From the NCBI GenBank assembly GCA_964570325.1, contig CAZMXS010000001.1, positions 96,987 to 160,986 on the forward strand: a DNA stretch of 64,000 bases. The letters are read 5' to 3'. The position numbers were made by a program, and so were the translations under genes. This DNA comes from an uncultured Verrucomicrobiota bacterium (GTDB taxonomy: Bacteria; Verrucomicrobiota; Kiritimatiellia; CAIQIC01; CAZMXS01). Under the pieces are notes generated by a model. The model was not told the origin of the DNA, ran no database searches, and was given only the letters and a program-made list of their open reading frames with translations. Of this stretch, positions 1-64,000 are shown one piece after another (the stretch's first letter is position 1; each line of letters starts with the position of its first letter).

Positions 1-2
1 TC

Positions 3-899
3 TTGGTCGCGGGACCGTGGTTGCTGATCCTATGGGTTCGTTTCCGCTCATTCGCTCCGCCGACCGGCACCGGCAAACTGCTGGTCTTTCTGCCGGACGT
101 CTTCGGGTTCACCTATGACGAGTTCAAGGCCATGGGCTTCGCAGCCCGCCTCGGACTGTTCGTCCGCGCGCTGCGCAACATGGCCTGGGAACTGAACTGG
201 TATTCGTCACGCGTGGTGACGCTATTGATCGCGTTGGCCGCGCCCGGCCTGGCCTATGGTCTGTTCCGGCTCAAGGACTCGCGGCCGGCCTGGATCTTCC
301 TGGCGGGCTATGCCGGCATGCTGATCCTGCTCTACGGCTTCCTCTTTCCGCTGGTGAAGGCGCGCTACCTGGTGGCCGCGCATGTTGCCGCGGCCATCAT
401 CGTTCCCGCCGTGACCGCCCGGCTGCCCGACGGGGCGCGTCTGAAACGGCCGGCGGGCGCGCTGCTTCTGCTGTTGCTCGCGGTCAGCGCGGGCCGCTAC
501 CGCGATTACTATGCGCGCGGTGTCGCGCACTGGCAGGCAGCCGCCGACCTCGGCCGCTGGCTGGCCGCGCACAGCCCCACCCAGGCGGTCGTGGCGCTGG
601 AACCGATCGGCGCCATCGGTTTTTATTCCCAACGCCGGATTCTCGACCTCGGCGGCCTGACCGATTACAGTGTCTGGCCGTATATCCGCCGCGGTGTCTT
701 GAGCACGGCGGACCTGCCCGGGCTGTTCGCGCAGCGCGGGGTGAACTACATGGTGGATTACGACAACAACCCGTGGTTGACCGAACTGGTCGCGCGAGAT
801 CCCGGCCGCTATGTCTTCGTCAAATCATTCCGCTACCGCCATGACTGGCGGGGCAGCAACGCGACCGCGGCGGTGTGGTCGCTGTACGAACTGAAATGA
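3..899 (+). CDS. membrane protein, C-terminal part (5' partial; possibly GT-C/ArnT-PMT-like glycosyltransferase)
   Basis: ORF is open from the window start. Several hydrophobic helices (LLILWV, LLIALAAPGLAYGLF, WIFLAGYAGMLILLYGFLF, ALLLLLLAVSAG) are followed by a soluble C-terminal domain. The stop TGA at 897-899 overlaps the ATG of the next gene (ATGA). Confidence 0.45.
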   Translation: MVAGPWLLILWVRFRSFAPPTGTGKLLVFLPDVFGFTYDEFKAMGFAARLGLFVRALRNMAWELNWYSSRVVTLLIALAAPGLAYGLFRLKDSRPAWIFLAGYAGMLILLYGFLFPLVKARYLVAAHVAAAIIVPAVTARLPDGARLKRPAGALLLLLLAVSAGRYRDYYARGVAHWQAAADLGRWLAAHSPTQAVVALEPIGAIGFYSQRRILDLGGLTDYSVWPYIRRGVLSTADLPGLFAQRGVNYMVDYDNNPWLTELVARDPGRYVFVKSFRYRHDWRGSNATAAVWSLYELK

Positions 900-2071
900 A
901 CGTCGCCTTGATAGAGCCGTTCTATCCGCCGGCCCGGCGGGAAGGCGGCATCGCGCATTACACCCAATGCCTGGCCCGCGCGCTGGCCACGGCGGGACAC
1001 CCGGTGCGAGTGCTCACCAGCGATGAACATTTGAGCGAGCCGCGCGCCGACGCGCCGCCCGCCGGTGTTGCCGTTGAAGTCTTTCCGCACCCGTGGACCC
1101 GCGCAACCGCGCGGAAGATGGCCGCCCACCTTCGCCAATCCGGCGCGGAGTTCGTGCTGCTGCAATACTCCCCCGCCTCCTACTCGACCGCTTTCAAACT
1201 GGCCTGGCCGTTGATTCGCGGTCCGTTCAAAAAAGCGGTCAGTTTCCACACGCTCTGGGGCGGCAAGCGGATCAACCAGCTCATCGCGCTTCTGCTCCTG
1301 CATGGCTCCGACTTCACCATCGCCACCAATTCGGAAATCGTTTTCCTTTTGCACAAATATCTGCCGCGCGGCCTCAAACAAAATTACCATATCCCCATCG
1401 GCCCCAACATCGAACCCGCGCCGGTTGCGGCCGCCACCATAGCGGCTTTGCGACAACGGCTGGGGCTGCGGGACAACGCCATCTTTTTCGCCTATTTTGG
1501 TATGGTTTATGCGGGGAAAGGACTTCGACTGCTTATCGAAACCGCCCAGGTCGCGGCGCAGCAAGCCAGTCCGGACTTTCAACTGTTGCTGATTGGCGGC
1601 GGGATTTCCGACGACCCGCAAGCACAAAGCGAACTGGAGCAATGGATCGCCCAGGCGAAGCTGGACTGGCATGTCATCCGAACGGGGCAACTGCCGGCCG
1701 CGGAAGTGTCGGCCCTCTTACAATTGAGCGCGGCCGTTATCTTGCCCTTTGAATCCGGCGTTAGCGACCGGCGCGGCAGCCTGATGGCCGCGCTGGCCCA
1801 CGGCAAAGCCATTGTGACCACGCCGCCCTGCGTGCCGATCCCATTTTTTATCAACGGCGGCAACATGGTCTGGCCGGAAAAGCCAACACCGGAAGCGCTG
1901 GCAGAACTGCTCCGAAAAATCTGCGCCGATCCTGCCCGGCGGCGCGCGCTGGAAGCCGGGGCGGCCCGCCTCGCGCGGTCATTCGCCTGGCCGCGAATCG
2001 CGGCGGATCATGTCACCGTCTTTGAAGCGATCGGCAGGATGACGCGATGTTCCATAAACTCGAACAACTGA
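896..2071 (+). CDS. glycosyltransferase family 1 (GT4-type, GT-B fold)
   Basis: N-terminal IEPFYPPARREGGIAHY motif and overall GT4 architecture. ATGA start/stop overlap with the upstream gene suggests translational coupling. Confidence 0.75.
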   Translation: MNVALIEPFYPPARREGGIAHYTQCLARALATAGHPVRVLTSDEHLSEPRADAPPAGVAVEVFPHPWTRATARKMAAHLRQSGAEFVLLQYSPASYSTAFKLAWPLIRGPFKKAVSFHTLWGGKRINQLIALLLLHGSDFTIATNSEIVFLLHKYLPRGLKQNYHIPIGPNIEPAPVAAATIAALRQRLGLRDNAIFFAYFGMVYAGKGLRLLIETAQVAAQQASPDFQLLLIGGGISDDPQAQSELEQWIAQAKLDWHVIRTGQLPAAEVSALLQLSAAVILPFESGVSDRRGSLMAALAHGKAIVTTPPCVPIPFFINGGNMVWPEKPTPEALAELLRKICADPARRRALEAGAARLARSFAWPRIAADHVTVFEAIGRMTRCSINSNN

Positions 2072-3183
2072 TCAAGGCCCGGCGCAACCGGCCGTGGCTT
2101 GCCGCGGCGACCGCTGCCGGCCGGCCGCCGGGAGTTTTTCCGCCCAGCCTCGATAATCGGCGCGTACTGGTGATTCAATGGAACGCGCTGGGCGACTCCC
2201 TGATGACGACCCCGCTGCTGCGGCAATTGCGGACGCGCTTTCCGCAGGCGCGGATTGACGTACATTGCAAACCGGCTTCCGTCGCCATTTTCCAGGCGCA
2301 ACCCGGCCTGCGCGAAATCATCGGCCGGAACCCGCGCGCGACGGCCGGCGCGCTATGCCCGGAAGTGGCCGCGCGTCACTACGATGTAATCATTGACTGC
2401 TCCGCCGACCTGCGCAGCGCGTGCCTGACCCGGGCCGGCGCACCCGCTTACAGCGTGGGGCTGGCCCGCCCGGTTCCGGCCGGATGGCGGAGGATCAACA
2501 CCGGTGCGTTCTACGACCGCTGCGTGCCCTACGATGAGGAGACCAACATCATTGACCTGCTCCTCCGGCTCGGTGAACCCTGGCTGGGGGTTACCCGCGA
2601 CCGGCGGCTGTCCTTTGAAATCAGCCCAGCGGCAAGGCAGGCGGCCGACGCCTGGCTGACGCGGGCGGGATTGGCCGGGCTGGCGTATGCCGTGCTGCAT
2701 CCCGGCGGCAAGTGGGCGCCCAAGCGCTGGCCGGAGTCATCCTGGGCCGCGCTGATCCCGCTGCTCATTGAGCGGAAACTGGAACTGGTGGTCGTCGGCC
2801 ACACCGAAGACAAGGGCTTGGTCGAGCGGCTGCGCGATGGCGCCCCGGATCATGTGCGCCCGCTGCTCAATGCGGAACCCGGCCTGCTGGCGGGCGTGAT
2901 CGCGCGCAGTCGCGGGGTGATCTGCAACGATTCGTTTGTCATGCACCTGGCCGGCGCGCTGGCGACGCCGACCGTCGCGCTATTCGGCCCCGTCCGTCCG
3001 GAGCGCGTCGCGGGGCCGCCGGATGACCGGCGCCGCGCCTTGTATGGCGGCCTGTTCTGCAGCCCGTGCGAACTCTACTTCACGGCCGATCGCTGCCGGC
3101 GCGGCCTGAACTTCTGCCTGCGCGCCATTACCCCGGAGTGGGTGGCCCGGGAATATGCATCACTCGATCTTGAAATGAATTGA
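2047..3183 (+). CDS. glycosyltransferase family 9 (ADP-heptose:LPS heptosyltransferase-like)
   Basis: Motifs VLVIQWNALGDSLMTTPLL and GVICNDSFVMHLAGALATPTVALFGP are typical of GT9. Overlaps the upstream GT gene by 25 nt. Confidence 0.75.
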   Translation: MFHKLEQLIKARRNRPWLAAATAAGRPPGVFPPSLDNRRVLVIQWNALGDSLMTTPLLRQLRTRFPQARIDVHCKPASVAIFQAQPGLREIIGRNPRATAGALCPEVAARHYDVIIDCSADLRSACLTRAGAPAYSVGLARPVPAGWRRINTGAFYDRCVPYDEETNIIDLLLRLGEPWLGVTRDRRLSFEISPAARQAADAWLTRAGLAGLAYAVLHPGGKWAPKRWPESSWAALIPLLIERKLELVVVGHTEDKGLVERLRDGAPDHVRPLLNAEPGLLAGVIARSRGVICNDSFVMHLAGALATPTVALFGPVRPERVAGPPDDRRRALYGGLFCSPCELYFTADRCRRGLNFCLRAITPEWVAREYASLDLEMN

Positions 3184-3277
3184 CTTCAATGATCCATTCC
3201 CCTCACTAAAGTTGCATGCAGCGGGAAAGTCAGAAGCGTCTGGCGGATGAAGCGGTCAAACGGCCGGGCGATGCGCC

Positions 3278-4411
3278 TTGAGTTCGATGATCTGCCGGAT
3301 TCTATATCTGCACCACCAACCCAAGCTGGGTGGCGCGGAGCGCAGTTTGCTGAATTTGTTCGCGGGGCTTGACCGAAAACGGTTCGCGCCGATGCTCGCC
3401 GGGCCGGCCGCCGGGCCGTTCCCGGATGCGGCGCGCGCGCTCGGCGTGCCGGTTCGGCCGCTGGAGTTCCAATCGTTGAAAAATCTGCCGGCGCTTTTTT
3501 CCAATGCTTGGAAAATCGCGCGGTTCGCCCGCGCCGCGGGCGTGGGCATCCTCCACGGCCAGACACCACGCACCAACCTGCCGGCCGCGCTGGCGGGCCG
3601 GCTGGCCGGAATCCCGGCCGTCTGGCACGCGCGCGTTCTGCTGGAAGCCGGCCTGTCGGACTGGGATCGCCGTTTTGCCTGCCTGCCGCGCGCGATCATC
3701 TGCAACTCTGACGCGATTCGCGCGCGGTTCGCCGGCATACCCCATTTTGCGGAGAAAACAGTCACCATCCGAAACGGCGTGGACACCGCATGGTTTGCCC
3801 CCGACGCCGTGGATCGCGGCGCGGCCCGGCGGCCGTTCGGCATTTCCGCCAACTGTTTTGTCTATGGCTGTTTCGACCGGCTGGACCCGGTGAAAAATCA
3901 TGAAGTGATTCTGCGCGCTTTCCGGACTGTCCACGCCGCGCATCCGGGAACCTGCTTGCTGATTGTCGGCGCGGCTTTCATCAACCCGGACGGCCGGCGC
4001 GCGGAACTGGAGCATCTGGCCGCGGATCTGGGCCTGGGGACCGACGCGCGCTTCGCCGGTTTTATGGATGACGTGCGCGCGGGGATGGCCGCGTGCGACG
4101 CCATCGTGCAAGCCTCGCGCTCCGAAGGCTGCAGCCGGGCCATCTGCGAAGCGCTGGCAATGGGGCGGCCGGTCATCGCCGCGCGCGTGGGCGGCAACCC
4201 CGAACTGGTCACGGACGGAGAAAACGGCCTGTTGTTCCCGGACAATGACGCGGCGGCGCTGGCGGCGGCGCTGGACCGATTGCTGACCGAACCGGGCCTG
4301 GCGGCGCGCCTGGGAGCGGCGGCGCGGGAACGGGCGCTGAAGGAGCTTTCGCTGGCGGAATATGTGCGCAAAACGGAAGCCGTGTATACGGACTGCCGGG
4401 ACTCGTATTGA
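3278..4411 (+). CDS. glycosyltransferase family 1 (GT4-type)
   Basis: N-terminal LYLHHQPKLGGAERS and a C-terminal GT-B region (RSEGCSRAICEALAMGRPVIAARVGGNPELV) with the typical GT4 E-x7-E-like motif. Confidence 0.75.
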   Translation: MSSMICRILYLHHQPKLGGAERSLLNLFAGLDRKRFAPMLAGPAAGPFPDAARALGVPVRPLEFQSLKNLPALFSNAWKIARFARAAGVGILHGQTPRTNLPAALAGRLAGIPAVWHARVLLEAGLSDWDRRFACLPRAIICNSDAIRARFAGIPHFAEKTVTIRNGVDTAWFAPDAVDRGAARRPFGISANCFVYGCFDRLDPVKNHEVILRAFRTVHAAHPGTCLLIVGAAFINPDGRRAELEHLAADLGLGTDARFAGFMDDVRAGMAACDAIVQASRSEGCSRAICEALAMGRPVIAARVGGNPELVTDGENGLLFPDNDAAALAAALDRLLTEPGLAARLGAAARERALKELSLAEYVRKTEAVYTDCRDSY

Positions 4412-4480
4412 GCGGTAAGGGTTCCCGACAGCGGTAGACACGCTCCGGATATAGTTATGGGGTTGAGGCGCCCCCTCGGA

Positions 4481-5614
4481 TCACCGGCAAGGCGCGGTTG
4501 AATTCCGGACTATCAGTTGGGCGGGCAGAATGGTCATCGTGACGGGCTCGCGGTCCTTGAAATGGCCCCATACCCGGCGGACCGCCAGGCGGCCCATCTG
4601 ATCCAGATCCATATGCACGGTGGTTAGCGGCGGCTGGGAAGCGGCCGCCCACGGTGTGTCATCAAAACCCGTAACCGACACATCGCGCGGCACATTCAAC
4701 GAAGCCTGATCGGCCAGGAATTGAATCGCGCCCACAGCCATTTCATCGCTGAAAGCGCAAATGGCGGTGGGCTTAAAACCGCTCTTGAGCGCAGAGGCGG
4801 TCAAGCGCTGGGCGTTTTCGCGGCGTCCGTCACACACCATCACCGTCACACTATCATGCGGCAAGCCGGCGCGCTCAAGGGCATCATGAACGCCCGCCAG
4901 ACGATCTTGCGTGGAGCGCAAAGCATCGCGGCCCGTGACGACCATGATGTTCCGGTGGCCGAGCCCGAGCAGATGATTCATCACCAAAGCTCCTCCGCCC
5001 CGATTATCCAGCGTGATGGCGCTGGCTGGGATGCCTGGATTCGCGCAATCCGCCAGGATGGCCGGCGGCCCCTGTTCAATGAGCCGGCGCATCAGGGAAG
5101 AATCCGGCATGCCCAGGTAAATCATCGCATCCAGTTGCGCGCGGGCCAGCCGGCTTAATACCCGAACCTCGGGCTCGCCAGCGCGTAACGGGATCATGAC
5201 CAGGCTTCCCTGCAAGCGCGCAAGCTCATCGCGAATACCCTGGATGATTTCCACATGCGAGGGTTCCGCGTCTTTTGATTCCGGCGTAATCAAACCCACG
5301 GTCAAAGGACGCCGCTGCAAACTAAACGTCGTCAGCGGCCGGTTTTCCGCCACATACGTTCCCTGCGCGGGCACGGAATAAATAAGGCCCGCCGCATACA
5401 ATTGAGCCAGACCCCGGCGAACCGTGATCTTGTTCAACGCGTATGTCCGGGCCAGATCGTCCATGGACGGCAGGCGATCTCCAGGTTTCAATTTTCCGCT
5501 TTTGATCTGATCGCGCACAATATCCGCCAACTGGCAATACAAAAACGGGCGCCCGTCTCGGTCACGCTTCAACGGTTGCGGCGGCCGCCCCGGACGTTTG
5601 GCCTTGTTCTTCAT
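4481..5614 (-). CDS. transcriptional regulator, GntR-type winged HTH fused to LacI/periplasmic-binding-protein-type sugar-binding domain
   Basis: N-terminal HTH (LPSMDDLARTYALNKITVRRGLAQL) followed by a LacI-type effector domain (TVGLITP...NIMVVTG...VTGFDD). Divergent from the secreted CBM/GH genes. Confidence 0.8.
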   Translation of the reverse strand: MKNKAKRPGRPPQPLKRDRDGRPFLYCQLADIVRDQIKSGKLKPGDRLPSMDDLARTYALNKITVRRGLAQLYAAGLIYSVPAQGTYVAENRPLTTFSLQRRPLTVGLITPESKDAEPSHVEIIQGIRDELARLQGSLVMIPLRAGEPEVRVLSRLARAQLDAMIYLGMPDSSLMRRLIEQGPPAILADCANPGIPASAITLDNRGGGALVMNHLLGLGHRNIMVVTGRDALRSTQDRLAGVHDALERAGLPHDSVTVMVCDGRRENAQRLTASALKSGFKPTAICAFSDEMAVGAIQFLADQASLNVPRDVSVTGFDDTPWAAASQPPLTTVHMDLDQMGRLAVRRVWGHFKDREPVTMTILPAQLIVRNSTAPCR

Positions 5615-5616
5615 TT

Positions 5617-5807
5617 AACCCTCGCTTGTCAAAATATATGTATTCTAGATGTATACCGCAATAAACATTGTTACATTTCACAAATGTTTATATCACACGC
5701 TGATACACAAGCAAGTAAAAATCTGATCAATCAAATAAATTATTTGATAACCATCCTAGTATTATACCATTCTGCATACAACAAAAACCGGGTTATATGA
5801 CGAAAGG
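5617..5807. promoter_or_regulatory. AT-rich divergent intergenic region with two perfect palindromes (candidate operators)
   Basis: Strongly AT-rich in a high-GC genome. A 9-bp inverted repeat, ATAAACATT (5661-5669) and AATGTTTAT (5683-5691), has a 13-bp spacer. A 17-bp palindrome TCAAATAAaTTATTTGA lies at 5731-5747. The region sits between the regulator (minus strand) and the CBM/GH genes (plus strand). Confidence 0.5.
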
Positions 5808-7298
5808 ATGCGACCCATGACGACGAGTACACCGGCAAATAGCTGGCGCAAGTTGGTGATCGGCAGTTGGCTGGCGGTCCAATTGGCGGGGGCGGCCCGC
5901 GGCAATCTCCTGAATAATGGCGGATTTGAAGTCGGCTCAACGGGCGATAACTTTGCGGCCATTCAAGGATGGCCTATTTATTGGGGCGGCGAATGGGGCG
6001 GCGTTTTAGCGGATGGCAGCGCGCAAGCGCCATATTCTGGGTTGCATTGCCTAAAGCTCAACGCTTACGGCGGCGCGTCCGGCACGTGGGAGAAGGGGCT
6101 CGGGCAGGGATTCCCCGCGGTTCCCGGCCAGATCTACAGCTTTACCGGCGCAATGGTTTCACCAGCCGGGCCAAATCGGTTTGCGCCGTCGAACGGGGTC
6201 TGTGTCCTGCGTTTGGAGTTCTTCAATCAAATCGGCGTCTCATTGGGCGGCGAAAATGCCACTCCTCTTTTCGGCCAGAATGGTCCCACGGATTGGACCG
6301 TCTTCGCCTCTGGCCCAATCCTGGCGCCGGCGGGAACGGTGACGGGCCGTTGTTTCATCCTGCATTGGCCGGGCGGTGATCGAACCGAGGATCAGTTCGT
6401 CTATGTGGATGACGTAGCGGTCAACACGACCGCTGTGGAACGGTCGGGGGCCATCGCCAATCCCGGGTTCGAGATTCGCACAGGGGCGCCATTGACATTG
6501 TCCGGCATTCCGTTCTGGACGGCTTTCGGGGATGGCGGCGCGGTCACGACGGAACGCGCGCGTTCGGGACAGCGTTCGCTGTTATTCTGGTATCCCGGCA
6601 GCTTGGTGGGACAGTCGTGGACCGTGTCGCCGGGCCTGGAATACGCCGCCGGCGCTTATCTGTCTTCGACCAACTTCACTTCAACCAACGCCTTCGGCAT
6701 CGTCATTATGCAATACTTGGACAACACCGGCACCAACATCGTGGGGGAATGCCTTAGCCCACGGTTCGATGCGAACACCGGCTCAACGGATTGGCGATAT
6801 TACGGCACCTCCGGCATCGCGCCCACGAATGCCGTTACCGCGCGCATGCTGGTGGGGATCGTCGGCACGGAAACGGACTACGGCTCATCCGTCATGTACG
6901 CGGACGACGCGCTCCAAGTGGGCCCGCTGTCCACCTGGGCCGCCTGGCAGTGGCGCTATTTCACCGCCACGAGCGGTGAGGCGGTTGCGGAGTCCGGTGA
7001 TTTTGACGGCGACGGCTTCGCGAACTGGAGCGAGTTCATCGCGGGTACGGATCCCACCCAGCGTTCGTCCTGCCTCGCCCTGCAACCCGCCGGAGCGCAG
7101 GGAGCCGGCGCCGTCATTCGCTGGCCCAGCGTCAGCGGCCGCATTTACCGCGTGGAACGCACGACCCAGTTGGTTCAGCGGGGATTTGAAGTGCTGAGTT
7201 CCGGCGTACCGGCCACGCCGCCGGCGAATGTCTACACCGACGCGGCGCCGCCGGCGATCTGCTTCTACCGGCTGCACGTTATCACTAATCAACCATAA
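5808..7298 (+). CDS. secreted protein with two CBM4/9-like carbohydrate-binding modules and a C-terminal Ca-binding (TSP3-like) motif plus beta-sandwich domain
   Basis: Signal-peptide-like N-terminus. Two domains begin with NNGGFE and NPGFE, typical of CBM_4_9-type modules. D-x-D-x-D-G motif (GDFDGDGFANWSEF). C-terminal ~80 aa resemble the C-terminus of the giant protein at 20452..28521. Confidence 0.65.
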   Translation: MRPMTTSTPANSWRKLVIGSWLAVQLAGAARGNLLNNGGFEVGSTGDNFAAIQGWPIYWGGEWGGVLADGSAQAPYSGLHCLKLNAYGGASGTWEKGLGQGFPAVPGQIYSFTGAMVSPAGPNRFAPSNGVCVLRLEFFNQIGVSLGGENATPLFGQNGPTDWTVFASGPILAPAGTVTGRCFILHWPGGDRTEDQFVYVDDVAVNTTAVERSGAIANPGFEIRTGAPLTLSGIPFWTAFGDGGAVTTERARSGQRSLLFWYPGSLVGQSWTVSPGLEYAAGAYLSSTNFTSTNAFGIVIMQYLDNTGTNIVGECLSPRFDANTGSTDWRYYGTSGIAPTNAVTARMLVGIVGTETDYGSSVMYADDALQVGPLSTWAAWQWRYFTATSGEAVAESGDFDGDGFANWSEFIAGTDPTQRSSCLALQPAGAQGAGAVIRWPSVSGRIYRVERTTQLVQRGFEVLSSGVPATPPANVYTDAAPPAICFYRLHVITNQP

Positions 7299-7309
7299 GG
7301 AGCGCAACC

Positions 7310-9271
7310 GTGCATACTCGACTCTATTTGAGCCTGACGCTCGCCCTGTTGTCCGGCTGGAATGTTGCGGGATTCCCCCTGCACGACCCCGGCGCCGAGG
7401 ATATCATTGATTACGAGAAATACGGCCGATTCGTCACAGACGAAAAAGGAAGCGTGTCATACGTGCTGGTGGATCAGGCGGGCCTTGCGCGAGCCTCCGG
7501 CGAAGGCATTGATCCCAGCCTGAGCATTGCCGACGATCCGGCTTATCAGGCGGCCAAATCCAAGAAACGCTGGCGGCCAGGCGACCACTGGCAGCATGTC
7601 GGGTCATCCGATCCGCAGCTCGATTTCTTTGTCTGGAACGACGCGCCAGAGGAACCGGGAGTGCGTTTGTTGTTCGTCGGGCGCGCACTGGAGAAAGGCG
7701 GCCAATTGCTGCACGCCTTGAAGGCCTATCGCGCCGTGATGGTATTGTATCCCGATTCCGCCACATGGAGCGCCGGCGGCGAGTTCCAATGGAGCGCGGC
7801 GGAGGCGGCCTGGCACAGCATGCAAAATCTCCTGCGGAAACACCCGGAGTTAAATCTTCGGCTGGTGGATGCCGATGTAACCACGCGCGCGGAGTTCGCG
7901 GGTTTGAGAATTCACGTTCGACCGGGCCGGCTTGAATCCATCCAGGGAAAAGCAGATGCGCCGTCGGCAGCCGCCCGAGAGCCGCTTGATCGAAGCCGCA
8001 TCCAGGTCGCGCGCGGAACCGGCGAAGTTCACTTGGTTCAGTATGCCAATGGCGATTGGGAAATGCTTGTCGGCAACGCGCCGTATTTCATCCGCGGTAT
8101 GACCTATATGCCGACCAAGATCGGCGTTGTCCCCTGGGAATGGAACTGGCTATGGGCAGACGAAAACCGGAACGGCCTCGTGGATATGTTCGAGGTTTGG
8201 GCCGATCGTAACGCCAATAACATTCAAGATCCGGACGAGCCGACAACCTCGGACTTTGCGCTGATGCGGGACATGGGCGTCAACACCATCCGCCTCTTCA
8301 TCACCGACCCGGAACTGGTTTCATTCAACCTATTGGCTATGCGACAGATGTACCACGAATTCGGCATCCGTGTTCTGGTCGGCAATTTTCTCGGCGCGTA
8401 CTGCAACGGCTCGGGCGCGCGGTGGGAACAGGGCACGGATTATACCAATCGCAAACAGCGCGACAACATGAAGGCGTCGGTGAGCAACATGGTTATGAAA
8501 CTCAAGGATGAGCCCTGGGTGCTGGCCTGGCTGCTCGGCAATGAGAACAATATGGAAAAGAACGAGGAAGTCAACGCCACCCGGACCAACGCGTCGGAAT
8601 ATCCGGAAACTTACGCGCGGTTCCTGAACGAGGTGTGCCGAATGGTCCACGAGCTGGACCCCCACCACCCGGTGGGTGTCGGCAATTTACTGGTTGGCTT
8701 GGTCGAACATTATGGCCGCCTGGCGCCCGAATTGGATTTCATCGGCATCAATAGCTACATCGGCGGCGAAGGGTTCGGCGCAACTTGGCAGAAGATCAGC
8801 CAGACCATGAACCGGCCAGTAGTCATCACGGAATTTGGATGCGACTCCTATTGGAGCGATCGCGGGCCCGACGAGGACGCGCAGACCGCCTACCTGCTGG
8901 GTAACTGGGAGGATATCGAGTTCAACCGGGCTGGGGGCTCCGGTGTCGGCAACTCGATCGGCGGATTCGTCTTCGAGTGGCTGGACGAATGGTGGAAAGA
9001 CACGCACACGGGATCGGCTGCGGATGTCGCGCGCCATAATTCTCGCGCCGTGTTTCCGATGCCTTTTCCGGATGGTTTCGCGCAGGAGGAATGGTTTGGC
9101 CTGATGGGTCAGGGCGCGGGAACCGCCAGCCCTTTCCAGCGGGTGCCGAAAAAGGCGTACCACGTTTTGCGGGACGTTTGGAACCCCGAACTCATAACCA
9201 GAAAGGAGGCGCCAGCGGCAAATACTGATGTGAACGTCAAAATGGATGCTCAATGTTCGAGCCATTTATAA
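7310..9271 (+). CDS. secreted glycoside hydrolase, clan GH-A TIM barrel (GH5-like)
   Basis: GTG start with RBS TAAGGAG at 7295-7301. Signal peptide LSLTLALLSGWNVAG. Catalytic-type motifs WLLGNENN (acid/base Glu) and VVITEFGCDSYW (nucleophile Glu). Confidence 0.65.
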   Translation: MHTRLYLSLTLALLSGWNVAGFPLHDPGAEDIIDYEKYGRFVTDEKGSVSYVLVDQAGLARASGEGIDPSLSIADDPAYQAAKSKKRWRPGDHWQHVGSSDPQLDFFVWNDAPEEPGVRLLFVGRALEKGGQLLHALKAYRAVMVLYPDSATWSAGGEFQWSAAEAAWHSMQNLLRKHPELNLRLVDADVTTRAEFAGLRIHVRPGRLESIQGKADAPSAAAREPLDRSRIQVARGTGEVHLVQYANGDWEMLVGNAPYFIRGMTYMPTKIGVVPWEWNWLWADENRNGLVDMFEVWADRNANNIQDPDEPTTSDFALMRDMGVNTIRLFITDPELVSFNLLAMRQMYHEFGIRVLVGNFLGAYCNGSGARWEQGTDYTNRKQRDNMKASVSNMVMKLKDEPWVLAWLLGNENNMEKNEEVNATRTNASEYPETYARFLNEVCRMVHELDPHHPVGVGNLLVGLVEHYGRLAPELDFIGINSYIGGEGFGATWQKISQTMNRPVVITEFGCDSYWSDRGPDEDAQTAYLLGNWEDIEFNRAGGSGVGNSIGGFVFEWLDEWWKDTHTGSAADVARHNSRAVFPMPFPDGFAQEEWFGLMGQGAGTASPFQRVPKKAYHVLRDVWNPELITRKEAPAANTDVNVKMDAQCSSHL

Positions 9272-9316
9272 ATGCAGTGCAAGATCAAGCGGTATATTCA
9301 GATAAGGAGCACACAA

Positions 9317-9958
9317 ATGTTCGGAAGTACAGGTTGGATGACTTTGTTGTTAGTTGCGGCGCTGGCCCGTGCGGTTCAATGTGCGGTGGCGGAAGATCCC
9401 GCTTCGCCGGTCGCCCCGGCAAGCGGCCCGGCCGCCCCCAAAGGAGAAACCGTCAAGATTCCATGCGTCGTCTATTCCGATTTCGATGCGGAAGGAGAGA
9501 CGCCTTTCATCGCTTCCGGTTGGATGGGCGCGACCGAGGCTATCGAAATGGACGATGCCTGGCGCGAGAATGTCCAAAGCGGAAGCTCTTGCATCAAGGT
9601 TTCGTTCAACGAGCCCAAGGGTTGGGGTGGCGTGGTCTGGCAAAACCCGGCCAACAATTGGGGGGATGACGAAGGCGGCGTGGACTTGTCCGGCGCCCAG
9701 AAGCTGAGTTTCTGGGCCCGCGGTGAAAACGGAGGCGAAGTGGTGGAATTCAAGATGGGCCTGATCGCCAAGAACAAGCCTTTTTATGACACCGGCAAGG
9801 CCTCGTTAGGCAAAGTCAAGCTGACCAAGGAATGGAAACAATACACGCTGCCGTTGACGGGCAAAGATCTGGGACGGATTGTAACCGGCTTCTGCTGGGT
9901 CGTGGCCGGACGGAAAGATCCGACAACATTCTATCTCGATAATATCGTGTACGAGTAA
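9317..9958 (+). CDS. secreted protein of unknown function (possible carbohydrate-binding domain)
   Basis: RBS AAGGAG 9 nt upstream of ATG 9317. Signal peptide MFGSTGWMTLLLVAALARAVQCA. Beta-rich sequence. The ORF-track start at 9272 is probably too early. Confidence 0.5.
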   Translation: MFGSTGWMTLLLVAALARAVQCAVAEDPASPVAPASGPAAPKGETVKIPCVVYSDFDAEGETPFIASGWMGATEAIEMDDAWRENVQSGSSCIKVSFNEPKGWGGVVWQNPANNWGDDEGGVDLSGAQKLSFWARGENGGEVVEFKMGLIAKNKPFYDTGKASLGKVKLTKEWKQYTLPLTGKDLGRIVTGFCWVVAGRKDPTTFYLDNIVYE

Positions 9959-9977
9959 TCCCAAACAAGCAAAAGTC

Positions 9978-10013
9978 GAACCGGACACCCCCGCCGGACG
10001 GGGTGTCCGGTTC
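9978..10013. terminator. intrinsic terminator hairpin between convergent genes
   Basis: Perfect 14-bp stem GAACCGGACACCCC / GGGGTGTCCGGTTC with an 8-nt loop CGCCGGAC. The minus-strand side is followed by the T-rich tract GACTTTTGCTTGTTT. Confidence 0.6.
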
Positions 10014-10023
10014 GGCATTTGGG

Positions 10024-13000
10024 TCAGGCGTCCCACTCGATCATGAACGTGTTGATCGCTCCAGGGAGCACCTCATGCTGCCATTGGCCGGAAAAGACCT
10101 TCGGGCCCTCCATGCGGCAGGTCAAGTGGCCGGTGAAGTTGGTATAAGATACGGGTTCACCTGTGACCCATGCCGGCTGGCCGTTTCTCACTTCCAAGCC
10201 CAACCAGAACCAGCATCCTCCTTTGAAGAAGGATTCCACAAACATATTCTCCCGCAAACTATGAATGGTGAGCAGATGCCCGCCCAAATCGGCGCAGAAC
10301 CGCTGTGCATCCATCCAGGACAACATGCGGGGAATGTGTAGATAACGATGATTGTTGAATTCGACGGACAAGGCTTTCAATTTAGCCCAATCACGCGCCC
10401 GCAAGGCAAGCAGCACGGAGACCTCGCGAGCCTGCGTCTGGTAGCGAAAATCGCGGCTCCATTTCTCTCTCGCGGCCTGATATTCGCGGGTGGGAATGGA
10501 GTCGCAATCAAAGCGGAAATCTTCCGGCGGATGACGAAGAAACGGGGCCAGGCTGGTGAGCGGATTCCGTCCGCAGGACAAGGCCGCCAGTCGCATCTCT
10601 TTCAGGGGAAGAAGATCCCGGATCCGGTTGCGGTGGCAGGTCAGCACGACCAATGGCCTGCCGCGCAGCGGCTCGAGCGATTCGATTTCGTTTTCACTGC
10701 AATGCAGGACGGTCAGTTTCATGCCGCGCAGGGGGTCGAGACTCCGGATTTGACAGCCGCTGCAGTTGAGCGTGGTCAATGGCATCCCGCGCAGGGGCGC
10801 CAAATCAACCACCGGGTTATTATGAAAGATGAAGGAATTGAGCGGCATACCCGAAAGCGGTTCAAGCGAACAGACCCGGTTGGAAAAACAACAAAGGAAG
10901 TTGAGTTTCATGCCGCGAAGGGCGTCGAGGTCCGCCACCATATTGTGGGCTAAATTAAGCGAATGCAACGGCATGCCGCGCAGCGGTTCCAGATCGTGGA
11001 TCGCACAAGCCTCGCAATGGAGAAACTGAAGCGGCATGCCGCGCAGCGGTTCCAAGCTGGAAATCGGATTACCCGCGCATTTAAGCGTGGCCAGCGGCAT
11101 GCCGCGCAGCGGTTCCAAGTCGGCGATTCGGTTGCCGAAGCAGGCCAACGACCGGATCGGCATGCCGCGCAAGGGCGTCAAATCCGCTATATCCGCCTCG
11201 GATATATCCACGCTTAATCCGTCGTTTTCAAGGCAGACCCGGATGCGCCGGCCGGGCCAGGCGCGCGCGAGTTGGGTCTGCCACTCGGGCAGTTGCCGGC
11301 GAAGCTCTTCGTCGCGGCGCGCCCGATCGAGCCCCCGGATGGCCCGCTCCTTCCGATCCGCACGAAGGGAAGAGCGCAGCGTTTCTGCAAAGAGCGATCG
11401 CGCGGCCTCAATCTGCCCGTTCTGCAATTGGCGCTCGGCCAAATCCAACACATCGGCGCGCCAGGGCGGCGTGCGACGGTAGACTCGGATCCGGCGGAAG
11501 CGATAATCCGCGCCCCAGCCCAAAAATCCCAATGCGCCGCGGTTGTCCCCATGCAGCGGATCCGGGTCGGTCACGCGGATTACTTCACGTCCATTAACCA
11601 CCATTCTCAAACAAGCGCCGATCCGTTCGGCCGTAACCTGGTACGTCTGGCCCGGTGCCAGCGGAACCGCCGCTTCACTCCACAATCGCCGGTCCGCGCG
11701 CGAGACAAGGTTGATCGAATTGTCGAACGCGCCATACTCCATTTTATAGCCGCTGGACGGAATCTCCAGAATATGACCGGCACGGATCGCGCTGATGAAT
11801 ACGCCGAGTCCGTTCACACAACCGCCGACCTGCCGCGCCGTGAACTCGATACGCGCATCGCCGAACACATCCTGTTTCAGTAAGAGCACCTGGGGTTCAC
11901 CATGGCTTAAGCGCAATTCGTCTCCGGTCATTTCCAGATCGCCGCCCGCCGCTACCCAGTCGTCAAGGGCGGCGGCGGTTCCAAAGTCGGAAACGACCAC
12001 ATTTTCCCACGCCAACCCGTTTAGATAATCTTCGATGTCGCGCTGCAATTCGCCCACCGACGAATAACGGTTCGCCGGCTCCGGGGCGAGGGCTTTCATC
12101 GCGATATCAGCCAGCGGCCATGGGGCTTGGCGATCCGGGCAGTGATCCAGCGCGTAGTCATTCTCCAGCCGGGTTGTGAGCGGAGTGATCTGGCCGGAAC
12201 ATACTCGTCGCAGATAGTCCGGCAGTTCCTTCTCCTCCACCGGCAGGCGCAACGTAACCAACAAGTAGAGAATGACCCCGAGCGCGAATATGTCGGCCGG
12301 CGGCCCAACCTGGTCCGGCGGCCCGCCAATCTGTTCCGGCGCCATGAACCCGGGCGTCCCTAACAGAACTCCACTGGAAAGCGCGCCATCGAGATGGCGA
12401 GGGAAACGAGGGGGCGCATCGGCAACCGTCTCGACGCCCGAATACCATTCTTTCGCCAGGCCCCAGTCAGTCACCAATACCTCGCCGAAACTTCCTATAA
12501 GAATGTTGTCCGGTTTCAAATCGCGATGAATGATCCCTTTGGAATGCGCAAACGCGACGCCGTCGCAAACCTTCAGCAGGATATGCAGCAACCGTTCCAG
12601 CGGGTAGGTTTCGATCGTGGGGCGATCGCCGGACCGGAGGCGATTGATCACCGCCGTGAGGGTTTCTCCCTCCACCAGTTTCATGACATAGAAAAGGCGT
12701 TGTTGTGAATCGCAGCCCATTTCATAAAGAGGCATGATATGCGCATGGCCAAGCCGGGCGGTGAGTCGGGCTTCCCGAATAAAACGCGCCAAGGTCTGCT
12801 CCGGGGCGTTTGGGTTATGCGGGAGAAATTTGATCGCAACCTTCCGCTCGCACCGTTTATCCCAAGCTTCAAAAACCGTTCCCATACCGCCCTGCGCGAT
12901 CCGGCGAATAAGCTGAAAGCGCCCGCCCCCGGCCACGGCGATTACCCGCGATTCCCGCTTGCACACCGCCACCTGCCGCGGGGCAACAAAACCGGCCTCC

Positions 13001-13107
13001 CGAACCAAACAGGCCAGTTTCCGACTTGGAGCAGGAGGAATCAACCGTATCGGCCAAGATGGGCACGTGGGTTCAGTGGAGTGAATCTGATCTTTTTTTC
13101 TTTTCAA
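10024..13107 (-). CDS. Ser/Thr protein kinase fused to LamG/DUF1080-like domain, ~12 leucine-rich repeats and a C-terminal C-type lectin-like domain
   Basis: Kinase motifs GGMGTVFEA, VAIK, HRDLKPDNIL, DWGLAKE. About 22-aa repeats with consensus LEPLRGMPL. The C-terminus (WMDAQRFCADLGGHLLTIHS...WFWLGL...WVTGEP...FMIEWDA) follows the CTLD pattern. Confidence 0.85.
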   Translation of the reverse strand: MKRKKDQIHSTEPTCPSWPIRLIPPAPSRKLACLVREAGFVAPRQVAVCKRESRVIAVAGGGRFQLIRRIAQGGMGTVFEAWDKRCERKVAIKFLPHNPNAPEQTLARFIREARLTARLGHAHIMPLYEMGCDSQQRLFYVMKLVEGETLTAVINRLRSGDRPTIETYPLERLLHILLKVCDGVAFAHSKGIIHRDLKPDNILIGSFGEVLVTDWGLAKEWYSGVETVADAPPRFPRHLDGALSSGVLLGTPGFMAPEQIGGPPDQVGPPADIFALGVILYLLVTLRLPVEEKELPDYLRRVCSGQITPLTTRLENDYALDHCPDRQAPWPLADIAMKALAPEPANRYSSVGELQRDIEDYLNGLAWENVVVSDFGTAAALDDWVAAGGDLEMTGDELRLSHGEPQVLLLKQDVFGDARIEFTARQVGGCVNGLGVFISAIRAGHILEIPSSGYKMEYGAFDNSINLVSRADRRLWSEAAVPLAPGQTYQVTAERIGACLRMVVNGREVIRVTDPDPLHGDNRGALGFLGWGADYRFRRIRVYRRTPPWRADVLDLAERQLQNGQIEAARSLFAETLRSSLRADRKERAIRGLDRARRDEELRRQLPEWQTQLARAWPGRRIRVCLENDGLSVDISEADIADLTPLRGMPIRSLACFGNRIADLEPLRGMPLATLKCAGNPISSLEPLRGMPLQFLHCEACAIHDLEPLRGMPLHSLNLAHNMVADLDALRGMKLNFLCCFSNRVCSLEPLSGMPLNSFIFHNNPVVDLAPLRGMPLTTLNCSGCQIRSLDPLRGMKLTVLHCSENEIESLEPLRGRPLVVLTCHRNRIRDLLPLKEMRLAALSCGRNPLTSLAPFLRHPPEDFRFDCDSIPTREYQAAREKWSRDFRYQTQAREVSVLLALRARDWAKLKALSVEFNNHRYLHIPRMLSWMDAQRFCADLGGHLLTIHSLRENMFVESFFKGGCWFWLGLEVRNGQPAWVTGEPVSYTNFTGHLTCRMEGPKVFSGQWQHEVLPGAINTFMIEWDA
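10420..11220 (-). repeat. ~66-bp tandem DNA repeats encoding the LRR units
   Basis: Recurring CGGCATGCCGCGCAGCGGTTCCA-like cores about every 66 nt (for example near 10970, 11035, 11100, 11165). They appear as repeated MPRSGS strings in the off-frame ORF track. Confidence 0.6.
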
Positions 13108-13246
13108 TCACGAATCCCAAGCCAGGCGACGAGTATGGGCGCGGGGCCGAACAGGTCAAGCGATAATGCTGACACTGCAACAAGACGGATCACGCTCTTC
13201 ATCGGCGCTTATCCGGATTCCCCGGCCGGACCAACTCGAGCGGCAA

Positions 13247-14620
13247 TCAGTCCGCCTCCGGCAAGCCTTCCGCCTCAAGCCGCGCGCAATACGGGATCAG
13301 GAGCACCAGGCCGGCCAGCATCCAGAACGGCTCCGCGATACGGACGATGATGAAGCTGTTGGTAAACAGGGCATGGGTCATCATTGCCACAATACCCGCA
13401 AAAAATCCCAAGGCCGTCCCTTTCAGGAAGCCATCCTCGGCCGGGCAGGTTGCATAGGCCTGTAACGTGCCGTTGAGCAGCCGCAGGAAAATCATCAGGA
13501 ACGCCGCCAGGCCGATAATGCCGGTCTCGGCCAGCAGGCGCCAGTATTGCCCGTCAATGAAATACGTCCCGGTCACGCCGTGGCCGAAGAGCGGCTTTTT
13601 CAGCCAGGTTTGCACCGCCTCGTCATAAGAGATCACGCGCGCCGAGGCGCTGGGGTCCAGGTCCACGCCGGCCACCTGCACGTGGTACTGCGTGCCCTTC
13701 TCAAACGTGCCGGTGACCCGCCGTTCGACCTTCTCCGGGATCGCGATCAGGCCGACACCGATGGCGGCCGCCACGCCGGCGGTGGCGATCGCGACGCCGA
13801 CCCGCCGCTTGCTGATCACCATGAAGGTGACCAAGCCGGCCAGCAATGCGATATAAGAACTTCGGGAAAGGGTAAACAGGAACGGCGGGAAGGCGAACAG
13901 CGCAAGCGCCGTCAGCAAGCTGCGAACGCGCAGGCGGGGATCGTAAAGAATGATCCCGCCCAGCACACAAAAGACCAGAACCATGTAGCCGCCGAACGTG
14001 TTGGGCTCGGTATCGAACGGAGCGGTGACCCGGATGCCCTGGACAATTTGCAGATAACCGTAGGCGGCGGCGCACAAGAAGACCGCAATCGTGGTCCCGA
14101 CCAGCCGGCGAATCATCTGCGTGCTGCGCACATGGGCCAGGATCATCAAGAACAAGAAGAAGTATTCAAAGTATTTTGCGTTGTGGAACAGGCCGACATC
14201 CAGTTTCACGGTCCGATCCAGCACCCCCAGGAGCGTCGCGATGACGGAAACGGCCATGTAGATGCCGATCGCGCCCAGCACGGGCGTGCGCACGATCCCG
14301 AAACGGCTGCGCAGATAGGCGGAACGTAAGATCCAGCCCAGGCCCACGGCCACGAGCACGACGTCCTCGAGCCGGATCACCACACCGGCGGCGCCCTCGC
14401 CGGTGCCCTTGCCGGTGGCCAGGCCGGAGCCGATTTCCGGACTGAAGAGCGTCGCGATGATCACGATATAGAGCGCCTCGGTGCCGCGCAGGAAAGCAAC
14501 GCCCAGCATGAAGGCAAAGAACAGAATCCCCGCGAGGAACGGCAGGTCTACACGCGACACGTACTGGCTGAGCGCAACCGCCGCGAGGACCGCCAGCAGG
14601 ATTATGAGAATGAAACGCAT
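13247..14620 (-). CDS. O-antigen ligase/polymerase family membrane protein (Wzy/WaaL-like)
   Basis: About 10-12 predicted TM helices with a larger loop. Adjacent to Wzc/Wza homologs. Confidence 0.55.
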   Translation of the reverse strand: MRFILIILLAVLAAVALSQYVSRVDLPFLAGILFFAFMLGVAFLRGTEALYIVIIATLFSPEIGSGLATGKGTGEGAAGVVIRLEDVVLVAVGLGWILRSAYLRSRFGIVRTPVLGAIGIYMAVSVIATLLGVLDRTVKLDVGLFHNAKYFEYFFLFLMILAHVRSTQMIRRLVGTTIAVFLCAAAYGYLQIVQGIRVTAPFDTEPNTFGGYMVLVFCVLGGIILYDPRLRVRSLLTALALFAFPPFLFTLSRSSYIALLAGLVTFMVISKRRVGVAIATAGVAAAIGVGLIAIPEKVERRVTGTFEKGTQYHVQVAGVDLDPSASARVISYDEAVQTWLKKPLFGHGVTGTYFIDGQYWRLLAETGIIGLAAFLMIFLRLLNGTLQAYATCPAEDGFLKGTALGFFAGIVAMMTHALFTNSFIIVRIAEPFWMLAGLVLLIPYCARLEAEGLPEAD

Positions 14621-14711
14621 GGATTTGCCGCCCGCCCCCTAATCCCTGACTCCTGACAACTGATAACTGGCTGCCGATCAGTGCCCACTGATTACCGCCC
14701 ATCGGCCCCGG

Positions 14712-16757
14712 TCATTTCCGTCCCGGCCGGCCGTAGTAGCCGCGGTAATGCTGCAGGTTGGCGTCTTCCGCCCAGGAGGAACGGATATCGTTGAGCACGA
14801 TCCCCATGACGTTCGCGCCGCTCGTATGCAAGAGGCTGAGCGCGCGGCGCATGGATTCGCGGGCCGCCACGCCGACCTGGTACACAACGATCACGGCATC
14901 CACGACCTTTGAGATGATGACGCTATCCGGCACCGGGAGCAACGGCGGAGCATCAATCAGGATCACGTCGAACTGCTCCTTCCATTCCTTGAGCAGGGCC
15001 TCGAACTCCGGCAGGGAAAGCCATTCGGCCGGCTGGTTCGTGCGCCCGCCGGTGCTGATGAAAAACAGGTTGTCCATGCCCGGGGCGGAGGCCAGCCCCT
15101 CGCCCGCCCGCTCGCCCAGCGCGACATCGCGAAAATCCTTGAGCGCCTCGCGCCAGGTGATTTCGCCGGCGAGGATGTTGGCCAGGCCCCGCTCGCGTTC
15201 GAGGCCGAAGATCCGGTCCATTTTCGGGCGGCGCATGTTGGCGCCAACCAGCAACGTCTTCTTGCCCGCCTGCGCGAAGACCACGGCGGTGTTGGTAATC
15301 GTCGTGCTCTTACCCTCGCCCGGTCCGGCGCTGGTCACCAGGAACGTCTTCGCGCCCGACTTGTTCATCGCCAGCAGCAGATTGGTCCGGAGCATCCGGT
15401 AGGCCTCGGTCGCCGGCGCGCGCGGGCCGAACGGCACGATCAGCTCGGGCAGACGCTGGCCGGCCCGGCGGGAGCGGCGGGCAAACAGCCCGAAGAGCGC
15501 CTTCCAGACCATCGCCATCGTGGTGACGATTCGCGAATAGCGGATCCGGTCCACCCAGCCTTCGGGATGCAGGGGCACATCAATCGCGTCCGGCGAGAAA
15601 TGCGGCACTACGGTCAAAACCGGCAGGCCGAACGCGGCCTCAATATCCATCAGCGTGCGCAGGGAAGTGTCCAGGCTGTCGGCGACGAACGCCAGGACCA
15701 GGCCCAGCATCAAGCCCAGCAGGGCGCCGGCCAGCAGCGTGCGGGTGCGCGATTGCTGAATGGGGCGGCCATCGGCGCCGGGTTCAATCACCTGCACCGT
15801 CTCGCTGCGTTTCTGCGCGGCGATCTTGGCCTCCTCCAGCCGCCGGGTGAAGAACAGCCCCATCTCCTCGGAAATGGCCTTGTAGTTCTCGTAATCCTTG
15901 AGCGATGTCTGGCGCGCGAGCTCCGATTCCATGATCCGGTCAATCCGCCCGCTGATCTCGGCCATCTGGGCCTTGATACTCTTGATTTCCGGATATTCCT
16001 CGGTGTAGTTGCCGGTCGCGCGCAGATCCTGAAGGCGTATTTCGAGGGCAATCAGCCGCTCCTTGAGCAAAGTCATCTCGCCGGCCGAGTCGCCGGTGAT
16101 CATACGCGCGCCATACTTCTTCCAGAGCGCCTCTTCCTGCTCCTTCAATCCGTTCATCAGCGTGTCGCGCGAATTCTTGATGGTGTCGTACACCTCCTGC
16201 GCGTTCTCGGTCAGCGACTGGTCGTGGTGGCGGATGAAAGCGGCCACCACCGCCTGGACGCGCTGGAGGGCGGCCGCCGGCGAATTTCCGACCGCGAAAA
16301 TGTCAATCAGGTCGGTGTGCTCGACCTTGGTGGCGCGAACGGATGCCTGCAGGTTCGCGACCTCGGCGGGCGTCGCCGCCGACGGGTTCCGCAGCGCGGC
16401 CGCGGCATTGCTGATAACCACATAGCTGGTGATCTCGTACAAGTAATTCTCGATCGGGTCGCCGCTGGAGACCAGCAACTCATCAAACAGCCCGGCGACG
16501 GTGACGAGACGCTGGATCTTGATGCGCGTCCGGCTCTCGAAAACCGGCTGTTCCCGGCCCGAGTAGTAATGCGTGAAGCCCAGCGTGATCAGGGTCGTCA
16601 GGATGACGTACCACTTGTGCCGAAGCACCACCCGCAAATAGTCGCTCAACACCAATTCGTCGCGCGCCATGTCAACCTTTCCAAACCGCGCCGGCGTCCG
16701 CCACCGGGCTTGTTCAATCGCTGCGCCCCGACAGCCGGTCGTACACCCAGATGCCAT
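14712..16757 (-). CDS. polysaccharide co-polymerase / BY-tyrosine autokinase (Wzc-like)
   Basis: N-terminal TM helix plus Wzz-like coiled-coil domain, a second TM helix, a C-terminal P-loop GPGEGKST, and a Tyr-rich tail HYRGYYGRPG. Confidence 0.85.
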   Translation of the reverse strand: MASGCTTGCRGAAIEQARWRTPARFGKVDMARDELVLSDYLRVVLRHKWYVILTTLITLGFTHYYSGREQPVFESRTRIKIQRLVTVAGLFDELLVSSGDPIENYLYEITSYVVISNAAAALRNPSAATPAEVANLQASVRATKVEHTDLIDIFAVGNSPAAALQRVQAVVAAFIRHHDQSLTENAQEVYDTIKNSRDTLMNGLKEQEEALWKKYGARMITGDSAGEMTLLKERLIALEIRLQDLRATGNYTEEYPEIKSIKAQMAEISGRIDRIMESELARQTSLKDYENYKAISEEMGLFFTRRLEEAKIAAQKRSETVQVIEPGADGRPIQQSRTRTLLAGALLGLMLGLVLAFVADSLDTSLRTLMDIEAAFGLPVLTVVPHFSPDAIDVPLHPEGWVDRIRYSRIVTTMAMVWKALFGLFARRSRRAGQRLPELIVPFGPRAPATEAYRMLRTNLLLAMNKSGAKTFLVTSAGPGEGKSTTITNTAVVFAQAGKKTLLVGANMRRPKMDRIFGLERERGLANILAGEITWREALKDFRDVALGERAGEGLASAPGMDNLFFISTGGRTNQPAEWLSLPEFEALLKEWKEQFDVILIDAPPLLPVPDSVIISKVVDAVIVVYQVGVAARESMRRALSLLHTSGANVMGIVLNDIRSSWAEDANLQHYRGYYGRPGRK

Positions 16758-17541
16758 CGCGGATTGACACCACTGGAGTCAGCAGCGTCGTGATGAAATC
16801 AGCAAGAGAGTAAACCAACCGGGTATCCACAAACAGGGCATCCCGCGGCTCGAGCAGCAAATTTTTGCTCATGTCCCGGCCGGTAAAAATGTCCATCATC
16901 TGGATCCGCAACACCTGGGGCTGCCCGCTGTCGCCGCGCACAAGGAACACATTGGGCTGCGCGCCACGCGCCAGCCCGCCGGCCAGGGTGACGGCATCGC
17001 GCACGCGCATCCCGCCGGAGAGCGGGAACAGCCCCGGATTGGATACGCGGCCCATAACCAGCACATGCTTGCCGAGTTCGACGGAGGCCTGCCCCGCAAA
17101 GCCCTCAACCCGCGCGCGCTCCAGGTTAATCACCACGCTGGCCTCGCTGAGAATCTTGGACAAGGCGGCCTGTAATTCTGCAGTCAACTGCGGAGGGGTT
17201 TTATTCACGATTGCCCAATTGCCGAGGTTGGGCAGGAAAATCGAGCCTGACTCTGGAATGGTGGTCTTGAATGGATAACCGGACAACTGGCTCATCCGGT
17301 CGCGCAACCAGACTTCAATCGTGATCTTGTCGCCGGCATGAATCGCCAGATCCTGCCCCGGCGTAACCGGGACGCCGCCTTCCGGCGCCGACTCCTTCAG
17401 GATCGTCTGCCCCTGCTGCGCGATCAACTCCGCATCGGCGGCGCGATCGGCGGGCGCAACGGCTTTCGGCTTCGGCGCGGCGCAACCGACCGCCAGGCAC
17501 AGCACCCCCAACCATCCCGCGTATGTCCGAAAGTGCTTCAT
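16714..17541 (-). CDS. polysaccharide export outer-membrane lipoprotein (Wza-like, Poly_export + SLBB)
   Basis: Lipoprotein signal with lipobox LAVGC. PGDKITIEVW-type Poly_export motif. Overlaps the Wzc gene by 44 nt. Confidence 0.75.
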   Translation of the reverse strand: MKHFRTYAGWLGVLCLAVGCAAPKPKAVAPADRAADAELIAQQGQTILKESAPEGGVPVTPGQDLAIHAGDKITIEVWLRDRMSQLSGYPFKTTIPESGSIFLPNLGNWAIVNKTPPQLTAELQAALSKILSEASVVINLERARVEGFAGQASVELGKHVLVMGRVSNPGLFPLSGGMRVRDAVTLAGGLARGAQPNVFLVRGDSGQPQVLRIQMMDIFTGRDMSKNLLLEPRDALFVDTRLVYSLADFITTLLTPVVSIRDGIWVYDRLSGRSD

Positions 17542-17570
17542 GGAATCCGTATTGATTGGAACCGCCCGCG

Positions 17571-18716
17571 TCAGGAAACCTTCCGGACCACGGACAGCAC
17601 CACTTCCTCCTTCAAATCAATCAGTTTGGCGATGTCCGGGTGATTGCCCGAACCATCCACCACCACCTTCAGCACCGGCCGCAACGGCAGACCCGCGTTT
17701 TGCTGAACCACCTCGCAAATCGCGTGGTTGTTCAGCTCAACAATCGTACCCACCGGATAGAAACCGCTGAACGAGATGACCCGCTTGAGCAGGTCATAGT
17801 CAAACGCCTTCCGGTACTCCGCGAGGATGTCAAGCAGGTCGCGTGCCTTCTCCCGGCCGGCATCCGCCTTGGATCGGGGGGATTCGAGAAACAGCGAAAC
17901 CGCCAGCAGGTTGGCCACCCCCAGCAACTGGCTCCAGCGCGGGAACTGCTTGCCGGCGATCGCGCCGGGAAACCCCTTGCCGTCCAACCGCTCGTGATGC
18001 TGGGCGATCATCTCAACCACCGGCGCCGGGGCGCCGATCTTGCGGGCGAGCTCGACCCCCTTCATAATATGCTCCGCCAGCGCCGGATTGGCCTCATCGC
18101 GCACCCGGGCCAAGCCATCCTTCATCAACATGAAACCCATATCGTGCAGCAGGCCGGCCGCCCCGAGATCATGCACGGGGAATGGCAACCCTCGCTCGTC
18201 GGCCGCCAAGTCCATCGCCAGCAAAGCCGTATTGATGCTGTGCGCCACCAGGTACTGCAAAGGGTCATCCTCCATTGTACCGGGCCTGATCTCGAAGTTG
18301 ATCACCGCGGCCGAGGTCAGTTGCTGGGCATCGCCGGCAATATGCTTGGCCATCTCCCACAATCCATATTGGTCAGCCGACGGATCGCGGATCTTGTTGA
18401 AAAGGAAGGTCAGCTTGGCCTTCACCTGCTCGGGGGTGATCGCCACCTCGGGCGGCAGCTCAATCCCCAACTCCAACGCCGCCTTGTAAATCGCGGACAT
18501 CCGCTCGCCTTTGTCGGGCGTCACATCCGACACCCAGTTTTTGGGAGCAGCGGCCTCCGGCGTGGACGCAGGGGGCGCCTCAACAGGCGAGGCGACCCCC
18601 GGTGTGGAGCCGGTGGCAGTCGGCGGCGGCACCGAAGCGCCGTTGCGGCCCTTCCCCGATGTTCCCGCATCCTTGATCCAATCGCTCAACCTCATAGGAG
18701 ACGACCTCCCACACAT
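17571..18716 (-). CDS. HD-GYP domain protein (putative c-di-GMP phosphodiesterase)
   Basis: HD motif LLHDMGF and HHERLDGKGFP (matches HHExxDGxGYP). Confidence 0.75.
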   Translation of the reverse strand: MCGRSSPMRLSDWIKDAGTSGKGRNGASVPPPTATGSTPGVASPVEAPPASTPEAAAPKNWVSDVTPDKGERMSAIYKAALELGIELPPEVAITPEQVKAKLTFLFNKIRDPSADQYGLWEMAKHIAGDAQQLTSAAVINFEIRPGTMEDDPLQYLVAHSINTALLAMDLAADERGLPFPVHDLGAAGLLHDMGFMLMKDGLARVRDEANPALAEHIMKGVELARKIGAPAPVVEMIAQHHERLDGKGFPGAIAGKQFPRWSQLLGVANLLAVSLFLESPRSKADAGREKARDLLDILAEYRKAFDYDLLKRVISFSGFYPVGTIVELNNHAICEVVQQNAGLPLRPVLKVVVDGSGNHPDIAKLIDLKEEVVLSVVRKVS

Positions 18717-18750
18717 GCTATCTGGAAATGAAATAGGCGGGGGCTCATGG

Positions 18751-19122
18751 TCAGGCTGACAGTAACCGCTGAATGCTCGCCGTGCTGAAATCCGCCTTGT
18801 TCAGAATGGACTTGGCGCGCTGCAGCAGTTTGAGCTCCTCATCCTCCGAAAGCTTGGCGCCGGTAATAATCACGACATCGGCCTTGGCGTGCAGCGGATA
18901 ATTGCGGATCATATCCAGCAAATCCCACCCGGTGATGTCGGCCATGACCAGGTCCACCAACAAGACATCAAACGGCTCCTGGGCCTCCTTCAGTTTGGCA
19001 ATCGCTTCCTGTCCGCTGCGGGCAAACACCGGGATACTGCCGAACCGTTCCACGATCCGGCTGATGACGGTGCCCACCATCGGCTCGTCGTCAACAATCA
19101 GAACTCTTTTTTTCTGTGCCAT
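18751..19122 (-). CDS. stand-alone response regulator receiver domain (CheY-like)
   Basis: VLIVDDEP, phospho-acceptor context DVLLVDLVM, and a conserved Lys context. Confidence 0.85.
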   Translation of the reverse strand: MAQKKRVLIVDDEPMVGTVISRIVERFGSIPVFARSGQEAIAKLKEAQEPFDVLLVDLVMADITGWDLLDMIRNYPLHAKADVVIITGAKLSEDEELKLLQRAKSILNKADFSTASIQRLLSA

Positions 19123-19238
19123 GGGTCACGCTCAAACCATTTACAATTTGCGATTTGCATTCTGCGATCGAATGTCATAGCCAAACGTCAATTGCCAAAT
19201 AGGGGGCAAAATTCCAAGATATTTTCAGCATCCGTCTT

Positions 19239-19298
19239 TTCCAAGCGAACCTGCGTCATTCGCGCGGCTCCGCGGAGACGCGCCGGTTCGCCTTGGAA
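19239..19298. other. extended imperfect hairpin in the 242-bp intergenic region between the ATPase and receiver genes
   Basis: Outer arms TTCCAAGCGAACC / GGTTCGCCTTGGAA enclose the inner stem GCGTC...GACGC and a CCGCGG palindrome. No adjacent U-tract on the transcribed (minus) strand. Confidence 0.4.
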
Positions 19299-19364
19299 AG
19301 CACAGGTTCCGTTTCCAGTTTCAGGTTTCAACTTTCACCATGCCGCCTTCGCTTATCCTCTCGC

Positions 19365-20165
19365 TCATAACATCCGTTCGGCCATGGCCTCGGCGACGTC
19401 ATTGGCGCTGATGACTGCCTGGGTTTTCAAATAACCGGCCAACAGGCACAAGTCCGCGATGGCGTTAATTTCCCGCGGATTACCCTTGCTCAACCGCGCC
19501 ACCTCCACCACGGCGCCGGGTTCAAAAATATCAATGCGGCCGCCGGCCTTCTCCAGCCGGAAGCGCATGTAGTCCTGCACCTCGTCCACCGCCAGCGGCG
19601 GCACATGGAAGCGAAAACCAATACGCTGAACCATTTGTGGAATCGCGCGCAGGCGCTCGTTCACTTCGGTCTGCCCGCTTAAAATCAAGGTCATCAGGTA
19701 ATGGCCCTGCGGATGAAAATTAAGCAGCAGCCGCAATTCCTCCAGCACGGACGCATCCGGGATCAACTGGGCCTCGTCCACCAACATGGCCACATGCCGT
19801 CCGGAAGCGGCGTGGCGCTGAATGGCGTTCTGGAAGGCGTGCAGGACATCGTACTTCGAGCGCGAGTTGATCTCGTCGCCGAGTTGGAAGGACAGCTCCC
19901 GGATCAAATCTATGGCATCCATTCGCGGGTTGGTGACGCTGACCACCTTGTAGCTGGCGGGCGGCAGGCGGCTGAGCGCGGTTTGGCACAGCAAAGTCTT
20001 GCCGGAACCATAATCGCCGGTTAACAGGGTGATCGCCTTGCGGGTTTCGATCGCCATCAACAGGCGCGCGATGCCTTCGCGGTGTCCACGCGACTCGTAG
20101 AAGAAGCGAACATCCGGGGCGTTCTCAAACGGCAACTCGGAAAAATTCCAATACGCGTTGTACAT
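19365..20165 (-). CDS. ExeA/GspA-like AAA ATPase (AAA_22)
   Basis: Walker A GDYGSGKT and Walker B MLVDEAQ. This family is encoded in T2SS-assembly and PEP-CTERM/EPS loci. Confidence 0.7.
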   Translation of the reverse strand: MYNAYWNFSELPFENAPDVRFFYESRGHREGIARLLMAIETRKAITLLTGDYGSGKTLLCQTALSRLPPASYKVVSVTNPRMDAIDLIRELSFQLGDEINSRSKYDVLHAFQNAIQRHAASGRHVAMLVDEAQLIPDASVLEELRLLLNFHPQGHYLMTLILSGQTEVNERLRAIPQMVQRIGFRFHVPPLAVDEVQDYMRFRLEKAGGRIDIFEPGAVVEVARLSKGNPREINAIADLCLLAGYLKTQAVISANDVAEAMAERML

Positions 20166-20451
20166 AATAGACGCTCAATACTTGCCAGCGCCCCGCCGCA
20201 AACCGTGATCCTTGCCGCAAAGCCAGCCGTCACAATGGCTCAACCGGTTCCAGCCGTCACCCCAATTTACAACCTCACACCGCATATAATACGTTGATGG
20301 TTGATTTTTTTCAAACGCTTTACACAACGAATTTTTTATCATTCCAGCCCCGCCCAATATGGGGCATGCCTTGACACATCCTATTGAGCAGGGGTATCTG
20401 TTATTAAAATAATGGCCTGACATACGTCACGCCGGACGTCAAGGTATTTAT
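20166..20451. promoter_or_regulatory. divergent promoter region with short direct repeats
   Basis: AT-rich. GCCGCAAA occurs at 20195 and 20214. CCAGCCGTCAC occurs at 20224 and 20250. ACGTCA occurs at 20425 and 20436. A TTGACA hexamer lies at 20371-20376. Confidence 0.4.
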
Positions 20452-23400
20452 ATGTTTCAGCCTTGGCTCCCGGGAGGGTTTGTTATGCGAACAATGCACT
20501 TTGGAAGCAAGCGGTCACGCGACGGAAGGCAGATCATCAGCGGCATGGGATTATCCATCCTGCTCATTGCCGGTCCGGCTTTTGGCACGGGCTGGATTTC
20601 GCCCAATGCCAATAACAACCCCACCCGTTGGGATAATGAGACTTTGGCGCGCGATAGCAACGTGATCACTTATGCCAGTTGCACACCGAGTAAAACCGGC
20701 TGGGGCCAGGCACTAGAACTTTACTGTGACCCCATCAAGTGCCGGCGCATCCGCGTGAACGCTGATTATCAGCCGGGTGTCAGCTCGGTTCGCCTGGAAA
20801 TCAGGCTGTATCCCAGCGGCACCTGGCAAAACATTTATGAGGGCTCATTCAGCAACCAGGACTGGCAGATCGTCACTTTCAACACCACGAACATCAGCGG
20901 GGCGCGCTGGACCTGGAATTTCACGGACACCATCACTTTCTGGCTCTATGAGCTGGAGTTTTTCGAGGAGGGCGCGACGATCACCGTGCCCGCCTGCGAA
21001 ACGCTGGACGCCAGCTCGGTCGAGGGAACCACGGTCATCCTGCACGGCAACCTGACCGATGATGGCGGCGACCTGTGCCAGTGGCGCATGCAATACGGCC
21101 TGACTTCGAGCTACTCCACCAACACGGAGTGGGTTGGCAACGAGGTGGCGCCAACCCATTTCAGCAAGCTGCTGGTGGATCTGCCGACCAACACCACCTA
21201 CCATTTTCGCGCCCAGGTGCAAAACAGCGCGGGCATCGCCAGCGGCGAGGACAAGGAGTTCACCACCGGCCCGCCGGCCACCGGCTGGATTTCGCCGTCC
21301 GGCTCCAGCAACGACACCGGCAACTGGGAATACCGGGAACGGGCTTACGACGACAACGTGGCAACGGTAGCCCGTTGCCGGCATCCCATGGGCAACCCGG
21401 TCTGGTCGCCCTACATCTACCTGACCCATTCGATTATGATCTGCGACGGAATCGAGTTCTACGCGCGCCGCACCGCGGAGTTCGACATGGGTGAGGTCGG
21501 CGTTCTGCGCAACGGCGCCTGGACCAACGTGTTCAGCGCCAACTTCACCAACCATGTCTGGACCGAGGCCTGGTTCCCGAAAGGCACGGTCACTCAGGCC
21601 CGCGCGCGCTTCCGGCTGACGTCCACCAGCTACGGCCTGGACTACGAACTCAATGAATTCAAGTTCCACCGGCTCGTGGACACGATCATCTCCGGCCGCT
21701 TCAACGGCAATACGCCCGTTACGCTCGTCATCAACGGCGTGACCAACAACACGTTCACGAATTTCACCACCAACGTGTTCAGCTTCGCCGTGTCGGTCGG
21801 CGCCGGCAGCAAGATCTTGATCTTCTACAACGACAACAATCCGGCCACGAACAACGGCGCCGTGGTGACGCTCGCCACCGGCTACAACATGACCGACCTG
21901 GACCTGACGGACGGCGAGCTCATCGTCCGCAACGACTACGGGAGCGGCCTGAGCAACGCGGACCTGATTCAGGCCACCACCGGCGATGCGGATATTCCCT
22001 ACAGCTACAGCGGAACATCCATCATCGTCTCCAATGCCGCCCTCAACGTGCCGGCCGGCCACACCTATGCGCCCGGCACCAACTCGCTCACGCTCTACAG
22101 CAATCTGGTCTACAACGGCACGCTCAACAATACATCCGGCACGGTGACTTTCGCCGGGAACACCCGCATCACCGGCAAGGCCGACGCGTCCTTCTACAAC
22201 GTGACGGTCGCCGGCACGCTTTACGCGCCGACGGGAACGATGTCCGTCGCCGGCAACTGGGTCAATAACGGCTCGTTCTCCAACAACAGCGGCACGGTGA
22301 ACTTCAACGGCAACACCACCATCTCCGGCACGCGGACATCCCTCTTCCACAACGTCACCATCTCCGGCAACCTGGGTGCGCCGGCCGTGATGGGCGTCGC
22401 CGGCAACTGGGTCAATAACGGCGCGTTCTCCAACAACCTCGGCCAGGTAATCTTCAACGGCAACACCACCATCAGCGGGTCCAGCGACACCACCTTCGAC
22501 GACCTGACGATCGCCGCCGGGGCGACGCTGACCGGCCCATCCGGCACGCTGACCGTCAACGGCAACTGGAACAATGCGGGCGGCGCCTATAACCACAATA
22601 ACGGCACGGTCGTCATCGGCGGCACAACCGCCAGCACCAACTCGGGCAACACCACCTTCTACAACCTCGCCTGCACCACCCCGGGCCGGGCGATCTATTT
22701 CACCCCGGGTTCCACCCAGACGGTCGCCGGCACGTTCACGATGGCCGGCGACAGCACCTCCCAGATCCTGCTGCGTTCGACGGTGGCGGGCAGCAAATGG
22801 AAGCTGGACCTGCCCAATACCGACCAGTCCGTGACCTATGTCAATGTGCGCGACTCGGACGCTTTGAACCACACGGTCACCGTCTCCGGTGGCACGGACA
22901 GCGGCAACAACAACGCCAACTGGATTTTCGCCTCGAGCCGCTACTGGGTCGGCGGGACCGGCAATTGGTCGGATACCAACCACTGGTCGCTGACTTCCGG
23001 CGGCCCCGGCGGCGCGTCCGTCCCGACCACCAACCAGCTCGCTATCTTCAACTCCGCCTCGGGCACCGGCACGGCCACGATCAACGTCCCCGCGAACATC
23101 AAGGGCTTGAGCATTCTCGCCGGCACGACGATGACCATCGCCGAAGGGACAAACTTGTTCACAGTCGGCACGGCCGGCTGGGAACAGAAGGGCGGCACCT
23201 ACACCGGCGGCAGCGGCACGCTGACCGTCAACGGCACGTTCCTGCTGACCAACGGCACGTTCACGGCGCCGTCCGGCCTCTTCTCCCTGAGCGGCAACTT
23301 CACCCGCCGGGGCGGCACCTATAACCCCAATGGCGGTACGATCGCGTTCGACGGCTCGACGCTGATCACCCAGACCGTCACCAACAGTTTCGCAAACGTG

Positions 23401-26400
23401 ATCATCAACGGTGAATTGACCGCCCCGGCCTACCTGATCATCAACAGCAATTTTGTCAACAACGGCACATTCAACGCCGGCGCCGGCATCGTGCGCTTCG
23501 CCAGCAACACCGTCGTCAGCGGCGCCAGCACGAGCGTGTTCAACAACCTGCTGATCACCGGGCAATTCACGTCCCATAGCAACTGGCTCAGCATTGCCAA
23601 CAGTCTGACCAACAACGGCACGTTCAACGCCAATGGCGGGACGGTCGCGTTCACCGGCTGGACCATGCTCGGCGGCAACAGCACCTCGCAGTTCAACAAC
23701 GTGGTGATCAACGGCTGGCTGACGCCCGGCGCGACGCGACCGATAATGGTCGCGGGGGACTGGATCAACAACGGCAACTTCTACCACAACGACGGGTCCG
23801 TGATCTTCAACGGGGCCAGCGCCATCAGCGGCACGAACGTCACGGTCTTCAATAATTTCACCATCGCGGGCGCGGTCACCGCGCCCGCCGGCGAGATGCG
23901 CGTCGCCGGCAACTGGGTCAACAACGGAGCGTTCAACGCGAACGGCGGCATGGTCACGTTCAACGGCCAGACCACGATCAGCGGCGCCAGTTCCAACCAG
24001 TTCAACCACGTCACCCTGTGGGGCAACCTGACGGCCCCGACCGGAACGATCTATGTCGCGGGCAACTGGATCAACGACGGATCGTTCACCCATAATAATG
24101 GCACGGTCTTCTTCAACGGGACCAGCCTGATCGGCGGTGGCGTGGTCACAACGTTTAAAAACGTGATCATCGGCGCGGACGCCGCCGTGACCGGCCCCGC
24201 CTCCACCCTGAACGTCGCCGGCAACTGGAACGGCAGCGCCGGCTATTATTACAACAACGGCGGCCGCGTGATCCTGCCCGGCACGACCACACAATGGGTC
24301 TCCACCGGCGGCGCCTGGCTCAACGGCACCAACAACTGGAAGAACAACTGGGGCACCCTGATCGTATCCAACGGCTCCGCCGGCGGCGTCTATTTCACCG
24401 ACGGCTTCAAGGCGAACTACTTCATTGACACCGTGCCCGGCTCAACCCTCTATTTCCGAACGCAGGAGGAAGTCACCAACGTCTATGAGTTCGGCGCCGT
24501 CGGCGGGTTGACCTTGCAGGGTTCGTCATCCCAGCGGATCATCCTGCGCCGCTACGGCGGCTCCGGCACAAACCAGTGGGAATTGACGCCCACCGCCGCG
24601 AGCTTTAACTGGACAGTCAATTATGTGGACGTTCAGAACTCGGTCAACTCGGGATCCAGCGCCATTTACCCGACCAATTCGCTGGACTCCGGCAATACGG
24701 AGAATTGGTTCGTGCCCACGCTCGTCGAGTTCGGCTGGCTCTACGCCATCGGCCGCGACGGCGCGGTTACCGTGCGCTGGAAGACGGAGTCCGAGGTCAA
24801 CAACGCCGGCTTCAACGTGTACCGGGCGCCGGCCGCCGACGGGCCGTACGCGCGACTCAACCCGACGCTGATCCGCGGGCTGGGCAACTCGGTCATGGGC
24901 GGGGAATACAAGTTCGAGGACGGCGCAGCGACCAACGGCGCGACCTATTATTATCTGGTCGAAAGCGTCGAGTATGATGGCCGCGCGCAATTGTTCGGGC
25001 CGTCCGCGGCGCAGCCCGGACGCGACAGCGACGGCGACGGCATGACCGACGACTGGGAGGATTTCTACGGGCTGGACAAGGGGCTGGACGACGCGGGCGG
25101 CAACCCCGACGGCGACGGCTGGACCAACCTCCAGGAGTTCCAGCGCGACACCAACCCGTACCAGGATGAAGGCGAAACGGGCGCAGGCGGGGGCGGCGGC
25201 CCGCCGACCGCCGGCGGGGCGGACCTCTACAAGCTGACGGTTGACGCGGACGGCATCTACCGGCTCGACGCTGCGTACCTCTCGACCTATACCACCAACC
25301 TCGCCGCTTGGGTCGTCAGCAATATCCACATTTTCTGCCAGGGGGCGGCCATCCCACTGCTTTATCACGACGAGGACGACGCCGCCTTCGGCACTAATGA
25401 CTATGTTGAGTTTTTTGGCCGCGGCCTGAACACGCGCTTCTCCGGCGATAATATCTACTGGCTCTGCCCGTGGACCAATGCCGGCCCCATCATGCCCGCT
25501 GTCGGCAACGGCAGCGGAACCCTGCAAACGACCGCGCCGTTCACCGAACACTTCGAAGAAAACGCGTACTACGAACCGGAATTGCCGGACGAATATCCGG
25601 ATGACGACCACTGGTTCTTCTACGACAGCCTCTGGGTCATCGGCCCGGAAACCAATACGCTCGACTTCTTCCCGACGTTGTCCGGCGTCGCCGGCGGCAG
25701 TGCCACCGGGCTGTTGACGGTGGCCTTGCGCGGCCTGAACGAGGGGACCAATACCGTCCGAGTATGGCTGAATGGCGCGGCTTGCCCCGACGCGGTCTGG
25801 ACCGGTCTGCACCAGTATGCCTATGCGGCGCCGATCAGCCAGGCCGGCCTGCTCGAAGGCACAAACACGGTGACGCTTTCGCTGATCGGCGACGAGGAAA
25901 CATTCAGCCGCGATGTGCTGATCAACTGGTTTGAAATCGCCTACACGCGCGACCTCACGGCGGCAAACGGCGCCCTGCTCTTCACCAATCGGGCCGGCGG
26001 CGCGGCGGCCTGGCAGGTCGGCGGCTTCGCCGCCGCCGACGTACGGGTACTGCGCGTGGGCGACACCGGCGATGTCGCCGTCGCGGTGGTGACCAACGTC
26101 ACCGTCAGCGGCGCGGGCCCCTACGCGGCGGTTTTCGCCGACAACGCGCCGGCGGGCGCGGCTTATGCCTTGGCCGCCGCCAACGCCCTTCGCCGCCCGG
26201 CCGCCTGCGTTGCAGAAGAATCGTCGAACCTGCGCAGCGCAACCAACCAGGCCGACTACCTCATCATCGCCTACGAGCCGTTCCGCGAGACACTCGCCCC
26301 GTTGATTGCCGACCGTGCCGCGCGCGGCCTGAACGTCAAAGTCGTCGGCTTGACCGATGTGTACGACGATTTCAACTTCGGGATTCGGAGTCCGTACGCC

Positions 26401-28521
26401 ATCCGCGATTTCCTGGACTACGCCCGACAGTATTGGCGGAAACCGGCCCCCATGTACGTCCTGTTCGCCGGCGACACCTCCTATGATTACCGCGACTATG
26501 AGGACGTTGGCGCGGTTGATTACCTGCCCACGAAGATGATCCACGATGTCTTCGGCGAGGTTCCGTCCGACAACTGGTTTGTTTCGCTGGTCGCAACCAA
26601 CACCGGCTCGGAAGACATGTTTGTCGGGCGTTTCCCCGCGCGCTCCACCAACGACCTGGCGCGTATGATCCAGAAAACGCTCGATTATGAAGCCGCGGAT
26701 CCCGAGGCGCCCTGGGCGCGGCGCGCGGCGTTCGTGGCCGATAATGGGGATCCCGAATATGAGCGCATCTGCGCGGCCACGGCCGGCTGGCTGCCAACCC
26801 ACTACGTCGCCACCAACATCTGGGTCCGGACCTACGCGCAGCCCACCGACTGCCGGCCGGAGATCCTGGCCGCGTTCAACAGCGGCGCGCTGCTGATCGA
26901 GTACGCCGGACATGGCTCCTACAGCAAGTGGGCGCACGAGGGCATCTTCCGCAACGAGGACATTGCCGCCCTCACCAACGCCGCGACCACGCCGCTGGTC
27001 GTTACGCCCACCTGCATGAACGGTTACTTCGTCACCCCGGCTCACTACAACCGCGAGTGCATGGCCGAACAGCTCATACGAACGAACCGCGTCGGCGCCG
27101 CCGCCTGCCTCTCGCCATCCGGCTGGTCGGCGCCGCCTGAACAGCGCGTGCTGGCCGAGGGGCTCTTCCAGGCGATTTTCGCGGAGGGCGCCTTCGAAGC
27201 CGGCCCGGCGGTCGCGCGCGCGAAGCAGCTCCTGCTTGAACAGCACGGCACCAACGGCCTGATGGTGGCCAATACTTACGTTCTCTTCGGCGACCCGGCC
27301 CTGCGCCTGCGCCGGTGGTCCGGCTATGTGTACGACACGAACGCGCCGGCCGTCACCGCCGTCAACCCGACTAACGGCTCGATCGCCGCCGATCCGGCCG
27401 GCGCCATCCGCGTGACCTTCAGCAAGCCAATGAACGACATCGCCACGCGCACGGCATTTGCCCTCGATCCGCCAGCCGCCGGCGCGTTCCAGTGGGACGG
27501 GAACACCCTCGTGTTCCAACCGGAAGCGGCCCTGACGCCGTTCGTCACCTACACCGTCACGCTTCACGACACCGCCTGCGACCGCACCGGCCACCGGCTG
27601 GCGGCGGACTATACCTTCGCCTTCACGCCCACGCGCTGGACGGCCGCCGGCACAATCGCCTACGCCGGGTTGCAGTCCGGTTTGATCTACATCTTCGGCG
27701 TCGCAACGGAGGACGACTGGCGTCCCGGCGCCACGCCCGCCCTGATTTCACAGCCGGGCGCCTACACGCTTGACCGGCCGGGCAATACGCCGATGTGGCT
27801 GCGCGCGTTCCGCGACACCAACGGCAACGGCCTCCTGGACCCCATGGAGGCCCGCGGGGAATATATCGGGAATCCGGTGATGCTGACCCATGACTTGAAT
27901 GTGGACATTACCCTCGTGGACCCCGACGCGGACAGCGACGGCCTGCCCGACTGGGTCGAGGACAACGGCGGCATTTACTACGGCGCCACGCGCACCGGCA
28001 GCAACCCAAACAACGCCGACACCGATGGCGACGGCATCCCCGACGCCACCGAGGTAAATGTTTACAACAGCAATCCCGCCAATGCGGACACGGATAAGGA
28101 CGGGCTGGACGACAGCGCCGAGCTGCTGGCGGGCACCAACCTGCGCAACTGGGACACCGACGGCGATCTGGTCGGCGACTATCAGGAACTGTTTGTTTAC
28201 GGGACCGACCCCCTGAAAGCCGACACCGACGCCGACCACATCTGGGACGGCGACGAATTGATTGCCGGCACCAGCCCGACCAACGGTCTGGACTTCCTCC
28301 ACGTCACGCAATATGAAACGGCAGACGGCGCCGAATTCACTTTCACCTGGGAGACGCGGAGCAACCGCTGGTATGACCTCCAGGGCGCGCCGGACATCTT
28401 CGATTCCGCGACCTGGACCACACTCGAAACACGGCTGGGCGACGGCGCGACCGTTACCGCCACCAACACGCCGGCCCCCGATCTGCGCTTTTTCTGGATT
28501 AACGTGCGGCCGGCGGAGTAG
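20452..28521 (+). CDS. giant (2689 aa) secreted/cell-surface protein with PATR-like beta-strand repeats, Ca-binding TSP3-like repeats and a peptidase C25 (gingipain)-like domain
   Basis: Signal peptide. Dozens of ~35-40-aa repeats (GNWVNNGxFSNNxGTVxFNGNTTISG). D-x-D-x-D-G clusters. His and Cys dyad-like motifs EYAGHGSYSKW and VTPTCMNGYF at about 26.9-27.0 kb. Confidence 0.85.
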   Translation: MFQPWLPGGFVMRTMHFGSKRSRDGRQIISGMGLSILLIAGPAFGTGWISPNANNNPTRWDNETLARDSNVITYASCTPSKTGWGQALELYCDPIKCRRIRVNADYQPGVSSVRLEIRLYPSGTWQNIYEGSFSNQDWQIVTFNTTNISGARWTWNFTDTITFWLYELEFFEEGATITVPACETLDASSVEGTTVILHGNLTDDGGDLCQWRMQYGLTSSYSTNTEWVGNEVAPTHFSKLLVDLPTNTTYHFRAQVQNSAGIASGEDKEFTTGPPATGWISPSGSSNDTGNWEYRERAYDDNVATVARCRHPMGNPVWSPYIYLTHSIMICDGIEFYARRTAEFDMGEVGVLRNGAWTNVFSANFTNHVWTEAWFPKGTVTQARARFRLTSTSYGLDYELNEFKFHRLVDTIISGRFNGNTPVTLVINGVTNNTFTNFTTNVFSFAVSVGAGSKILIFYNDNNPATNNGAVVTLATGYNMTDLDLTDGELIVRNDYGSGLSNADLIQATTGDADIPYSYSGTSIIVSNAALNVPAGHTYAPGTNSLTLYSNLVYNGTLNNTSGTVTFAGNTRITGKADASFYNVTVAGTLYAPTGTMSVAGNWVNNGSFSNNSGTVNFNGNTTISGTRTSLFHNVTISGNLGAPAVMGVAGNWVNNGAFSNNLGQVIFNGNTTISGSSDTTFDDLTIAAGATLTGPSGTLTVNGNWNNAGGAYNHNNGTVVIGGTTASTNSGNTTFYNLACTTPGRAIYFTPGSTQTVAGTFTMAGDSTSQILLRSTVAGSKWKLDLPNTDQSVTYVNVRDSDALNHTVTVSGGTDSGNNNANWIFASSRYWVGGTGNWSDTNHWSLTSGGPGGASVPTTNQLAIFNSASGTGTATINVPANIKGLSILAGTTMTIAEGTNLFTVGTAGWEQKGGTYTGGSGTLTVNGTFLLTNGTFTAPSGLFSLSGNFTRRGGTYNPNGGTIAFDGSTLITQTVTNSFANVIINGELTAPAYLIINSNFVNNGTFNAGAGIVRFASNTVVSGASTSVFNNLLITGQFTSHSNWLSIANSLTNNGTFNANGGTVAFTGWTMLGGNSTSQFNNVVINGWLTPGATRPIMVAGDWINNGNFYHNDGSVIFNGASAISGTNVTVFNNFTIAGAVTAPAGEMRVAGNWVNNGAFNANGGMVTFNGQTTISGASSNQFNHVTLWGNLTAPTGTIYVAGNWINDGSFTHNNGTVFFNGTSLIGGGVVTTFKNVIIGADAAVTGPASTLNVAGNWNGSAGYYYNNGGRVILPGTTTQWVSTGGAWLNGTNNWKNNWGTLIVSNGSAGGVYFTDGFKANYFIDTVPGSTLYFRTQEEVTNVYEFGAVGGLTLQGSSSQRIILRRYGGSGTNQWELTPTAASFNWTVNYVDVQNSVNSGSSAIYPTNSLDSGNTENWFVPTLVEFGWLYAIGRDGAVTVRWKTESEVNNAGFNVYRAPAADGPYARLNPTLIRGLGNSVMGGEYKFEDGAATNGATYYYLVESVEYDGRAQLFGPSAAQPGRDSDGDGMTDDWEDFYGLDKGLDDAGGNPDGDGWTNLQEFQRDTNPYQDEGETGAGGGGGPPTAGGADLYKLTVDADGIYRLDAAYLSTYTTNLAAWVVSNIHIFCQGAAIPLLYHDEDDAAFGTNDYVEFFGRGLNTRFSGDNIYWLCPWTNAGPIMPAVGNGSGTLQTTAPFTEHFEENAYYEPELPDEYPDDDHWFFYDSLWVIGPETNTLDFFPTLSGVAGGSATGLLTVALRGLNEGTNTVRVWLNGAACPDAVWTGLHQYAYAAPISQAGLLEGTNTVTLSLIGDEETFSRDVLINWFEIAYTRDLTAANGALLFTNRAGGAAAWQVGGFAAADVRVLRVGDTGDVAVAVVTNVTVSGAGPYAAVFADNAPAGAAYALAAANALRRPAACVAEESSNLRSATNQADYLIIAYEPFRETLAPLIADRAARGLNVKVVGLTDVYDDFNFGIRSPYAIRDFLDYARQYWRKPAPMYVLFAGDTSYDYRDYEDVGAVDYLPTKMIHDVFGEVPSDNWFVSLVATNTGSEDMFVGRFPARSTNDLARMIQKTLDYEAADPEAPWARRAAFVADNGDPEYERICAATAGWLPTHYVATNIWVRTYAQPTDCRPEILAAFNSGALLIEYAGHGSYSKWAHEGIFRNEDIAALTNAATTPLVVTPTCMNGYFVTPAHYNRECMAEQLIRTNRVGAAACLSPSGWSAPPEQRVLAEGLFQAIFAEGAFEAGPAVARAKQLLLEQHGTNGLMVANTYVLFGDPALRLRRWSGYVYDTNAPAVTAVNPTNGSIAADPAGAIRVTFSKPMNDIATRTAFALDPPAAGAFQWDGNTLVFQPEAALTPFVTYTVTLHDTACDRTGHRLAADYTFAFTPTRWTAAGTIAYAGLQSGLIYIFGVATEDDWRPGATPALISQPGAYTLDRPGNTPMWLRAFRDTNGNGLLDPMEARGEYIGNPVMLTHDLNVDITLVDPDADSDGLPDWVEDNGGIYYGATRTGSNPNNADTDGDGIPDATEVNVYNSNPANADTDKDGLDDSAELLAGTNLRNWDTDGDLVGDYQELFVYGTDPLKADTDADHIWDGDELIAGTSPTNGLDFLHVTQYETADGAEFTFTWETRSNRWYDLQGAPDIFDSATWTTLETRLGDGATVTATNTPAPDLRFFWINVRPAE

Positions 28522-28531
28522 CGGGCAATCC

Positions 28532-29365
28532 ATGCCGGAGTCCGCATCCAAACCGATTCAGGAGCTGCCGACCCGGCTGGCCGGGTTCCCTTTCACGTTA
28601 CAATTTTATGATCCTGCGCTGAAATCACAGGCGGCCCGGCAGGTGCCCTTGGCGCGGCACGCCGGCGCGCGCGATTCAGTCACGCTGATGGTGCTTCCCC
28701 CAACGCGCGGCGCCGCGCGGGCACGGCGCCGGAGCATGACGGTTCGACTGGATGGCGTCGGAGGTTATTCCGGCGAGTTTGATCCGGTTACCCGCCGCGG
28801 TTGGATCCGCGTAGCGGAAGATCACCCGCTGGAGGCCCTCCTGAACGCCCTGCGCCGCATCGTGACCCTGCTCGTTTACCGGGAAGGCGGCGCCGTCATC
28901 CACGGCGCGGGTGTGCAGCGCGGGCGGCGGCTTTTCATCTTCTTCGGGCCCAGCGGCGCAGGCAAAACCACGGTCTGCGAGCTGTCGCCGGAAGCCAAGA
29001 TTCTCAACGACGATCTGATGGCTGTGCGCCGGGTGAACGGCCGAGCGCGGGTGTGGCCCATGCCCTGCCGCCGCCCGGCCCCGGCCCGACCGCCCGCGGG
29101 CGACGATGGCCGGGAGCCCGCGCTCCTGATTGAATTGCGGCAAGCCCGCAAGACCTACCTGCAACGCCTGCCGCCCGCGCTCGCGCTGGCGCGGGTGCTG
29201 GCCCTGCCGGCCGAACCGAGCAACCCGCAAGCGACGCTGGAGATTCTGGAGCGCCTGGTCCGCCAAACCCCCTGTTACCGGCTGTATTTTACCCGGACTC
29301 CGGATTTCTGGGGCCCGATCGAGTCCTTGTTGGCCAACCCACGGAGACAAGCCGATGTCCGGTGA
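28532..29365 (+). CDS. HPr kinase/phosphorylase-related P-loop kinase
   Basis: IHGAGVQRGRRLFIFFGPSGAGKTT...ILNDDLMAV resembles the HprK C-terminal domain (P-loop followed by an LVADD-like motif). Starts 10 nt after the giant gene stop. Confidence 0.65.
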   Translation: MPESASKPIQELPTRLAGFPFTLQFYDPALKSQAARQVPLARHAGARDSVTLMVLPPTRGAARARRRSMTVRLDGVGGYSGEFDPVTRRGWIRVAEDHPLEALLNALRRIVTLLVYREGGAVIHGAGVQRGRRLFIFFGPSGAGKTTVCELSPEAKILNDDLMAVRRVNGRARVWPMPCRRPAPARPPAGDDGREPALLIELRQARKTYLQRLPPALALARVLALPAEPSNPQATLEILERLVRQTPCYRLYFTRTPDFWGPIESLLANPRRQADVR

Positions 29366-29645
29366 GATTTTCCAGCGATCCCCGCGCGCCGTGCATCGGG
29401 TTGTTGACGGCGAGGCCGTCATTGTCGAACCGGCGATCGGCATGGTCACCATCTTGAACGATGTCGGCGCGCGAGTCTGGGAATCGCTGGACGGGCGGCA
29501 GTCCGCGGCAGAAATCGCCGCCGCCATCGCGGAGGAATACGCGGTGCCCCCCGCCGAGGCCGCGGCCGACGTGACCGCTTTTCTGGCGGAGTTGATGGAA
29601 AAGGGATTGATCAATCGGCATGACGACCGCGGTAATAAAAACTGA
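29355..29645 (+). CDS. PqqD-family protein (RiPP recognition element-like)
   Basis: VVDGEAVIVEP...ILNDVGARVWESLDGRQSAAEIAAAIAEEY follows the PqqD pattern. Overlaps the kinase gene by 11 nt. Confidence 0.7.
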   Translation: MSGEIFQRSPRAVHRVVDGEAVIVEPAIGMVTILNDVGARVWESLDGRQSAAEIAAAIAEEYAVPPAEAAADVTAFLAELMEKGLINRHDDRGNKN

Positions 29646-30663
29646 TGCGGATCCCTATCAGGCGATCCTGCGCAAAACCTTTGAACGGCGCATCCCGTTC
29701 ACGGCGCATTGGGAACTCACCTACCGCTGCAATTTCAAATGCCTGCATTGTTTTAACCGAAATCATCCGGCGGAAGGCGAACTGACCCAGACCGAAATCG
29801 AGCGGGTGCTCGATGAATTGGCCGCGGCCGGCACGCTCTACTTGACCTTCACCGGTGGCGAGATCCTGTTGCGTCCGGATTTTCTGCCCATACTGCGCGC
29901 GGCCCGCCGGCGCAATTTCGCGCTGCGCCTGCTGACCAATGGCGCGCTCCTCACCCCGACCCTCGCGGATGAAATCGCGGCGCTGGGCGTCGCCGGCGTG
30001 GACATCAGCCTGCACACACTCGATCCGAGAATCCATGACCATTTGACCGGCGCGCCCGGAACGCATCCGGCCGTCCTTGCGGCGATCGCGGCCTGCCGCG
30101 CGCGCGGCATTCCGCTTAACATCAAGTTCATCTTGACCCGCCACAATCAAGGGGAGTATGACCGGGTTGCGGAATACGCCGCCGCCTGCGGGGCGCGCGT
30201 GGTGATGGATTACGTCCTGGTGCCCGCCGACGACGGCGCACCGGTCATGGCGCGCCATGGGTTGAACGAAGCGGAAATTAGCGCCTTCATCGCCGCGCAC
30301 GCCGCCCGACCGCCCGTCGCCTTGAGTTTGCCGAACGGCAACGACCCCATCTGCGGCGCGGGCGCCAACGCATGCTGCATCAATCCATACGGCGAAGTGT
30401 TTCCCTGCCTGGCCCTGCGGCGCAGTGTCGGCAACCTGCGCAATCGGTCATTTATGAACATCTGGCATGGGCCCGCCCTTGACAGCATACGGAATACGAC
30501 CTATTCTAGTTTCGTCGAGTGCAACGGTTGCCGGGACGCCGTTTTTTGTATGCGGTGCCCTGGAGTGGCGTTGGCGGAAACCGGGCAGACCACCGGGCGG
30601 GCGCCGACAATCTGCCAGGCCGCCCGGGCCGCGCACGCAGCCGCCGAGCAAATACAGCAATGA
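29620..30663 (+). CDS. radical SAM / SPASM-domain peptide-maturase-like enzyme
   Basis: CNFKCLHC (CxxxCxxC). SPASM Cys clusters CGAGANACCINPYGEVFPC and CNGCRDAVFCMRCPG. Overlaps the PqqD gene by 26 nt. Confidence 0.85.
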   Translation: MTTAVIKTDADPYQAILRKTFERRIPFTAHWELTYRCNFKCLHCFNRNHPAEGELTQTEIERVLDELAAAGTLYLTFTGGEILLRPDFLPILRAARRRNFALRLLTNGALLTPTLADEIAALGVAGVDISLHTLDPRIHDHLTGAPGTHPAVLAAIAACRARGIPLNIKFILTRHNQGEYDRVAEYAAACGARVVMDYVLVPADDGAPVMARHGLNEAEISAFIAAHAARPPVALSLPNGNDPICGAGANACCINPYGEVFPCLALRRSVGNLRNRSFMNIWHGPALDSIRNTTYSSFVECNGCRDAVFCMRCPGVALAETGQTTGRAPTICQAARAAHAAAEQIQQ

Positions 30664-30824
30664 AAAACATGAACACCGGCAAAGAAAAGAAAAAGTACCG
30701 GAAACCCAGGATCATCTACCGGGAAAAGGCTGAAGTTTTGACCGCCGTCTGCGATTCCGCTTGGATGCCGGGCCGTTCCTGCATGCTGGTTGGCAATCCC
30801 AACTGCCAGAAGACGCGCTTCTAG
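30660..30824 (+). CDS. candidate RiPP precursor peptide (54 aa, Lys-rich leader, Cys-containing C-terminal core)
   Basis: ATG at 30660 overlaps the TGA of the rSAM gene (ATGA). Sequence: MKNMNTGKEKKKYRKPRIIYREKAEVLTAVCDSAWMPGRSCMLVGNPNCQKTRF. The ORF track has it only as the tail of a longer spurious ORF. Confidence 0.5.
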   Translation: MKNMNTGKEKKKYRKPRIIYREKAEVLTAVCDSAWMPGRSCMLVGNPNCQKTRF

Positions 30825-30844
30825 CCCGGCGCGCGGGCCGCGCC

Positions 30845-31972
30845 ATGGGGGCCATGAACGACCCGCCGTCAGTCTCCATCCAGGCATTCCAACTTTCCCT
30901 TCCTGGAAACGCCTGCTCCACAACTGCGTTCCCACCCGCGCTGATCCGCGCGGCTGAAGTCGAGGGCCTGGCGGAATTAATCGCGCATGAACGGCGCGAC
31001 ACGGCGCCCGACCGATTCAAGGAAATCTATACCGCGACGCTGGCGCGTAATGTCCTTTTCCTGGATATTCTCAAACAGATTCGCGGCCGGCTGGCCGGCA
31101 TGGAATATATCGCACTCAAAGGGGCGTATCTGGCAGAGCGCGTCTATCCCGACATCGGCCTGCGCCGGTTTTCCGATATTGACCTGCTGGTCCGCCCCCG
31201 CGACGTGCCCGAAGCCGTGCGCCGATTGAGCGCCTTGGATTATCAGCCCACCGATGGCGCGGCCGTAACCACAGCCCAGCCGCCCGTCTCCTATTTTCTC
31301 AACAGCATCCAATTGCGGGGACCGGCCCACACCCCGGCCGTCCATTTGCACTGGCACCTGTTCAATTCCATCCTGCCGCGACACCCATTCGCGCCTCCAG
31401 ACATCGCCCCGGTCTGGGCCGCCGCCACGCGCGATCCGGCCGGCCAACTGGAAATGTCAAGCGAGCACCTGCTGATCCATCTGGCCGATCATGCCCTGCG
31501 GCATTCCTACGCCCGCTTGAGCCTGCTACGCGACATCGCCGAGGTGTTCATCCGGCGCGCGGCGCAAATCAACCGGGAACGGCTGGCGGCAGCGGCGCGC
31601 GCGCTGCGGCTGGAACGCCCCCTGTATTTCAGCCTGGCCTGGCTGCATTATTTCGCGCCCGGTTTGTTCGACGCCCGTTGCCTGGATCAGGTGCGGCCCG
31701 CGCGCGCCGGCGCGGCCGAACGGCTGTTCCTGCGCCTGCTGCTGGCGGACCGACGGTCGGCGGAACTGTGCCTGCTGGCCTATTATGCGGAAGCCGATTC
31801 GCTGGCGGCCAAGGCCCGATTCGCGAGCCGGCTGCTTTTCCCGCCGCGCGCGGTAATGGGACAAGCCTTTGCGAAACCGGCGGACGATATTACGATCAGT
31901 GATTACGCGTGGCGGCTGGGACGCGGACTGCGGCATGTGGCGCTGGCGTGCCGGCGCGGAATCTGGAAGTGA
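30845..31972 (+). CDS. nucleotidyltransferase-like protein (NTP_transf_5-like)
   Basis: IALKGAYLAERVYPDIGLRRFSDIDLLV motif. Start is uncertain (30761, 30845 or 30854). Confidence 0.55.
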   Translation: MGAMNDPPSVSIQAFQLSLPGNACSTTAFPPALIRAAEVEGLAELIAHERRDTAPDRFKEIYTATLARNVLFLDILKQIRGRLAGMEYIALKGAYLAERVYPDIGLRRFSDIDLLVRPRDVPEAVRRLSALDYQPTDGAAVTTAQPPVSYFLNSIQLRGPAHTPAVHLHWHLFNSILPRHPFAPPDIAPVWAAATRDPAGQLEMSSEHLLIHLADHALRHSYARLSLLRDIAEVFIRRAAQINRERLAAAARALRLERPLYFSLAWLHYFAPGLFDARCLDQVRPARAGAAERLFLRLLLADRRSAELCLLAYYAEADSLAAKARFASRLLFPPRAVMGQAFAKPADDITISDYAWRLGRGLRHVALACRRGIWK

Positions 31973-32076
31973 ATGATTGAAAACCAGTCCGGATTTCATT
32001 TACTCATTCTCCCCTCCGCGGGGTGTCGAGGACAAAGAAGAGTCGAAGGACGAACAAGTGAAAGAGTGAGAGCGGT

Positions 32077-32988
32077 ATGATTAACACTCCACCACCCCTT
32101 CGCTTGCGCATGAATAACCTGCGCCCGCCGCCGCGCGCCGTGCCGCTGGGCGTAGCGCTGACCAATCTGTTCGGCGGTTTCGAGAACTTTATGGGGTGGT
32201 TCTTTTTCGGCTTCGGGATGATCTTCGCCTGGTTCGCCGGATATCGGGCCGATTACTCGTTCATCACCTTCACCGGCGCCAAGGGTCTGGCGGACGGACG
32301 GGTCGTCGCCATTCGCGAGACCAATGCCTCAGTCGGCGGCGGCAAGCACTCGCAGGGCACGCCCGTCTATGAATACCGCTTTACCTACACCGTGAACGGC
32401 GCGGAGTTCGAAGGTCTTTCATACCGAACCGGAACATCATTTGGAGAAGGTGATCGCGTCCAGGTCGAATACCTGCTCCGCGATCCCAGCCGCGCCCGAA
32501 TCGAGGGTATGCGCCGAAATTACTTCGATCCCTGGATTCTCTTTGTGTTGATTTTCCCGGCTGTCGGCATCGGCTTCATCCAAGCCGGATTCCGCCGGGG
32601 ACTCCGGGCCAACCGCCTGCTGGCCTGGGGACGAATCACCCACGGCCGCTTTGTCTCCATGGAAGCGACTGGCGGGAAGATTAACAACCAGGTCATTTAC
32701 AAATTATTCTTCGACTTCACCGCGGCCGACGGCCGCCGCCACACCGCCATCGCCCGGACACACCTCGTCGAACGCCTACAGGACGAGGAACAGGAACCGT
32801 TGCTCTATGACCCGCGCGCGCCGGAGCGCGCGGTGCTGGTGGATGAACTGCCCGGCGCGCCGGGAATTGACGCCCGCGGCCAACTGGTCACCGCCAGCTA
32901 CTGGAACTTACTCAAAGCGCTGGCGCTCCCGGCAGCCACCCTGTTCGGCCACGGGCTCACAGCGGCCTGCCTCTGGCTACCGCGCTAA
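32077..32988 (+). CDS. membrane protein with two DUF3592-like repeats
   Basis: Two TM helices each followed by a similar beta-rich segment. Confidence 0.45.
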   Translation: MINTPPPLRLRMNNLRPPPRAVPLGVALTNLFGGFENFMGWFFFGFGMIFAWFAGYRADYSFITFTGAKGLADGRVVAIRETNASVGGGKHSQGTPVYEYRFTYTVNGAEFEGLSYRTGTSFGEGDRVQVEYLLRDPSRARIEGMRRNYFDPWILFVLIFPAVGIGFIQAGFRRGLRANRLLAWGRITHGRFVSMEATGGKINNQVIYKLFFDFTAADGRRHTAIARTHLVERLQDEEQEPLLYDPRAPERAVLVDELPGAPGIDARGQLVTASYWNLLKALALPAATLFGHGLTAACLWLPR

Positions 32989-33026
32989 CCCATACGGCGA
33001 ACAATGGTAACGCGCCACATCCGGCC

Positions 33027-33884
33027 TTACTTGCTTTTTTCCGTCGGCTCTTTCTTGTCACCGCCCAACCCCAGCAGGCCGCCGACGCCCTTGATCACTT
33101 CGCCCGCGCCATCGCCCACCGCGCTTGCCGCCGAGCCAGCCGCATCCGCCGCTGCGCCGGCGGCACTTGCCGCGCCGCTGCCGACAGCCGCCGCGCCCTT
33201 GCCCAGCAGCTTGAGGGCGCCAGTCGCCACATCCGTCACGCTGCCGGCAATCGCGCCGAAAATCCGGGTCGCGACTTCGAGCGGCGTCGCGCCCTGCTTG
33301 CCCTCCTCGCGGCCAATGCCGGTTAAATGAATGGCGGGCAGCGGGATCGGCGCGGCGGCGCCCATGGCCGCGGTCGTGCTCAATTTCACCTTGCCGTTCT
33401 CGATCAGGAAATCGTCAATCACCACTTTCTTCCCCTCCCCCTTGGCGGCGGCGGGTTTGTCCGCTGGCGCCTTTGCCTCCGCCTGCTGCTCTTTGCCGGC
33501 CATCTGTTTCATGATCCGGCCGATGTTGCTTTCCCCAAGCCCAACCTCGTAGGTGATTTCCGGCGCATTGACATACACCCGGCTGATCTCGATCGTATCG
33601 CTCAATAACGATCGCATCGCCAGATCCACCGTGATTTCACCGACGCGGATGGCGTTGTCTGTCTTGTAGCCCTCCGGATTCCCCAGCTCAAAACCCTTGA
33701 GTTGCACATACCCGCGCAGGAGACGGAACTGAACCTTTTCCAATTTGATCGGCACCCCAACCAGCGCCGATCCGCCCTTCTCCACAGTCAGTTTCACGAT
33801 CGAGCCAAGGTAAATACTCAGAATGACCACCAAGACCACCAACAGGATCAGCAGACCGCCCCCGATCCGCAGCAACCATTTCAT
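33027..33884 (-). CDS. membrane-anchored protein of unknown function with Ala/Gly-rich tail
   Basis: N-terminal TM helix (LLILLVVLVVILSIYL) and a low-complexity Ala/Gly/Lys C-terminus. Confidence 0.5.
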   Translation of the reverse strand: MKWLLRIGGGLLILLVVLVVILSIYLGSIVKLTVEKGGSALVGVPIKLEKVQFRLLRGYVQLKGFELGNPEGYKTDNAIRVGEITVDLAMRSLLSDTIEISRVYVNAPEITYEVGLGESNIGRIMKQMAGKEQQAEAKAPADKPAAAKGEGKKVVIDDFLIENGKVKLSTTAAMGAAAPIPLPAIHLTGIGREEGKQGATPLEVATRIFGAIAGSVTDVATGALKLLGKGAAAVGSGAASAAGAAADAAGSAASAVGDGAGEVIKGVGGLLGLGGDKKEPTEKSK

Positions 33885-33901
33885 TTATGCCTCCTTGGTA
33901 T

Positions 33902-34732
33902 TCACGCTGCTTTCTCCGCCACGGCCTTGAAAAACGTGTAGCAAAACGTGCCGTCGGCCGCGGCGGCGCGATATAAACCGCGGATGCCGCGATCCCAGGC
34001 CGCCGCGTCCACCAAACCCTGCGCAAGCGCGGGCTCGCGCACGCCTTCCACCATGGCGGTGAAAGTCAGCCTGGTGAACCCTTCCACCCATTCCGGCCGG
34101 CTGGCATCCACATAGACCATGCGCGGGGATACCGCCACGTTCCGAAAACCACCCGCAACGAGCAGCGGATAAAGCTGGCGCCCAATCAGCGCGTTGCCGC
34201 CGGCCCGCGCCTGTAATTCAATCAGGCACTGGATCGCGCGCCGGGCGTCCGCATCGTCGGGATAAAAATAGGCCGAACCATGGTCGCCCTCAATCACCGT
34301 GATCGTCCCGCCCGGCTTCAACACCCTTTTCAACGCCGCCAGCGCCCGCGCCGGTTCGGCCAGGTGTTCCAGCACAAAGCAGACAAATACATGATCGAAC
34401 GCCGCGGCCGGATACGTCAGGTTGAAGATGTCACCCTGCTGAAACTCGACATTCGTGAAGCCGCGCTCCGCAACCTTGCGACGCGCCTCGGCCAGCGAAA
34501 CTTCCGAAATATCCACGGAGACAATGGCGCAGCCCGGATTGTTCCGTGCCAGGTGGACCGTCTGCGCCCCCACGCCGCAACCCGCCTCGAGAATCCGGCT
34601 ACCGGCGGGGAAGATTGAGTCATGATGCAGCAACCGGGCCAGCGTGTTGGCCTGATCCGCCAGCCGCTCTGCCTCCCGCTCCGAATAGCCATGAACGTAG
34701 TCGTGCATCTGCGACGCGCGGACGTTAATCAT
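33902..34732 (-). CDS. class I SAM-dependent methyltransferase
   Basis: ILEAGCGVGAQT (motif I) and LKPGGTITVIE. Start reassigned to MINVRAS. The 530-aa ORF in the track is a chimera with the antisense of the ABC permease gene. Confidence 0.8.
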   Translation of the reverse strand: MINVRASQMHDYVHGYSEREAERLADQANTLARLLHHDSIFPAGSRILEAGCGVGAQTVHLARNNPGCAIVSVDISEVSLAEARRKVAERGFTNVEFQQGDIFNLTYPAAAFDHVFVCFVLEHLAEPARALAALKRVLKPGGTITVIEGDHGSAYFYPDDADARRAIQCLIELQARAGGNALIGRQLYPLLVAGGFRNVAVSPRMVYVDASRPEWVEGFTRLTFTAMVEGVREPALAQGLVDAAAWDRGIRGLYRAAAADGTFCYTFFKAVAEKAA

Positions 34733-34785
34733 TGCGCGGCGCGATTGCAAACCAACTTTGCCGCGGCGCATTGGAGCAACGACGC

Positions 34786-35598
34786 TTAATAGTGCCCCAG
34801 ACTGCCGCTTCGCCGCGCGCGCCGCAGCGCGCGCGCCAACACCAGCGTGGCCACCGGCGCCAACACAACCGCAAACACCGCCAACCCGAGCACATCGCGC
34901 GCATACGCCGCACCGCTCCAACCCGCGATCAAAGCGGCGCGGAAGGCATCGGTGGCATAGGGCAGTGGCAGCAGTCGCGCCAGCCATTGCAGCGGCGCCG
35001 GCATGACATCCAGCGGAAACAAGACGCCGCCGAGCAGTAAAAACAGGCTGCTCAACAGCCAGTTCACCGGGTCGCCGCGCTTGAACACCAGGATGAAGGA
35101 AGCCGAGATGATCCCCAGGCTGAAAAAAACCACCGTCGCCAGGCACCACGGCAGCAGCAGCGCCAGCCAGCGCGCGGCAGTCAACCGCGCCCCAAGGAGC
35201 CAGCCGCCCACCACAAAGAAACCACCCAATTGCAGCAGCGCGAGCGCGAAGTCGAACGCGCACCAGCCGCACAGCAGGGTCGGCAGCGAGGTCGGCGTAA
35301 GGCACAATGCCTCCAGACAACCGGAGGTCTGCTCCTGACGCAGGCGGGCGGGCAGCATGCCCAAGCAGGTCGTCAGATAGGAATAGAACGCCAGACCGAC
35401 CAGCGCATAGGTAAAATAGTCTGCGCCCCACCCCGCCGGCGCCGCCGGCCGGCCGCGCGCGATAAACCGTCCCAGGAAAAAGAGCAGGAGGCAATAGAAC
35501 ACCAGCGTGGCGATCTGCAACGCGATCGCCAGCCGGTAGCTGCGCTCAATCCGATAGTCCCGCAGGCAGAAGGCGGCCACTTTGCGCCAGGCAATCAT
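34786..35598 (-). CDS. ABC-2 type transporter permease
   Basis: Six TM helices with an ABC-2 pattern. ATGA overlap with the downstream ATPase gene. Confidence 0.75.
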   Translation of the reverse strand: MIAWRKVAAFCLRDYRIERSYRLAIALQIATLVFYCLLLFFLGRFIARGRPAAPAGWGADYFTYALVGLAFYSYLTTCLGMLPARLRQEQTSGCLEALCLTPTSLPTLLCGWCAFDFALALLQLGGFFVVGGWLLGARLTAARWLALLLPWCLATVVFFSLGIISASFILVFKRGDPVNWLLSSLFLLLGGVLFPLDVMPAPLQWLARLLPLPYATDAFRAALIAGWSGAAYARDVLGLAVFAVVLAPVATLVLARALRRARRSGSLGHY

Positions 35599-36257
35599 CC
35601 ATCCGCCTCCAGCCGGCCGGCGCGGATCGTCCAGCGCCGCGCGGGCGCCAAGGGCAATTCTCCCGGCGTATGTGTCGCCATAAGGACCGCCAGACCGCGC
35701 TCACGGTTCAAGCGGCCGACGAGTTCAAAAGCCAGGCGCCGGGCCGCGGAGTCCAGGCTCCGCTCCGGCTCGTCAAGCAACAGCACCTGCGGCTGGTGCA
35801 ATACGGCGCGCAACAGGCCGAACCGGCGCTGCACGCCGGTCGAACATTGCGCGAACGGGATGTCCAACCACTCCATCAAACCCAGCGCGTCGCTCAGCTC
35901 ACCTATCCGTTCCGCCAACGCCGCGCGGGGAATATCGAAGAGCGCTCCAAAGAATTCCAGGTTCGCACGGCCGGTCAGCCGCCAGTAAAAACCGCGACTA
36001 TCCTCCGCGAACAAGCCCAGTTGCCGCCGTGCCGCCAGCGCCTCCCGCGCGGCGTCCCGTCCGACCACGCGCACGGTGCCGGCATCCGGCGCGTACAGGC
36101 CGGCCGCCAGCTTCATCAATGTGGTTTTCCCGCTGCCGTTGGCCCCCAGGAGCAACGCCCGTTCGGCCGGCGCCAAGGTCATGGAGACGTGGTCCAAAAC
36201 CCGGATCGGCGGCCGGAACGACTTGGAAACATCGGCCAATTCAAGCGCGGGAGTCAT
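35595..36257 (-). CDS. ABC transporter ATP-binding protein
   Basis: Walker A GANGSGKTT, Q-loop, signature CSTGVQRR and Walker B LLLDEP. Confidence 0.85.
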   Translation of the reverse strand: MTPALELADVSKSFRPPIRVLDHVSMTLAPAERALLLGANGSGKTTLMKLAAGLYAPDAGTVRVVGRDAAREALAARRQLGLFAEDSRGFYWRLTGRANLEFFGALFDIPRAALAERIGELSDALGLMEWLDIPFAQCSTGVQRRFGLLRAVLHQPQVLLLDEPERSLDSAARRLAFELVGRLNRERGLAVLMATHTPGELPLAPARRWTIRAGRLEADG

Positions 36258-36403
36258 GGGCGAAAAGGATCAAGCAGCAGGCTGATTGCCAATTGGAATA
36301 CCGAGAGACGGGAAAGCATCCGGGAGTGTCTGTGATGGGTGGAAAGGCACTGTGGCATAGGCGGGCAACCCCAATTCGGATTTCCAATTTCAAGTTCCAG
36401 GTT

Positions 36404-37567
36404 TCATCCTTCCTTTTTCCCGGCCGCGATGCGCTTTTCGCCCAAGACTTCCAACAGGGCCACCACAAGGTAAATGCAGATGGCGGAGACGATCAAGGCA
36501 ACGCCGCCATAGGTGCGCGCCTCCAGCAGGGTAACCGACCCCAGCCCCACCGCCATGTTCAGGAAGCAGATCGTGACCACTACCTGGCCGCGCGTGAGTC
36601 CCAGACCTTCCAGCCGATGGTGCAGGTGGTCGCGGCCGACATACTCCAGCCAGCTCCGCACCGAGTTCACATCACCACGCCGAATCCGGGCGACGGTGAT
36701 AAAGATCATGTCGTAAATCGGCACGGACAGGATCAGCACCGGAATGAAAAAAGAAACCAGCGGATCGCTCTTCGACCACTCCCCCATAATGCTCAGCGTG
36801 GCGATGAAAAAACCAATCAGGTTGCTGCCGCTGTCACCCAGGAAAATACGCGCGGGCTTGATGTTGAAGCCGAGGAAGCCCACCGCCGCGCCAACCAGCG
36901 CGATGGCGCAGTAAGCCATCATCACTTCGCCCAGCAGGATCGAAAGAATATAGAAAATCAGACCCGTGCCGATCGCCAGGCCGGTGACCAGACCATCCAT
37001 GCCGTCAAGAAAGTTGATCGCATTGGTGATACCGACGATCCAAATTACCGTAATGATCCACTCGCCGGCCATGCCCCACCAGGTGTCCGGCAGGAAGGTC
37101 ACGTGCAGGCCATCCGCGATCAGGATGGCGCAGGCGGCAAGTTGACAGAATAACTTGACGGCCGCATTTACGCTCATCAGATCGTCAAGGAGGCCGACAT
37201 ACATGATAATGGAACTGGCGATGAGCATCGCCTTCAGATTCGGCATATAGTGCATGCTGGTGACCAGCAGGGCCGTAACCACGCCGGCCCAGAGCGCCAC
37301 GCCGCCCCAGCGGGGCGTGGGGTGCACATGAATGCGTCGGCCGCCGGGCATATCCACCGCCCCCAGTCGGACCGCGAGCCGGATCACGGGCGGCGTCAGC
37401 AGAGCGGCGACATAAACGGCCACCAGTTGGATAATAGCCAGCCGTTGGATAATGGCGTCGGTACCGCCCAACCAGGCAAGCAGGAAAAGCCCCAAGCTGA
37501 ACGCCAGCGCCGCGGCGGTGAACAATCGGCCGCCCTTCAAGATTGCAAGGGGTGGACTTGAATTCAT
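36404..37567 (-). CDS. polyprenyl-phosphate sugar-1-phosphate transferase (WecA/MraY family)
   Basis: NAINFLDGMDGL and GDSGSN motifs with 10-11 TM helices. Start taken at MNSSPPL. Confidence 0.8.
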   Translation of the reverse strand: MNSSPPLAILKGGRLFTAAALAFSLGLFLLAWLGGTDAIIQRLAIIQLVAVYVAALLTPPVIRLAVRLGAVDMPGGRRIHVHPTPRWGGVALWAGVVTALLVTSMHYMPNLKAMLIASSIIMYVGLLDDLMSVNAAVKLFCQLAACAILIADGLHVTFLPDTWWGMAGEWIITVIWIVGITNAINFLDGMDGLVTGLAIGTGLIFYILSILLGEVMMAYCAIALVGAAVGFLGFNIKPARIFLGDSGSNLIGFFIATLSIMGEWSKSDPLVSFFIPVLILSVPIYDMIFITVARIRRGDVNSVRSWLEYVGRDHLHHRLEGLGLTRGQVVVTICFLNMAVGLGSVTLLEARTYGGVALIVSAICIYLVVALLEVLGEKRIAAGKKEG

Positions 37568-37717
37568 CGGTTTGGTTCTTTTTACCAGAAAACAATGAAG
37601 CGAATAAAGACCCATTCCGGCCATGCAGTCGTTATCCTTCGTCGCGTCATGCGCCTGATTCAGCTTGCTGGACGGCTCCGCGGGAATGCATGGCCTAACC
37701 ATTGGGGCTGCGTTTTT

Positions 37718-38752
37718 TCACTTCATAATATCCGGCAACGTGTTGCAGATTTGCGCCACCTCCGCATCGCTCAATCCAGGATAGAGCGGGACGGAAACCA
37801 GCCGGTCCTCCAACGCCGTTGTGCGGGGGCAGGCGCCGCCCAGGGCGCGGTGCAGGCCGCGCCAAACCGGCCGGCGACAGGCAATGCCGGCGGCCTGCGC
37901 GCGAGCCAGGCGCGTCTCAACATCGCCGGGCGTAAGCACCAGGTAGCGGAAGCAGACCCCTTGGGGCCGCGGCGAATGCGCGCGGAATGCCAACGATCCG
38001 AATGCCTGGTCATAGATACCGGCCAGACGCCGACGCTCGGCAACCGTCTCGGCCAGGCGCGCCAGGCGCGCGCGCACCAGCGCGGCGCTGATATCCGTCA
38101 TCTTCAAATTGAAGGCGCGCGGGTCCGGTTCCTGCTCATCACACTGGCGCAACCGTCGCACGGTTGCCTGCCAATCCGGCCGGTCGGTAACGCACGCGCC
38201 ACCCTCCCCGCCTGGCAACAGTTTGGTGCCATAGAAAGATAATACGGTAACCGCACCCTTGGAACCGAGCGGACTGCCGTCCGGATAGCGGCCGCCAATC
38301 GCCTGGGCACAATCCTCAATCACCGGCACGCCCACCCCGCGCAGATCCTCAATATCAGCCGTGAAACCGCAGGTGTGCGGCGCAATCACCGCATCGGTCT
38401 CGGCATCCACGAGCGGCGCGACGGTCCGGCGCGAGATGAGCACCGTTTCTTCCTCAACATCCGCGCACACCGGCGTCGCGCCGGCGTGGATGACGGCAGC
38501 GTACAGGCTGTTGCAGGTATAGGCGGGAATAATCACCTTGTGGCCGGGTCGCACCCCGATCGCGCGCAGCCCCAGACAAAGCGCCGCTGTGCCGGACGCT
38601 ACCCCCACGGCCTGCGCGGGCTTGAAGAGGTCGGAAAGTTCCTGCTCCAACGCAAAAACCTCCTCGCCCTGGGAAAGCCGGCCGCGCCGCAGGGCCGTCA
38701 CAACGGCTTCGATTTCCGCTTCGGCGGGTTGCGGTCTGGAGTGGGGAATCAT
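37718..38752 (-). CDS. DegT/DnrJ/EryC1/StrS family PLP-dependent aminotransferase
   Basis: Family-typical sequence, including the conserved Lys region (SFYGTK). Confidence 0.85.
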   Translation of the reverse strand: MIPHSRPQPAEAEIEAVVTALRRGRLSQGEEVFALEQELSDLFKPAQAVGVASGTAALCLGLRAIGVRPGHKVIIPAYTCNSLYAAVIHAGATPVCADVEEETVLISRRTVAPLVDAETDAVIAPHTCGFTADIEDLRGVGVPVIEDCAQAIGGRYPDGSPLGSKGAVTVLSFYGTKLLPGGEGGACVTDRPDWQATVRRLRQCDEQEPDPRAFNLKMTDISAALVRARLARLAETVAERRRLAGIYDQAFGSLAFRAHSPRPQGVCFRYLVLTPGDVETRLARAQAAGIACRRPVWRGLHRALGGACPRTTALEDRLVSVPLYPGLSDAEVAQICNTLPDIMK

Positions 38753-38840
38753 GGGAAGCCGCGATGGCCAATGACCAATGGCCATTGGCCCTCGGTTATT
38801 TGTGATCGGGAATTAAAATGGAGCCAAGCGCCGGGCATGT

Positions 38841-39458
38841 TCAACACACCTTCATCAAGTACCGCAGGGGCTTGTAACCTTCCGCATATTTGACCTTGGC
38901 CATGAACCCGTAATAGGCCGCAAGCGCGGTCACGCTTTCCAGCATGTCGAGGCCGGTCGGGTAATTCTTCGTGACCTGCGAGTCATGGCAAGCCAGCAGG
39001 CGCTTCTTGTCCTCCAGCACGTTGCCGATATCGGCGAACGTATCCGGCACAAAGTTCAGGGAGGTGTAATCGTGGTAGAACAGCACGCGCGGAATATAGC
39101 GGCTGGCGGTGACGACGGCCCGGGCCAGGGCAACGTGGTCCTGATGCGCGTCATCCGGGGCATTGACCAGAACCATGTCGGGGTTGGCCTCACCGAAGCG
39201 CTGTTCCACCGCGACAATCAGCGGCCGGCCGGCGACCAACTCCGTATCCTTGAATCCGCCCCAGTATAACGCCTTCGCGCCGATTATTTCCGCCGCCCGC
39301 TCCTGCTCGCGGCGGCGCACCGCGGCGGCCGACCCGTGCGCGCCATCCGTCAGGACATGCAGATAAATCTCATGTCCGGCGCGCGCGGCTTGCAGCAAGA
39401 GCCCGCCGCAGCCGTATTCAATATCGTCCGGATGCGAGCCCAAAGCCATGATCTTCAT
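38841..39458 (-). CDS. PIG-L/LmbE family deacetylase
   Basis: N-terminal AHPDDIE-like motif (GSHPDDIEYGCGG) and HQDH. Confidence 0.75.
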   Translation of the reverse strand: MKIMALGSHPDDIEYGCGGLLLQAARAGHEIYLHVLTDGAHGSAAAVRRREQERAAEIIGAKALYWGGFKDTELVAGRPLIVAVEQRFGEANPDMVLVNAPDDAHQDHVALARAVVTASRYIPRVLFYHDYTSLNFVPDTFADIGNVLEDKKRLLACHDSQVTKNYPTGLDMLESVTALAAYYGFMAKVKYAEGYKPLRYLMKVC

Positions 39459-39635
39459 TGTCGTTCCTCCCGGCCGAAATGGGATTGGGTAAAAAACCAC
39501 ACACGGAGGAGCCGCCCCCGCAAGCTAAACTGAATTAACCCCATCGCAGTTTTCCACCACCGCTAACGGATCGCCACTCACGTACTGCTTACCGATTACG
39601 AATGACTAATCACCGACCACCCATTCGCGGCCCAC

Positions 39636-40337
39636 TCACTCCAATCCCAAGGCCCGCCGCCCAGCCGCGCCGCCGCCACAATTCAACAAGCCGTCCAATG
39701 CCGACAAATAGGGGATAAAATCCGGTTCGTCGCCGCGGAGTTTGTGCTGCGGATAAACCGGCGGCGCGAAGGCCTGGTATTCCAGCCGCAATCCGGCGCG
39801 CGCGAATTGCGCTTCGTCCAGATAGCCTTTGCCGCCGGCGCCGGACAAGTAGGTATCGGCGCCGACATGGCGGCAAATTTCGATCAGGCGGCCGGTCGGA
39901 TCCGAACTGAACGGCGGCATGGCGGAAGCCACGCGCAAATCCCGATGCAATTCAAAAACATCCAGCAACCAGCGCACGGTCGCCTCGTTGATGTCCGCCA
40001 GGCTATCCCACGCGCGGTCCACCAGGGCAAACAACGGCGGGGCATAGCGGTCATAAAACGGAGCTTTGCGATAGTTCATCTCCACGGTGTGGCGCAGTTT
40101 GCGGCGCCAGGGCACATCCGCCGCAACGCGCGCCTGCCGGATGGTGTCGCCGAACCGAAAACTAACCGGCACGGTGACCCACTGCGCCGCGCCGCCCACC
40201 CGCAACTTGTTGCGGTTCTGGAACTCATTCTTCTTGTATTGAACATTGTCGAGAAAAACGAAAACGTCCGCCGCGCCGATTTTATGCAGGTAGCCCGCCC
40301 ACGGCAGAAACTGTGGCTGATGAATGGCGCATTTCAT
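39636..40337 (-). CDS. WbqC-like family protein
   Basis: N-terminal MKCAIHQPQFLPWAGYLHKI is characteristic of WbqC-family proteins from O-antigen loci. Confidence 0.65.
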   Translation of the reverse strand: MKCAIHQPQFLPWAGYLHKIGAADVFVFLDNVQYKKNEFQNRNKLRVGGAAQWVTVPVSFRFGDTIRQARVAADVPWRRKLRHTVEMNYRKAPFYDRYAPPLFALVDRAWDSLADINEATVRWLLDVFELHRDLRVASAMPPFSSDPTGRLIEICRHVGADTYLSGAGGKGYLDEAQFARAGLRLEYQAFAPPVYPQHKLRGDEPDFIPYLSALDGLLNCGGGAAGRRALGLE

Positions 40338-40530
40338 CGGGTTGCGGCTGATAATGATAACGACCGCGAACCGAAAAGCAATCGGTAAGCGCTGGCGCAG
40401 CGGCCTGCGCAACAGCCGGCACGATAGGGCGGCCGGCGTCCCGCCTGCTTCTGGCTTTACGCTGGCGGAGGGGCCCAGTACGCTGCAACCGGTCAATCCA
40501 ATTCCAAGCGACGGAGGCGGCGCGCGGCGC

Positions 40531-41727
40531 ATGATGTGGGCACTCTGGTTGTCACTAGCCGGTTCAACCGGCTTGTGGCTGTTGGTCCTGGTCCGGATGC
40601 GTTTTTTGGAACAAATGTTCCCCGCCCTGGACGCCGCGACGCCGTTGGAGGAACCCTACGGCGAATGGCCCTTCGTCTCCGTCATCGTGCCGGCCCGCAA
40701 CGAGGAGCGTGACGTGGTCGCCTGCCTGGATTCGCTGGCCCGGCAGGATTACCCGGCCTACGAGTTAATCTTCGTTGACGACGAGTCCACCGATCGGACC
40801 GCCGTGCTTGCGGAGCGCGCGCTGAAAGCGTGCGCCGGCGCGCGAATCATCCGCGGCCGGCCGCGGCCATCCGCCGCCTGGGTTGGGAAAAGCTGGGCGC
40901 TGACACAAGGAAGCGCGGAAGCCCGCGGCACGTGGCTGCTGTTCATTGACGCGGACGTGGTCCATCATCCGCTGGCTATCCGGCAAGCAGTCGCCATGGC
41001 CATCCAGGTCCATGCCGACGCCCTGAGCATCCTGCCCGCGATTGAGTGCCGCTCTTTCTGGGAAAAGACGGTCATGCCGCTGTTCGCCCTCTTGAGCGCA
41101 CTGGTTGCGCCGATGGACCGCGCCAACCACCCGGAGAAGCGGAGCTCGCGCCTGTCCGGCGCCTTCATTCTGATTCGGCGCGCGGTATACGAGTCCACCG
41201 GCGGCCACCGCGCGGTCGCCGACCAAGTTCTGGAAGACATGGCGCTGGCCCAGGTTCTGAAACGGGCGCAACGCCAGGTGTGGCTGACCTACACGCATGA
41301 CCTGGCGCACACCCGCATGTATGATCGCTTTCGCGATCTTTGGGCGGGCCTGATCCGCTTGAGTTTCCCCATCATGAATTACTCGCTCGGACTGCTGCTC
41401 TGCGCCTACCTGGCCGCGTTTGTCGGCGCCCTGACCCCCTGGCTGGCGCTCGCCGTGGGCGCCTGGGGGATCATCCAGGGGATGCCTGGCGGCTGGCCCA
41501 TGTTCGGGCTCGGCCTGACCCTTTGCGCCGGCAGTCCGCTGGTCCTAAAAAAGATATTTGTCGTTCTCAAAGTGCCGCGCGCCTATGCTTGGTGTTTTCC
41601 GCTGGCCGCCGCAATCTACTGCCTGGCCGGCACGGTGTCGGCCTGGCGCCACTTCACCGGCCGCGGCTTGGACTGGAAGCAACGCCTGTACCGGCCGGGC
41701 GCCGCTTCCGCACCGCCGGCAACCTGA
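40531..41727 (+). CDS. glycosyltransferase family 2, membrane-bound
   Basis: VSVIVPARNEE, FVDDESTD and LLFIDAD (DxD) motifs. N- and C-terminal TM helices. Start taken at MMWALW. Confidence 0.75.
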   Translation: MMWALWLSLAGSTGLWLLVLVRMRFLEQMFPALDAATPLEEPYGEWPFVSVIVPARNEERDVVACLDSLARQDYPAYELIFVDDESTDRTAVLAERALKACAGARIIRGRPRPSAAWVGKSWALTQGSAEARGTWLLFIDADVVHHPLAIRQAVAMAIQVHADALSILPAIECRSFWEKTVMPLFALLSALVAPMDRANHPEKRSSRLSGAFILIRRAVYESTGGHRAVADQVLEDMALAQVLKRAQRQVWLTYTHDLAHTRMYDRFRDLWAGLIRLSFPIMNYSLGLLLCAYLAAFVGALTPWLALAVGAWGIIQGMPGGWPMFGLGLTLCAGSPLVLKKIFVVLKVPRAYAWCFPLAAAIYCLAGTVSAWRHFTGRGLDWKQRLYRPGAASAPPAT

Positions 41728-41999
41728 CACCCACGGCCGCGCGGCACCCAACAAATCGAAGCAGCGCCCCGGCCAGTTTTTTGCACAACGCTTCGGGATC
41801 CAGGCCGGGCGGCGGGCGCCAGCCCCTCCGCGCCAATCGCCCCGGCCGCAGCCACTTTCAACCCGACCGCCAAGTTTTGGTCGCGCGCAAGCTCAATGCG
41901 TTGCATCGCGAACTTGAGCAGTTGGATCCCTGCGGTCTCGCAGAAGTCAACCACCGGGACGGGATTGGCGAGCGCTTTGAACTTGCGCCGGAGTCGGCG

Positions 42000-42395
42000 C
42001 TATTTCTGCAGCGCCCTGGCCAGCAACCCCATTATCTCCTGGCCGCCCTTGGCCTTGACAAATTCCAGCACGATCGGGATGAACTTTGCCACCATCCCGC
42101 TGTCGAGCTTGAGTTGCGAGAACCCGCCGGCGAGGTCGGCCAGACCGGCCAAGCCCTGGGCCTTGCCGCCGCCGACCGCGCCCAGCAGTCCGCCAACCAA
42201 CTGGGCCGCGCCGCCGGCTTTCGGCGCCGCCGCAATCAGCGATGAAGCCTCCGGTAACACGGCGGCCACCTTCGAGAAATCGCCGCCCAGCTTCTCCTGC
42301 GCCAGCTTAAAGAGCAGCCCCGCGCCGCCTTTGGCCTGCCCCTCCTGCACATTCAATGTGGACATCAGTTTGCTAATCAACTCGCTCATGGCCAA
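42000..42395 (-). CDS. small Gly/Ala-rich protein of unknown function (DUF2780-like?)
   Basis: 131-aa ORF with an amphipathic, Gly-rich composition. The family call is tentative. Confidence 0.4.
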   Translation of the reverse strand: MAMSELISKLMSTLNVQEGQAKGGAGLLFKLAQEKLGGDFSKVAAVLPEASSLIAAAPKAGGAAQLVGGLLGAVGGGKAQGLAGLADLAGGFSQLKLDSGMVAKFIPIVLEFVKAKGGQEIMGLLARALQK

Positions 42396-42624
42396 TTCTC
42401 CTCATGAGTTGCGGACAATGACACCTTCCCCGGGCAACGTCGCGGCCGATGGTTAAAGACACCTGCCAGCTTGATTATGATCGCCATAAAACGTCCGCCG
42501 CTCAAGCCATAAACCTCAACATCGGCCGCGCCGAGCAACCGCCATGACGCGTGGACAATTGAGGTGGCCCCGTTTTAACGGACACGGGCAGCGAAGCGTA
42601 GAAGTGTGGTAGGAGGAGAAGACA

Positions 42625-43191
42625 ATGCCTGGCCCGTACAAGAAGCCATATGACAAGCAGTTCAAAGGGACGCCGTGGATTTACTGATGAGCTGCGGCAA
42701 GCCGCTGAATGTGCTCGCCCGTGAACTTGGGGTCAGTGACATCACCGACAACCCCACAATGGAAGAATGGCTGTGCCTGGCGGCCTTCATGGACTTGAAG
42801 CGCCGCAAGATCAAGGTCTGGACGATCCGGGATCATATGCGCACCGAGTTGGTCGAGACGGCGACTCGTCAGGCGCTCTACCGGGAAGGCCCCATCAGCG
42901 GTCTCATCGCCCATTCGGGTCGCGGATCCCAATAGCCAACCGGGAGTTCCGACGCTTGCGGGAGTAACATCATGTCCCCAGTAGCAAATCCGCCAAGGGC
43001 AACTGCTACGACAATGCGGTTATGGAGTCCTGCTGGGCCACGTGAAATCCGAGTTGGAAATCAAGAAACTGTTTACAAAAAAGAAAGCAGCCAGATTGGG
43101 CTGCATCGCAATGTACTCCAACCGGCGCCGCATCCATAGCGCCACCGGCGACCTGTCGCCGCTTGACCATGAACTGAAACTTGTCGCATGA
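42625..43191 (+). pseudogene. IS3-family transposase remnant (frameshifted orfA start, internally deleted orfB)
   Basis: RBS AGGAGGAG precedes ATG 42625. A +1 frameshift leads into FKRDAVDLLMSCGKPLNVLARELGVSD (orfA HTH). HSGRGSQ and a C-terminal NCYDNAVMESCWATVKSE...RRRIHSATGDLSPLDHE match orfB. Only about 0.57 kb remain of an element that is about 1.2 kb when intact. Confidence 0.6.
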
Positions 43192-43335
43192 ATCCCAGAA
43201 CAAATTGCGCTCCATGTGTCCGAAATATCGAGGCAGGATCATTCCATCATCATCGTCACAATCATGTCAGCTACACGGAGCCGCATTGCCTTGCAAAGAA
43301 GAACGCTTTTGGACAGTATGCCGCCAAGAGACGGT

Positions 43336-43412
43336 GTCCCGGTAGCTCAGTTGGACAGAGCGCTGGATTCCTAATCCGGAGGTCGCGAGTTCAATTCTCG
43401 CCCGGGATGCCA
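43336..43412 (+). tRNA. tRNA-Arg (anticodon CCT)
   Basis: Manual cloverleaf fold. Acceptor stem GUCCCGG/CCGGGAU (G1-U72). D stem GCUC/GAGC. Anticodon stem CUGGA/UCCGG with loop UUCCUAA. T stem GCGAG/CUCGC with loop UUCAAUU. Discriminator G and encoded CCA. Confidence 0.8.
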
Positions 43413-43561
43413 ACCGCGTTCGTTCATTCAGCGGTTGGGGAATCGCGTTGCGCGCGGAGTTGTATTATCGCGTCCGATCTGACAAAAAATCTCAACGAGT
43501 TGACAAACTCACACGCCGAAGCCGGGTTGCAGGGGCGCTGAATGGCAGTTTCAGAGGTGGT

Positions 43562-45217
43562 TCAAGCCTGGTTCAGGCGCAATAACTCGATCAGGTCTTG
43601 GGGGGCCAGGTGCTGGGGTGACCCGATCGTCAGGGTGGTCAGCCCGCTGAATGCCTGGATCGCAATCTGCTGCACCGGGCCGGTGAACTGAAGGCCGGGG
43701 GTGGTAATGGCCAGCCGGCGCTGGTTGGCCGCCAGAAAGACCGCCTCTTCATCCACGATCGATATCGTTCCGTCATACCCGTTTGCGTTCTGCGCATCAT
43801 AGATCTGCCGGGCAAGACCGGATGGGGCGCTCTCCAGCGTATCGGTTGTGTCAGGATATGAGTTGGTCAGGGTGTTAAATATGGCGCCAGGGGCCGGCGG
43901 CTGGTATGGGTTGGCGCGACGCACCGCCCCGAGCATTATCGTGCAGGTGTGGCTCTTGAGATCGCTGAGGGTTGGGGGGACTACCGCCGTCCATTCAGAC
44001 TTGAGGGTCACTTCCAGCAGGGATAGGTCGGCGTTTACCCAGTTTTTCTGATCCGGAACCTGCATCCAGCCAGCCCATTCCCGCTTGTTGGCCAGCAGCC
44101 AGTGATCATTCGGGTTGCCGGAGAAGGTCGTGGACCCGTTATTGCTGCGAATTGACGCCGATACAGAGAAGAAGGTGCAATATGGGCAGCCCGAGATGGG
44201 CGACATGAAACTACCCGATGGAGTTGAAACGACATTGATCGGGATGCCGGCAATCAACATTGCCAGCCCGAGTTGGCCATATACTGGAACTCCGCTGATG
44301 GTGGTGGACGTCGTATACGCCGGCCACTTGCTGAAGTCGGATGTGAATGAATGCCGATAGATGGTCTCATGCTTCGATCCGCTCAACAGCATGGTCTTCC
44401 GGACCGTCTTCAGCTCTGTACCCGGCGCCGAGGCCGGGTATTTGTCGGCGCTGACGTATTCGTAGGATGTGACATCACGCTCGGTCGGGGATGTCCCGCC
44501 GGCCTGCTCGATATACCGCCGCACATAGGCGCGCTCATATTCCAGCATCACGGCCGGGATCAGCAGGTCGTCCCGCTTGGTCAACTCGCAGGACTGCACA
44601 TTGCTGCCCGTGTCCGCGACCGAATAGGTTGCCAATGATGACGAGCCGGGCTGGTAGACGTTGATGGTCGGCTTGCTGCCTGAGTAATCCCACGCAACGA
44701 CCGCGCCGGGCACCCACCGCAGGATCGTCTTCAGGGCATCGGCGATCGTTGTATCACGCAGTTCCTGCTGGGGGATAAACACCACCGGCAGATCAATGGT
44801 CCCAACCGTTATGTGGCCGGACGCCTGGACCTGGTTGACCAGGGCGATGACGGTATCGCGGATGTTGGCCGGACCAAGCGTCCACCGGGTCGTCCAATGA
44901 GCGCCGTCCTCGTATGTGTTCGACTGCCGAAAGATTTCGTTTTCCAGATACCACCAGCCGCCGACCACGGTAACAACCAGCCCTTCTGACCCGGACGCTC
45001 CGGTCCGCCTGATCCGATCCAGGCGCCCCTTGAAAACCTGACTGCCGTCCGTTGTAATCGTCATCGTCTGTCCGTAAGCCAGGCTAAACGGCGTGTTGTC
45101 AAAGTTGGACGTCAGAATCAGGTCGCACTCGTCCACCGCCTGGTTGAAAAACCGGAAACCGATGTTGGAACAGTAGAAATCAGCCGCCAAGGTGTTGTTT
45201 ATGCGCCACGTCGACAT
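43562..45217 (-). CDS. phage tail protein (distal tail / host-specificity-like)
   Basis: 551-aa beta-rich protein encoded 3 nt downstream of the tape-measure-like gene. Composition is phage-like. Confidence 0.5.
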   Translation of the reverse strand: MSTWRINNTLAADFYCSNIGFRFFNQAVDECDLILTSNFDNTPFSLAYGQTMTITTDGSQVFKGRLDRIRRTGASGSEGLVVTVVGGWWYLENEIFRQSNTYEDGAHWTTRWTLGPANIRDTVIALVNQVQASGHITVGTIDLPVVFIPQQELRDTTIADALKTILRWVPGAVVAWDYSGSKPTINVYQPGSSSLATYSVADTGSNVQSCELTKRDDLLIPAVMLEYERAYVRRYIEQAGGTSPTERDVTSYEYVSADKYPASAPGTELKTVRKTMLLSGSKHETIYRHSFTSDFSKWPAYTTSTTISGVPVYGQLGLAMLIAGIPINVVSTPSGSFMSPISGCPYCTFFSVSASIRSNNGSTTFSGNPNDHWLLANKREWAGWMQVPDQKNWVNADLSLLEVTLKSEWTAVVPPTLSDLKSHTCTIMLGAVRRANPYQPPAPGAIFNTLTNSYPDTTDTLESAPSGLARQIYDAQNANGYDGTISIVDEEAVFLAANQRRLAITTPGLQFTGPVQQIAIQAFSGLTTLTIGSPQHLAPQDLIELLRLNQA

Positions 45218-45219
45218 GG

Positions 45220-47031
45220 TTACCTCGCGTTTTTCACCTGGGACGCCACGATGGAAATGTCATTCGCATTCCGGGCGGTCTGCTGCATGGTGAAGTCCAG
45301 ATCGGCCCGCAGTACCGCAAACTCCGCCGATATTCTGGCCGTCACTTGCGCCGCGAAATCGCGAACGGTCGAGGCCATGCCGTCGATGGCGGTGGTGACC
45401 GCACCGGTGGCATCGGTTGCCGATCTGACGAATACATCCTGCCCGGCCGTAATCCCGGCTTGAACCTCATCGGACTTCTTCTTGATTGTTTCCCCGGATT
45501 TCTTGGCCGTTTCGTCTAGCTTGGTTGCCGATTCGTCTGATGCTGTCGCAACGGTGACCGATACAGCTTTAATCGCCACACCGAGCTTTTCACCAGCAGC
45601 GTCCATATCTGCTGATATTTTGTTGTAAAGAGTCTTCAGTGACTCCTGCTTTTCAATTTCCTGCTGAAGGCGTGATTCCGCTCCAAGCCGCGTATCCGTT
45701 CCACTCGGGGCTGCATTTACAGCTGCACGCGCTCCAGATATGCGTTCGTTCTGCTCTTTAATTTCATCAGAGATCTGTTTCAGCAAGTCCTTCTGCTCTT
45801 TCATCAGATCGAGCTGCGGCCCCCTTGCCGCTTCTTGAGCTGCTGCAAGATTCTTTTCCGCTTCGATGATGGATTGTCTCAGCGGCCCATCGATCGACGC
45901 CTTCAGTTCCCCAATCTTGGCTTCCGTCTTCTGGCGGGCGGCATCGTATTTATTGGTGTCGTCTACAAATGCCTGTGTCAAACGGGGTAATTGCTGGAGA
46001 GCATCGAGAAGCTGCTGCTGTTTTCCCAACTCGGACTTTGTTTCAGATATCGGCTTGTTCCAGAGGGATGCGTCTCCCACATCGGAGCGGGCCTGTGTGT
46101 TCTCATATCCAGACAGTGTTCCCTGCAACGATTCAATGCGCCGCCGGGCCGCTTCCAGCGCCTTGTTATATTCATCGACATTTCTTATCAGAGTGCTTTG
46201 TTCAAGCCCTGAATCGCTGACGATTTTGGAGACCTTCCGATATTCTTCTCCGAGAGGTTTAAGTTCAGATTGTACTTTCTCCAGCTCCCTGGATTTGATG
46301 GTCAAATCAGCTTCGGCCTTTGCGCTTCGCCCGCGCGCATTTGCCAATTCTTCATTAGCTGCGTTGAGAATATCTTCCTCCTTTGCAGACGCCGTTTCGG
46401 TCTTTGCTTTATACTGTGCCGCCATGATCTTTGCTGGATCATCTCCGGCTTCAAGCAGCGCCGCCTTCTGCGCGTTTTCATTCTTGGTCTTCTGGATCTT
46501 CGCCTGCAGGTCATTCATCCGCTCAATGTGCGCAAAGACGGCGTCAGCCTCTGTCGAGAACTTGGCGAAAGCGGCCTGTGCTTCATCCAGGCCGCTCAAG
46601 GCATTTGAGAAATCAAGGCGGATATCATTCAGCTTCGTCACATGGCTCGCGGCCTGGTCGATGGTCTCCCCGAATTGAGTCAGCTCGACCGCATTGACGG
46701 CGCGAATATCTTCAATGATTTTCCACGTGATCGTTGCGATTGCGCCCAAGCCAAGCGCGAGCGGACCGAGTGCCCCTGACAGGCCGGCAATCCCTTTGAG
46801 CGCGCTCAACAGGCCCATGGCGCCATCGGCGCTGATGCCTTCACTCGCGGCCCGCCCGAGGCCGCTGATGATCTGCGAGGCGTCGCCGGCGCTTTGTTTC
46901 ATCTCATGGAACGAGTGCTTGAGGTTATCCGTCGATTTCACCCCGTTGTCAGCCGCGCCCTGCAGTAGTCCGAGATTCTTCAGGATGTCATCGAAGCCGC
47001 CTCCGGACTGCCCATCGCCGCCTTTGCTCAT
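45220..47031 (-). CDS. phage tail tape-measure-like protein (possibly N-terminally truncated)
   Basis: Long coiled-coil Ala/Glu/Lys/Gln-rich sequence with a Gly-rich hydrophobic segment (GLGRAASEGISADGAMGLLSALKGIAGLSGALGPLALGLGAIATI). Confidence 0.6.
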   Translation of the reverse strand: MSKGGDGQSGGGFDDILKNLGLLQGAADNGVKSTDNLKHSFHEMKQSAGDASQIISGLGRAASEGISADGAMGLLSALKGIAGLSGALGPLALGLGAIATITWKIIEDIRAVNAVELTQFGETIDQAASHVTKLNDIRLDFSNALSGLDEAQAAFAKFSTEADAVFAHIERMNDLQAKIQKTKNENAQKAALLEAGDDPAKIMAAQYKAKTETASAKEEDILNAANEELANARGRSAKAEADLTIKSRELEKVQSELKPLGEEYRKVSKIVSDSGLEQSTLIRNVDEYNKALEAARRRIESLQGTLSGYENTQARSDVGDASLWNKPISETKSELGKQQQLLDALQQLPRLTQAFVDDTNKYDAARQKTEAKIGELKASIDGPLRQSIIEAEKNLAAAQEAARGPQLDLMKEQKDLLKQISDEIKEQNERISGARAAVNAAPSGTDTRLGAESRLQQEIEKQESLKTLYNKISADMDAAGEKLGVAIKAVSVTVATASDESATKLDETAKKSGETIKKKSDEVQAGITAGQDVFVRSATDATGAVTTAIDGMASTVRDFAAQVTARISAEFAVLRADLDFTMQQTARNANDISIVASQVKNAR

Positions 47032-47066
47032 GTCGCTGACGGATTTACCGGCTTCGCGGGCGCGCC

Positions 47067-48227
47067 CTATCGCGGTGGGTAGGGTTGGACCGCTGAATCA
47101 AGCATCAGCGGCAGACGCACGCGAAAGACCGTGCCATCCGGTCCGGTGGTGAACATGGCGCGGCCCAGCAGGTAACGCTCCGTCAGCAGTTTGATGCCGT
47201 ATGTGCCCAGTCCCCGGCCGGCGCCTTTGGTGGAGAATGAACGCTGAAAAACCTGCAACTGCACTTCGCGCGGCATCTCGCCCGGGTTATGCACCCAGAA
47301 CTCGACCGCGTCGGCCAGGCGCGCGCAACCGGCGGTGACCATCTCGCCCGGCTGACTGGCCTCGACGGCGTTCTTGATCATATTGCTGACCACCCGCTGC
47401 AGCAGCGCCCGGTCGGTCCTCAATTCAACCGCCGCCGTATCCGCGGCCAGGCGCACCCGGCGGCCTTGGGCGACATCATGATGGGCATACAGCGTCACCA
47501 GATTTTGGAGCAATTCCTGCGCCTGCACCGGACCCGGCGCAACCGTCAGCTCATTGTTTTCCGCCGCGGTCAGCGTGCGCTGGCTGTTGATCTCCTCCAC
47601 GATCATGCGCGCCAGGGCGAAGATCACTTCCTTGTACTGGCCGGCCTCCTCCGCGTCGGCATCCTGCAACAACTCCGCCAAACCGCGGAGGCCGCTGGCG
47701 GTGTTGAGTATGTCGTGGAAAAAAATTCGCTCCAAGGCCTTCCGCCGCTTTTCGTCGCTGATATCCAGCATGGCAAAAATGGTCAGCTTCAGCTCCGCGA
47801 AGCAGCATGGCGTGGCGCGGACGCGCAAATCCAACGCCTCGCCGTTGGCGCGGCTGACCCGGCATTCCTGGACGTCCGGCGCGCCGCTCTGGCTGGCCAG
47901 AATCGCCTTGACGGCGCCGCACGTCCGGCAGAACTCGCTCGTGCCACACCCCGCCGGTCCCGTCTGGGCATGCGCGCAATGCAAGGCTTCGCCCGGCCGC
48001 AGACCCAATACCGGCTTCACATCCGAAACTTGCATCATGGCCAACGCCCGCTGGTTGGCCAGCACGATCTGGCGCTGCCGGTTCAGGATCAGGATACCGT
48101 CATGGACCGAGTCCAGCAATCGGGCCACCAGCGGCACAGCCGCAACCTGGGCAACCATCGTGGTGATCTCGGCGCCCGGCGCGCGTTCAGGCGGCGCAAA
48201 CATCGTGGTCAATTGACTCGCGGACAT
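47067..48227 (-). CDS. sensor histidine kinase (PAS-like + HisKA + HATPase_c)
   Basis: H-box FHDILNTASGL, N-box MIKNAVEAS, and G-boxes GAGRGLGTYG. Confidence 0.85.
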   Translation of the reverse strand: MSASQLTTMFAPPERAPGAEITTMVAQVAAVPLVARLLDSVHDGILILNRQRQIVLANQRALAMMQVSDVKPVLGLRPGEALHCAHAQTGPAGCGTSEFCRTCGAVKAILASQSGAPDVQECRVSRANGEALDLRVRATPCCFAELKLTIFAMLDISDEKRRKALERIFFHDILNTASGLRGLAELLQDADAEEAGQYKEVIFALARMIVEEINSQRTLTAAENNELTVAPGPVQAQELLQNLVTLYAHHDVAQGRRVRLAADTAAVELRTDRALLQRVVSNMIKNAVEASQPGEMVTAGCARLADAVEFWVHNPGEMPREVQLQVFQRSFSTKGAGRGLGTYGIKLLTERYLLGRAMFTTGPDGTVFRVRLPLMLDSAVQPYPPR

Positions 48228-48423
48228 GATGCGTTTTCCTCCGCCGCACGATTATACCCCGGATGGCGCTGTGTGAATATGCAAAAAAAAACGGGCCGCC
48301 GGTACCGCTGACCGGCGGAACCATGCCGGCGGGTCGCTTCGCTGCTCGCACCTTGGAAGCCTATCGCGCCCGCTTGCATTTATGCGGCAAGCGCTTACAA
48401 TTTCATTTGGAGGGGATTCAATC

Positions 48424-48807
48424 ATGAACGATGCGCGCCCGCGGGTGCTGGTGGCCGATGATGAGCAAGTCATGCGCCTGCTCATCACTTCCATTCTGAC
48501 CAAGATGAATTGCGAGGTGGTTGGGCAAGCGGTCAACGGCGAAGAGGCTGTCCGTCTTTTCCGGGAACAACGGCCCGACCTGCTGCTGATGGACATCAAC
48601 ATGCCGTTAAAAACCGGCGAAGAGGCGCTACAGGAACTGCGCGCCGAGTTTCCGAAAGCGTTGGTTGTCATGCTGACCTCGGTCATCGAATCCGCCACGG
48701 TCGAGAAATGCATTGCGCTGGGCGCGGCCGGTTATATTCGCAAGGACAGCTCCGTGGACGAGATCAAGGGCATCATCCGCGAGGCACTGCAAACGAAAGG
48801 GGAATGA
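48424..48807 (+). CDS. response regulator receiver domain protein
   Basis: VLVADDEQ, DLLLMDINMP and a Lys context. Divergent from the histidine kinase gene. Confidence 0.85.
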   Translation: MNDARPRVLVADDEQVMRLLITSILTKMNCEVVGQAVNGEEAVRLFREQRPDLLLMDINMPLKTGEEALQELRAEFPKALVVMLTSVIESATVEKCIALGAAGYIRKDSSVDEIKGIIREALQTKGE

Positions 48808-48809
48808 TC

Positions 48810-48980
48810 ATGGCGGAACGATACGATCTGGCGCGCCTGCGGCGCGAAATCGCCGTGGAACAGGAATTTCAACCCGCGCAAAACCGGCCCCTGACCCAGG
48901 AGGAAATCAAACGCCTGCTCGCCGAGCGCAAGAAAGCGGCCAAAGCCACCCCGGCCGCAGTGGACACGCCAAAACCATAA
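48810..48980 (+). CDS. small hypothetical protein (56 aa)
   Basis: ATG lies 3 nt after the receiver gene stop, with AAAGGGGA upstream. Charged helical composition. Confidence 0.35.
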   Translation: MAERYDLARLRREIAVEQEFQPAQNRPLTQEEIKRLLAERKKAAKATPAAVDTPKP

Positions 48981-49005
48981 TGCGCGACTTCCCCAACCGG
49001 CTTGC

Positions 49006-49488
49006 ATGCAATCCATCCACCCATTCGAACATTGCCGACGCCCACCCGCTCCGCTCCTGTCCCTGCGCAACGACTCCGGGCTGACGCTGCTGGAGGTGCT
49101 TTTCGCCACCGCGCTGGTCGTGGCGGCCGGCGCCATGTTGTATTCCGTGCTGCTGTTGTCCGGTTCCATGATTGCCGCCAACCGGCAAAAGCTGGAGGCG
49201 GAAGCCCTGGCGATGGACCGGATCCTGGAAATTTTCAACACCCACAATTTCACGGGAACCGTGTTGGCGGTCAGCCTGCCGGCGCGCGCGCCGCCGGCCG
49301 GAAGCCTGTTGCCCCCGAACACGGAAATCCGAGCGCTGGTCATCCCCAACACCGGCGCCGCCGCGCCCCATAAATGGGATGTGGAAGTCCGCGTCAAGCG
49401 CGACCGCCTTTGGCTGGGCGGGAAAAAGATCACGCTGACCAACGATACCGTGTACCGTGTCACCCGTTACAACATTGAGCGCAACTGA
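49006..49488 (+). CDS. type II secretion / type IV pilus pseudopilin
   Basis: Prepilin-type N-terminal motif G/LTLLEVLFATALVVAAGAML. Confidence 0.65.
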   Translation: MQSIHPFEHCRRPPAPLLSLRNDSGLTLLEVLFATALVVAAGAMLYSVLLLSGSMIAANRQKLEAEALAMDRILEIFNTHNFTGTVLAVSLPARAPPAGSLLPPNTEIRALVIPNTGAAAPHKWDVEVRVKRDRLWLGGKKITLTNDTVYRVTRYNIERN

Positions 49489-49985
49489 TGGACCGGCCGC
49501 TTCATAAAACCGCGGCATTCAGCCTGACTGAAGTGCTGGTCGCCGCGACCTTGAGCGGACTGGTTATGGCCATGATCCTGACGCTGTTGATTAAGAACCT
49601 GGGCTTCTGGCGCGAAGGCGTGGCGCGCCTGCGACTCAGCGAGAGCAGCCGCAATGTGCGGGAAACCATCCTGCACGGGATCAACGGGACGGCGGGTCTG
49701 CGCCAGGCCCGCCGTTCCCGGCTCACCTGGACCAGCGATTCAATCAATCTGCAGGATGTCGCGTCCAGCAATTGGCTGACCCTGCTTTGGGTTTCCAACC
49801 GGCCGCCCGTCTGGGTGGACCAGGCCGGGACGCACCCACTCAGCCGGTATGGTGTTTTCGTGGACCGAATCGCCATCGGCGCAACCGGCAATATGCTGAG
49901 CATCCATCTGACCCTCGCGCTGACCAACGGCAATCAAAAATTGGCCCAGACCCAGGAAATTCGGGTGTATCTGCTCAATGAATAA
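49488..49985 (+). CDS. pseudopilin (minor pilin-like)
   Basis: Prepilin-type motif A/FSLTEVLVAATLSGLVMAMIL. ATGA overlap with the upstream pseudopilin gene. Confidence 0.65.
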   Translation: MDRPLHKTAAFSLTEVLVAATLSGLVMAMILTLLIKNLGFWREGVARLRLSESSRNVRETILHGINGTAGLRQARRSRLTWTSDSINLQDVASSNWLTLLWVSNRPPVWVDQAGTHPLSRYGVFVDRIAIGATGNMLSIHLTLALTNGNQKLAQTQEIRVYLLNE

Positions 49986-51711
49986 TCAACCGCCCATTCT
50001 CCGCACCAGCCTCGCCGCCGGTTTCGTGCTGTACGTGGCGCTCGTTCTGGTGTTGGTGGTGGGCGCGGTCAGCGCCTTTTTCCTGCATGCCGCATTCCGC
50101 CACGGCCAAAGCGTGCGCCGCTGGCACGAGTACGACCAGTGCCTGCTGGACGCCCAGTCCGCGCTGGAGCAGGTGAAATATGAACTGGTTGGGGCGTATC
50201 GCGCCAGTCCGGCGGGCGCGGCCGGCGCGCTGGACTGGTTCCAGACCTGGAGCCTGCACAGCGTCGGGCGCGACCCGGCCTACACGATCCCCGCGCTGGC
50301 CCCGATCAACGGCAGCGCGGTGGCGGTGACCATCGCGAATGTGAAGATCGCCACCAACGACGGCGTCGTCAACGTGGAACTGATCGGCGCCGCCACCCGC
50401 CCGGCGCCCCATACCGTCAGCCGCATAATCCACGAGACACTGCAAATCACCGCCAGCCCAGGCGGCGCCATCCAGCCGTTCGAATACGGCTACCTGCGCG
50501 GCAACCCCGGGCGGCTGCGGGATAACATGGTTATCAATGGCGATCTCCGCGTCAACGGCGACTTCCGTTTGAACCCCAAGTCGGTGATCAACGGCAACCG
50601 CTACGCCTCCGGCCAGCTCACCGCGAACTCCCCCGCCTGGTCAGTGACAGATTACTGGAAACCCGCCAATACCACCCCGGCCGCCCGACCGACCGACCCC
50701 ACCAGTTCCGACAACATTCCCTGGCCAATGGGATATGTGCCCAGCAAGGTCAAGAACGCCTTTCTGCCGCAGTTTGAGCTCCCGTCAGTCGCGGATCCGG
50801 ACCGCTTGGCCGCGCTCGCTAACGGCCAGATCAGCCGGAATGGCGTCACGCTGGTCGCGAACATCTACGCCGGGCCCGGCCCCGACAACATCGCCGGCAC
50901 GGCCGATGACGGCTGCCTGGTGTTGGATGGCACGGCGCAGCCGCTGGTGATCGCGGGCACCGTAGTCATCCCGGGCGACGTCATTATCCGCGGCCGGATC
51001 ACCGGACAGGGGCGCATCCTCGCCGGCCGCAATGTGCACATTGTCGGCAATCTGGTCTACGTGAACCCGCCAGCCTGGCCCAAGCCCGACCCGAACCCGA
51101 TCGCCACGGCGGCCACCAACGCGACCCGCGACCTGCTGATCCTGGCGGGCCGGGGCAATGTGGTGATCGGCAACTACACCACCGCAACGTGGTCCAACCG
51201 CGTCTGGGGCATCCTCACCGATCCCACGCTCGTGCAACCGCACAATGTCAGCGCGTCGGATGCCGCAATCGGATATGACAGCGACAATAATCCGGCCAAT
51301 GGCTACCGGTTTGACGGTCGTTACTATGAACGCGAAGCGAACAACGGCCGGCGCCTGAGCGGCAGCGGCACCAACACCGTGCCGCGGCGGTATTACGAGT
51401 CCTCGCTGGCCGACAGCGTCTTCAGCGCGCTGTGCGACGCCAACAACGTGCCGGCCATCCACGCCGCGCTGTTTGCCAACCACGGCATTCTGGGCGACCT
51501 GGGTTCCAGCGCGGCCGGCGGCAACGCGACGCTTAACGGCGCCCTGGCCGCGCAGGATGAATTGCTAAATTTCTATGGTTTGTTTACCTTGAACTGGGAT
51601 ATACGATTGAGCGCCGCCAGTCGGGAACAACCCCGCCTGAATTTCGCTTTTGGGAGCACCGGGCGGGTGGCGGTGGCGGCCGCAACCATCAACTGGCGCG
51701 AGGTAAACTGA
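49978..51711 (+). CDS. GspK-like membrane-anchored pseudopilin-associated protein with Gly/Asn-rich extracellular domain
   Basis: N-terminal TM helix without a prepilin cleavage motif. Position between the pseudopilin genes and the ATPase gene, with 8-nt and 1-nt gene junctions. Confidence 0.45.
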   Translation: MNNQPPILRTSLAAGFVLYVALVLVLVVGAVSAFFLHAAFRHGQSVRRWHEYDQCLLDAQSALEQVKYELVGAYRASPAGAAGALDWFQTWSLHSVGRDPAYTIPALAPINGSAVAVTIANVKIATNDGVVNVELIGAATRPAPHTVSRIIHETLQITASPGGAIQPFEYGYLRGNPGRLRDNMVINGDLRVNGDFRLNPKSVINGNRYASGQLTANSPAWSVTDYWKPANTTPAARPTDPTSSDNIPWPMGYVPSKVKNAFLPQFELPSVADPDRLAALANGQISRNGVTLVANIYAGPGPDNIAGTADDGCLVLDGTAQPLVIAGTVVIPGDVIIRGRITGQGRILAGRNVHIVGNLVYVNPPAWPKPDPNPIATAATNATRDLLILAGRGNVVIGNYTTATWSNRVWGILTDPTLVQPHNVSASDAAIGYDSDNNPANGYRFDGRYYEREANNGRRLSGSGTNTVPRRYYESSLADSVFSALCDANNVPAIHAALFANHGILGDLGSSAAGGNATLNGALAAQDELLNFYGLFTLNWDIRLSAASREQPRLNFAFGSTGRVAVAAATINWREVN

Positions 51712-51712
51712 T

Positions 51713-53773
51713 ATGCCGCTTATAGCCTTCATTGCCGGCGTTCTGCTGGGCCTGACCATGCCGTTGGCGCGCGGCCAGGCGCCGGATGAGACCGATGCAC
51801 AATTGGAAAGGCAGCGCGCGGCCGTCGCGGCGGCGCGCGAGGCGATCAATCGGCCGTTGGACTCCGCCCCAGCCGAGGAAGCCGCTCCGCCGGCGCCGGA
51901 CGCGCCCCAGTCCACGTCGCACCGCGCATCACACCTGTCGCTGGCGCTGGGCATCCTGCTGCTCGCCGCGGCCGGCGCGCTATATTACTTTTTTTACCAC
52001 CGGCCGCGGCCGGCCGCCGCCCCGCCCGCCGGCGCGGCCGAACCCGGCCAGGCCGCGTCACCCCAACGCGCCCCAATCGCCAACACCAACGCCAACAACC
52101 CGCGGTTTCTGGAATTGGCCGTCGCGAATCAATTGTTCACGGAAATGGAAAGCACCGCCCTCGTCGAACGCTTCCAAAGCAACGTCTACGCGCTCATGCT
52201 ATTCCTGGTGGAGCAGCGTCCCCGGGCCCAGGCGCTGATCGGCAAGCTATGGGGCGATTCCATTGGCCTGGCCTACGTGGATCCCACCAAAACCGTATTG
52301 CAGCACGACATCCTGAGCCGGCTGCCCAAAGGTTTCGCCGAGGAGCATAATGTCATTCCTCTCTATGCCATCGAGAACGTGATCACGGTGGCCATGGCCG
52401 ATCCGCACAACACGGCCCTGCAGCGCCGACTGGAAAGCCTGATGGATGCGCTGGTGAGCCCGGTTTTCTCGTTGCCGGGCCAGATCCAGGCCGCCCTGGA
52501 AATCGCGCAAATCTCGGTGCGGACGCTGACGGACCAGTTATCGTCGCGGCTGGCGGGCGCCGCCCACGAGGGCGCGAAAATCGGCCGGCTCGCCGAGGAG
52601 GAATCCTGGTCGGAATTCGCGCGCGGCCTGTTCCTGCTGGCTTACAAGCAACACGCCAGCGACATCCACATTGAACCGCATGAGAACAACGTCCTGATTC
52701 GCCTGCGTATTGACGGCGCCCTGCAGGAATATCTCAACCTACCCCTGCGCCTTTTCCCGGCGCTGTCCAACGTGATCAAGATCATGGCGGGATTGGACAT
52801 CGGCGAACGGCGCCGGCCGCAGGATGGCCGCATCACCCTCAAACTACCGGACCGCGCCCTGGAGTTCCGGGCATCGTGCGTGCCTACGATCTACGGCGAG
52901 AAGATCGTCCTGCGCCTGCTGGGCCAAAACGAGTTCATGGCCGTGCCCGGATTGGAAAACTTGAGTTTCTCCAAGCCGATCCTGGATGGCATCCGGCAGA
53001 TTATCCACTCGCCCAACGGCGTTTTCTTTGTCACCGGCCCGACCGGCTCCGGCAAGACCACCACGCTGTACGCAGCGCTCAAGGCGCTGAACCGCAAGGA
53101 CAAGAACATCATGACGATCGAGGATCCGGTCGAATACCGGCTGCCCGGCGTCAACCAGGTGCAGGTCAATCCGCTGGCGGGAGTTACGTTCGCCGTAGCC
53201 CTGCGCGCGTTTCTGCGCCAGGATCCGGACGTGATCCTGGTGGGGGAAATCCGTGACCTGGAAACCGCAACCATCGCCTCGCAAGCGGCCCTGACCGGCC
53301 ATCTGGTGCTTACGACGATGCACACCAATAACGCCCTCCAGGCGGTGACCCGCCTGATCCAGATCGGCGTGGAGCCTTTCCTCGTCGCCCCCTCCATCAT
53401 CGGCGTGATGGCCCAGCGGCTGGTCCGGCGGCTGTGCGAGCACTGCAAGGAAAAATACGAACTCTCGCGCGCGGAGATCGAGGAATTCTTCATCTGGGAC
53501 GGCCAGCCGGTCTTCTTCCACCGGGCGAAAGGTTGCGAGCGCTGCAACTTCACCGGCTTTTCCGGCCGAATCGCCATTCACGAGCTGTTCATCATAGACG
53601 AGGCCACGCGCCAGCATATTGCGCGCAATGCGTCCATCCTCGACATCCAGAAGTACGCGCGAGACGCCGGATTCACCACCATGCGCTACGACGGTTTCAA
53701 AAAAGTGCTGATGGGCCTGACCACGGTGGACGAAATCAACCAGGTCACCGTGAGCATGGACGCCGATGATTAG
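51713..53773 (+). CDS. GspE/PilB family secretion ATPase with unusual N-terminal extension
   Basis: T2SSE_N-like domain. Walker A GPTGSGKTT, Asp box, Walker B ILVGEIRD, His box, and tetracysteine CEHC...CERC. The first ~145 aa contain two hydrophobic segments. Confidence 0.85.
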   Translation: MPLIAFIAGVLLGLTMPLARGQAPDETDAQLERQRAAVAAAREAINRPLDSAPAEEAAPPAPDAPQSTSHRASHLSLALGILLLAAAGALYYFFYHRPRPAAAPPAGAAEPGQAASPQRAPIANTNANNPRFLELAVANQLFTEMESTALVERFQSNVYALMLFLVEQRPRAQALIGKLWGDSIGLAYVDPTKTVLQHDILSRLPKGFAEEHNVIPLYAIENVITVAMADPHNTALQRRLESLMDALVSPVFSLPGQIQAALEIAQISVRTLTDQLSSRLAGAAHEGAKIGRLAEEESWSEFARGLFLLAYKQHASDIHIEPHENNVLIRLRIDGALQEYLNLPLRLFPALSNVIKIMAGLDIGERRRPQDGRITLKLPDRALEFRASCVPTIYGEKIVLRLLGQNEFMAVPGLENLSFSKPILDGIRQIIHSPNGVFFVTGPTGSGKTTTLYAALKALNRKDKNIMTIEDPVEYRLPGVNQVQVNPLAGVTFAVALRAFLRQDPDVILVGEIRDLETATIASQAALTGHLVLTTMHTNNALQAVTRLIQIGVEPFLVAPSIIGVMAQRLVRRLCEHCKEKYELSRAEIEEFFIWDGQPVFFHRAKGCERCNFTGFSGRIAIHELFIIDEATRQHIARNASILDIQKYARDAGFTTMRYDGFKKVLMGLTTVDEINQVTVSMDADD

Positions 53774-53858
53774 GCGTTCCGCCCGCCGCCGCCAGCGACG
53801 CCGCTCCAATGGCGGCGCGTATCATCCAATGGACTGGCTTCAGCGCAAGGGCAGCCGA

Positions 53859-54734
53859 TCAGGGCTGGTTCGTGGGGGAGACCCCTTCAAGGCGTAGCGG
53901 CACACGATTCACCCACGGATCCCGCTGTCGCGCTTCCTGGCGGCGGCGTTCATCCCGGATTTCTTCGACTTTGTCTTCAATCTCATCCAGCTTGGCCTGC
54001 GCATGAGTCCTCAACGCGCTCTTGGGAAACTGGGCGATGAACAACTGGATTTCTTTGAACCCCTCCTCGGGCGAAGTCTCCGCCAGTTTGACCACGCGCG
54101 CATATTCCACCACATCCAGCTTGCTCAACCGTTCATTCTCGGCAACCAGCCGGGCATTGTCCGCCTTGATCCGCTCCAAATCCGCGACTGCCTGTTCTTT
54201 CTCCGACTTAAATGTCGTATTTTCTTTTTTCAAGCCGGCCACCTGGTCTTCCAAATCCTTGATGGCCTTGCGGGACTCCGCCGCTGTCAGCTTCAATTCC
54301 TCGTTTTCCTTCTCCAGCGTTTCCACTTTGACTTTGAAACCCTTCAACAGATCCAGGGGATTGATCTGTGTCGCCACGGCTTCCCCCGTACTGCCTGTGG
54401 CGCTGGCTATATCGTCAGTCGTCGCCCTGCCCGCATCGGGTTCGTCTGACGTGCCGGCGGCCGGCGCGCCAGATGTTGCATCTTGATCAACCGGGGACAG
54501 ATCCGCGGCGGCTATGGTGGCCGAATTAGTGGGCAGCATATCGGCAACCGCCGGTTCCGGTTCGGGCGCCGGCGCCGGGACCGCCGCAGTCTCCGTCACG
54601 TCGGTCGCGGCCGCCATCGCGACCGCATTGGTGTCGCCGGCTCCACCCGTTTTTTTCTGACAGCCGATCCCGAACAGGAGGCCCGCGAGCAGCAACCCCC
54701 ACCAACCGCCCAGGCCAAGATGTCTCATTTTCAT
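53859..54734 (-). CDS. coiled-coil lipoprotein
   Basis: RBS GAAGAGGTGA precedes the start. Lipobox LFGIGC. A Thr/Ala/Pro-rich linker is followed by coiled-coil heptads. Confidence 0.6.
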   Translation of the reverse strand: MKMRHLGLGGWWGLLLAGLLFGIGCQKKTGGAGDTNAVAMAAATDVTETAAVPAPAPEPEPAVADMLPTNSATIAAADLSPVDQDATSGAPAAGTSDEPDAGRATTDDIASATGSTGEAVATQINPLDLLKGFKVKVETLEKENEELKLTAAESRKAIKDLEDQVAGLKKENTTFKSEKEQAVADLERIKADNARLVAENERLSKLDVVEYARVVKLAETSPEEGFKEIQLFIAQFPKSALRTHAQAKLDEIEDKVEEIRDERRRQEARQRDPWVNRVPLRLEGVSPTNQP

Positions 54735-54747
54735 CCGCGTCACCTCT

Positions 54748-55080
54748 TCAGCGATTATCCCCATCGCCATGCAGTTTCCCGGTCACTTGCCGTTGCGCCA
54801 ATTTATCCAGATTCTTCTCCGCCACCGTTTGCAGATCAAGCCCGAGTTCGGTGCAAAGCGCGGCGACATACCAAAGGACGTCGCCCAGTTCTTTGGCCAG
54901 CAGGCTCAACCGCTCCGGACTGATCCGGCTGCCATCATCGCGAATGGCCTTCTTCAGCTTCTCGCAAATCTCCCCGGTTTCCCCCGCCAGCCCAAGCGCC
55001 GGATAGGTCCAGTTGCCCGTTCCGCGGCCGGGATAGACCGCCGTCCTCATCGCGCCCCGCTGATATTCTTGGAAATCCAT
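54748..55080 (-). CDS. MazG-like nucleotide pyrophosphohydrolase
   Basis: ETGEICEKLKKAIRD and ELGDVLWYVAALCTELGLDL match the MazG core. Confidence 0.7.
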   Translation of the reverse strand: MDFQEYQRGAMRTAVYPGRGTGNWTYPALGLAGETGEICEKLKKAIRDDGSRISPERLSLLAKELGDVLWYVAALCTELGLDLQTVAEKNLDKLAQRQVTGKLHGDGDNR

Positions 55081-55111
55081 AGTCCATCCTTCGTCAAATG
55101 CACCCTTCCAT

Positions 55112-58204
<3,093 letters not shown>

Positions 58205-58536
58205 GGCCCCTCCGCGGAGGAATGCCGGAGGCAAACCCAACCCGGGCCGCAACCGGCCAGTCGAACCGCCGAACCGTAATCGTACTCGCATTCATGCTCG
58301 TACCAGCACTCGGGGCATGCCGCTAAAATAGACGGCCGCCGCCCGCGCGAAAAGCCTAATGTGCAATCGGGCGCTTGTCCGCCTGTCCTCGCATTACACA
58401 TGTTCACGCGCGCTCGATCCGGTTTCGGTCTGTAGGTCAGCAACGCGGGATGGGATCTCCGCACTACCGGGATGCAGAATGACCGACTGGCAACGAGGCT
58501 GACGGGCATAAGCAAGCCAGACCTCGGCGAGCGCCT

Positions 58537-58782
58537 TCAAGCGTCCAGCGTCAGGCGCAGAAACTCGGCCGCCCAGCGCCCGGCAAGCGCGGTGTTGCCG
58601 AGCGCGGCATAAGCCAACCCCAGGTCATTGCTGGTCTCCGCCATGCCGGCTGTGTCGCCCGCCGCCAAAGCTTCCGCATATTGGCGCTGGACCAGCCTCA
58701 AATAAGCGGCCAATTCCACATACTCGCTCAAGATGGCATTCATCATCCCCTGAATCGGCCGGCTGGCGGCGCAGTTAAGCAT
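58537..58782 (-). CDS. hypothetical small helical protein
   Basis: 81-aa ORF in an otherwise non-coding gap. Weak support only. Confidence 0.25.
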   Translation of the reverse strand: MLNCAASRPIQGMMNAILSEYVELAAYLRLVQRQYAEALAAGDTAGMAETSNDLGLAYAALGNTALAGRWAAEFLRLTLDA

Positions 58783-58855
58783 TTTTGAGAAAAAAGATTA
58801 TACTTCCCCCGCGTTCATCTGCTAATCTGCGGCCGAACGCAGGTACATAAGGCAA

Positions 58856-59710
58856 ATGGACGGACCACCGACCAAACCAGCGTCGCCCGCGGCTGGCAGC
58901 GCGCCAGCCGGCGCCGCCAAACCGCGCGGCTCGCTCCCCCGGGAGATCGCGGCGGCCTTCCAAACCTTGATGGAAGTTGAGCGTCCGCTGATGAGCGGGC
59001 ACTGCAAACGGGTTGCCCGCTGGGCTCGCGAGCTGGGCATTCTCAGCGCGCTGTCCGATGCCGAACTGGATGAGTTGGAAGCCGCCGCCCTGCTGCACGA
59101 CGTCGGGTTTCTTTCCAACTCGCTGGTGGGCGTGCGGCAGCAACTGGCCATGGACAAGAACATGGACGAAAAAACCAAGCGGCACCCGCTGCTGGGCTTT
59201 TCCATTCTCTCCACCATCAGCGGGTTCAATCGGATCGCCGAGGGCGTGCTGCATCACCATGAAAGATTCGACGGCACCGGTTTTCCACAGCGAAAGCGGG
59301 GCGAAGCCATCCCGCTCTTCGCCCGGATCATCGCCGTGGCCGATATGTTTGACCTTGAATCCAATCCCGGCACCGCCAATGTCCCCGACCCGGAAATGGT
59401 CCGGAAGGTGATCCTGCGCGAGCGCAATCGCGCGCTGGACCCCGACCTGGCCAACCGGTTCCTGTTCGTGATCACAACCTCGGACGAGCTGCATCGGCAC
59501 GACAAAAAGACGCTGGAACTGCCGTTCAGCGCGCTCAAGGCCGGCATGGTGCTCGCGCGCGACCTGAAATCCATAGACGGCGCCGTCCTGCTCAAGGCCG
59601 GCGTCGCGTTGAACGACGCGGTGCTGAACAAGGCCTTCTCTTCAGACAACCTCGAATGGCTTCTGACCACCGCCTACGTGGACGCCGCATCCGTCAAGGA
59701 AGGCGCCTGA
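58856..59710 (+). CDS. HD-GYP domain protein (second copy in window)
   Basis: LLHDVGF and HHERFDGTGFP motifs. Confidence 0.8.
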   Translation: MDGPPTKPASPAAGSAPAGAAKPRGSLPREIAAAFQTLMEVERPLMSGHCKRVARWARELGILSALSDAELDELEAAALLHDVGFLSNSLVGVRQQLAMDKNMDEKTKRHPLLGFSILSTISGFNRIAEGVLHHHERFDGTGFPQRKRGEAIPLFARIIAVADMFDLESNPGTANVPDPEMVRKVILRERNRALDPDLANRFLFVITTSDELHRHDKKTLELPFSALKAGMVLARDLKSIDGAVLLKAGVALNDAVLNKAFSSDNLEWLLTTAYVDAASVKEGA

Positions 59711-59846
59711 CCCGGGGCTCTCTTGCTCGTGCTTTTTTTGGCGCGTACGCCTGCCGCTTACTTCCACACGAAGCGTGCATCCGCCTGGTCCGAATCGCGC
59801 GCATCCGCTGTGCGGCGCGCCGGCTGCGGTCTTCACTGGCTCCGGT

Positions 59847-61115
59847 TCAATCAGGTTTTCGCTCAAACGCCGCAGCAAAAAAACAGTCTGTCCCATGCGT
59901 GGCGGTATCGAGCCGCAGAAAGGATCCCATCTCCAATGGTATCCCCTGCTCCTTCAGGATCGCGCCGCAATCGAGCGTTTGAAATTCCGGGCATTGCCGG
60001 AGAAAAGCGGCAACGACCTCCTCGTTCTCGGCGCGCAGGACACTGCAGGTCGCGTAGACCAGCCGACCGCCCGGCCGGACGAGGCGCGCGGCGCTCGCCA
60101 TAATCCGCCGCTGCTTCTCCGCCAGTTCGCGCACATCGTCCGGCGTCAGCCGCCACTTGACCAGCGGGTTGCGCCGCAGCGTGCCGGTGCCGCTGCAGGG
60201 GGCATCCACCAGGACACGGTCCGCCTGGCCGCGCAGCCGCTTGAGGATCGGATCGGCTTCGTCGCGCAGCGCGCGCGGATGAACATTGCTTAGCCCGGAG
60301 CGGCGCAACCGCGGCTTGAACTGCTCCAGGCGCGCCGCCGACACATCGAAGGCGTGGAGTCGTCCCCGGGATTGCATCAGCATCCCCAACAGCAGGGTCT
60401 TGCCGCCGGCGCCGGCGCAGAAATCCACCACCATCTCGGACGGACGCGGCGCGACCAGCCAGCCCAGCAACTGGCTGCCTTCATCTTGAACCTCGATCCG
60501 ACCCTGCAAGAACAACGGATGTCGGTACAGCGCCACGCGCCCGTCGAGCCGCAGGCCAAGCGGCGAATACGGGGTCATGGCAGCCTTGATTCCATCCCGC
60601 GCCAACTGCGCCTGCACCTGCCCGCGGTCGGTCAACAGGGCGTTGACGCGCAGATCCAACGGCGCAGGCCGGGCGGCGGCCGCGCCAAACGCCTGGACGG
60701 CCGCGTCATCCTGCTGCGCGCGCAGCCGTTCGATCAACCAATCCGGCAAATTGACCCGCGCCGCGGCGGGCATGTCGCGGGTCGGCATCCGCAGCAGGCG
60801 GCGGACCCACTCCTCCTCGCCGGCCAGCAAGAGCCGTTCCAGCGCGTCTCCGCGCACGTCCCGCTGATGGACCAGCCAGGCCAGCAGCAGACGGCGCGGC
60901 TGATCGGCGCCCGCCAGCCATTGCAGCGCGCGCCAGTTGCGCAGCACGGCAAACACGGCTTCGGCAATGAACGCCCGATCACCGCGGCCCAACTTCGGGT
61001 TGCCGCGAAAATAGCCGTTCAGTGTCACATCCGCCGGGCGCTTATCCTTCAGGATGACCGCCAGCGCCTCCGCCGCATGTCGAATCTGCAGGGGATAAAT
61101 CCGAATCGAGCGCAT
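59847..61115 (-). CDS. RsmB/NOL1/NOP2/Sun family RNA (cytosine-C5) methyltransferase
   Basis: VDFCAGAGGKT, DAPCSGTG and ATCS motifs. Confidence 0.8.
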   Translation of the reverse strand: MRSIRIYPLQIRHAAEALAVILKDKRPADVTLNGYFRGNPKLGRGDRAFIAEAVFAVLRNWRALQWLAGADQPRRLLLAWLVHQRDVRGDALERLLLAGEEEWVRRLLRMPTRDMPAAARVNLPDWLIERLRAQQDDAAVQAFGAAAARPAPLDLRVNALLTDRGQVQAQLARDGIKAAMTPYSPLGLRLDGRVALYRHPLFLQGRIEVQDEGSQLLGWLVAPRPSEMVVDFCAGAGGKTLLLGMLMQSRGRLHAFDVSAARLEQFKPRLRRSGLSNVHPRALRDEADPILKRLRGQADRVLVDAPCSGTGTLRRNPLVKWRLTPDDVRELAEKQRRIMASAARLVRPGGRLVYATCSVLRAENEEVVAAFLRQCPEFQTLDCGAILKEQGIPLEMGSFLRLDTATHGTDCFFAAAFERKPD

Positions 61116-61260
61116 GGCCGGAGCATAAACTGATCATAAATGGAAACACGCTCTAAATTTGCGCCTTTAAGCGGACGGCGTTTCCGGGTAACCCGCGCTC
61201 AGCCGGATTTCACAGGAGGATCAGTGAGCCGCGGACAGCGGGTGTTTTCCTGTTCACGGA

Positions 61261-62544
61261 TTACGGGTTACCGCCCGCCGGCCAACGCGCGCAGTTGCGT
61301 TCACCGACGATGACCAGCCGGGCGCCGACGCGGCGCAGACAAAGAGCCGGGCTGGAATCCTGATCGAAGCGCCAGTTGACGATCAGCAAACCGCCGGGAG
61401 TCAGCGAGAGGCCCAAGTTGGAAAGCAGCTTTTCCTGCAATTCGCGATTCAAATGGCGATGCACATTGGCCAACAGGGCGACATCATATTCACGCGGCAG
61501 CGGACGCCGCACGGGGTCGGCGCCATACAACGCCGCGCCGCAGGCGCGCAGCATTCGCCGCGCCAACTCGCGCGACGGCGGCACCACATCCACGCCGTGA
61601 ATTTCGGAGCATAACCCGCCGGGCCGGAGAATTTGCGCCGCCGCGGCCACCGCCGGGGCGCCGGCGGCAACGGCGCAGCCGACATCCACATACGCGCATC
61701 CGGCGGTGTGTTCCCGCTCGAGCAATTCGCGAATCCAGCGCAACGGCGGGATCACGCGGGTGACATCGGTCGTGGAATTATAGGTCAATCCCGCGTCCAC
61801 CACGCGATAGATCCGTTTGAGGTAACGGCGCCGCCATTGCGGGTTGGCGGATAGCAATCGGTCCAGCAGCAGCACTTCAATGGTTTTAAGGGCCGCCGCC
61901 TTTTCCGGCTGCGGGTCAGCGGCGGATGGCAGGAACGCCAGCAAGGGCAACGGCATCTGCAGCGCCAACTGGTTCAACATTCGATCCGCGAGCGGGCGTG
62001 AGATGCCCGTGACCATGCCGCGCGCGAGGCGGCCAACCCGTTCAAGCAGTTCGCGCTCATCCGAAGCCGGCCCCTGCCGCAGTACCTGAGCGCCCCACTC
62101 ATAGAGCCGGGCGGCGCCTTCCACAATCCGCGCGCGACTTTCGTCCGCCGTGCTCGGCATGTTTCGCAGTCGGCGCAATCGGGCGTCGCATTGTTCGACC
62201 GTCAACGGCGTGGCCGGCTCGCTAAAAACCGACCCGGACTGGAAAAGGGGATGTTCCCACAAACCGTCCGGCAAGCGCAGCGCCACGCGCGCCCGAATCT
62301 GAGCCGTCGCAATCATAGCCGTTTTCAAGCAGGCGGGATGCCGCGACGACCGGAAATCAGGCAGCAATGGGGTAGTTAAGCAGGCAGCCAGCCCGCACTC
62401 CATAATACGGGCATTCAGCGGGCTTTCCATCAATTCTCGCGCAGGCCGGAATCGGCTTTTTTCCTTAATTTTCAGCATGCATAGCGCCTGCAAATCATGT
62501 ATCATCCTCGCTCGAAGCAACTTGTGATGCCCGCCGCGATGCAT
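61261..62544 (-). CDS. SAM-dependent methyltransferase domain protein
   Basis: The C-terminal half has VDVGCAVAAG (motif I-like) and PGGLLIV. The N-terminal half is unassigned and the start is uncertain. Confidence 0.5.
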   Translation of the reverse strand: MHRGGHHKLLRARMIHDLQALCMLKIKEKSRFRPARELMESPLNARIMECGLAACLTTPLLPDFRSSRHPACLKTAMIATAQIRARVALRLPDGLWEHPLFQSGSVFSEPATPLTVEQCDARLRRLRNMPSTADESRARIVEGAARLYEWGAQVLRQGPASDERELLERVGRLARGMVTGISRPLADRMLNQLALQMPLPLLAFLPSAADPQPEKAAALKTIEVLLLDRLLSANPQWRRRYLKRIYRVVDAGLTYNSTTDVTRVIPPLRWIRELLEREHTAGCAYVDVGCAVAAGAPAVAAAAQILRPGGLCSEIHGVDVVPPSRELARRMLRACGAALYGADPVRRPLPREYDVALLANVHRHLNRELQEKLLSNLGLSLTPGGLLIVNWRFDQDSSPALCLRRVGARLVIVGERNCARWPAGGNP

Positions 62545-62723
62545 GCCAAGGCCGTTGCGCGGCGGGCGGCAAATTTTGCCGTCGGTGGCATGCCCGGTGC
62601 TAACATTGGACCGAAATGGGCGGATTGGATGGGGTTGTGAGCAATGTCCGCGGGAATTGACGAGGACGAAGTCTGCCCGGAATCGGCGGTCAACGCATGT
62701 CGGCCCGTATAGCCAACCAGACC

Positions 62724-64000
62724 ATGCCGGGATCGTTATTTGAACTCAACCTGGCCGCTTTGCGCCGTTGGCGGCCGGAGCTCGCGGCGCGGCTGGACAC
62801 CTTCACGGCGCGCGACCGGGTCCGCATTCTCAAGGCGCGCGACGGCAGCTTCGTCTATGGCTTCATCCAAGGCGAGCAGTTGGTTCTGCTGACTGACCCC
62901 AATGCGCCGGCCGCGCGGATGCAGGCACAACTGGATCAGCAGGCGGCCGCCCTCGCGGACTTCACTCGCCCGGTGCTGATCATCGGCCTGTACCCCGGCC
63001 ATGAGCTGCTCGCGGTCTTCGACCACAGCGAGAATATCACCACGCCCCACTGTCCGCAGCCGATCCATGTGTGCCTCGATTCCATCATCGGCCTCTACGC
63101 CTATCTCCAATGCTGGGATGCCCGGCGCGTGATCGCTTCGCGCCGCGTCCACTTCTTCTGGCACGAGGATGCCGGCCGCTTTGCCGAGCATCTGCGCGCC
63201 CACCCCGAACAACCGCATGTCTTCAGCCTGCTGACGCTCGCGCCGGACCGAACGGTCGCCGCCGTGCTGGAGCCGCTGGGCCGGCTGGTCACGGAACGTA
63301 ACGCCGCGCTGCCGGAGATCATGCGCGCCAACGACGCGTATTACGATGCCCTGGGCGACGCCGAACTCGCGCGCATCATCGCCGGCCGCGGCGGTCGGCC
63401 GCCGCGCCTGCTGTTGCCGACCTGCTCCTGGTCCACATTCATCCAGCACAGCGCGCGGGACACCGCCGCCGCGTTTGAACAAGCCGGCTGGCAAACCCGC
63501 CTGCTGAACGCGGATGCCATGCTTACCCCCTACCATCTGGCCCGCCAGATCAATGAGTTCAAACCGGACGTCTTCCTGTTCATTGATCACCTCCGCCACG
63601 AAGCGGAGGAGGTCTATCCCCGCAACCTGTTGTTCGTGACCTGGGTCCAGGACGATATGCCGAACATCCAGTCCGCCGCGGCCGGCGCCCGGTTCGCGGA
63701 ATATGCCGCGCGCCGCCGCCGCGACTTCGTCATTGGCCACGTGGACCGCCTCGCGGAAACCCACGGCTATCCGGCCGACCGTCTGTTCAAGCTGCAGATT
63801 CCCGCCGATCCGCGTGTCTTTCACCCGGTCGCGCTGACGCGCGAGGAGCAGCGCGCTTATGCGTGTGATGTGGCTTTCATGAGCAATGTCAGCTTGAGCA
63901 GCGAGCGCGTCGTGACGGAGGTGCTGGTCCCGGCGCTGGCGCCGGTCGGCTTTTCGGCGACGGTCATCCAAGCCATTCACGACCATCTTTGGACGGCCTA
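62724..64000 (+). CDS. Maf/DUF115-like protein (3' partial, runs off window end)
   Basis: Manual translation from ATG 62724 shows no stop to the window end. The N-terminus MPGSLFELNLAALRRWRPELAARL resembles the DUF115/Maf start (F-x-x-NL-x-AL...PEL). The ORF is absent from the track, probably because it has no stop. Confidence 0.55.
   Translation, partial: MPGSLFELNLAALRRWRPELAARLDTFTARDRVRILKARDGSFVYGFIQGEQLVLLTDPNAPAARMQAQLDQQAAALADFTRPVLIIGLYPGHELLAVFDHSENITTPHCPQPIHVCLDSIIGLYAYLQCWDARRVIASRRVHFFWHEDAGRFAEHLRAHPEQPHVFSLLTLAPDRTVAAVLEPLGRLVTERNAALPEIMRANDAYYDALGDAELARIIAGRGGRPPRLLLPTCSWSTFIQHSARDTAAAFEQAGWQTRLLNADAMLTPYHLARQINEFKPDVFLFIDHLRHEAEEVYPRNLLFVTWVQDDMPNIQSAAAGARFAEYAARRRRDFVIGHVDRLAETHGYPADRLFKLQIPADPRVFHPVALTREEQRAYACDVAFMSNVSLSSERVVTEVLVPALAPVGFSATVIQAIHDHLWTA

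Follow-up and report, generated by a model that had tools for sequence, protein, structure and literature searches.

In plants, LRR receptor-like kinases and C-type lectin receptor kinases join a sensor of the LRR or lectin type to a Ser/Thr kinase within a single protein chain. In cyanobacterial kinase–CLec proteins, the CLec domain is of the FGE-sulfatase/DGR type. Cytosolic fusions of this kind have been described, and their CLec domain was proposed to be autoinhibitory or to select substrates (PMC7517822). In Planctomycetota kinases, DUF1080 has been reported solely on the periplasmic side (PMC11032199). Here we analysed a gene in a 64,000-nucleotide stretch of DNA (the window, in whose numbering all positions are given) from an uncultured Verrucomicrobiota bacterium. 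Its product carries four modules in the order Hanks-type kinase, PF06439/DUF1080 ConA-like beta-sandwich, leucine-rich repeats (LRRs) and C-type lectin-like domain (CTLD), an architecture that was not described in the literature searched, whose coverage was incomplete.

Gene boundaries and flanking signals

The open reading frame lies at 10024..13107 on the minus strand and encodes 1027 amino acids plus a stop codon when read from TTG, the longest start option. This start is uncertain, as in-frame alternatives occur at codons 22, 34, 46, 48 and 58. The first ~53 residues are poorly conserved in the family alignment and predicted to be disordered. A weak sigma-70-like promoter match (13132..13159, minus strand, 9/12 positions matched) lies shortly before the TTG, within the 139 bp that separate the kinase gene from a Wzy_C gene. 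Just past the stop codon, inside the 65-bp gap to a convergent CBM-like gene, is a terminator-like hairpin (9977..10014, minus strand) with a 15-bp stem containing 11 G-C pairs and then a T-rich tail, identified as a consensus match only.

Kinase domain

Based on Pfam, conserved catalytic residues and the AF2 model, the Hanks-type Ser/Thr kinase domain spans residues 55–362 (12022..12945, minus strand). When the full protein was searched, Pkinase (PF00069) matched residues 65–349 with 135.5 bits, well over its cut-off of 31.7. The domain contains a Gly-rich loop (GGMG, 73–76), the VAIK-type Lys (K93), the alpha-C Glu (E112), HRDLKPDN (194–201), DWG (214–216) and APE (256–258). Among 119 relatives, K93, D196, K198, N201 and D214 show 100% conservation. 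The profile match and the catalytic residues place it among the Hanks-type (eukaryote-like) Ser/Thr kinases, in agreement with the preliminary description of the locus, which had pointed to the HRDLKPDN and DWG motifs. DWG stands in place of DFG across the whole kinase–CTLD family, and a disordered insert (224–246) is present in the activation loop. Judging from its intact catalytic residues, the kinase is active-looking and predicted to be catalytically competent. Among the multidomain kinases, of which PVC bacteria have many, it looks ordinary.

We also considered membership of PD-T4-6, MADS mad6 and BREX PglW and rejected it, as the PADLOC and NCBIfam matches cover residues ~55–370 only and no partner genes are found nearby. 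The NCBIfam scores were far under the family cut-offs.

Beta-sandwich and LRR solenoid

The kinase is followed by a ConA/LamG-like beta-sandwich of the PF06439 type (DUF1080 / 3-keto-disaccharide hydrolase / CBM66) at residues 367–545 (11473..12009, minus strand), which are mostly beta-strand in the AF2 model. In the full-length Pfam scan, 3keto-disac_hyd/DUF1080 matched residues 380–542 with 23.5 bits, below the 26.8 cut-off; scanned by itself, the domain scored 28.7 bits and passed it. PF06439 was matched in 9 of the 10 family members tested, and the profile of the beta-sandwich matches the CBM66 of levanase (4AZZ) with an E-value of 6e-4. Together, profile and predicted fold assign the domain to PF06439, so that the LamG/DUF1080-like domain proposed earlier stands.

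A three-helix linker at residues 553–616 of the AF2 model (11260..11451, minus strand) leads to the LRR solenoid at residues 623–872 (10492..11241, minus strand), with the consensus DLEPLRGMPLxxLxCxxNxIx, in which x marks the positions that vary among the regular repeats. The solenoid consists of an N-terminal cap (623–641), 10 regular 21-residue repeats (642–851) and one degenerate repeat (852–872), which agrees with the earlier count of about 12 LRRs. LRR_4 matched in 5 stretches with 66.1 bits (Pfam, cut-off 27), and internalin models gave weak partial matches to the LRRs, far under their cut-offs. In the AF2 model, 13 short beta-strands are distributed over 623–865, with a 21-residue spacing from 674 to 865. 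The tandem repeats and the solenoid identify a leucine-rich repeat protein. A helical neck at residues 873–912 (10372..10491, minus strand, AF2 model) connects the array to the CTLD.

C-type lectin-like domain

The CTLD occupies residues 915–1027 (10027..10365, minus strand). Lectin_C (PF00059) matched residues 929–991 with 35.8 bits, over the gathering cut-off of 22.6 (Pfam). The family CTLD profile matched single-domain CTLDs in the PDB at an E-value of 8e-16, with the longest alignments (to position 104–119 of 122) made to protein-binding snake-venom CTLDs. The AF2 model of the domain has a pLDDT of 94.8, and Foldseek aligned it to SRCL, CD23 and ASGR with TM 0.77–0.82. The WIGL-type motif is present as WLGL (968–971), in which W968 and G970 are 100% conserved in the family alignment, and the final beta-strand (N.FMIEW) hardly varies among 119 sequences. 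By Pfam, PDB profile search and predicted fold, the domain genuinely belongs to the CTLD superfamily. This bears out the C-terminal CTLD of the preliminary description, whose pattern WMDAQRFC...GGHL...WLGL...FMIEWDA is found at 931–1027, and the check on profile score and structure prediction proposed there gave a match to canonical CTLDs. Searched alone, the CTLD profile returned 13 short fragments only in the word-indexed search, and the best 150 matches among representative sequences were multi-CTLD proteins with 3–20 matched stretches.

The other feature on which the assignment was to depend, conservation of the cysteine pattern across homologs, largely fails. In 119 family members, only the first of the four canonical cysteines is conserved (C938, 91%). 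Ile prevails at C4 (62%), C3 is variable, and the region of C2 either has a gap or reads GPK, with E the commonest residue at the C2 position itself, so neither the C1–C4 nor the C2–C3 disulfide of the four-cysteine pattern is present. The absent cysteines fit a reducing compartment. The ligands of Ca2+ site 2 (EPN/QPD, the following Glu and the N/D of WND) are all absent as well, as judged from an alignment to MBP-A, DC-SIGN, ASGR1 and CD23 reference sequences. At these positions the protein has T-C-R, a gap and W-Q-H, and its relatives have R/Q-E-K/R and W-x-x. The domain is not a C-type lectin in the strict sense of a Ca2+-dependent carbohydrate-recognition domain and, on these residues, cannot be expected to bind sugar in the classical Ca2+-dependent manner.

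Predicted location

A Kyte–Doolittle hydropathy scan of the 1027-residue protein revealed no signal peptide or transmembrane (TM) helix; outside the alpha-F helix of the kinase, the top 19-residue window reached 1.31, and none exceeded 1.5. No TM-like segment was detected in 117 of 121 full-length relatives by the same type of scan. Three distant relatives (P0031–P0033) scored 2.45–2.74 and do have a TM helix, serving as an internal positive control. The protein is thus not predicted to be a transmembrane receptor kinase, as the scan shows neither a TM helix between kinase and sensor nor a signal peptide, and its lectin-like domains are therefore predicted to reside alongside the kinase, probably in the cytoplasm. 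The distant TM-bearing relatives, which put the same module outside the membrane, count against a cytoplasmic location, as does the periplasmic DUF1080 of the Planctomycetota kinases.

Family, paralog and gene neighbourhood

The complete architecture was found in at least 120 clusters with 44–53% identity, and several contigs carry 2–3 paralogs each. The few named members come mostly from Kiritimatiellia MAGs and also from other PVC bacteria; their database names read only 'protein kinase'. Scanning GTDB representative genomes with the kinase protein returned only unrelated kinases of 37–41% identity. In the family alignment, the mean column entropy was 1.47–1.60 bits for the sensor module and 1.43 bits for the kinase. 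The sensor module is thus conserved like the kinase, suggesting that purifying selection maintains it as one functional unit.

Sequence comparison identified a paralog with the same kinase, beta-sandwich, LRR and CTLD architecture within the window (55112..58291, minus strand), 48% identical to the product of 10024..13107 over residues 55–1025. JGI places its start at 58204, giving 1030 amino acids; the ATG at 58291 is 87 nt further upstream. The paralog is essentially identical in four metagenome assemblies. A cis-acting DGR is effectively refuted, with no template repeat in the window and no hypervariation in the paralog.

As noted in the preliminary description, the kinase gene adjoins a CBM/GH locus: a GH158-like gene (7310..9271; PDB 9oro, E 1.4e-11) and a weakly CBM11/CBM4-like gene (9272..9958) are on the opposite strand, convergent with the kinase. 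Upstream, on the kinase strand, is a set of genes for polysaccharide export (Wza, Wzz-P-loop and Wzy_C). At 4 of the 8 loci inspected, a GH or CBM gene occurs within 8–10 kb. No CAZyme neighbour was seen at the in-window paralog, which is flanked by T2SS-ATPase, MazG, HD and RsmB genes, or at three further loci. None of the eight loci has a conserved operon partner that would point to a pathway, and the neighbourhoods of the seven other members are different.

Interpretation and alternative readings

Taken together, the protein appears to be a soluble cytoplasmic Hanks-type kinase whose beta-sandwich–LRR–CTLD region would serve as a platform to which some intracellular ligand or partner binds, a reading that we regard as reasonably probable. 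The C-terminal two-thirds would act as a single conserved module made of the beta-sandwich, the three-helix linker, the 12-LRR solenoid, the helical neck and a CTLD that has neither disulfides nor a Ca2+ site. Binding of an intracellular ligand or partner protein to this sensor module may gate the kinase, either by relieving autoinhibition or by oligomerisation followed by activation-loop autophosphorylation, a route known from PknB-type kinases. Instead of gating, the module may recruit substrates. The long alignments to protein-binding snake-venom CTLDs and the cytosolic kinase–CLec fusions of cyanobacteria speak for the platform. The folds of both non-LRR sensor domains (CBM66-like and CTLD) often bind carbohydrate, an observation that counts against the platform reading.

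The preliminary description went further and suggested a glycan-sensing signalling protein, in which an oligosaccharide bound by the beta-sandwich and/or the CTLD would link the availability of polysaccharide to phosphorylation. We find this unsupported and consider it unlikely. The two lectin-type folds speak for it, PF06439 through its profile match to CBM66 and the CTLD, as do the position of the gene between the GH158-like/CBM-like pair and the Wza/Wzz/Wzy export set, the GH or CBM genes at half of the loci inspected, and the TM-bearing relatives, which expose the same module to the periplasm. However, the kinase itself lacks a TM helix and a signal peptide, which leaves as ligand only a sugar imported into the cytoplasm or an intermediate of polysaccharide synthesis on the cytoplasmic face, and the CTLD is devoid of EPN/QPD, the Glu and the N/D of WND. 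Nor is the CAZyme linkage conserved: no neighbour recurs among the loci, the in-window paralog and three others lack a CAZyme neighbour, and the kinase gene, which converges on the GH/CBM genes, is equipped with a separate terminator-like and promoter-like site. These genomes are CAZyme-rich, so that adjacency to CAZyme genes is expected by chance, which further weakens the case for a glycan sensor.

A role in defence, with the LRR–CTLD part sensing an invader-derived molecule in the cytosol and the kinase triggering protection, seems still less probable. LRR-based immune receptors and DGR-diversified CLec sensors would be its analogues, and it draws on the cytoplasmic LRR plus CLec-fold sensor module, on the expanded family with clustered paralogs, on the resemblance of the kinase domain to PD-T4-6 and mad6 (PADLOC) and on the precedent of cytoplasmic CLec sensors with kinase domains (PMC10907252). 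Yet the PADLOC matches are confined to the generic kinase domain, the loci inspected have no defence-island neighbours, and the protein has no effector domain. The variability of the sensor module does not rise above that of the kinase, and neither a template repeat in the window nor a hypervariable C-terminus of the paralog across the four metagenome assemblies was found. The latter results also bear on the idea that the protein is a kinase–CLec fusion in which a retroelement diversifies the C-terminus. Its layout of a kinase with a C-terminal CLec fold resembles cyanobacterial DGR targets (PMC7517822), but this idea is almost certainly wrong: the domain is of the Lectin_C type with no FGE-sulfatase match at E <= 1, the 3' 477 nt (10024–10500) have no TR-like second copy in the window, the last beta-strand is nearly invariant in the family, and the paralog barely differs between assemblies.

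If the binding platform is indeed cytoplasmic, a canonical Lectin_C-type CTLD and a DUF1080 domain would function inside the cell, without disulfides or a Ca2+ site. CTLD and DUF1080 are usually extracytoplasmic, and a cytoplasmic location here would imply wider roles for these folds in annotation. The family is large and rich in paralogs, and its named members stem mostly from Kiritimatiellia, which are polysaccharide degraders; its ligands and substrates could show how these little-studied bacteria wire Ser/Thr signalling. One may further speculate, with little confidence, that cytosolic LRR–CTLD receptor kinases arose by TM loss from periplasm-facing ancestors and then expanded to many paralogs per genome, each with a different ligand. 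Such proteins would parallel, in prokaryotes, the intracellular pattern-recognition receptors of eukaryotes, using a canonical Lectin_C-type CTLD that needs neither disulfides nor Ca2+.

Comparison with known systems

Compared with plant LRR and lectin receptor kinases, the domain order is reversed, the kinase preceding the sensor; a TM helix is missing, the LRRs are 21-residue internalin/SDS22-like repeats, and there is no sign that the fusions share an origin. The animal CTLDs (SRCL, CD23, ASGR1, MBP-A, DC-SIGN) share with the domain studied here the Lectin_C match, a profile similarity of ~E 1e-16, a Foldseek TM of ~0.8, the WIGL motif, Cys1 and core aromatic residues, whereas the bacterial domain has no C1–C4 or C2–C3 disulfides, a shorter long-loop region, no EPN/QPD, Glu or WND, and a predicted intracellular location.

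The membrane-spanning PVC receptor kinases with periplasmic DUF1080 (PMC11032199) have the same kinase type and the same DUF1080-like domain, and P0031–P0033 share the whole DUF1080–LRR–CTLD module at 35–38% identity. Both have a TM helix between kinase and sensor, unlike the present protein and 117 of its 121 relatives. The cyanobacterial kinase–CLec proteins, comprising DGR targets and their paralogs (PMC7517822), likewise begin with a Hanks-type kinase and end in a CLec fold, are mostly predicted to be cytosolic and occur as multiple paralogs per genome. Their CLec domain contains the DGR variable region, whereas the domain here is Lectin_C (PF00059) with no sign of a DGR, and a PF06439 beta-sandwich and a 12-LRR solenoid separate the kinase from the CTLD.

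Domain architecture of the kinase

The kinase gene lies where the preliminary description had placed it (10024..13107, minus strand) and comprises 1027 codons from a TTG start. The exact start is uncertain, since the N-terminal ~53 residues show poor conservation and are predicted to be disordered, and in-frame alternatives downstream of the TTG are possible; this does not matter for the domain analysis. With the full protein as query, Pfam matched Pkinase (residues 65-349, 135.5 bits), LRR_4 (66.1 bits), Lectin_C (residues 929-991, 35.8 bits versus a cut-off of 22.6) and 3keto-disac_hyd/DUF1080 (residues 380-542, 23.5 bits versus a cut-off of 26.8). The middle domain scored 28.7 bits by itself, with PF06439 matched in 9 of 10 family members, and its profile matched the CBM66 module of Bacillus levanase (4AZZ, E 6e-4). 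The Pfam matches, the score of the isolated middle domain and the 4AZZ match together confirm all four domains first read from the sequence: kinase, LamG/DUF1080-like domain, LRRs and CTLD.

A full-length AlphaFold2 model, obtained with 26 homologs as input (mean pLDDT 83.1), shows a disordered N-terminus (residues 1-53), the kinase (55-362; activation loop with a disordered insert, 224-246), a beta-sandwich (367-545), three helices (553-616), thirteen short beta-strands (623-865) spaced by 21 residues over 674 to 865, a helical neck (873-912) and a C-terminal alpha/beta domain (915-1027). Within the LRR region, ten regular 21-residue repeats span 642-851 (consensus DLEPLRGMPLxxLxCxxNxIx), accompanied by an N-terminal cap and a single degenerate repeat, in agreement with the earlier count of about 12. 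The kinase motifs GGMG, K93, E112, HRDLKPDN, DWG and APE are present; K93, D196, K198, N201 and D214-W215-G216 are invariant across 119 relatives, and the kinase looks active. The Mg-binding DFG motif reads DWG in 119/119 family members (residues 214-216 here, window 12460-12468).

The C-terminal domain is a CTLD lacking a classical lectin site

A profile of 27 family C-termini searched against the PDB matched single-domain animal CTLDs (E about 1e-15) as well as multi-CTLD receptors (E 1e-70). Modelled alone, the domain reached a pLDDT of 94.8, and its top Foldseek matches in the PDB were CTLDs only (SRCL, CD23, ASGR1, lithostathine and tetranectin; TM 0.77-0.82), so the proposed fold is upheld. 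The cysteine pattern is largely not conserved: among 119 family members, Cys1 (C938) is the only conserved canonical Cys (91%), the Cys4 position is Ile in 62%, and C964 and C997 lack conservation, the family consensus being S and E, respectively. When the family was aligned with MBP-A, DC-SIGN, ASGR1 and CD23, the stretch following the 'YxNF' strand was shorter in the family, and EPN/QPD, the next Glu and the WND Asn-Asp were absent there, as were Cys2 and Cys3. Because EPN/QPD, the Glu and the WND Asn-Asp are missing, the classical Ca2+/sugar mechanism is excluded on this alignment; as judged from its sequence, the domain is a CTLD but not a canonical lectin. The absence of the disulfide cysteines fits a reducing compartment. 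The longest profile alignments (to profile position 104-119 of 122) were to snake-venom CTLDs in the PDB, and snake-venom CTLDs are protein binders.

Family distribution and predicted topology

About 30 proteins of the same architecture were found by full-length search (41-48% identity), and at least 120 clusters (44-53% identity) by search with the sensor module, i.e. beta-sandwich, LRR and CTLD (residues 366-1027). Among 120 listed clusters, 113 are full-length (966-1151 aa, mostly 1010-1140), all with Pkinase and LRR_4 and all but one with Lectin_C; the other seven, shorter at 626-790 aa and from 2-7 kb contigs, have no kinase match. The few named members come mostly from Kiritimatiellae MAGs, and also from Verrucomicrobiota, Lentisphaerota and 'Spartobacteria' MAGs. 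The family is already in databases, annotated only as 'protein kinase' and otherwise uncharacterised, and no description of the architecture was found in an incomplete coverage of the literature.

Two or three paralogs occur together on several contigs. The second copy in the window (55112..58291, minus strand) is 48% identical to the first and has the same Pfam domains; in the JGI annotation it starts 87 nt further downstream than the first ATG, and the gene (3,093 nt, the stretch compared) is identical to the corresponding part of a 192-kb JGI metagenome contig. Homolog locus L001 has two paralogs within 12 kb on opposite strands (10001-21536), and locus L012 two in tandem (4406-11036) with only an HPr gene between them, followed by STAS/anti-sigma partner-switch genes. 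Mean column entropy is 1.43 bits for the kinase, 1.47 for the beta-sandwich, 1.52 for the LRR and 1.60 for the CTLD; given this similarity to the kinase, the sensor module is, by this measure, conserved as a functional unit and not hypervariable.

In a Kyte-Doolittle 19-mer scan, the kinase protein has no TM-like segment, its sole peak (1.95) falling on the kinase's buried alpha-F helix and the runner-up reaching 1.31; its N-terminus has no hydrophobic h-region. At the level of 1.8 used for relatives, 117 of 121 full-length proteins have no such 19-mer, and in one the DWG strand scores 1.8. The scan does detect real TM helices, since three distant relatives (P0031-33, 35-38% identical) show a clear one (2.45-2.74) directly after the kinase and, beyond it, the same beta-sandwich–LRR–CTLD module. 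These three also carry a coiled-coil stretch between kinase and module. Our protein and the bulk of the family are thus predicted to be soluble, and as kinase activity requires ATP, a cytoplasmic location is expected for the entire protein. The module is predicted to be periplasmic in P0031-33, where the helix sits between it and the kinase, and cytoplasmic in the main family.

Genomic context

The adjoining CBM/GH locus of the preliminary description does exist: the kinase gene is convergent with genes for a 653-aa GH158-like TIM barrel (7310..9271, +; PDB 9oro, E 1.4e-11; in Pfam only a sub-threshold GH2_C) and a 228-aa protein weakly matching CBM11/CBM4 (9272..9958, +). This adjacency carries little functional weight, because no partner gene is conserved among this gene, its paralog and six homolog loci from other assemblies. 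The paralog has unrelated neighbours (an HD-domain gene, MazG, RsmB, a coiled-coil protein and a T2SS-type ATPase), as have the six loci, where ABC transporters, ferritin, an NRPS-like gene, thioredoxin-like genes, ThiS/ThiF, STAS partner-switch genes and giant surface proteins occur; a GH or CBM gene lies within 8 kb at some of them and not at others.

Directly upstream on the same strand is a polysaccharide export/assembly set (13247-17541, -) comprising a Wzy_C membrane protein (13247..14620), a Wzc/BY-kinase-like protein with Wzz and P-loop AAA_31 domains (14712..16757) and a Wza-like Poly_export/SLBB protein (16714..17541). The stretch 875-5614 holds GT4, GT9 and GT4 genes as well as a GntR-PBP regulator. 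Immediately 3' of the kinase stop codon is a G+C-rich hairpin (15 bp) trailed by a T-rich tail, and the 139-bp gap upstream of the gene contains a weak sigma-70-like match; the two features, consensus matches only, hint at a separate transcription unit. An HD_5/HD-domain gene (17571-18716, -) lies 4.4 kb upstream of the kinase, and another HD-domain gene (58856-59710, +) lies 0.56 kb from the paralog, divergently; as none was seen at the six homolog loci inspected, this proximity is probably chance. A giant 2689-aa protein (20452-28521, +) with Peptidase_C25, Big_5 and TSP3 repeats is encoded about 7 kb from the kinase, a 2258-aa Peptidase_C25 protein (1-4307) directly precedes the tandem paralogs of L012, and giant PA14 or Calx-beta proteins occur near family genes at other homolog loci, which may be coincidence in these genomes.

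Proposed function and relation to known systems

On balance we favour a soluble, ligand- or partner-gated Hanks kinase, with the beta-sandwich–LRR–CTLD module as a binding platform. The module would bind a ligand or partner and, once occupied, would gate or target the kinase, gating being inferred from what is known of PknB-type kinases. The closest published counterpart is the role proposed for the cytosolic kinase-CLec fusions of cyanobacteria (PMC7517822).

The glycan-sensing role originally suggested for the protein holds up only in part. Its two lectin-type folds, and the periplasmic exposure of the module in TM-bearing relatives, are consistent with it, but the classical Ca2+/sugar site and a TM segment are absent and the context is not conserved; glycan sensing would require a ligand in the cytoplasm and a binding site of non-canonical type, and we consider it unlikely. 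Paralog expansion and the LRR/CLec combination (see PMC10907252) would suit an immune-type cytosolic sensor, but neither genomic context nor variability supports one, and PADLOC supports nothing beyond the kinase domain, which makes this role quite improbable. That the gene is a DGR target is effectively excluded, with no template copy in the window and neither the C-terminal domain nor the paralog hypervariable.

The protein is a variation on the multidomain Ser/Thr kinases known from PVC bacteria. Compared with the cytosolic kinase-CLec fusions, also a known kind, it adds a DUF1080 sandwich and an LRR solenoid between kinase and CTLD. New here is an apparently cytoplasmic CTLD of the canonical Lectin_C type that has neither disulfides nor a Ca2+ site, and the interest of the protein would be greater if the cytoplasmic LRR-CTLD module were a diversified ligand-recognition system.

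Follow-up and report, generated by a model that had tools for sequence, protein, structure and literature searches.

A putative polysaccharide assembly and export cassette headed by an ATPase, a receiver and an HD-GYP-fold protein

Within the 64-kb stretch of DNA analyzed here (hereafter, the window), the ORF map revealed six co-directional minus-strand ORFs at 13247-20165. The earlier note had described six export and signalling genes in this block, and both their coordinates and their domain content (Pfam/NCBIfam) were borne out. From head to end, the order of the cassette was ATPase-REC-HD-Wza-Wzc-Wzy:

19365..20165, minus strand: ExeA/GspA-family ATPase (AAA_22; Pfam/NCBIfam)
18751..19122, minus strand: stand-alone receiver, REC (Response_reg; Pfam/NCBIfam), 123 aa
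17571..18695 (longest ORF 17571-18716), minus strand: HD-GYP-fold protein (HD_5/HD; Pfam, AF2, Foldseek), 374 aa
16714..17541, minus strand: Wza-type OPX lipoprotein (Poly_export + SLBB; Pfam/NCBIfam), 275 aa
14712..16670 (longest ORF 14712-16757), minus strand: Wzc-like PCP-2a with BY-kinase (TIGR01007, PDB matches), 652 aa
13247..14620, minus strand: Wzy/O-antigen-ligase-family membrane protein, putative polymerase (Wzy_C), 457 aa

The host is likely an uncultivated PVC bacterium of the Kiritimatiellia/Lentisphaerota type. The 44-nt overlap reported earlier between the Wza and Wzc genes requires that Wzc start at the first ATG of its ORF (16757) and is an artefact of taking the longest ORF. 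Public gene calls on identical metagenome contigs give a Wzc of 652 aa, the N-termini of all orthologues correspond to M30 and read MA[RK][ED]EL..SDY, and an SD-like GGAAAGG lies upstream of the ATG at 16670. We therefore placed the Wzc start at 16670, which leaves a Wza/Wzc spacer of 43 nt. The HD protein likewise starts inside its longest ORF, at M8 (18695), with a conserved MRLSD N-terminus.

The domain identities of the last three proteins agreed with the proposal of a polysaccharide polymerisation and export unit. Wza possesses a lipobox (LAVGC), a PES/Poly_export domain (45 bits in Pfam), one SLBB domain (SLBB_2, 41 bits) and a C-terminal hydrophobic stretch (about 30 aa) that is conserved in the orthologue alignment; its best NCBIfam match was TIGR03027 (67.7 bits; cutoff 180). 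Wzc scored 140.5 bits with TIGR01007, above the cutoff of 108, and matched CapB, BceF, Etk, VpsO and Wzc in the PDB. It has Walker A K454 and Walker B D573, and its C-terminal Tyr cluster (Y642, Y645, Y646) is conserved. The Walker A' motif is non-canonical (LLVG476AN478MR, with G-A-N in place of D-x-D) and reads G-x-N in 8/9 orthologues; mutants of the Walker-A' Asp lose kinase activity or show it reduced (PMC9800525). Further, no Wzb/LMW-PTP or PHP phosphatase gene was present in the Pfam listings of any cassette copy. The Wzy protein scored 44 bits with Wzy_C (cutoff 31.7) and was 45-62% identical to the orthologues that close the cassette elsewhere.

The same gene order was found in about a dozen MAGs of Kiritimatiellia, Lentisphaerota and Verrucomicrobiota, with protein identities of 30-60%. 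The full ATPase-REC-HD-Wza-Wzc-Wzy order occurred in five loci (L007, L012, L013, L018 and L019) and partial copies in L009, L010, L014-L017 and L020. This arrangement is far beyond chance, and its recurrence indicates that the block is a functional unit. Parts of the cassette can nevertheless function apart, as indicated by L010, which lacks REC, L015, which lacks the ATPase, and L016, in which ATPase-REC-HD is present and the export genes are absent within 10 kb. REC and HD were adjacent in 11 loci, and the HD gene was immediately before wza-wzc in every cassette locus compared. The synteny kept across about 12 species thus supports the earlier suggestion that signalling is built into the export unit, to which the REC, HD and ATPase regulators belong; the c-di-GMP specificity that formed part of this suggestion is insecure.

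The association of the ATPase with the HD protein extended further. The two genes were adjacent in 36 of the 53 evaluable metagenome loci, with an HD gene anywhere in the locus in 42/53, and were also adjacent in 5/5 distant ATPase homologues. The pair was found in Scalindua, Handelsmanbacteria and Omnitrophota, often beside Wza-Wzc-Wzy (ATPase-HD-Wza-Wzc-Wzy-Wzx in Scalindua; HD-Wza-Wzc-Wzy in Omnitrophota) and often beside two-component genes. ATPase-HD is an old, ancestral two-gene module that is far wider than the clade of the window, and the REC between its members is the sole clade-specific insertion. Thus, the HD gene was not inserted between the export genes and the ATPase gene, as had been supposed; only REC was. 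The gene pair that encodes this small, ExeA-like ATPase together with a divergent HD-GYP-fold protein is previously undescribed. Directly ahead of ATPase-HD lie a histidine kinase followed by a REC in L140 and a REC-PAS protein in L148; L161 has a REC-domain protein one gene upstream of the pair and, about 3.5 kb upstream, a CheA-like kinase, and a PAS protein is upstream in L010. Two-component genes beside the pair in other lineages suggest that phosphorelay control is a recurrent theme.

The stand-alone receiver proved to be genuine and is predicted to be phosphorylatable. It scored 54 bits with Response_reg, its phospho-acceptor set is complete (D11, D12, D57, T87, K109) and the five catalytic positions were kept in 11/11 orthologues. 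Its best NCBIfam match was EpsW, but the score of 46 bits is below the cutoff of 200, so the REC is not an EpsW equivalog. The ATPase-REC spacer of the window is unusually long (242 nt), as compared with only about 0-90 nt in orthologous loci. Two candidate regulatory features were located:

19236..19300, minus strand: GC-rich hairpin in the ATPase-REC spacer (20-nt arms, 80% complementary, with an inner palindrome)
20286..20314, minus strand: sigma-70-like promoter candidate TTGAAA-17-TATTAT (10/12 hexamer matches)

The hairpin is unique within the window. It is followed by no U-tract and matches no Rfam family, and the whole spacer did not fold better than its shuffled versions (z = -0.39). 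Its candidate roles are processing, attenuation or protein binding, and the spacer with its hairpin could divide the block of the window into two transcripts. The promoter-like sequence lies upstream of the ATPase gene, in a divergent intergenic region of 286 nt; since the count of such sites in this region was not above the shuffled expectation, it is a candidate only.

The assignment of the ATPase (266 aa) to the ExeA/GspA family was confirmed by AAA_22 (80.9 bits in Pfam) and by Walker A (GDYGSGK56T) and Walker B (VD130E131AQ) motifs that were kept across 10 orthologues. More than 60 clusters at 50-59% identity, named GspA, ExeA family or AAA ATPase, were all about 265 aa. By NCBIfam, the protein was of the short TIGR03015-like type and not of the long ExeA type, although its TIGR03015 score (185 bits over model positions 1-265 of 269) was below the cutoff of 324.5. 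Neither a TM segment nor a peptidoglycan-binding domain was found in its sequence.

The TIGR03015 match raises the question of whether this is an ordinary XrtA/PEP-CTERM EPS locus, with its exosortase and PEP-CTERM substrates elsewhere in the genome. We consider this very unlikely. Four of the proteins had families of the XrtA system (TIGR03015, TIGR03027, TIGR03007/TIGR03018 and TIGR03097) as their best or nearly best NCBIfam matches, but the scores were far below the cutoffs (185/324.5, 68/180, 56/279, 102/231 and 25/188). As noted earlier, neither an exosortase (Pfam/NCBIfam scans of all large ORFs) nor a PEP-CTERM tail (regex scan of all C-termini) was found in the 64-kb window; nor was PrsK/R/T, and none of these was among the Pfam-annotated genes of five related loci (L007-L010 and L093). 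Further, XrtA loci as published have no HD and REC genes (PMC1569441). Given the sub-cutoff scores and the missing exosortase, we did not assign the locus to the XrtA/PEP-CTERM system.

The HD protein consists of the N-terminal MRLSD peptide, a disordered Pro/Ala linker, a helical domain, the HD-GYP domain (HD_5 48 bits, HD 45 bits in Pfam) and a C-terminal five-strand beta domain. The MRLSD-type motif occurred in 13/29 and 40/124 members of the ATPase-linked class, compared with 2/112 generic HD-GYP proteins. When the AF2 model (pLDDT 79.5) was searched against the PDB with Foldseek, HD-GYP proteins were the top 10 matches and 14 of the top 20 (Bd1817, DvhD, PA4781, PmGH). The domain carries H152, H184-D185, H209, H233-H234 and HHERLDGKGFP. 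Thus, the six His/Asp metal ligands (H, HD, H, HH) are kept, although Asn replaces the ligand equivalent to PmGH D305. Because the six are kept in 28-29/29 family representatives, selection for a metal centre is indicated, and metal-dependent hydrolysis is likely, as judged from these residues. F188 stands in place of the HDxGK lysine (PmGH K225), Ala (A265) in place of PmGH D308 and Phe in place of the GYP tyrosine, and neither the KPxKL lid nor the Arg/Lys substrate loop (R314/K317) is present. The lid, D305 and the loop are missing specifically from the cassette family; the nearest large class retains all three. The earlier label of HD-GYP c-di-GMP phosphodiesterase is thus right as to the fold and insecure as to the activity. 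Note that the window also encodes a GspE with an MshEN domain and a second HD_5 protein, so that c-di-GMP signalling probably exists in this organism.

A possible but less likely reading is that REC and HD form a split RpfG, in which phosphorylated REC activates a c-di-GMP-specific HD-GYP phosphodiesterase and a local drop in c-di-GMP regulates export. The HD_5 match, the HHExxDGxG[FY]P signature, the fold, the conserved metal ligands, the REC-HD adjacency and the probable c-di-GMP signalling of the organism are consistent with it, and the GFP variant also occurs in PA4781, an HD-GYP domain that was deposited as a cyclic di-GMP phosphodiesterase. In PmGH, Ala mutants of the GYP motif are active and D305A keeps residual activity, but K225A and D308A, at the positions of F188 and A265, abolish activity (PMC4159591). 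The lysine (K582 in DvhD) and the tyrosine contact c-di-GMP in the PmGH and DvhD structures, and both are replaced here, while the lid and loop residues are absent. In addition, HD was ancestrally paired with the ATPase rather than with REC, and no c-di-GMP receptor/effector or GGDEF gene is identifiable in the cassette.

The same losses could mean that the HD protein is no c-di-GMP enzyme and acts, in the manner of DvhD or Bd1817, as a nucleotide or metal sensor or adaptor that passes a conformational signal to the ATPase, Wzc or both; phosphorylated REC may have become its main input in the clade of the window. The best structural match was indeed Bd1817, an unconventional HD-GYP protein, and DvhD, a non-catalytic c-di-GMP receptor, has Asn at the D305 equivalent. 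However, known non-catalytic HD-GYP domains lose their metal ligands (HD to SQ and HH to MN in DvhD), which the cassette family retains, and since the canonical c-di-GMP contacts are missing, the case for a receptor function is no stronger than that for catalysis. We regard this reading as rather unlikely.

In wza-wzb-wzc loci, wzb lies in the neighbourhood where the HD gene sits here, just upstream of wza-wzc. This position, the missing phosphatase gene, the conserved Wzc Tyr cluster and the loss of nucleotide-contact residues around an intact metal site would suit a metal-dependent phosphohydrolase that acts on the Tyr cluster or on phosphorylated REC. Such a role is highly improbable: ATPase-HD pairs occur without Wzc nearby in L092, L094 and L095, the degenerate Walker A' suggests little phosphotyrosine to remove, and we know of no HD-GYP-fold protein that is a protein phosphatase.

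Biosynthesis genes were found at a distance upstream of the cassette by domain search:

38841-39500, minus strand: PIG-L deacetylase
37718-38785, minus strand: DegT aminotransferase
36404-37702, minus strand: WecA/MraY-family priming phosphoglycosyl transferase (GT4)

In L007 and L012, PIG-L-DegT-GT4-ATPase are contiguous, as are GT4-ATPase in L013, L018 and L020. The trio and the ATPase gene of the window are about 16 kb (20452-36335) apart; the strand and order of the trio are those of the relatives, where it abuts that gene. The trio at 36404..39500 is the displaced front end of the ancestral cluster.

From the observed gene identities, synteny, residue conservation and fold, we think it probable that the block represents the half of a Wzx/Wzy-type surface-polysaccharide pathway that assembles and exports the polymer, with a built-in cytoplasmic control module that operates as follows; all protein-protein contacts, the substrate and the direction of control are what we infer. 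Judging from known family functions, the WecA-like transferase, DegT and PIG-L would build an amino-sugar repeat unit on undecaprenyl phosphate, the Wzy-like protein would polymerise it, and the Wzc-like co-polymerase and the Wza lipoprotein would pass the polymer out of the cell. The core of the control module would be the soluble P-loop ATPase and its dedicated HD protein, with REC added between them in this clade. An unlinked histidine kinase would phosphorylate REC at D57, and phosphorylated REC, together with the ATPase, would switch the HD protein. Its strictly conserved dimetal His/Asp centre would then hydrolyse a signalling nucleotide, with c-di-GMP or its product pGpG as default candidates, and this output would set whether the Wzc/Wza machine polymerises and exports. 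Given the degenerate Walker A' of Wzc and the missing phosphatase gene, the module may stand in for the usual Wzc/Wzb phosphotyrosine cycle, although the conserved Tyr cluster argues that some kinase cycle persists.

The ATPase shares a homologous AAA_22 P-loop domain with an N-terminal PF..PD..FF motif with ExeA/GspA (T2SS secretin assembly) and MshM (MSHA pilus). It differs from them in having neither a TM segment nor a periplasmic peptidoglycan-binding domain, and the cassette encodes no ExeB or secretin partner. The ATPase is therefore wholly cytoplasmic and cannot act directly on peptidoglycan. XrtA EPS loci have four protein kinds in common with the cassette, one of them an ExeA-like ATPase that is short (about 265 aa) and carries GxxGxGKT and DEAQ motifs. 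The cassette differs from these loci in its sub-cutoff scores and in lacking exosortase, PEP-CTERM proteins and PrsK/PrsR/PrsT; its chain-length determinant and kinase are fused, and an HD-GYP-fold protein and REC are added.

In RpfG-type REC-HD-GYP proteins (Xanthomonas RpfG, PA4781, TM0186), a receiver also lies beside an HD-GYP-fold domain with a link to exopolysaccharide control, and PA4781 shares the GFP variant. In contrast, REC and HD of the cassette are two separate genes and the primary conserved partner of HD is the ATPase; the HD protein carries an N-terminal peptide, helical domain and C-terminal beta domain of its own and is without the HDxGK lysine, D305, lid and Arg/Lys loop. 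The closest folds are those of Bd1817 (3TM8), which also lacks the GYP tyrosine, and DvhD (9RBZ/9RC0), which also has Asn at the D305-equivalent position. DvhD is, however, a membrane receptor without the HD and HH ligands, whereas the HD protein is soluble and keeps all six.

In the Myxococcus xanthus EPS locus, the stand-alone receiver EpsW likewise lies inside a Wzx/Wzy-type cluster; to our knowledge, no ATPase-HD pair occurs there. The E. coli group 1 capsule and colanic acid systems (wza-wzb-wzc + wzy; Wzx/Wzy-dependent export) likewise combine an OPX lipoprotein (PES and SLBB domains), a PCP-2a with a C-terminal P-loop BY-kinase and Tyr cluster and a Wzy polymerase, encoded by co-directional genes. 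Compared with these systems, the cassette has no Wzb phosphatase, a G-A-N instead of a D-x-D Walker A' and a Wza of only 275 aa with one SLBB domain, and its operon is headed by the extra ATPase-REC-HD module.

The cassette comprises six genes on the minus strand, and the domains found by Pfam and NCBIfam confirmed the gene list of the earlier note. In the order of transcription, the genes are as follows:

19365-20165, minus strand: ATPase, AAA_22 P-loop protein of 266 aa
18751-19122, minus strand: REC, stand-alone receiver of 123 aa
17571-18716 (ORF), minus strand: HD_5/HD protein
16714-17541, minus strand: Wza, lipoprotein with Poly_export and SLBB domains
14712-16757 (ORF), minus strand: Wzc, Wzz-like and tyrosine-autokinase domain
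13247-14620, minus strand: Wzy, Wzy_C membrane protein

Several JGI metagenome contigs, the longest of 192 kb, carried proteins identical to those of the cassette; the public gene calls on them give 652 aa for Wzc and 374 aa for the HD protein. All Wzc orthologues start at the equivalent of M30 (MA[RK][ED]EL..SDY), and GGAAAGG precedes the ATG at 16670. Because Wzc starts at 16670 according to these three observations, 43 nt lie between it and Wza, and the 44-nt overlap previously reported for them was an artefact of choosing the longest ORF. The HD protein starts at 18695 with the N-terminus MRLSD. From the ATPase gene to the Wzy gene, successive genes are 242 nt (between ATPase and REC), 55 nt, 29 nt, 43 nt and 91 nt apart.

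Orthologous loci were gathered by a homologue search with the HD protein, whose family is small, by context look-ups and by a scan of GTDB species genomes, and they came from Kiritimatiellia, Lentisphaerota and 'Verrucomicrobiota' MAGs. Mapping by tblastn showed a colinear ATPase-REC-HD-Wza-Wzc-Wzy order in L007, L012, L013, L018 and L019 (L numbers denote related loci in MAGs or metagenome contigs), and partial copies cut by contig ends were found in L009, L014, L017 and L020. The proteins of the cassette copies were 30-62% identical to those of the window. The six-gene block is a unit. Variants of it were seen in L010 (two ATPase genes, REC absent), L015 (ATPase absent) and L016 (ATPase-REC-HD, export genes absent within 10 kb). 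In the variant cassette of L010 (1243-3824 of that locus), the second ExeA-like ATPase (565 aa) is extended at its N-terminus by a long coiled coil, and a PAS protein is encoded upstream and an asparagine synthase downstream.

In L007 and L012, genes for PIG-L, DegT and a WecA/MraY-family transferase directly precede the cassette, and the WecA/MraY-family transferase gene adjoins the ATPase gene in L013, L018 and L020. The window holds this trio at 36404-39500, with strand and order as in the relatives, and about 16 kb (20452-36335) separates it from the ATPase gene. Among the genes of this stretch are one for a giant Peptidase_C25 protein and a radical-SAM/PqqD set. The giant protein (about 2,680 aa; 20452-28521, plus strand; public start 20485) and the ATPase are encoded divergently. 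Its Peptidase_C25 domain is gingipain-like and scored 253 bits; Big_5 and a TSP3 repeat were also matched, Asp-rich repeats can be seen in the last 200 residues, and there is no PEP-CTERM tail. At the other end of the cassette, Wzy is followed directly by the gene at 10024-13107, likewise on the minus strand. This gene and its paralogue at 55112-58291 (minus strand) encode proteins of about 1,030-1,060 aa that combine a Ser/Thr kinase, leucine-rich repeats and a C-type lectin. We rejected the gene at 10024-13107 as a member of the cassette, as it is not kept beside Wzy in the relatives.

More than 60 sequence clusters, each of about 265 aa, were 50-59% identical to the ATPase, and more distant relatives about 40-45%. 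An HD_5 gene directly followed the ATPase gene in 5/5 distant relatives checked, often with a 4-nt gap or overlap. Among these five, the gene order was ATPase-HD-Wza-Wzc-Wzy-x-Wzx-GT in Ca. Scalindua and ATPase-HD in Ca. Handelsmanbacteria and likewise in two large genomes; one JGI contig carried ATPase-HD with a divergent Wza-Wzc-Wzy-DegT set. Separately, an Omnitrophota contig showed HD-Wza-Wzc-Wzy. Further, metagenome contigs were scanned with an alignment of the distant ATPases, and 80 loci were mapped by HMMs. Among the 53 loci in which the sequence continued for at least 900 nt past the ATPase gene, this gene was followed by HD on the same strand in 31, the order was reversed on the same strand in four, and the two genes were convergent in one; HD was elsewhere in the locus in six, and 11 loci had no HD. 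REC lay between ATPase and HD in no locus outside the clade of the window. The earlier note had regarded both REC and HD as inserted. The five relatives and the 53-locus survey indicate instead that HD belongs with the ATPase and that REC alone is a clade-specific insertion, because ATPase and HD are mostly adjacent elsewhere, never with REC between them.

The spacer that precedes REC (19123-19364) is long, 242 nt versus about 0-90 nt in the relatives, and could contain an internal promoter or a processing site. Within it lies a unique GC-rich hairpin (19236-19300) without a U-tract. The folding energy of the whole spacer was not better than that of shuffled sequences (z = -0.39), so that the local hairpin alone remains, and Rfam (E<=1) matched no riboswitch or known RNA in the operon and its surroundings, this spacer included. 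A sigma-70-like site at 20314-20286 is a candidate only; a scan for promoters and terminators gave no more sites than expected from shuffling. An 82-aa Cys-rich ORF in the divergent promoter region (20175-20423, minus strand) was treated as spurious, and is probably not a gene, because it had no family match and was absent from the public gene calls.

Two-component genes recurred beside the ATPase-HD pair in other lineages. In L140, a HisKA/HATPase kinase and a stand-alone REC are immediately upstream of the pair, and in L148 a REC-PAS-PAS protein occupies this position. In L161, the pair comes after a 315-aa protein without a Pfam match. A REC-domain protein is encoded before that protein, and a CheA-like hybrid kinase still further upstream, about 3.5 kb from the pair, with some 1 kb of gap between the kinase and the REC-domain protein. 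Together with the PAS protein of L010, these loci support the general idea of phosphorelay input that the earlier note had put forward.

Genes of another type were found near the pair as well. In the window, just past the giant gene, a plus-strand set at 28532-31972 encodes a ScmC-like protein (28532-29365), PqqD (29355-29645), a radical SAM/SPASM protein (29620-30663) and NTP_transf_5 (30761-31972). Similar radical-SAM, PqqD, ScmC and NTP_transf_5 genes lay beside ATPase-HD in the distant loci L092, L094, L097, L139, L143 and L147; distant loci of this type sometimes had a KAP_NTPase-FGE-sulfatase gene upstream. Given this recurrence, the ATPase-HD pair may serve more than polysaccharide export. 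Our literature search (TIGR03015, the PEP-CTERM-locus secretion ATPase, HD-GYP with ExeA or Wzc, and Kiritimatiell* with Wzc or c-di-GMP) found no description of an ATPase-HD module.

The ATPase keeps Walker A, DEAQ and an N-terminal PF..PD..FF motif. Its full length aligned with TIGR03015, the XrtA/PEP-CTERM-associated model (residues 1-263 versus 1-265 of 269), at 185 bits against a cutoff of 324.5, and no other NCBIfam model came near this score. Unlike ExeA, it consists of the ATPase domain alone. Because it has no transmembrane or peptidoglycan-binding part, the ATPase is predicted to be soluble and cytoplasmic and not to act on peptidoglycan as ExeA does. No ExeB or secretin is encoded in the cassette, and a pseudopilin and GspE cluster is 30 kb away. 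Thus, of the two assignments that the earlier note had proposed to compare by HMMs, TIGR03015 fell below its curated cutoff, and the T2SS protein GspA did not agree with the architecture and context. The distant cluster itself (49488-53773, plus strand) resembles type II secretion or type IV pilus systems and includes a pseudopilin with N_methyl (49488-49985) and a GspE/PilB ATPase with MshEN (51713-53773). In other systems, MshEN is a c-di-GMP-binding domain.

The similarity to TIGR03015 would fit an XrtA locus whose exosortase is encoded elsewhere in the genome, which is an unlikely alternative. As the earlier note had stated, the 64-kb window contains no exosortase or PEP-CTERM tail (Pfam and NCBIfam on all large ORFs; regular expression for the C-terminus). 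PrsK/R/T are absent from it too, and none of these occurred among the Pfam genes listed for five related loci.

The HD protein was modelled with AF2 from a 64-sequence alignment (mean pLDDT 79.5). In the model, a Pro/Ala linker that is disordered precedes a helical domain, the HD domain and, at the C-terminus, a beta domain of five strands. In a Foldseek search of the PDB, the top ten and 14 of the 20 best matches were HD-GYP proteins, with Bd1817 first, followed by DvhD, PA4781 and PmGH. A profile search of 1.84 billion representatives yielded about 27 representatives of the close family at more than 278 bits and a larger related class of 550 members at E<1e-30. We compared the active sites of 29 members of the cassette family with those of the next 124 members of the class.

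Residues at HD-GYP sites in the cassette family (29 members) and in the next class (124 members), PmGH numbering
H189, H221-D222, H250, H276-H277: family, kept in 28-29; next class, mostly kept
GYP tyrosine: family, F 16, Y 10; next class, Y 116
D305: family, N 16, E 9, D 3 (N262 in the window); next class, D 104
D308: family, E 28 (A265 in the window); next class, E 91, D 15
HDxGK lysine: family, never K (HDMGF in the window); next class, almost always M/L, K in 4

In the window, H152, H184-D185, H209 and H233-H234 are all present. The retention of these six ligands suggests that the dimetal centre is under selection and, therefore, that the HD protein probably catalyses hydrolysis. On the metal-binding residues that the earlier note had taken as decisive, the outcome was mixed: six of the eight PmGH ligands are kept, but D305 (Asn) is lost, and so is E185, whose position holds no acidic residue, as in the known bimetal Y/F subgroup. 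In PmGH, activity is abolished by Ala at the His/Asp ligands, K225, D183 or D308 and reduced by D305A and E185A, and GYP (including Y285A), R314 and K317 mutants are largely active (PMC4159591). The HHExxDGxGYP signature is present as HHERLDGKGFP, with Phe at the Tyr position as in PA4781. We rejected the argument that GFP in place of GYP marks a dead enzyme, since PA4781 has GFP and PmGH Y285A is active. Loss of the HDxGK lysine was likewise rejected as a family-specific proof of inactivity, because the whole neighbouring class of 124 also has M/L.

A deletion of 4-7 residues replaces the lid (KPxKLTxxE/KPGxL) in the family, and the arginine loop (THxRPYR; TSxRxYR) is missing; the next class keeps lid and loop though it has M/L instead of the lysine. 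Because the substrate-contact residues are so heavily altered, specificity for c-di-GMP, which the earlier note had assigned to the HD protein, cannot be assumed. Two alternatives are less likely. The first is that the HD protein is a non-catalytic sensor or adaptor. DvhD, one of the Foldseek matches, is a non-catalytic c-di-GMP receptor that holds the phosphodiesters through the lysine, the GYP tyrosine and an arginine (PMC13090378). Its HD is changed to SQ and its HH to MN (PMC13090378); the HD protein of the window retains both pairs and has M-G-F and GFP in the regions of the lysine and tyrosine. The second is that HD and REC form a literal split-RpfG c-di-GMP phosphodiesterase, for which the adjacency of the two genes in this clade and the kept metal ligands would speak. 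Against it stand the altered substrate contacts. REC and HD are separate genes with a 55-nt spacer, and an RpfG-type REC-HD fusion in one polypeptide was seen in none of the family members examined. The longer members P0241 and P0243 show HD_5/HD alone, and in P0003, P0241 and P0243 the N-terminal extension is of low complexity or matches no Pfam family.

An N-terminal peptide of the type M(V)[RK][LMFI][ST]D[ILFWY] was present in 13/29 family members, 40/124 class members and 2/112 generic HD-GYP matches; purely as a suggestion, this MRLSD-type peptide might dock on the ATPase. The window also encodes a second, stand-alone HD_5 protein (58856-59710, plus strand; 284 aa) with HDVGF and HHHERFDGTGFP. 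It keeps the D305/D308 equivalents (ADMFD), unlike the HD protein of the cassette. HDxGF and GFP may be habits of the lineage.

REC scored 54 bits for Response_reg (cutoff 30). Because the acceptor set D11, D12, D57, T87 and K109 was conserved in 11/11 orthologues, it should be phosphorylatable. The best named relative was EpsW of Myxococcus (NF041866), at 46 bits versus a cutoff of 200, which is a resemblance only.

Wzc scored 140.5 bits for TIGR01007 (cutoff 108) and aligned with the structures of CapB, BceF, Etk, VpsO and Wzc. Walker A (GEGK454S), Walker B (D573) and the C-terminal HYRGYYG cluster (Y642/Y645/Y646) are kept and conserved in the orthologues. However, Walker A' (residues 473-480) reads LLVG-A-N-M-R and not phi4-D-x-D-x-R. 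[GC]-x-N was found here in 8/9 orthologues, with L019 alone keeping E-A-D, and the variant also occurred in six distant ATPase-HD-linked loci (L110, L117, L120, L122, L125 and L131). The second Asp of Walker A' has been proposed to position the substrate tyrosine, D-to-A and D-to-N mutants lose kinase activity or have it reduced, and D569N in A. baumannii gives more high-molecular-weight capsule (PMC9800525). According to Pfam listings, no cassette copy contains an LMW-PTP or PHP phosphatase gene. An unlikely alternative is that the HD protein is a phosphatase replacing Wzb, which would suit this absence and the conserved tyrosine cluster of Wzc; the variant Walker A' and the HD-GYP fold of the HD protein fit this alternative less readily.

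The remaining export proteins were assigned as follows. Wza (275 aa) has the lipobox LAVGC, a PES domain and a single SLBB domain; its C-terminal segment, about 30 aa long, is conserved. It scored above the cutoffs for Poly_export (45 bits) and SLBB_2 (41 bits). Its homologue search gave two matches, and the AF2 model from the 3-sequence alignment had a pLDDT of 40, too low for use. Short OPX proteins either carry a C-terminal helix or depend on a beta-barrel partner (PMC9601211), and the cassette has no beta-barrel gene. Wzy is a polytopic membrane protein with Wzy_C at 44 bits versus a cutoff of 31.7.

Gene content, conserved synteny, residue patterns and fold are observed here, and the following mechanism is proposed from them. 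Judging from the known families of a Wzx/Wzy-type pathway, a WecA-like enzyme would prime the repeat units, Wzy would polymerise them, and Wzc and Wza would export the product. The ATPase-HD pair would be a cytoplasmic control module of this export machine, in which the HD protein would most likely hydrolyse a signalling nucleotide at its dimetal site. In this clade, phosphorylated REC would feed the module, the phosphate coming from an unlinked kinase; the window contains one orphan PAS-HATPase kinase (47067-48227). A wider joint reading, which is tentative and on the whole rather unlikely, is that the ATPase and an MRLSD-tagged HD protein form a previously unrecognised, broad signalling-output module of the PVC superphylum, Omnitrophota, Handelsmanbacteria and others, which, acting downstream of His-Asp phosphorelays, gates Wzx/Wzy export and perhaps also a peptide system of the radical-SAM/PqqD kind. 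In Kiritimatiellia and Lentisphaerota, the HD protein would then have shed its cyclic-dinucleotide contacts and a receiver would have been recruited beside it, so that the input was swapped from nucleotide to phosphorylation, and the module may replace the Wzc/Wzb cycle.

Overall, the observation of the earlier note was confirmed in part, and its interpretation was supported in part. The component families are known, and the type of pathway is ordinary. What appears to be undescribed is the widely conserved pair of an ATPase and an HD-GYP-fold protein attached to Wza-Wzc-Wzy genes, the clade-specific insertion of REC, the coordinated divergence of the HD protein, and the natural occurrence of a degenerate Walker A' in a phosphatase-less cassette. 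Many genomes of uncultivated PVC bacteria, Omnitrophota and Handelsmanbacteria carry the pair, and such a module would give a role to the unexplained small PEP-CTERM-type/ExeA-like ATPases of EPS loci. For annotation, these HD proteins should not automatically be called c-di-GMP phosphodiesterases, nor these ATPases T2SS GspA.

Post-translational control of the c-di-GMP type is well described for synthase-dependent EPS, namely cellulose, alginate, Pel and PNAG; to our knowledge, it has hardly been described for Wzx/Wzy-dependent machines, of which the Wzc/Wzb cycle of tyrosine phosphorylation is the textbook regulator. A dedicated ATPase-HD pair, together with a degenerate Walker A' and no phosphatase gene, leads to the hypothesis that the present cassette uses an alternative control circuit.

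Follow-up and report, generated by a model that had tools for sequence, protein, structure and literature searches.

Does a peptidase domain inside a giant, presumably exported protein act on the product of the peptide-modifying gene cassette that starts directly downstream of it, or are the two merely neighbors? The question is raised by an open reading frame at positions 20452 to 28521 (+) of the window, by which we mean the whole 64-kb stretch of DNA analyzed. It runs in a single frame and encodes 2,689 aa counted from the first ATG. The stop codon, TAG, occupies 28519 to 28521, and the next ATG is at 28532, leaving a gap of 10 nt. Re-reading of the open reading frame returned the same extent and the same short gap as the preliminary description of this DNA. 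We put the probability at about 0.5 that the giant is exported and that its C25 peptidase has a functional link to the cassette, probably as the enzyme that processes the peptide; both the coupling and the peptide as substrate are read from the gene neighborhood only.

The giant gene and its protein

The start codon is more likely Met12 at 20485 (compare the gene call in JGI contig Ga0255811_11709467). The locus was seen again in two JGI samples, which are independent metagenome assemblies, and a Verrucomicrobiota MAG contains a collinear homolog of 2,646 aa; we therefore regard the gene as real and not as an assembly chimera. Identity to this homolog is 63% in the N-terminal module, 53% in the repeat region, 44% in the C25 region, and 42% at the C-terminus. 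A 24-aa length difference between L001 and the window was rejected as an N-run assembly artifact. The closest relatives of the giant come from Verrucomicrobiota, Spartobacteria, and Kiritimatiellia MAGs, and its clade consists of proteins of 1.7 to 5.1 kaa from Verrucomicrobiota and Kiritimatiellia-type bacteria. The following features were assigned to the gene.

20384..20413, +, weak sigma-70-like promoter match (9/12 matches)
20485..20583, +, predicted Sec signal peptide (MRTMHFGSKRSRDGRQIISGMGLSILLIAGPAFG, followed by TGW), read from the sequence by eye
20584..21666, +, N-terminal module: CBM32-like jelly-roll, FN3, second CBM32-like jelly-roll
22042..22641, +, repeat block 1: four ~51-aa Asn/Gly/Thr-rich units (iterated HMM)
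23239..24294, +, repeat block 2: seven ~51-aa units of the block 1 family (iterated HMM)
24724..24996, +, ~80-aa beta-sandwich-like domain (V.VRW.TESE.NN.GFNVYR...Y.F.D...G.TYYY)
25222..26256, +, beta-sandwich domains before the catalytic domain, in a PorU-like arrangement (NCBIfam, AF2, Foldseek)
26257..27309, +, peptidase C25 catalytic domain (Pfam, alignment, Foldseek)
27334..27627, +, Big_5 bacterial Ig-like domain (Pfam, E 2.3e-15)
27907..28287, +, bacterial thrombospondin type-3 (TSP3) repeats, Ca-binding DxDxDG (Pfam; NCBIfam CglD/MtsD-type matches)
28288..28518, +, C-terminal ~75-aa domain, conserved in the homolog P0001

The predicted signal peptide is supported by the L017 homolog, which has an equivalent N-terminus, and we infer that the giant is a Sec-exported protein. 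The two jelly-rolls behind it are paralogous to each other (29% identity, E 4e-12), while the fn3 between them gives a weak Pfam match at best. The AF2 model of the N-terminal module (pLDDT 85.8) led Foldseek to carbohydrate-binding or accessory domains of sialidases and fucosidases (8ayr at E 5e-13; 2bzd; 4lpl at TMt 0.63), which points to a putative glycan-binding head.

The repeats that follow have the unit pattern F.NVTI.G.L.AP.G...VAGNWVNNG.F..N.GTV.FNG.T.ISG. There are 11 clear copies at residues 531 to 730 and 930 to 1281, ~550 aa altogether, with E values of 1e-16 to 1e-25 for each copy of block 1. Both blocks are embedded in a larger N/T/G-rich region and presumably form a beta-helix stalk. 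They are visible at the protein level only, and a tandem repeat search in the DNA of the open reading frame gave only trivial short arrays. The preliminary description had proposed ~1,000 aa of PATR-type repeats with a period of 35 to 40 aa. Neither the period nor the length agrees with our results, and the PATR identity was rejected for this protein, as the unit is ~51 aa long and PF12951 did not match residues 431 to 1420 even at E ≤ 5. PATR matches are present in the homologous giants P0035 and P0040 (precomputed). The same description had been right about the D-x-D-x-D-G clusters as Ca-binding sites: they belong to bacterial TSP3 repeats (PF18884, 35.5 bits against a cutoff of 25, in three stretches, when the C-terminal 300 aa were scanned alone). 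Exact DxDxDG sites number four (residues 1525, 2492, 2523, and 2546) and DxDxD sites seven.

No Pfam family was found for the ~80-aa domain behind the repeats. This domain also occurs in small secreted open reading frames directly 5' of ScmC-like genes at four other loci (L026, L029, L034, and L054). In the C-terminal ~75-aa domain, Pfam and NCBIfam scans found no T9SS CTD, PEP-CTERM motif, or TM anchor.

The C25 peptidase module

The preliminary description had suggested a C25-like domain from three motifs, which are all in place: ADYLIIAYEPF at residues 1934 to 1944, EYAGHGSYSKW at 2150 to 2160, and VTPTCMNGYF at 2184 to 2193. Pfam Peptidase_C25 (PF01364) matched residues 1936 to 2286 at E 9e-75 with 252.7 bits against a cutoff of 23, and the match covers the full profile, positions 1 to 374 of 374. 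The catalytic residues are His2154 (codon at nt 26911 to 26913) and Cys2188 (codon at nt 27013 to 27015), which align with His211 and Cys244 of RgpB (YAGHGS versus YTGHGS and TPTCMNG versus DVACVNG) and with the corresponding PorU motifs, GHG and Cys. Neither residue of the dyad varies in an alignment of 14 sequences or among 32 C25 domains of relatives.

Structure prediction is in line with the sequence match. The AF2 model of residues 1591 to 2397 has a pLDDT of 84.3 and a pTM of 0.81, and Foldseek placed it closest to PorU (E 8e-30), followed by RgpB (7e-23) and Kgp (4e-18). It matches 6za2, 1cvr, 4ief, and 4rbm at E values of 1e-17 to 1e-30, and the clan-CD relatives separase and CHAT were also found; the model and these matches indicate a caspase-like alpha/beta fold in the catalytic domain. 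Taken together, there is strong support for a clan-CD C25 cysteine peptidase within the giant that looks catalytically intact in sequence and model. Its S1 specificity could not be read from the residue equivalent to RgpB Asp163, which is Glu in the giant: the column varies among relatives, and this approach was rejected. Propeptide_C25 (PF08126) gave no match at E ≤ 5 in residues 1591 to 1940.

The module of ~700 aa formed by the beta-sandwich domains and the C25 domain is widespread. A first word-indexed search with the C25 region returned 13 matches and missed the close giants; an exhaustive phmmer search recovered them and found relatives of the module in 17,839 cluster representatives of 1.84e9.

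The peptide cassette and its linkage to C25 genes

Downstream of the giant, the genes on the same strand are as follows.

28532..29365, +, ScmC-family P-loop protein (GPSGAGKTT), 277 aa
29355..29645, +, PqqD-family peptide chaperone (RRE), 96 aa (E 7.5e-21)
29620..30663, +, Radical SAM/SPASM enzyme, 347 aa (Radical_SAM E 1e-26, SPASM E 1.7e-11)
30660..30824, +, 54-aa precursor-like peptide with three conserved Cys (MKNMNTGKEKKKYRKPRIIYREKAEVLTAVCDSAWMPGRSCMLVGNPNCQKTRF), conserved in five giant-linked loci
30845..31972, +, NTP_transf_5 nucleotidyltransferase-family protein, 375 aa
32077..32988, +, DUF3592 membrane protein, the final gene on this strand, not found in L005 or L017

A precursor, a PqqD-type RRE, and a rSAM/SPASM enzyme occur together here, as in a generic rSAM/SPASM RiPP-type cassette, with the chemistry being predicted. 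Membership in the SynChlorMet (Scm), HPr-rel-A, or GeoRSP families was rejected, with all components scoring below the equivalog cutoffs (ScmC, 18.5 versus 125; ScmD, 41.3 versus 100; ScmE, 88.4 versus 400; PqqD_rel_X, 29.8 versus 35; GeoRSP_rSAM, 99.9 versus 400). The first gene had been described as encoding an HprK-like kinase. It does encode a P-loop protein, but the HprK likeness is only weakly supported: no HprK match was found in NCBIfam, including HprK-related kinases A and B, or in PDB sequences, where the profile gave generic P-loop and weak PEPCK matches only. We dropped that label for ScmC-like.

The peptide was easily overlooked. A search of a 5.8-billion-protein index returned itself alone, and gene callers rarely call it; its relatives came to light when fetched loci were translated in six frames and searched with an HMM. 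It has a K-rich YxKPxI leader (KKxYxKPxI), a three-Cys core, and a KTRF end, and the pattern AVC[DN]S.W.P...C...G...C.KTR[F/T] is present in all five giant-linked loci. The NTP_transf_5 protein of the window does not have the S24/S26-like N-terminal domain present at homologous loci. No S24/S26-like peptidase was found anywhere in the window, and the C25 domain is the sole peptidase of the window operon. No exporter is encoded in this operon; an ABC exporter follows the cassette in L104 only.

The surroundings are genes for polysaccharide biosynthesis and export (EPS/glycan), and the giant appears to be the first gene of an operon of ~12.5 kb within a surface-polysaccharide island. The promoter match lies in the 286-nt AT-rich gap between a divergent ATPase gene and the giant; promoter-like sites were only slightly above, and terminator-like sites at or below, shuffle expectation in the respective scans. 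The 10-nt gap would fit co-transcription of giant and cassette, and so would the homologous loci, where junctions are tight or overlap.

If the C25 domain processes the peptide, PqqD would bind the peptide through its KKxYxKPxI leader, and the cytoplasmic rSAM enzyme would cross-link the peptide cysteines, with possible phosphorylation or nucleotidylation. The exported peptide would then be cleaved or trimmed by the C25 domain beyond the cytoplasmic membrane.

The preliminary description had allowed that homologous giants might never be linked to the cassette, and this turned out otherwise. The order giant, ScmC-like protein, PqqD, rSAM/SPASM enzyme, ~50-aa three-Cys peptide, and NTP_transf_5 protein is found in five of the eight giants that have readable downstream DNA: the window, L005 (a Spartobacteria MAG), L017 (a Verrucomicrobiota MAG), L104, and L105. 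Their C25 regions share 42 to 46% identity. Giant and cassette are 10 nt apart in the window and 25 nt apart in L005, and in L105 they overlap by 4 nt. No cassette follows the other three giants (L014, L106, and L107).

C25 genes are also found beside distant versions of the cassette outside the giant clade, at six of the 39 metagenome loci that have a ScmC-like gene and a flank of 3 kb or more. Their placement varies: the C25 gene lies 3' of the rSAM gene in L022, L032, and L042, follows the PqqD gene in L061, precedes the cassette in L067, and is divergent in L069. These C25 proteins belong to at least four separate branches of the C25 tree. By our own rough estimate, this adjacency is far above chance, C25 relatives being ~1e-5 of protein clusters. 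At the other 33 loci no C25 gene is nearby, so the cassette works without C25. It also normally has a small S24/S26-like peptidase of its own, seen at 20 of 80 metagenome loci and at four of the five loci with a linked giant; C25 is therefore not required as a leader peptidase in general. Cassettes that lack C25 are followed by a CBM96/beta-propeller protein, to which the giant showed no similarity.

A possible but less probable explanation is that giant and cassette are mere neighbors in a surface-glycan/EPS region, with no enzyme-substrate relation between them; the giant would then work outside the cell as an adhesin-protease that degrades proteins or remodels the surface. C25 modules are indeed very common without the cassette, as shown by the large number of cluster representatives and by the unlinked proteins P0002, P0004, and L016, and the three unlinked giants and the many cassettes with their own S24/S26-like peptidase and no C25 gene fit this explanation as well. 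The window, L104, and L105 also share flanking WbqC, PIG-L, DegT, and GT genes, so part of the linkage could come from a common island. In environmental genomics work, C25 is taken as a general extracellular peptidase. Against mere neighborhood, at least four deep branches of C25 show the adjacency, in differing gene orders, L022 is a compact five-gene island with no visible glycan locus, and the tight or overlapping junctions are kept in five giants that have diverged to 42 to 46% identity.

Comparison with known systems

PorU, the T9SS C-terminal signal peptidase/sortase of P. gingivalis (6za2, NF033707), has beta-sandwich domains followed by C25, as in the giant, and shares with it the GHG His motif, the Cys motif in a hydrophobic stretch, and an ADNGD segment. 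PorU and legumain-type ligases of clan CD are known transpeptidases. It is improbable, in our judgment, that the C25 module is likewise a PorU-like transpeptidase (sortase) and not a hydrolase. Such an enzyme would cut its substrate close to the C-terminus and attach it to an amine of the surface polysaccharide that the surrounding locus makes; the substrate would be the rSAM-modified peptide, which ends in a conserved ...CxKTR[F/T], or some other secreted protein. PorU is the best structural match across the whole multidomain module (TMq 0.54 over ~960 columns), and the NCBIfam T9SS_sortase (PorU) model aligned from its N-terminus through the catalytic domain, with model positions 6 to 734 on residues 1591 to 2288 of the giant. 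The location among polysaccharide biosynthesis and export genes and the strongly conserved C-terminus of the peptide would also suit a transpeptidase. However, the giant scores far below the cutoff of the PorU family (197.1 bits versus 420) and below that of PorU2 (156.1 versus 450), its identity to PorU in the structural alignment is 13%, and RgpB outscores PorU by sequence. Unlike PorU, the giant has no T9SS CTD in Pfam and NCBIfam scans and no T9SS genes beside it in the window, its relatives are not Bacteroidota, its host is of PVC type whereas that of PorU belongs to Bacteroidota, and its PorU-like module is preceded by ~1,590 aa of unrelated N-terminal domains. Nothing in the sequence distinguishes a ligase from a hydrolase. 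Slightly less probable still is the specific version in which a non-T9SS PorU/legumain-style transpeptidase would cleave the exported cross-linked peptide after ...CxKTR and before [F/T] and ligate it to the surface polysaccharide or cyclize it; in this version, the enzyme would be kept at the glycan layer by the CBM32-like head and the beta-helix stalk.

The gingipains RgpB and Kgp (1cvr, 4ief, 4rbm) have the catalytic fold and the His/Cys dyad in common with the giant, as well as an Ig-like domain after the catalytic domain, at ~20% identity. The RgpB Glu152 insertion (IASAEGGPS) is absent from the giant, which, unlike the gingipains, has no detectable C25 propeptide, hemagglutinin/adhesin domains, or T9SS CTD. 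The module is also shared with non-Bacteroidota C25 peptidases of ~1,000 aa (P0002 to P0008), a group with thousands of members that match query residues 3 to 697 at 30 to 38% identity and usually carry an N-terminal Propeptide_C25 where the giant has its 1,590-aa head and stalk. It is very unlikely that the modified peptide acts on the peptidase as a trans-acting inhibitor, latency factor, or cofactor, like a prodomain in trans, a role for which we know of no precedent: the missing PF08126 match, set against the many relatives that have one, and the strict co-conservation of the peptide with linked giants would fit, but Propeptide_C25 is present in the cassette-linked C25 proteins of L061, L069, and L042, and most cassettes occur without any C25.

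To our knowledge, C25 peptidases have been characterized only in Bacteroidota (gingipains and PorU), and we know of no tested function for relatives outside this phylum. The C25 family is common; we could not find a description of its pairing, seen here for the giant in five divergent lineages, with enzymes for the modification of a small three-Cys peptide. Literature searches on SynChlorMet, on C25 with RiPP, and on HPr kinase with rSAM and PqqD gave nothing relevant, and no described RiPP system with C25 as the associated peptidase was found in them. For a C25 enzyme from outside Bacteroidota, the repeated giant-cassette operon offers a concrete substrate hypothesis that can be tested. The peptide, in which a three-Cys core lies between a K-rich YxKPxI leader and a KTRF end, suggests a RiPP-like family not described before. 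Should the two prove coupled, clan-CD peptidases would join the RiPP-processing enzymes, and the modification of peptides might be tied to the glycan layer of the cell surface. Should the transpeptidase-to-glycan reading hold, PVC bacteria would have a new sortase-like system that conjugates peptides to glycans, and C25 would for the first time be part of a RiPP pathway; without any coupling, the gene encodes just another large secreted protease-adhesin.

In composition, the window cassette resembles rSAM/SPASM RiPP clusters with a PqqD-type RRE (ranthipeptide/sactipeptide-like; SynChlorMet Scm), having a small precursor that contains Cys and has a K-rich leader (YxKPxI), PqqD, a rSAM/SPASM enzyme, and a ScmC-like protein. 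RiPP genes are usually accompanied by a dedicated protease, such as the secreted, wall-anchored subtilisin NisP for nisin. Unlike in the RiPP clusters named above, the peptidase in the window is part of a giant adhesin-like protein.

The giant gene and its peptidase domain

The giant is encoded by a single ORF (20452-28521, plus strand, 2689 aa), inside which lie two long antisense ORFs:

20845-24294, minus, shadow ORF of 1149 aa
24526-27594, minus, shadow ORF of 1022 aa

Because homology backs the plus frame of the giant, we read these as the shadows expected of GC-rich (58-67% GC), repeat-rich coding DNA and not as genes. JGI metagenome assemblies of two samples (3300021561 and 3300023207) contain the same locus, and the JGI gene call starts the protein at Met12 (window 20485), so that it opens with a classical signal peptide (MRTMHFGSKRSRDGRQIISGMGLSILLIAGPAFG, followed by TGW). 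The 2702-aa gene call of locus L001 (JGI contig Ga0226655_10000539) has, compared with the window, a 24-aa insertion with XXX at the equivalent of residue 648; repeat-number polymorphism was rejected as its cause, since the N-run marks it as a scaffolding artefact.

All of the motifs quoted in the preliminary description are in the window, as are the four DxDxDG sites and the spacing of 10 nt between the stop and the ATG that follows (28532). The repeats described there are present, but with a unit of ~51 aa rather than ~35-40 aa; an iterated HMM gave 11 strong copies (E 1e-16 to 1e-25) in two blocks, residues 531-730 and 930-1281. No DNA-level repeat was found in the gene, and the proposed PATR type had to be dropped, as the repeat region has no PATR match even at E ≤ 5.

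The suspected C25-like peptidase domain was borne out by Pfam, with Peptidase_C25 matching over its full profile at residues 1936-2286 (E 9e-75). In a phmmer comparison with PDB sequences, YAGHGS aligns with His211 and TPTCMNG with Cys244 of the gingipain RgpB, and both also align with motifs of PorU, the type IX secretion (T9SS) sortase of Porphyromonas gingivalis. Neither His2154 nor Cys2188 varies in an alignment of 14 sequences or among the 32 C25 domains gathered. Positions 6-734 of the NCBIfam PorU model align to residues 1591-2288 with 197 bits against a cutoff of 420. The structure closest to an AlphaFold2 model of residues 1591-2397 (pLDDT 84.3, pTM 0.81) is latent PorU (6za2; E 8e-30, ~960 aligned columns), followed by RgpB and the gingipain Kgp. 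The giant has an intact clan-CD dyad in a PorU-like module layout. The position equivalent to RgpB Asp163 is not conserved in the C25 relatives, so no cleavage specificity is inferred.

Other domains and localization

The N-terminal 400 aa form an FN3 domain flanked by two paralogous jelly-rolls, and their model (pLDDT 85.8) matches CBM32/galactose-binding-like modules of sialidases and fucosidases. Unrelated proteins carry this module behind type IV pilin-like N-termini, which fits a displayed binding module, and it looks like a mobile unit. At 35-40% identity it occurs in the 570-670-aa proteins P0018, P0020, and P0021; P0018 and P0021 start with type IV pilin/pseudopilin-like N-termini (GFTLLEVLLV...), and P0020, from a Candidatus Uhrbacteria (CPR) genome, does not. 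Pfam places a Big_5 domain at residues 2295-2392 and finds TSP3 repeats, with TSP3_bac above the cutoff in a scan limited to the C-terminal 300 aa. The giant is an exported-type multidomain protein. We found no T9SS CTD, no PEP-CTERM motif, and no TM anchor in it, so its presumed surface location is deduced from the signal peptide and domain types. At 49488-53773 (plus) lies a set of type II secretion/type IV pilus-like genes, among them a pseudopilin-like ORF (…FSLTEVLVAATLSG…) and an MshEN/T2SSE ATPase; it is a candidate system for carrying the giant over the outer membrane.

Proposed coupling to the peptide cassette

The genes that follow the giant are:

28532-29365, plus, ScmC-family P-loop protein, first gene 3' of the giant
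29355-29645, plus, PqqD
29620-30663, plus, rSAM/SPASM enzyme
30660-30824, plus, 54-aa 3-Cys peptide, overlapping the rSAM stop
30845-31972, plus, NTP_transf_5
32077-32988, plus, DUF3592 membrane protein

A convergent AsmA-like gene closes the unit. The first gene had been called an HprK-like kinase, for which we found no support beyond the common P-loop. Divergent from the giant, upstream, are genes for an XrtA/PEP-CTERM-type ATPase-like protein, a response regulator, an HD-domain protein, and Wza-like, Wzc-like, and Wzy_C proteins, and beyond the cassette are ABC-2 transporter, GT4, DegT, PIG-L, WbqC, and GT2 genes; the operon therefore lies inside a surface-polysaccharide island. A short integrase-core (rve) fragment (42675-42935, plus) and several small ORFs between the glycan genes and a minus-strand block at 43.5-48.7 kb may be a mobile-element remnant. 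Two minus-strand ORFs of ~1030-1060 aa (10024-13107 and 55112-58291) with alike C-termini (...FMIEWDA and ...FMIEWII) probably encode paralogous Ser/Thr kinase-lectin proteins; the latter matches Pkinase, LRR, and C-type lectin, and a 316-aa gene call within the former matches LRR and C-type lectin.

Giant and cassette could be mere neighbors within this glycan island, which is a rival reading. Close giants were taken from a search of genome contigs and an exhaustive phmmer search, the latter giving ~8 representatives at 44-46% identity and 1.7-5.1 kaa.

Table. Cassette after the giant in the window and in homologous loci
Window: yes
L005, Spartobacteria MAG: yes
L017, Verrucomicrobiota MAG, 2646 aa, collinear: yes
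L104, P0035, 2975 aa: yes
L105, P0038, 2509 aa, 4-nt overlap with ScmC: yes
L014, Kiritimatiellia MAG: no
L106, P0040, 3576 aa: no
L107, P0039, 5127 aa, Kiritimatiellae: no

The link is conserved in part within the giant clade. Where it exists, operon structure is conserved: the order giant, ScmC, PqqD, rSAM, peptide, NTP_transf_5 holds in 5/5 linked loci, as does the 3-Cys peptide (…Y.KP.I…EVL.AVC[DN]S.W.P…C…G…C.KTR[F/T]). At L104 alone, a PAD_porph gene (Porphyromonas-type peptidylarginine/agmatine deiminase family; 6493-7695, minus) lies just upstream of the giant, a curious finding, given that the PPAD of P. gingivalis works alongside Arg-gingipains and that ...KTR[F/T] is how the cassette peptide ends. 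Beyond the L104 cassette (22400-24187) there is an ABC_membrane plus ABC_tran exporter, for which the window operon has no counterpart, as well as a polysaccharide deacetylase.

A metagenome scan with an ScmC alignment gave 80 loci. By local C25 HMM and tblastn, a C25 gene adjoins the cassette in 6/80 (6/39 if only loci with 3 kb or more of flank are counted). It follows the rSAM gene or peptide in L022, L032, and L042 and PqqD in L061, and it is upstream in L067 and divergent in L069. Pfam confirmed the domain in all four scanned (L022, L042, L061, L069). As C25 relatives make up only ~1e-5 of protein clusters, this recurrence is, by rough estimate, far above chance. The linked C25s fall on at least four separate branches of a rough NJ tree, with unlinked ones interspersed, and one inherited arrangement would be hard to reconcile with the recurrence.

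In the largest cassette group the genes run NTP_transf_5-ScmC-PqqD-rSAM, the peptides are of KKKRAYVKPQCVSEPIYETLALACGK type, and no C25 lies within ~8.6 kb. Downstream of the rSAM and peptide genes of this group comes a ~750-800-aa protein that combines CBM96/disaggregatase-repeat with PQQ-like beta-propeller domains (L035:9465-11870, L027:12190-14448, L045:6047-8455); cassettes therefore tend to adjoin large, presumably secreted proteins with carbohydrate-binding-type domains. Related cassettes usually have their own small S24/S26-like peptidase domain after the precursor gene (SMxP…GD…HR…GD; like ER/archaeal-type signal peptidases it has His where Lys is usual), found by local HMM in 20/80 metagenome ScmC loci. 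L005 (5423-5971) and L067 have this domain as an ORF of its own, whereas in L017 (15492-17105), L104 (19651-21324), and L105 (17843-19324) it is fused N-terminally to NTP_transf_5. None was found anywhere in the 64-kb window (best E 0.11), whose operon has lost it, with only 20 nt between peptide stop and NTP_transf_5 start and C25 as the only peptidase. Since the most common cassettes are C25-less and an S24/S26-like peptidase of their own is usual, C25 is an accessory partner and not a general leader peptidase.

An ~80-aa domain at giant residues ~1425-1515 (window 24724-24996), with no Pfam family and the pattern ..V.V.W.TESE....GFN.YR....G.Y..LN..LI.......GG.Y.F.D.....G.TYYY.L, may be another cassette-associated element. 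It recurs in small signal-peptide ORFs directly upstream of ScmC-like genes at four C25-less cassette loci, and once beside a C25 gene:

L029:9276-9644, upstream of ScmC-like gene
L026:4440-4988, upstream of ScmC-like gene
L034:1049-1465, upstream of ScmC-like gene
L054:3003-3428, upstream of ScmC-like gene
L061:4636-5265, downstream of C25 gene

Proposed role and comparison with known systems

In the pathway we propose, PqqD would bind the K-rich YxKPxI leader of the 3-Cys peptide, the rSAM/SPASM enzyme would cross-link its three Cys, and the ScmC-like and NTP_transf_5 proteins may add a phosphate or nucleotide. The exported product would then be cut by the C25 domain, held in the glycan layer by the CBM-like head, the stalk, and the Ca-binding TSP3 repeats. 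Transfer of the peptide instead of cutting is less likely. It would suit a rival reading of the C25 module as a PorU-like transpeptidase, which shares the module layout; the giant is not a PorU orthologue, given its score below the cutoff, the lack of a CTD and T9SS genes, and its non-Bacteroidota lineage. A last rival makes the peptide a regulator of the C25 protease.

By profile, dyad, and fold, the giant is a member of family C25, and there is nothing unusual about its peptidase domain as such. Lacking propeptide and adhesin domains, the giant is not a gingipain proper. The window cassette is RiPP-like but below the cutoffs of the Scm, GeoRSP, and HPr-rel-A families. Neither C25 peptidases in RiPP-type clusters nor a window-type cassette was found described in full-text literature searches, and environmental genomics literature treats C25 only as a generic extracellular peptidase. 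What we regard as new, and as worth an experiment, is the architecture of the giant together with the conserved way in which it is coupled to an rSAM peptide cassette.
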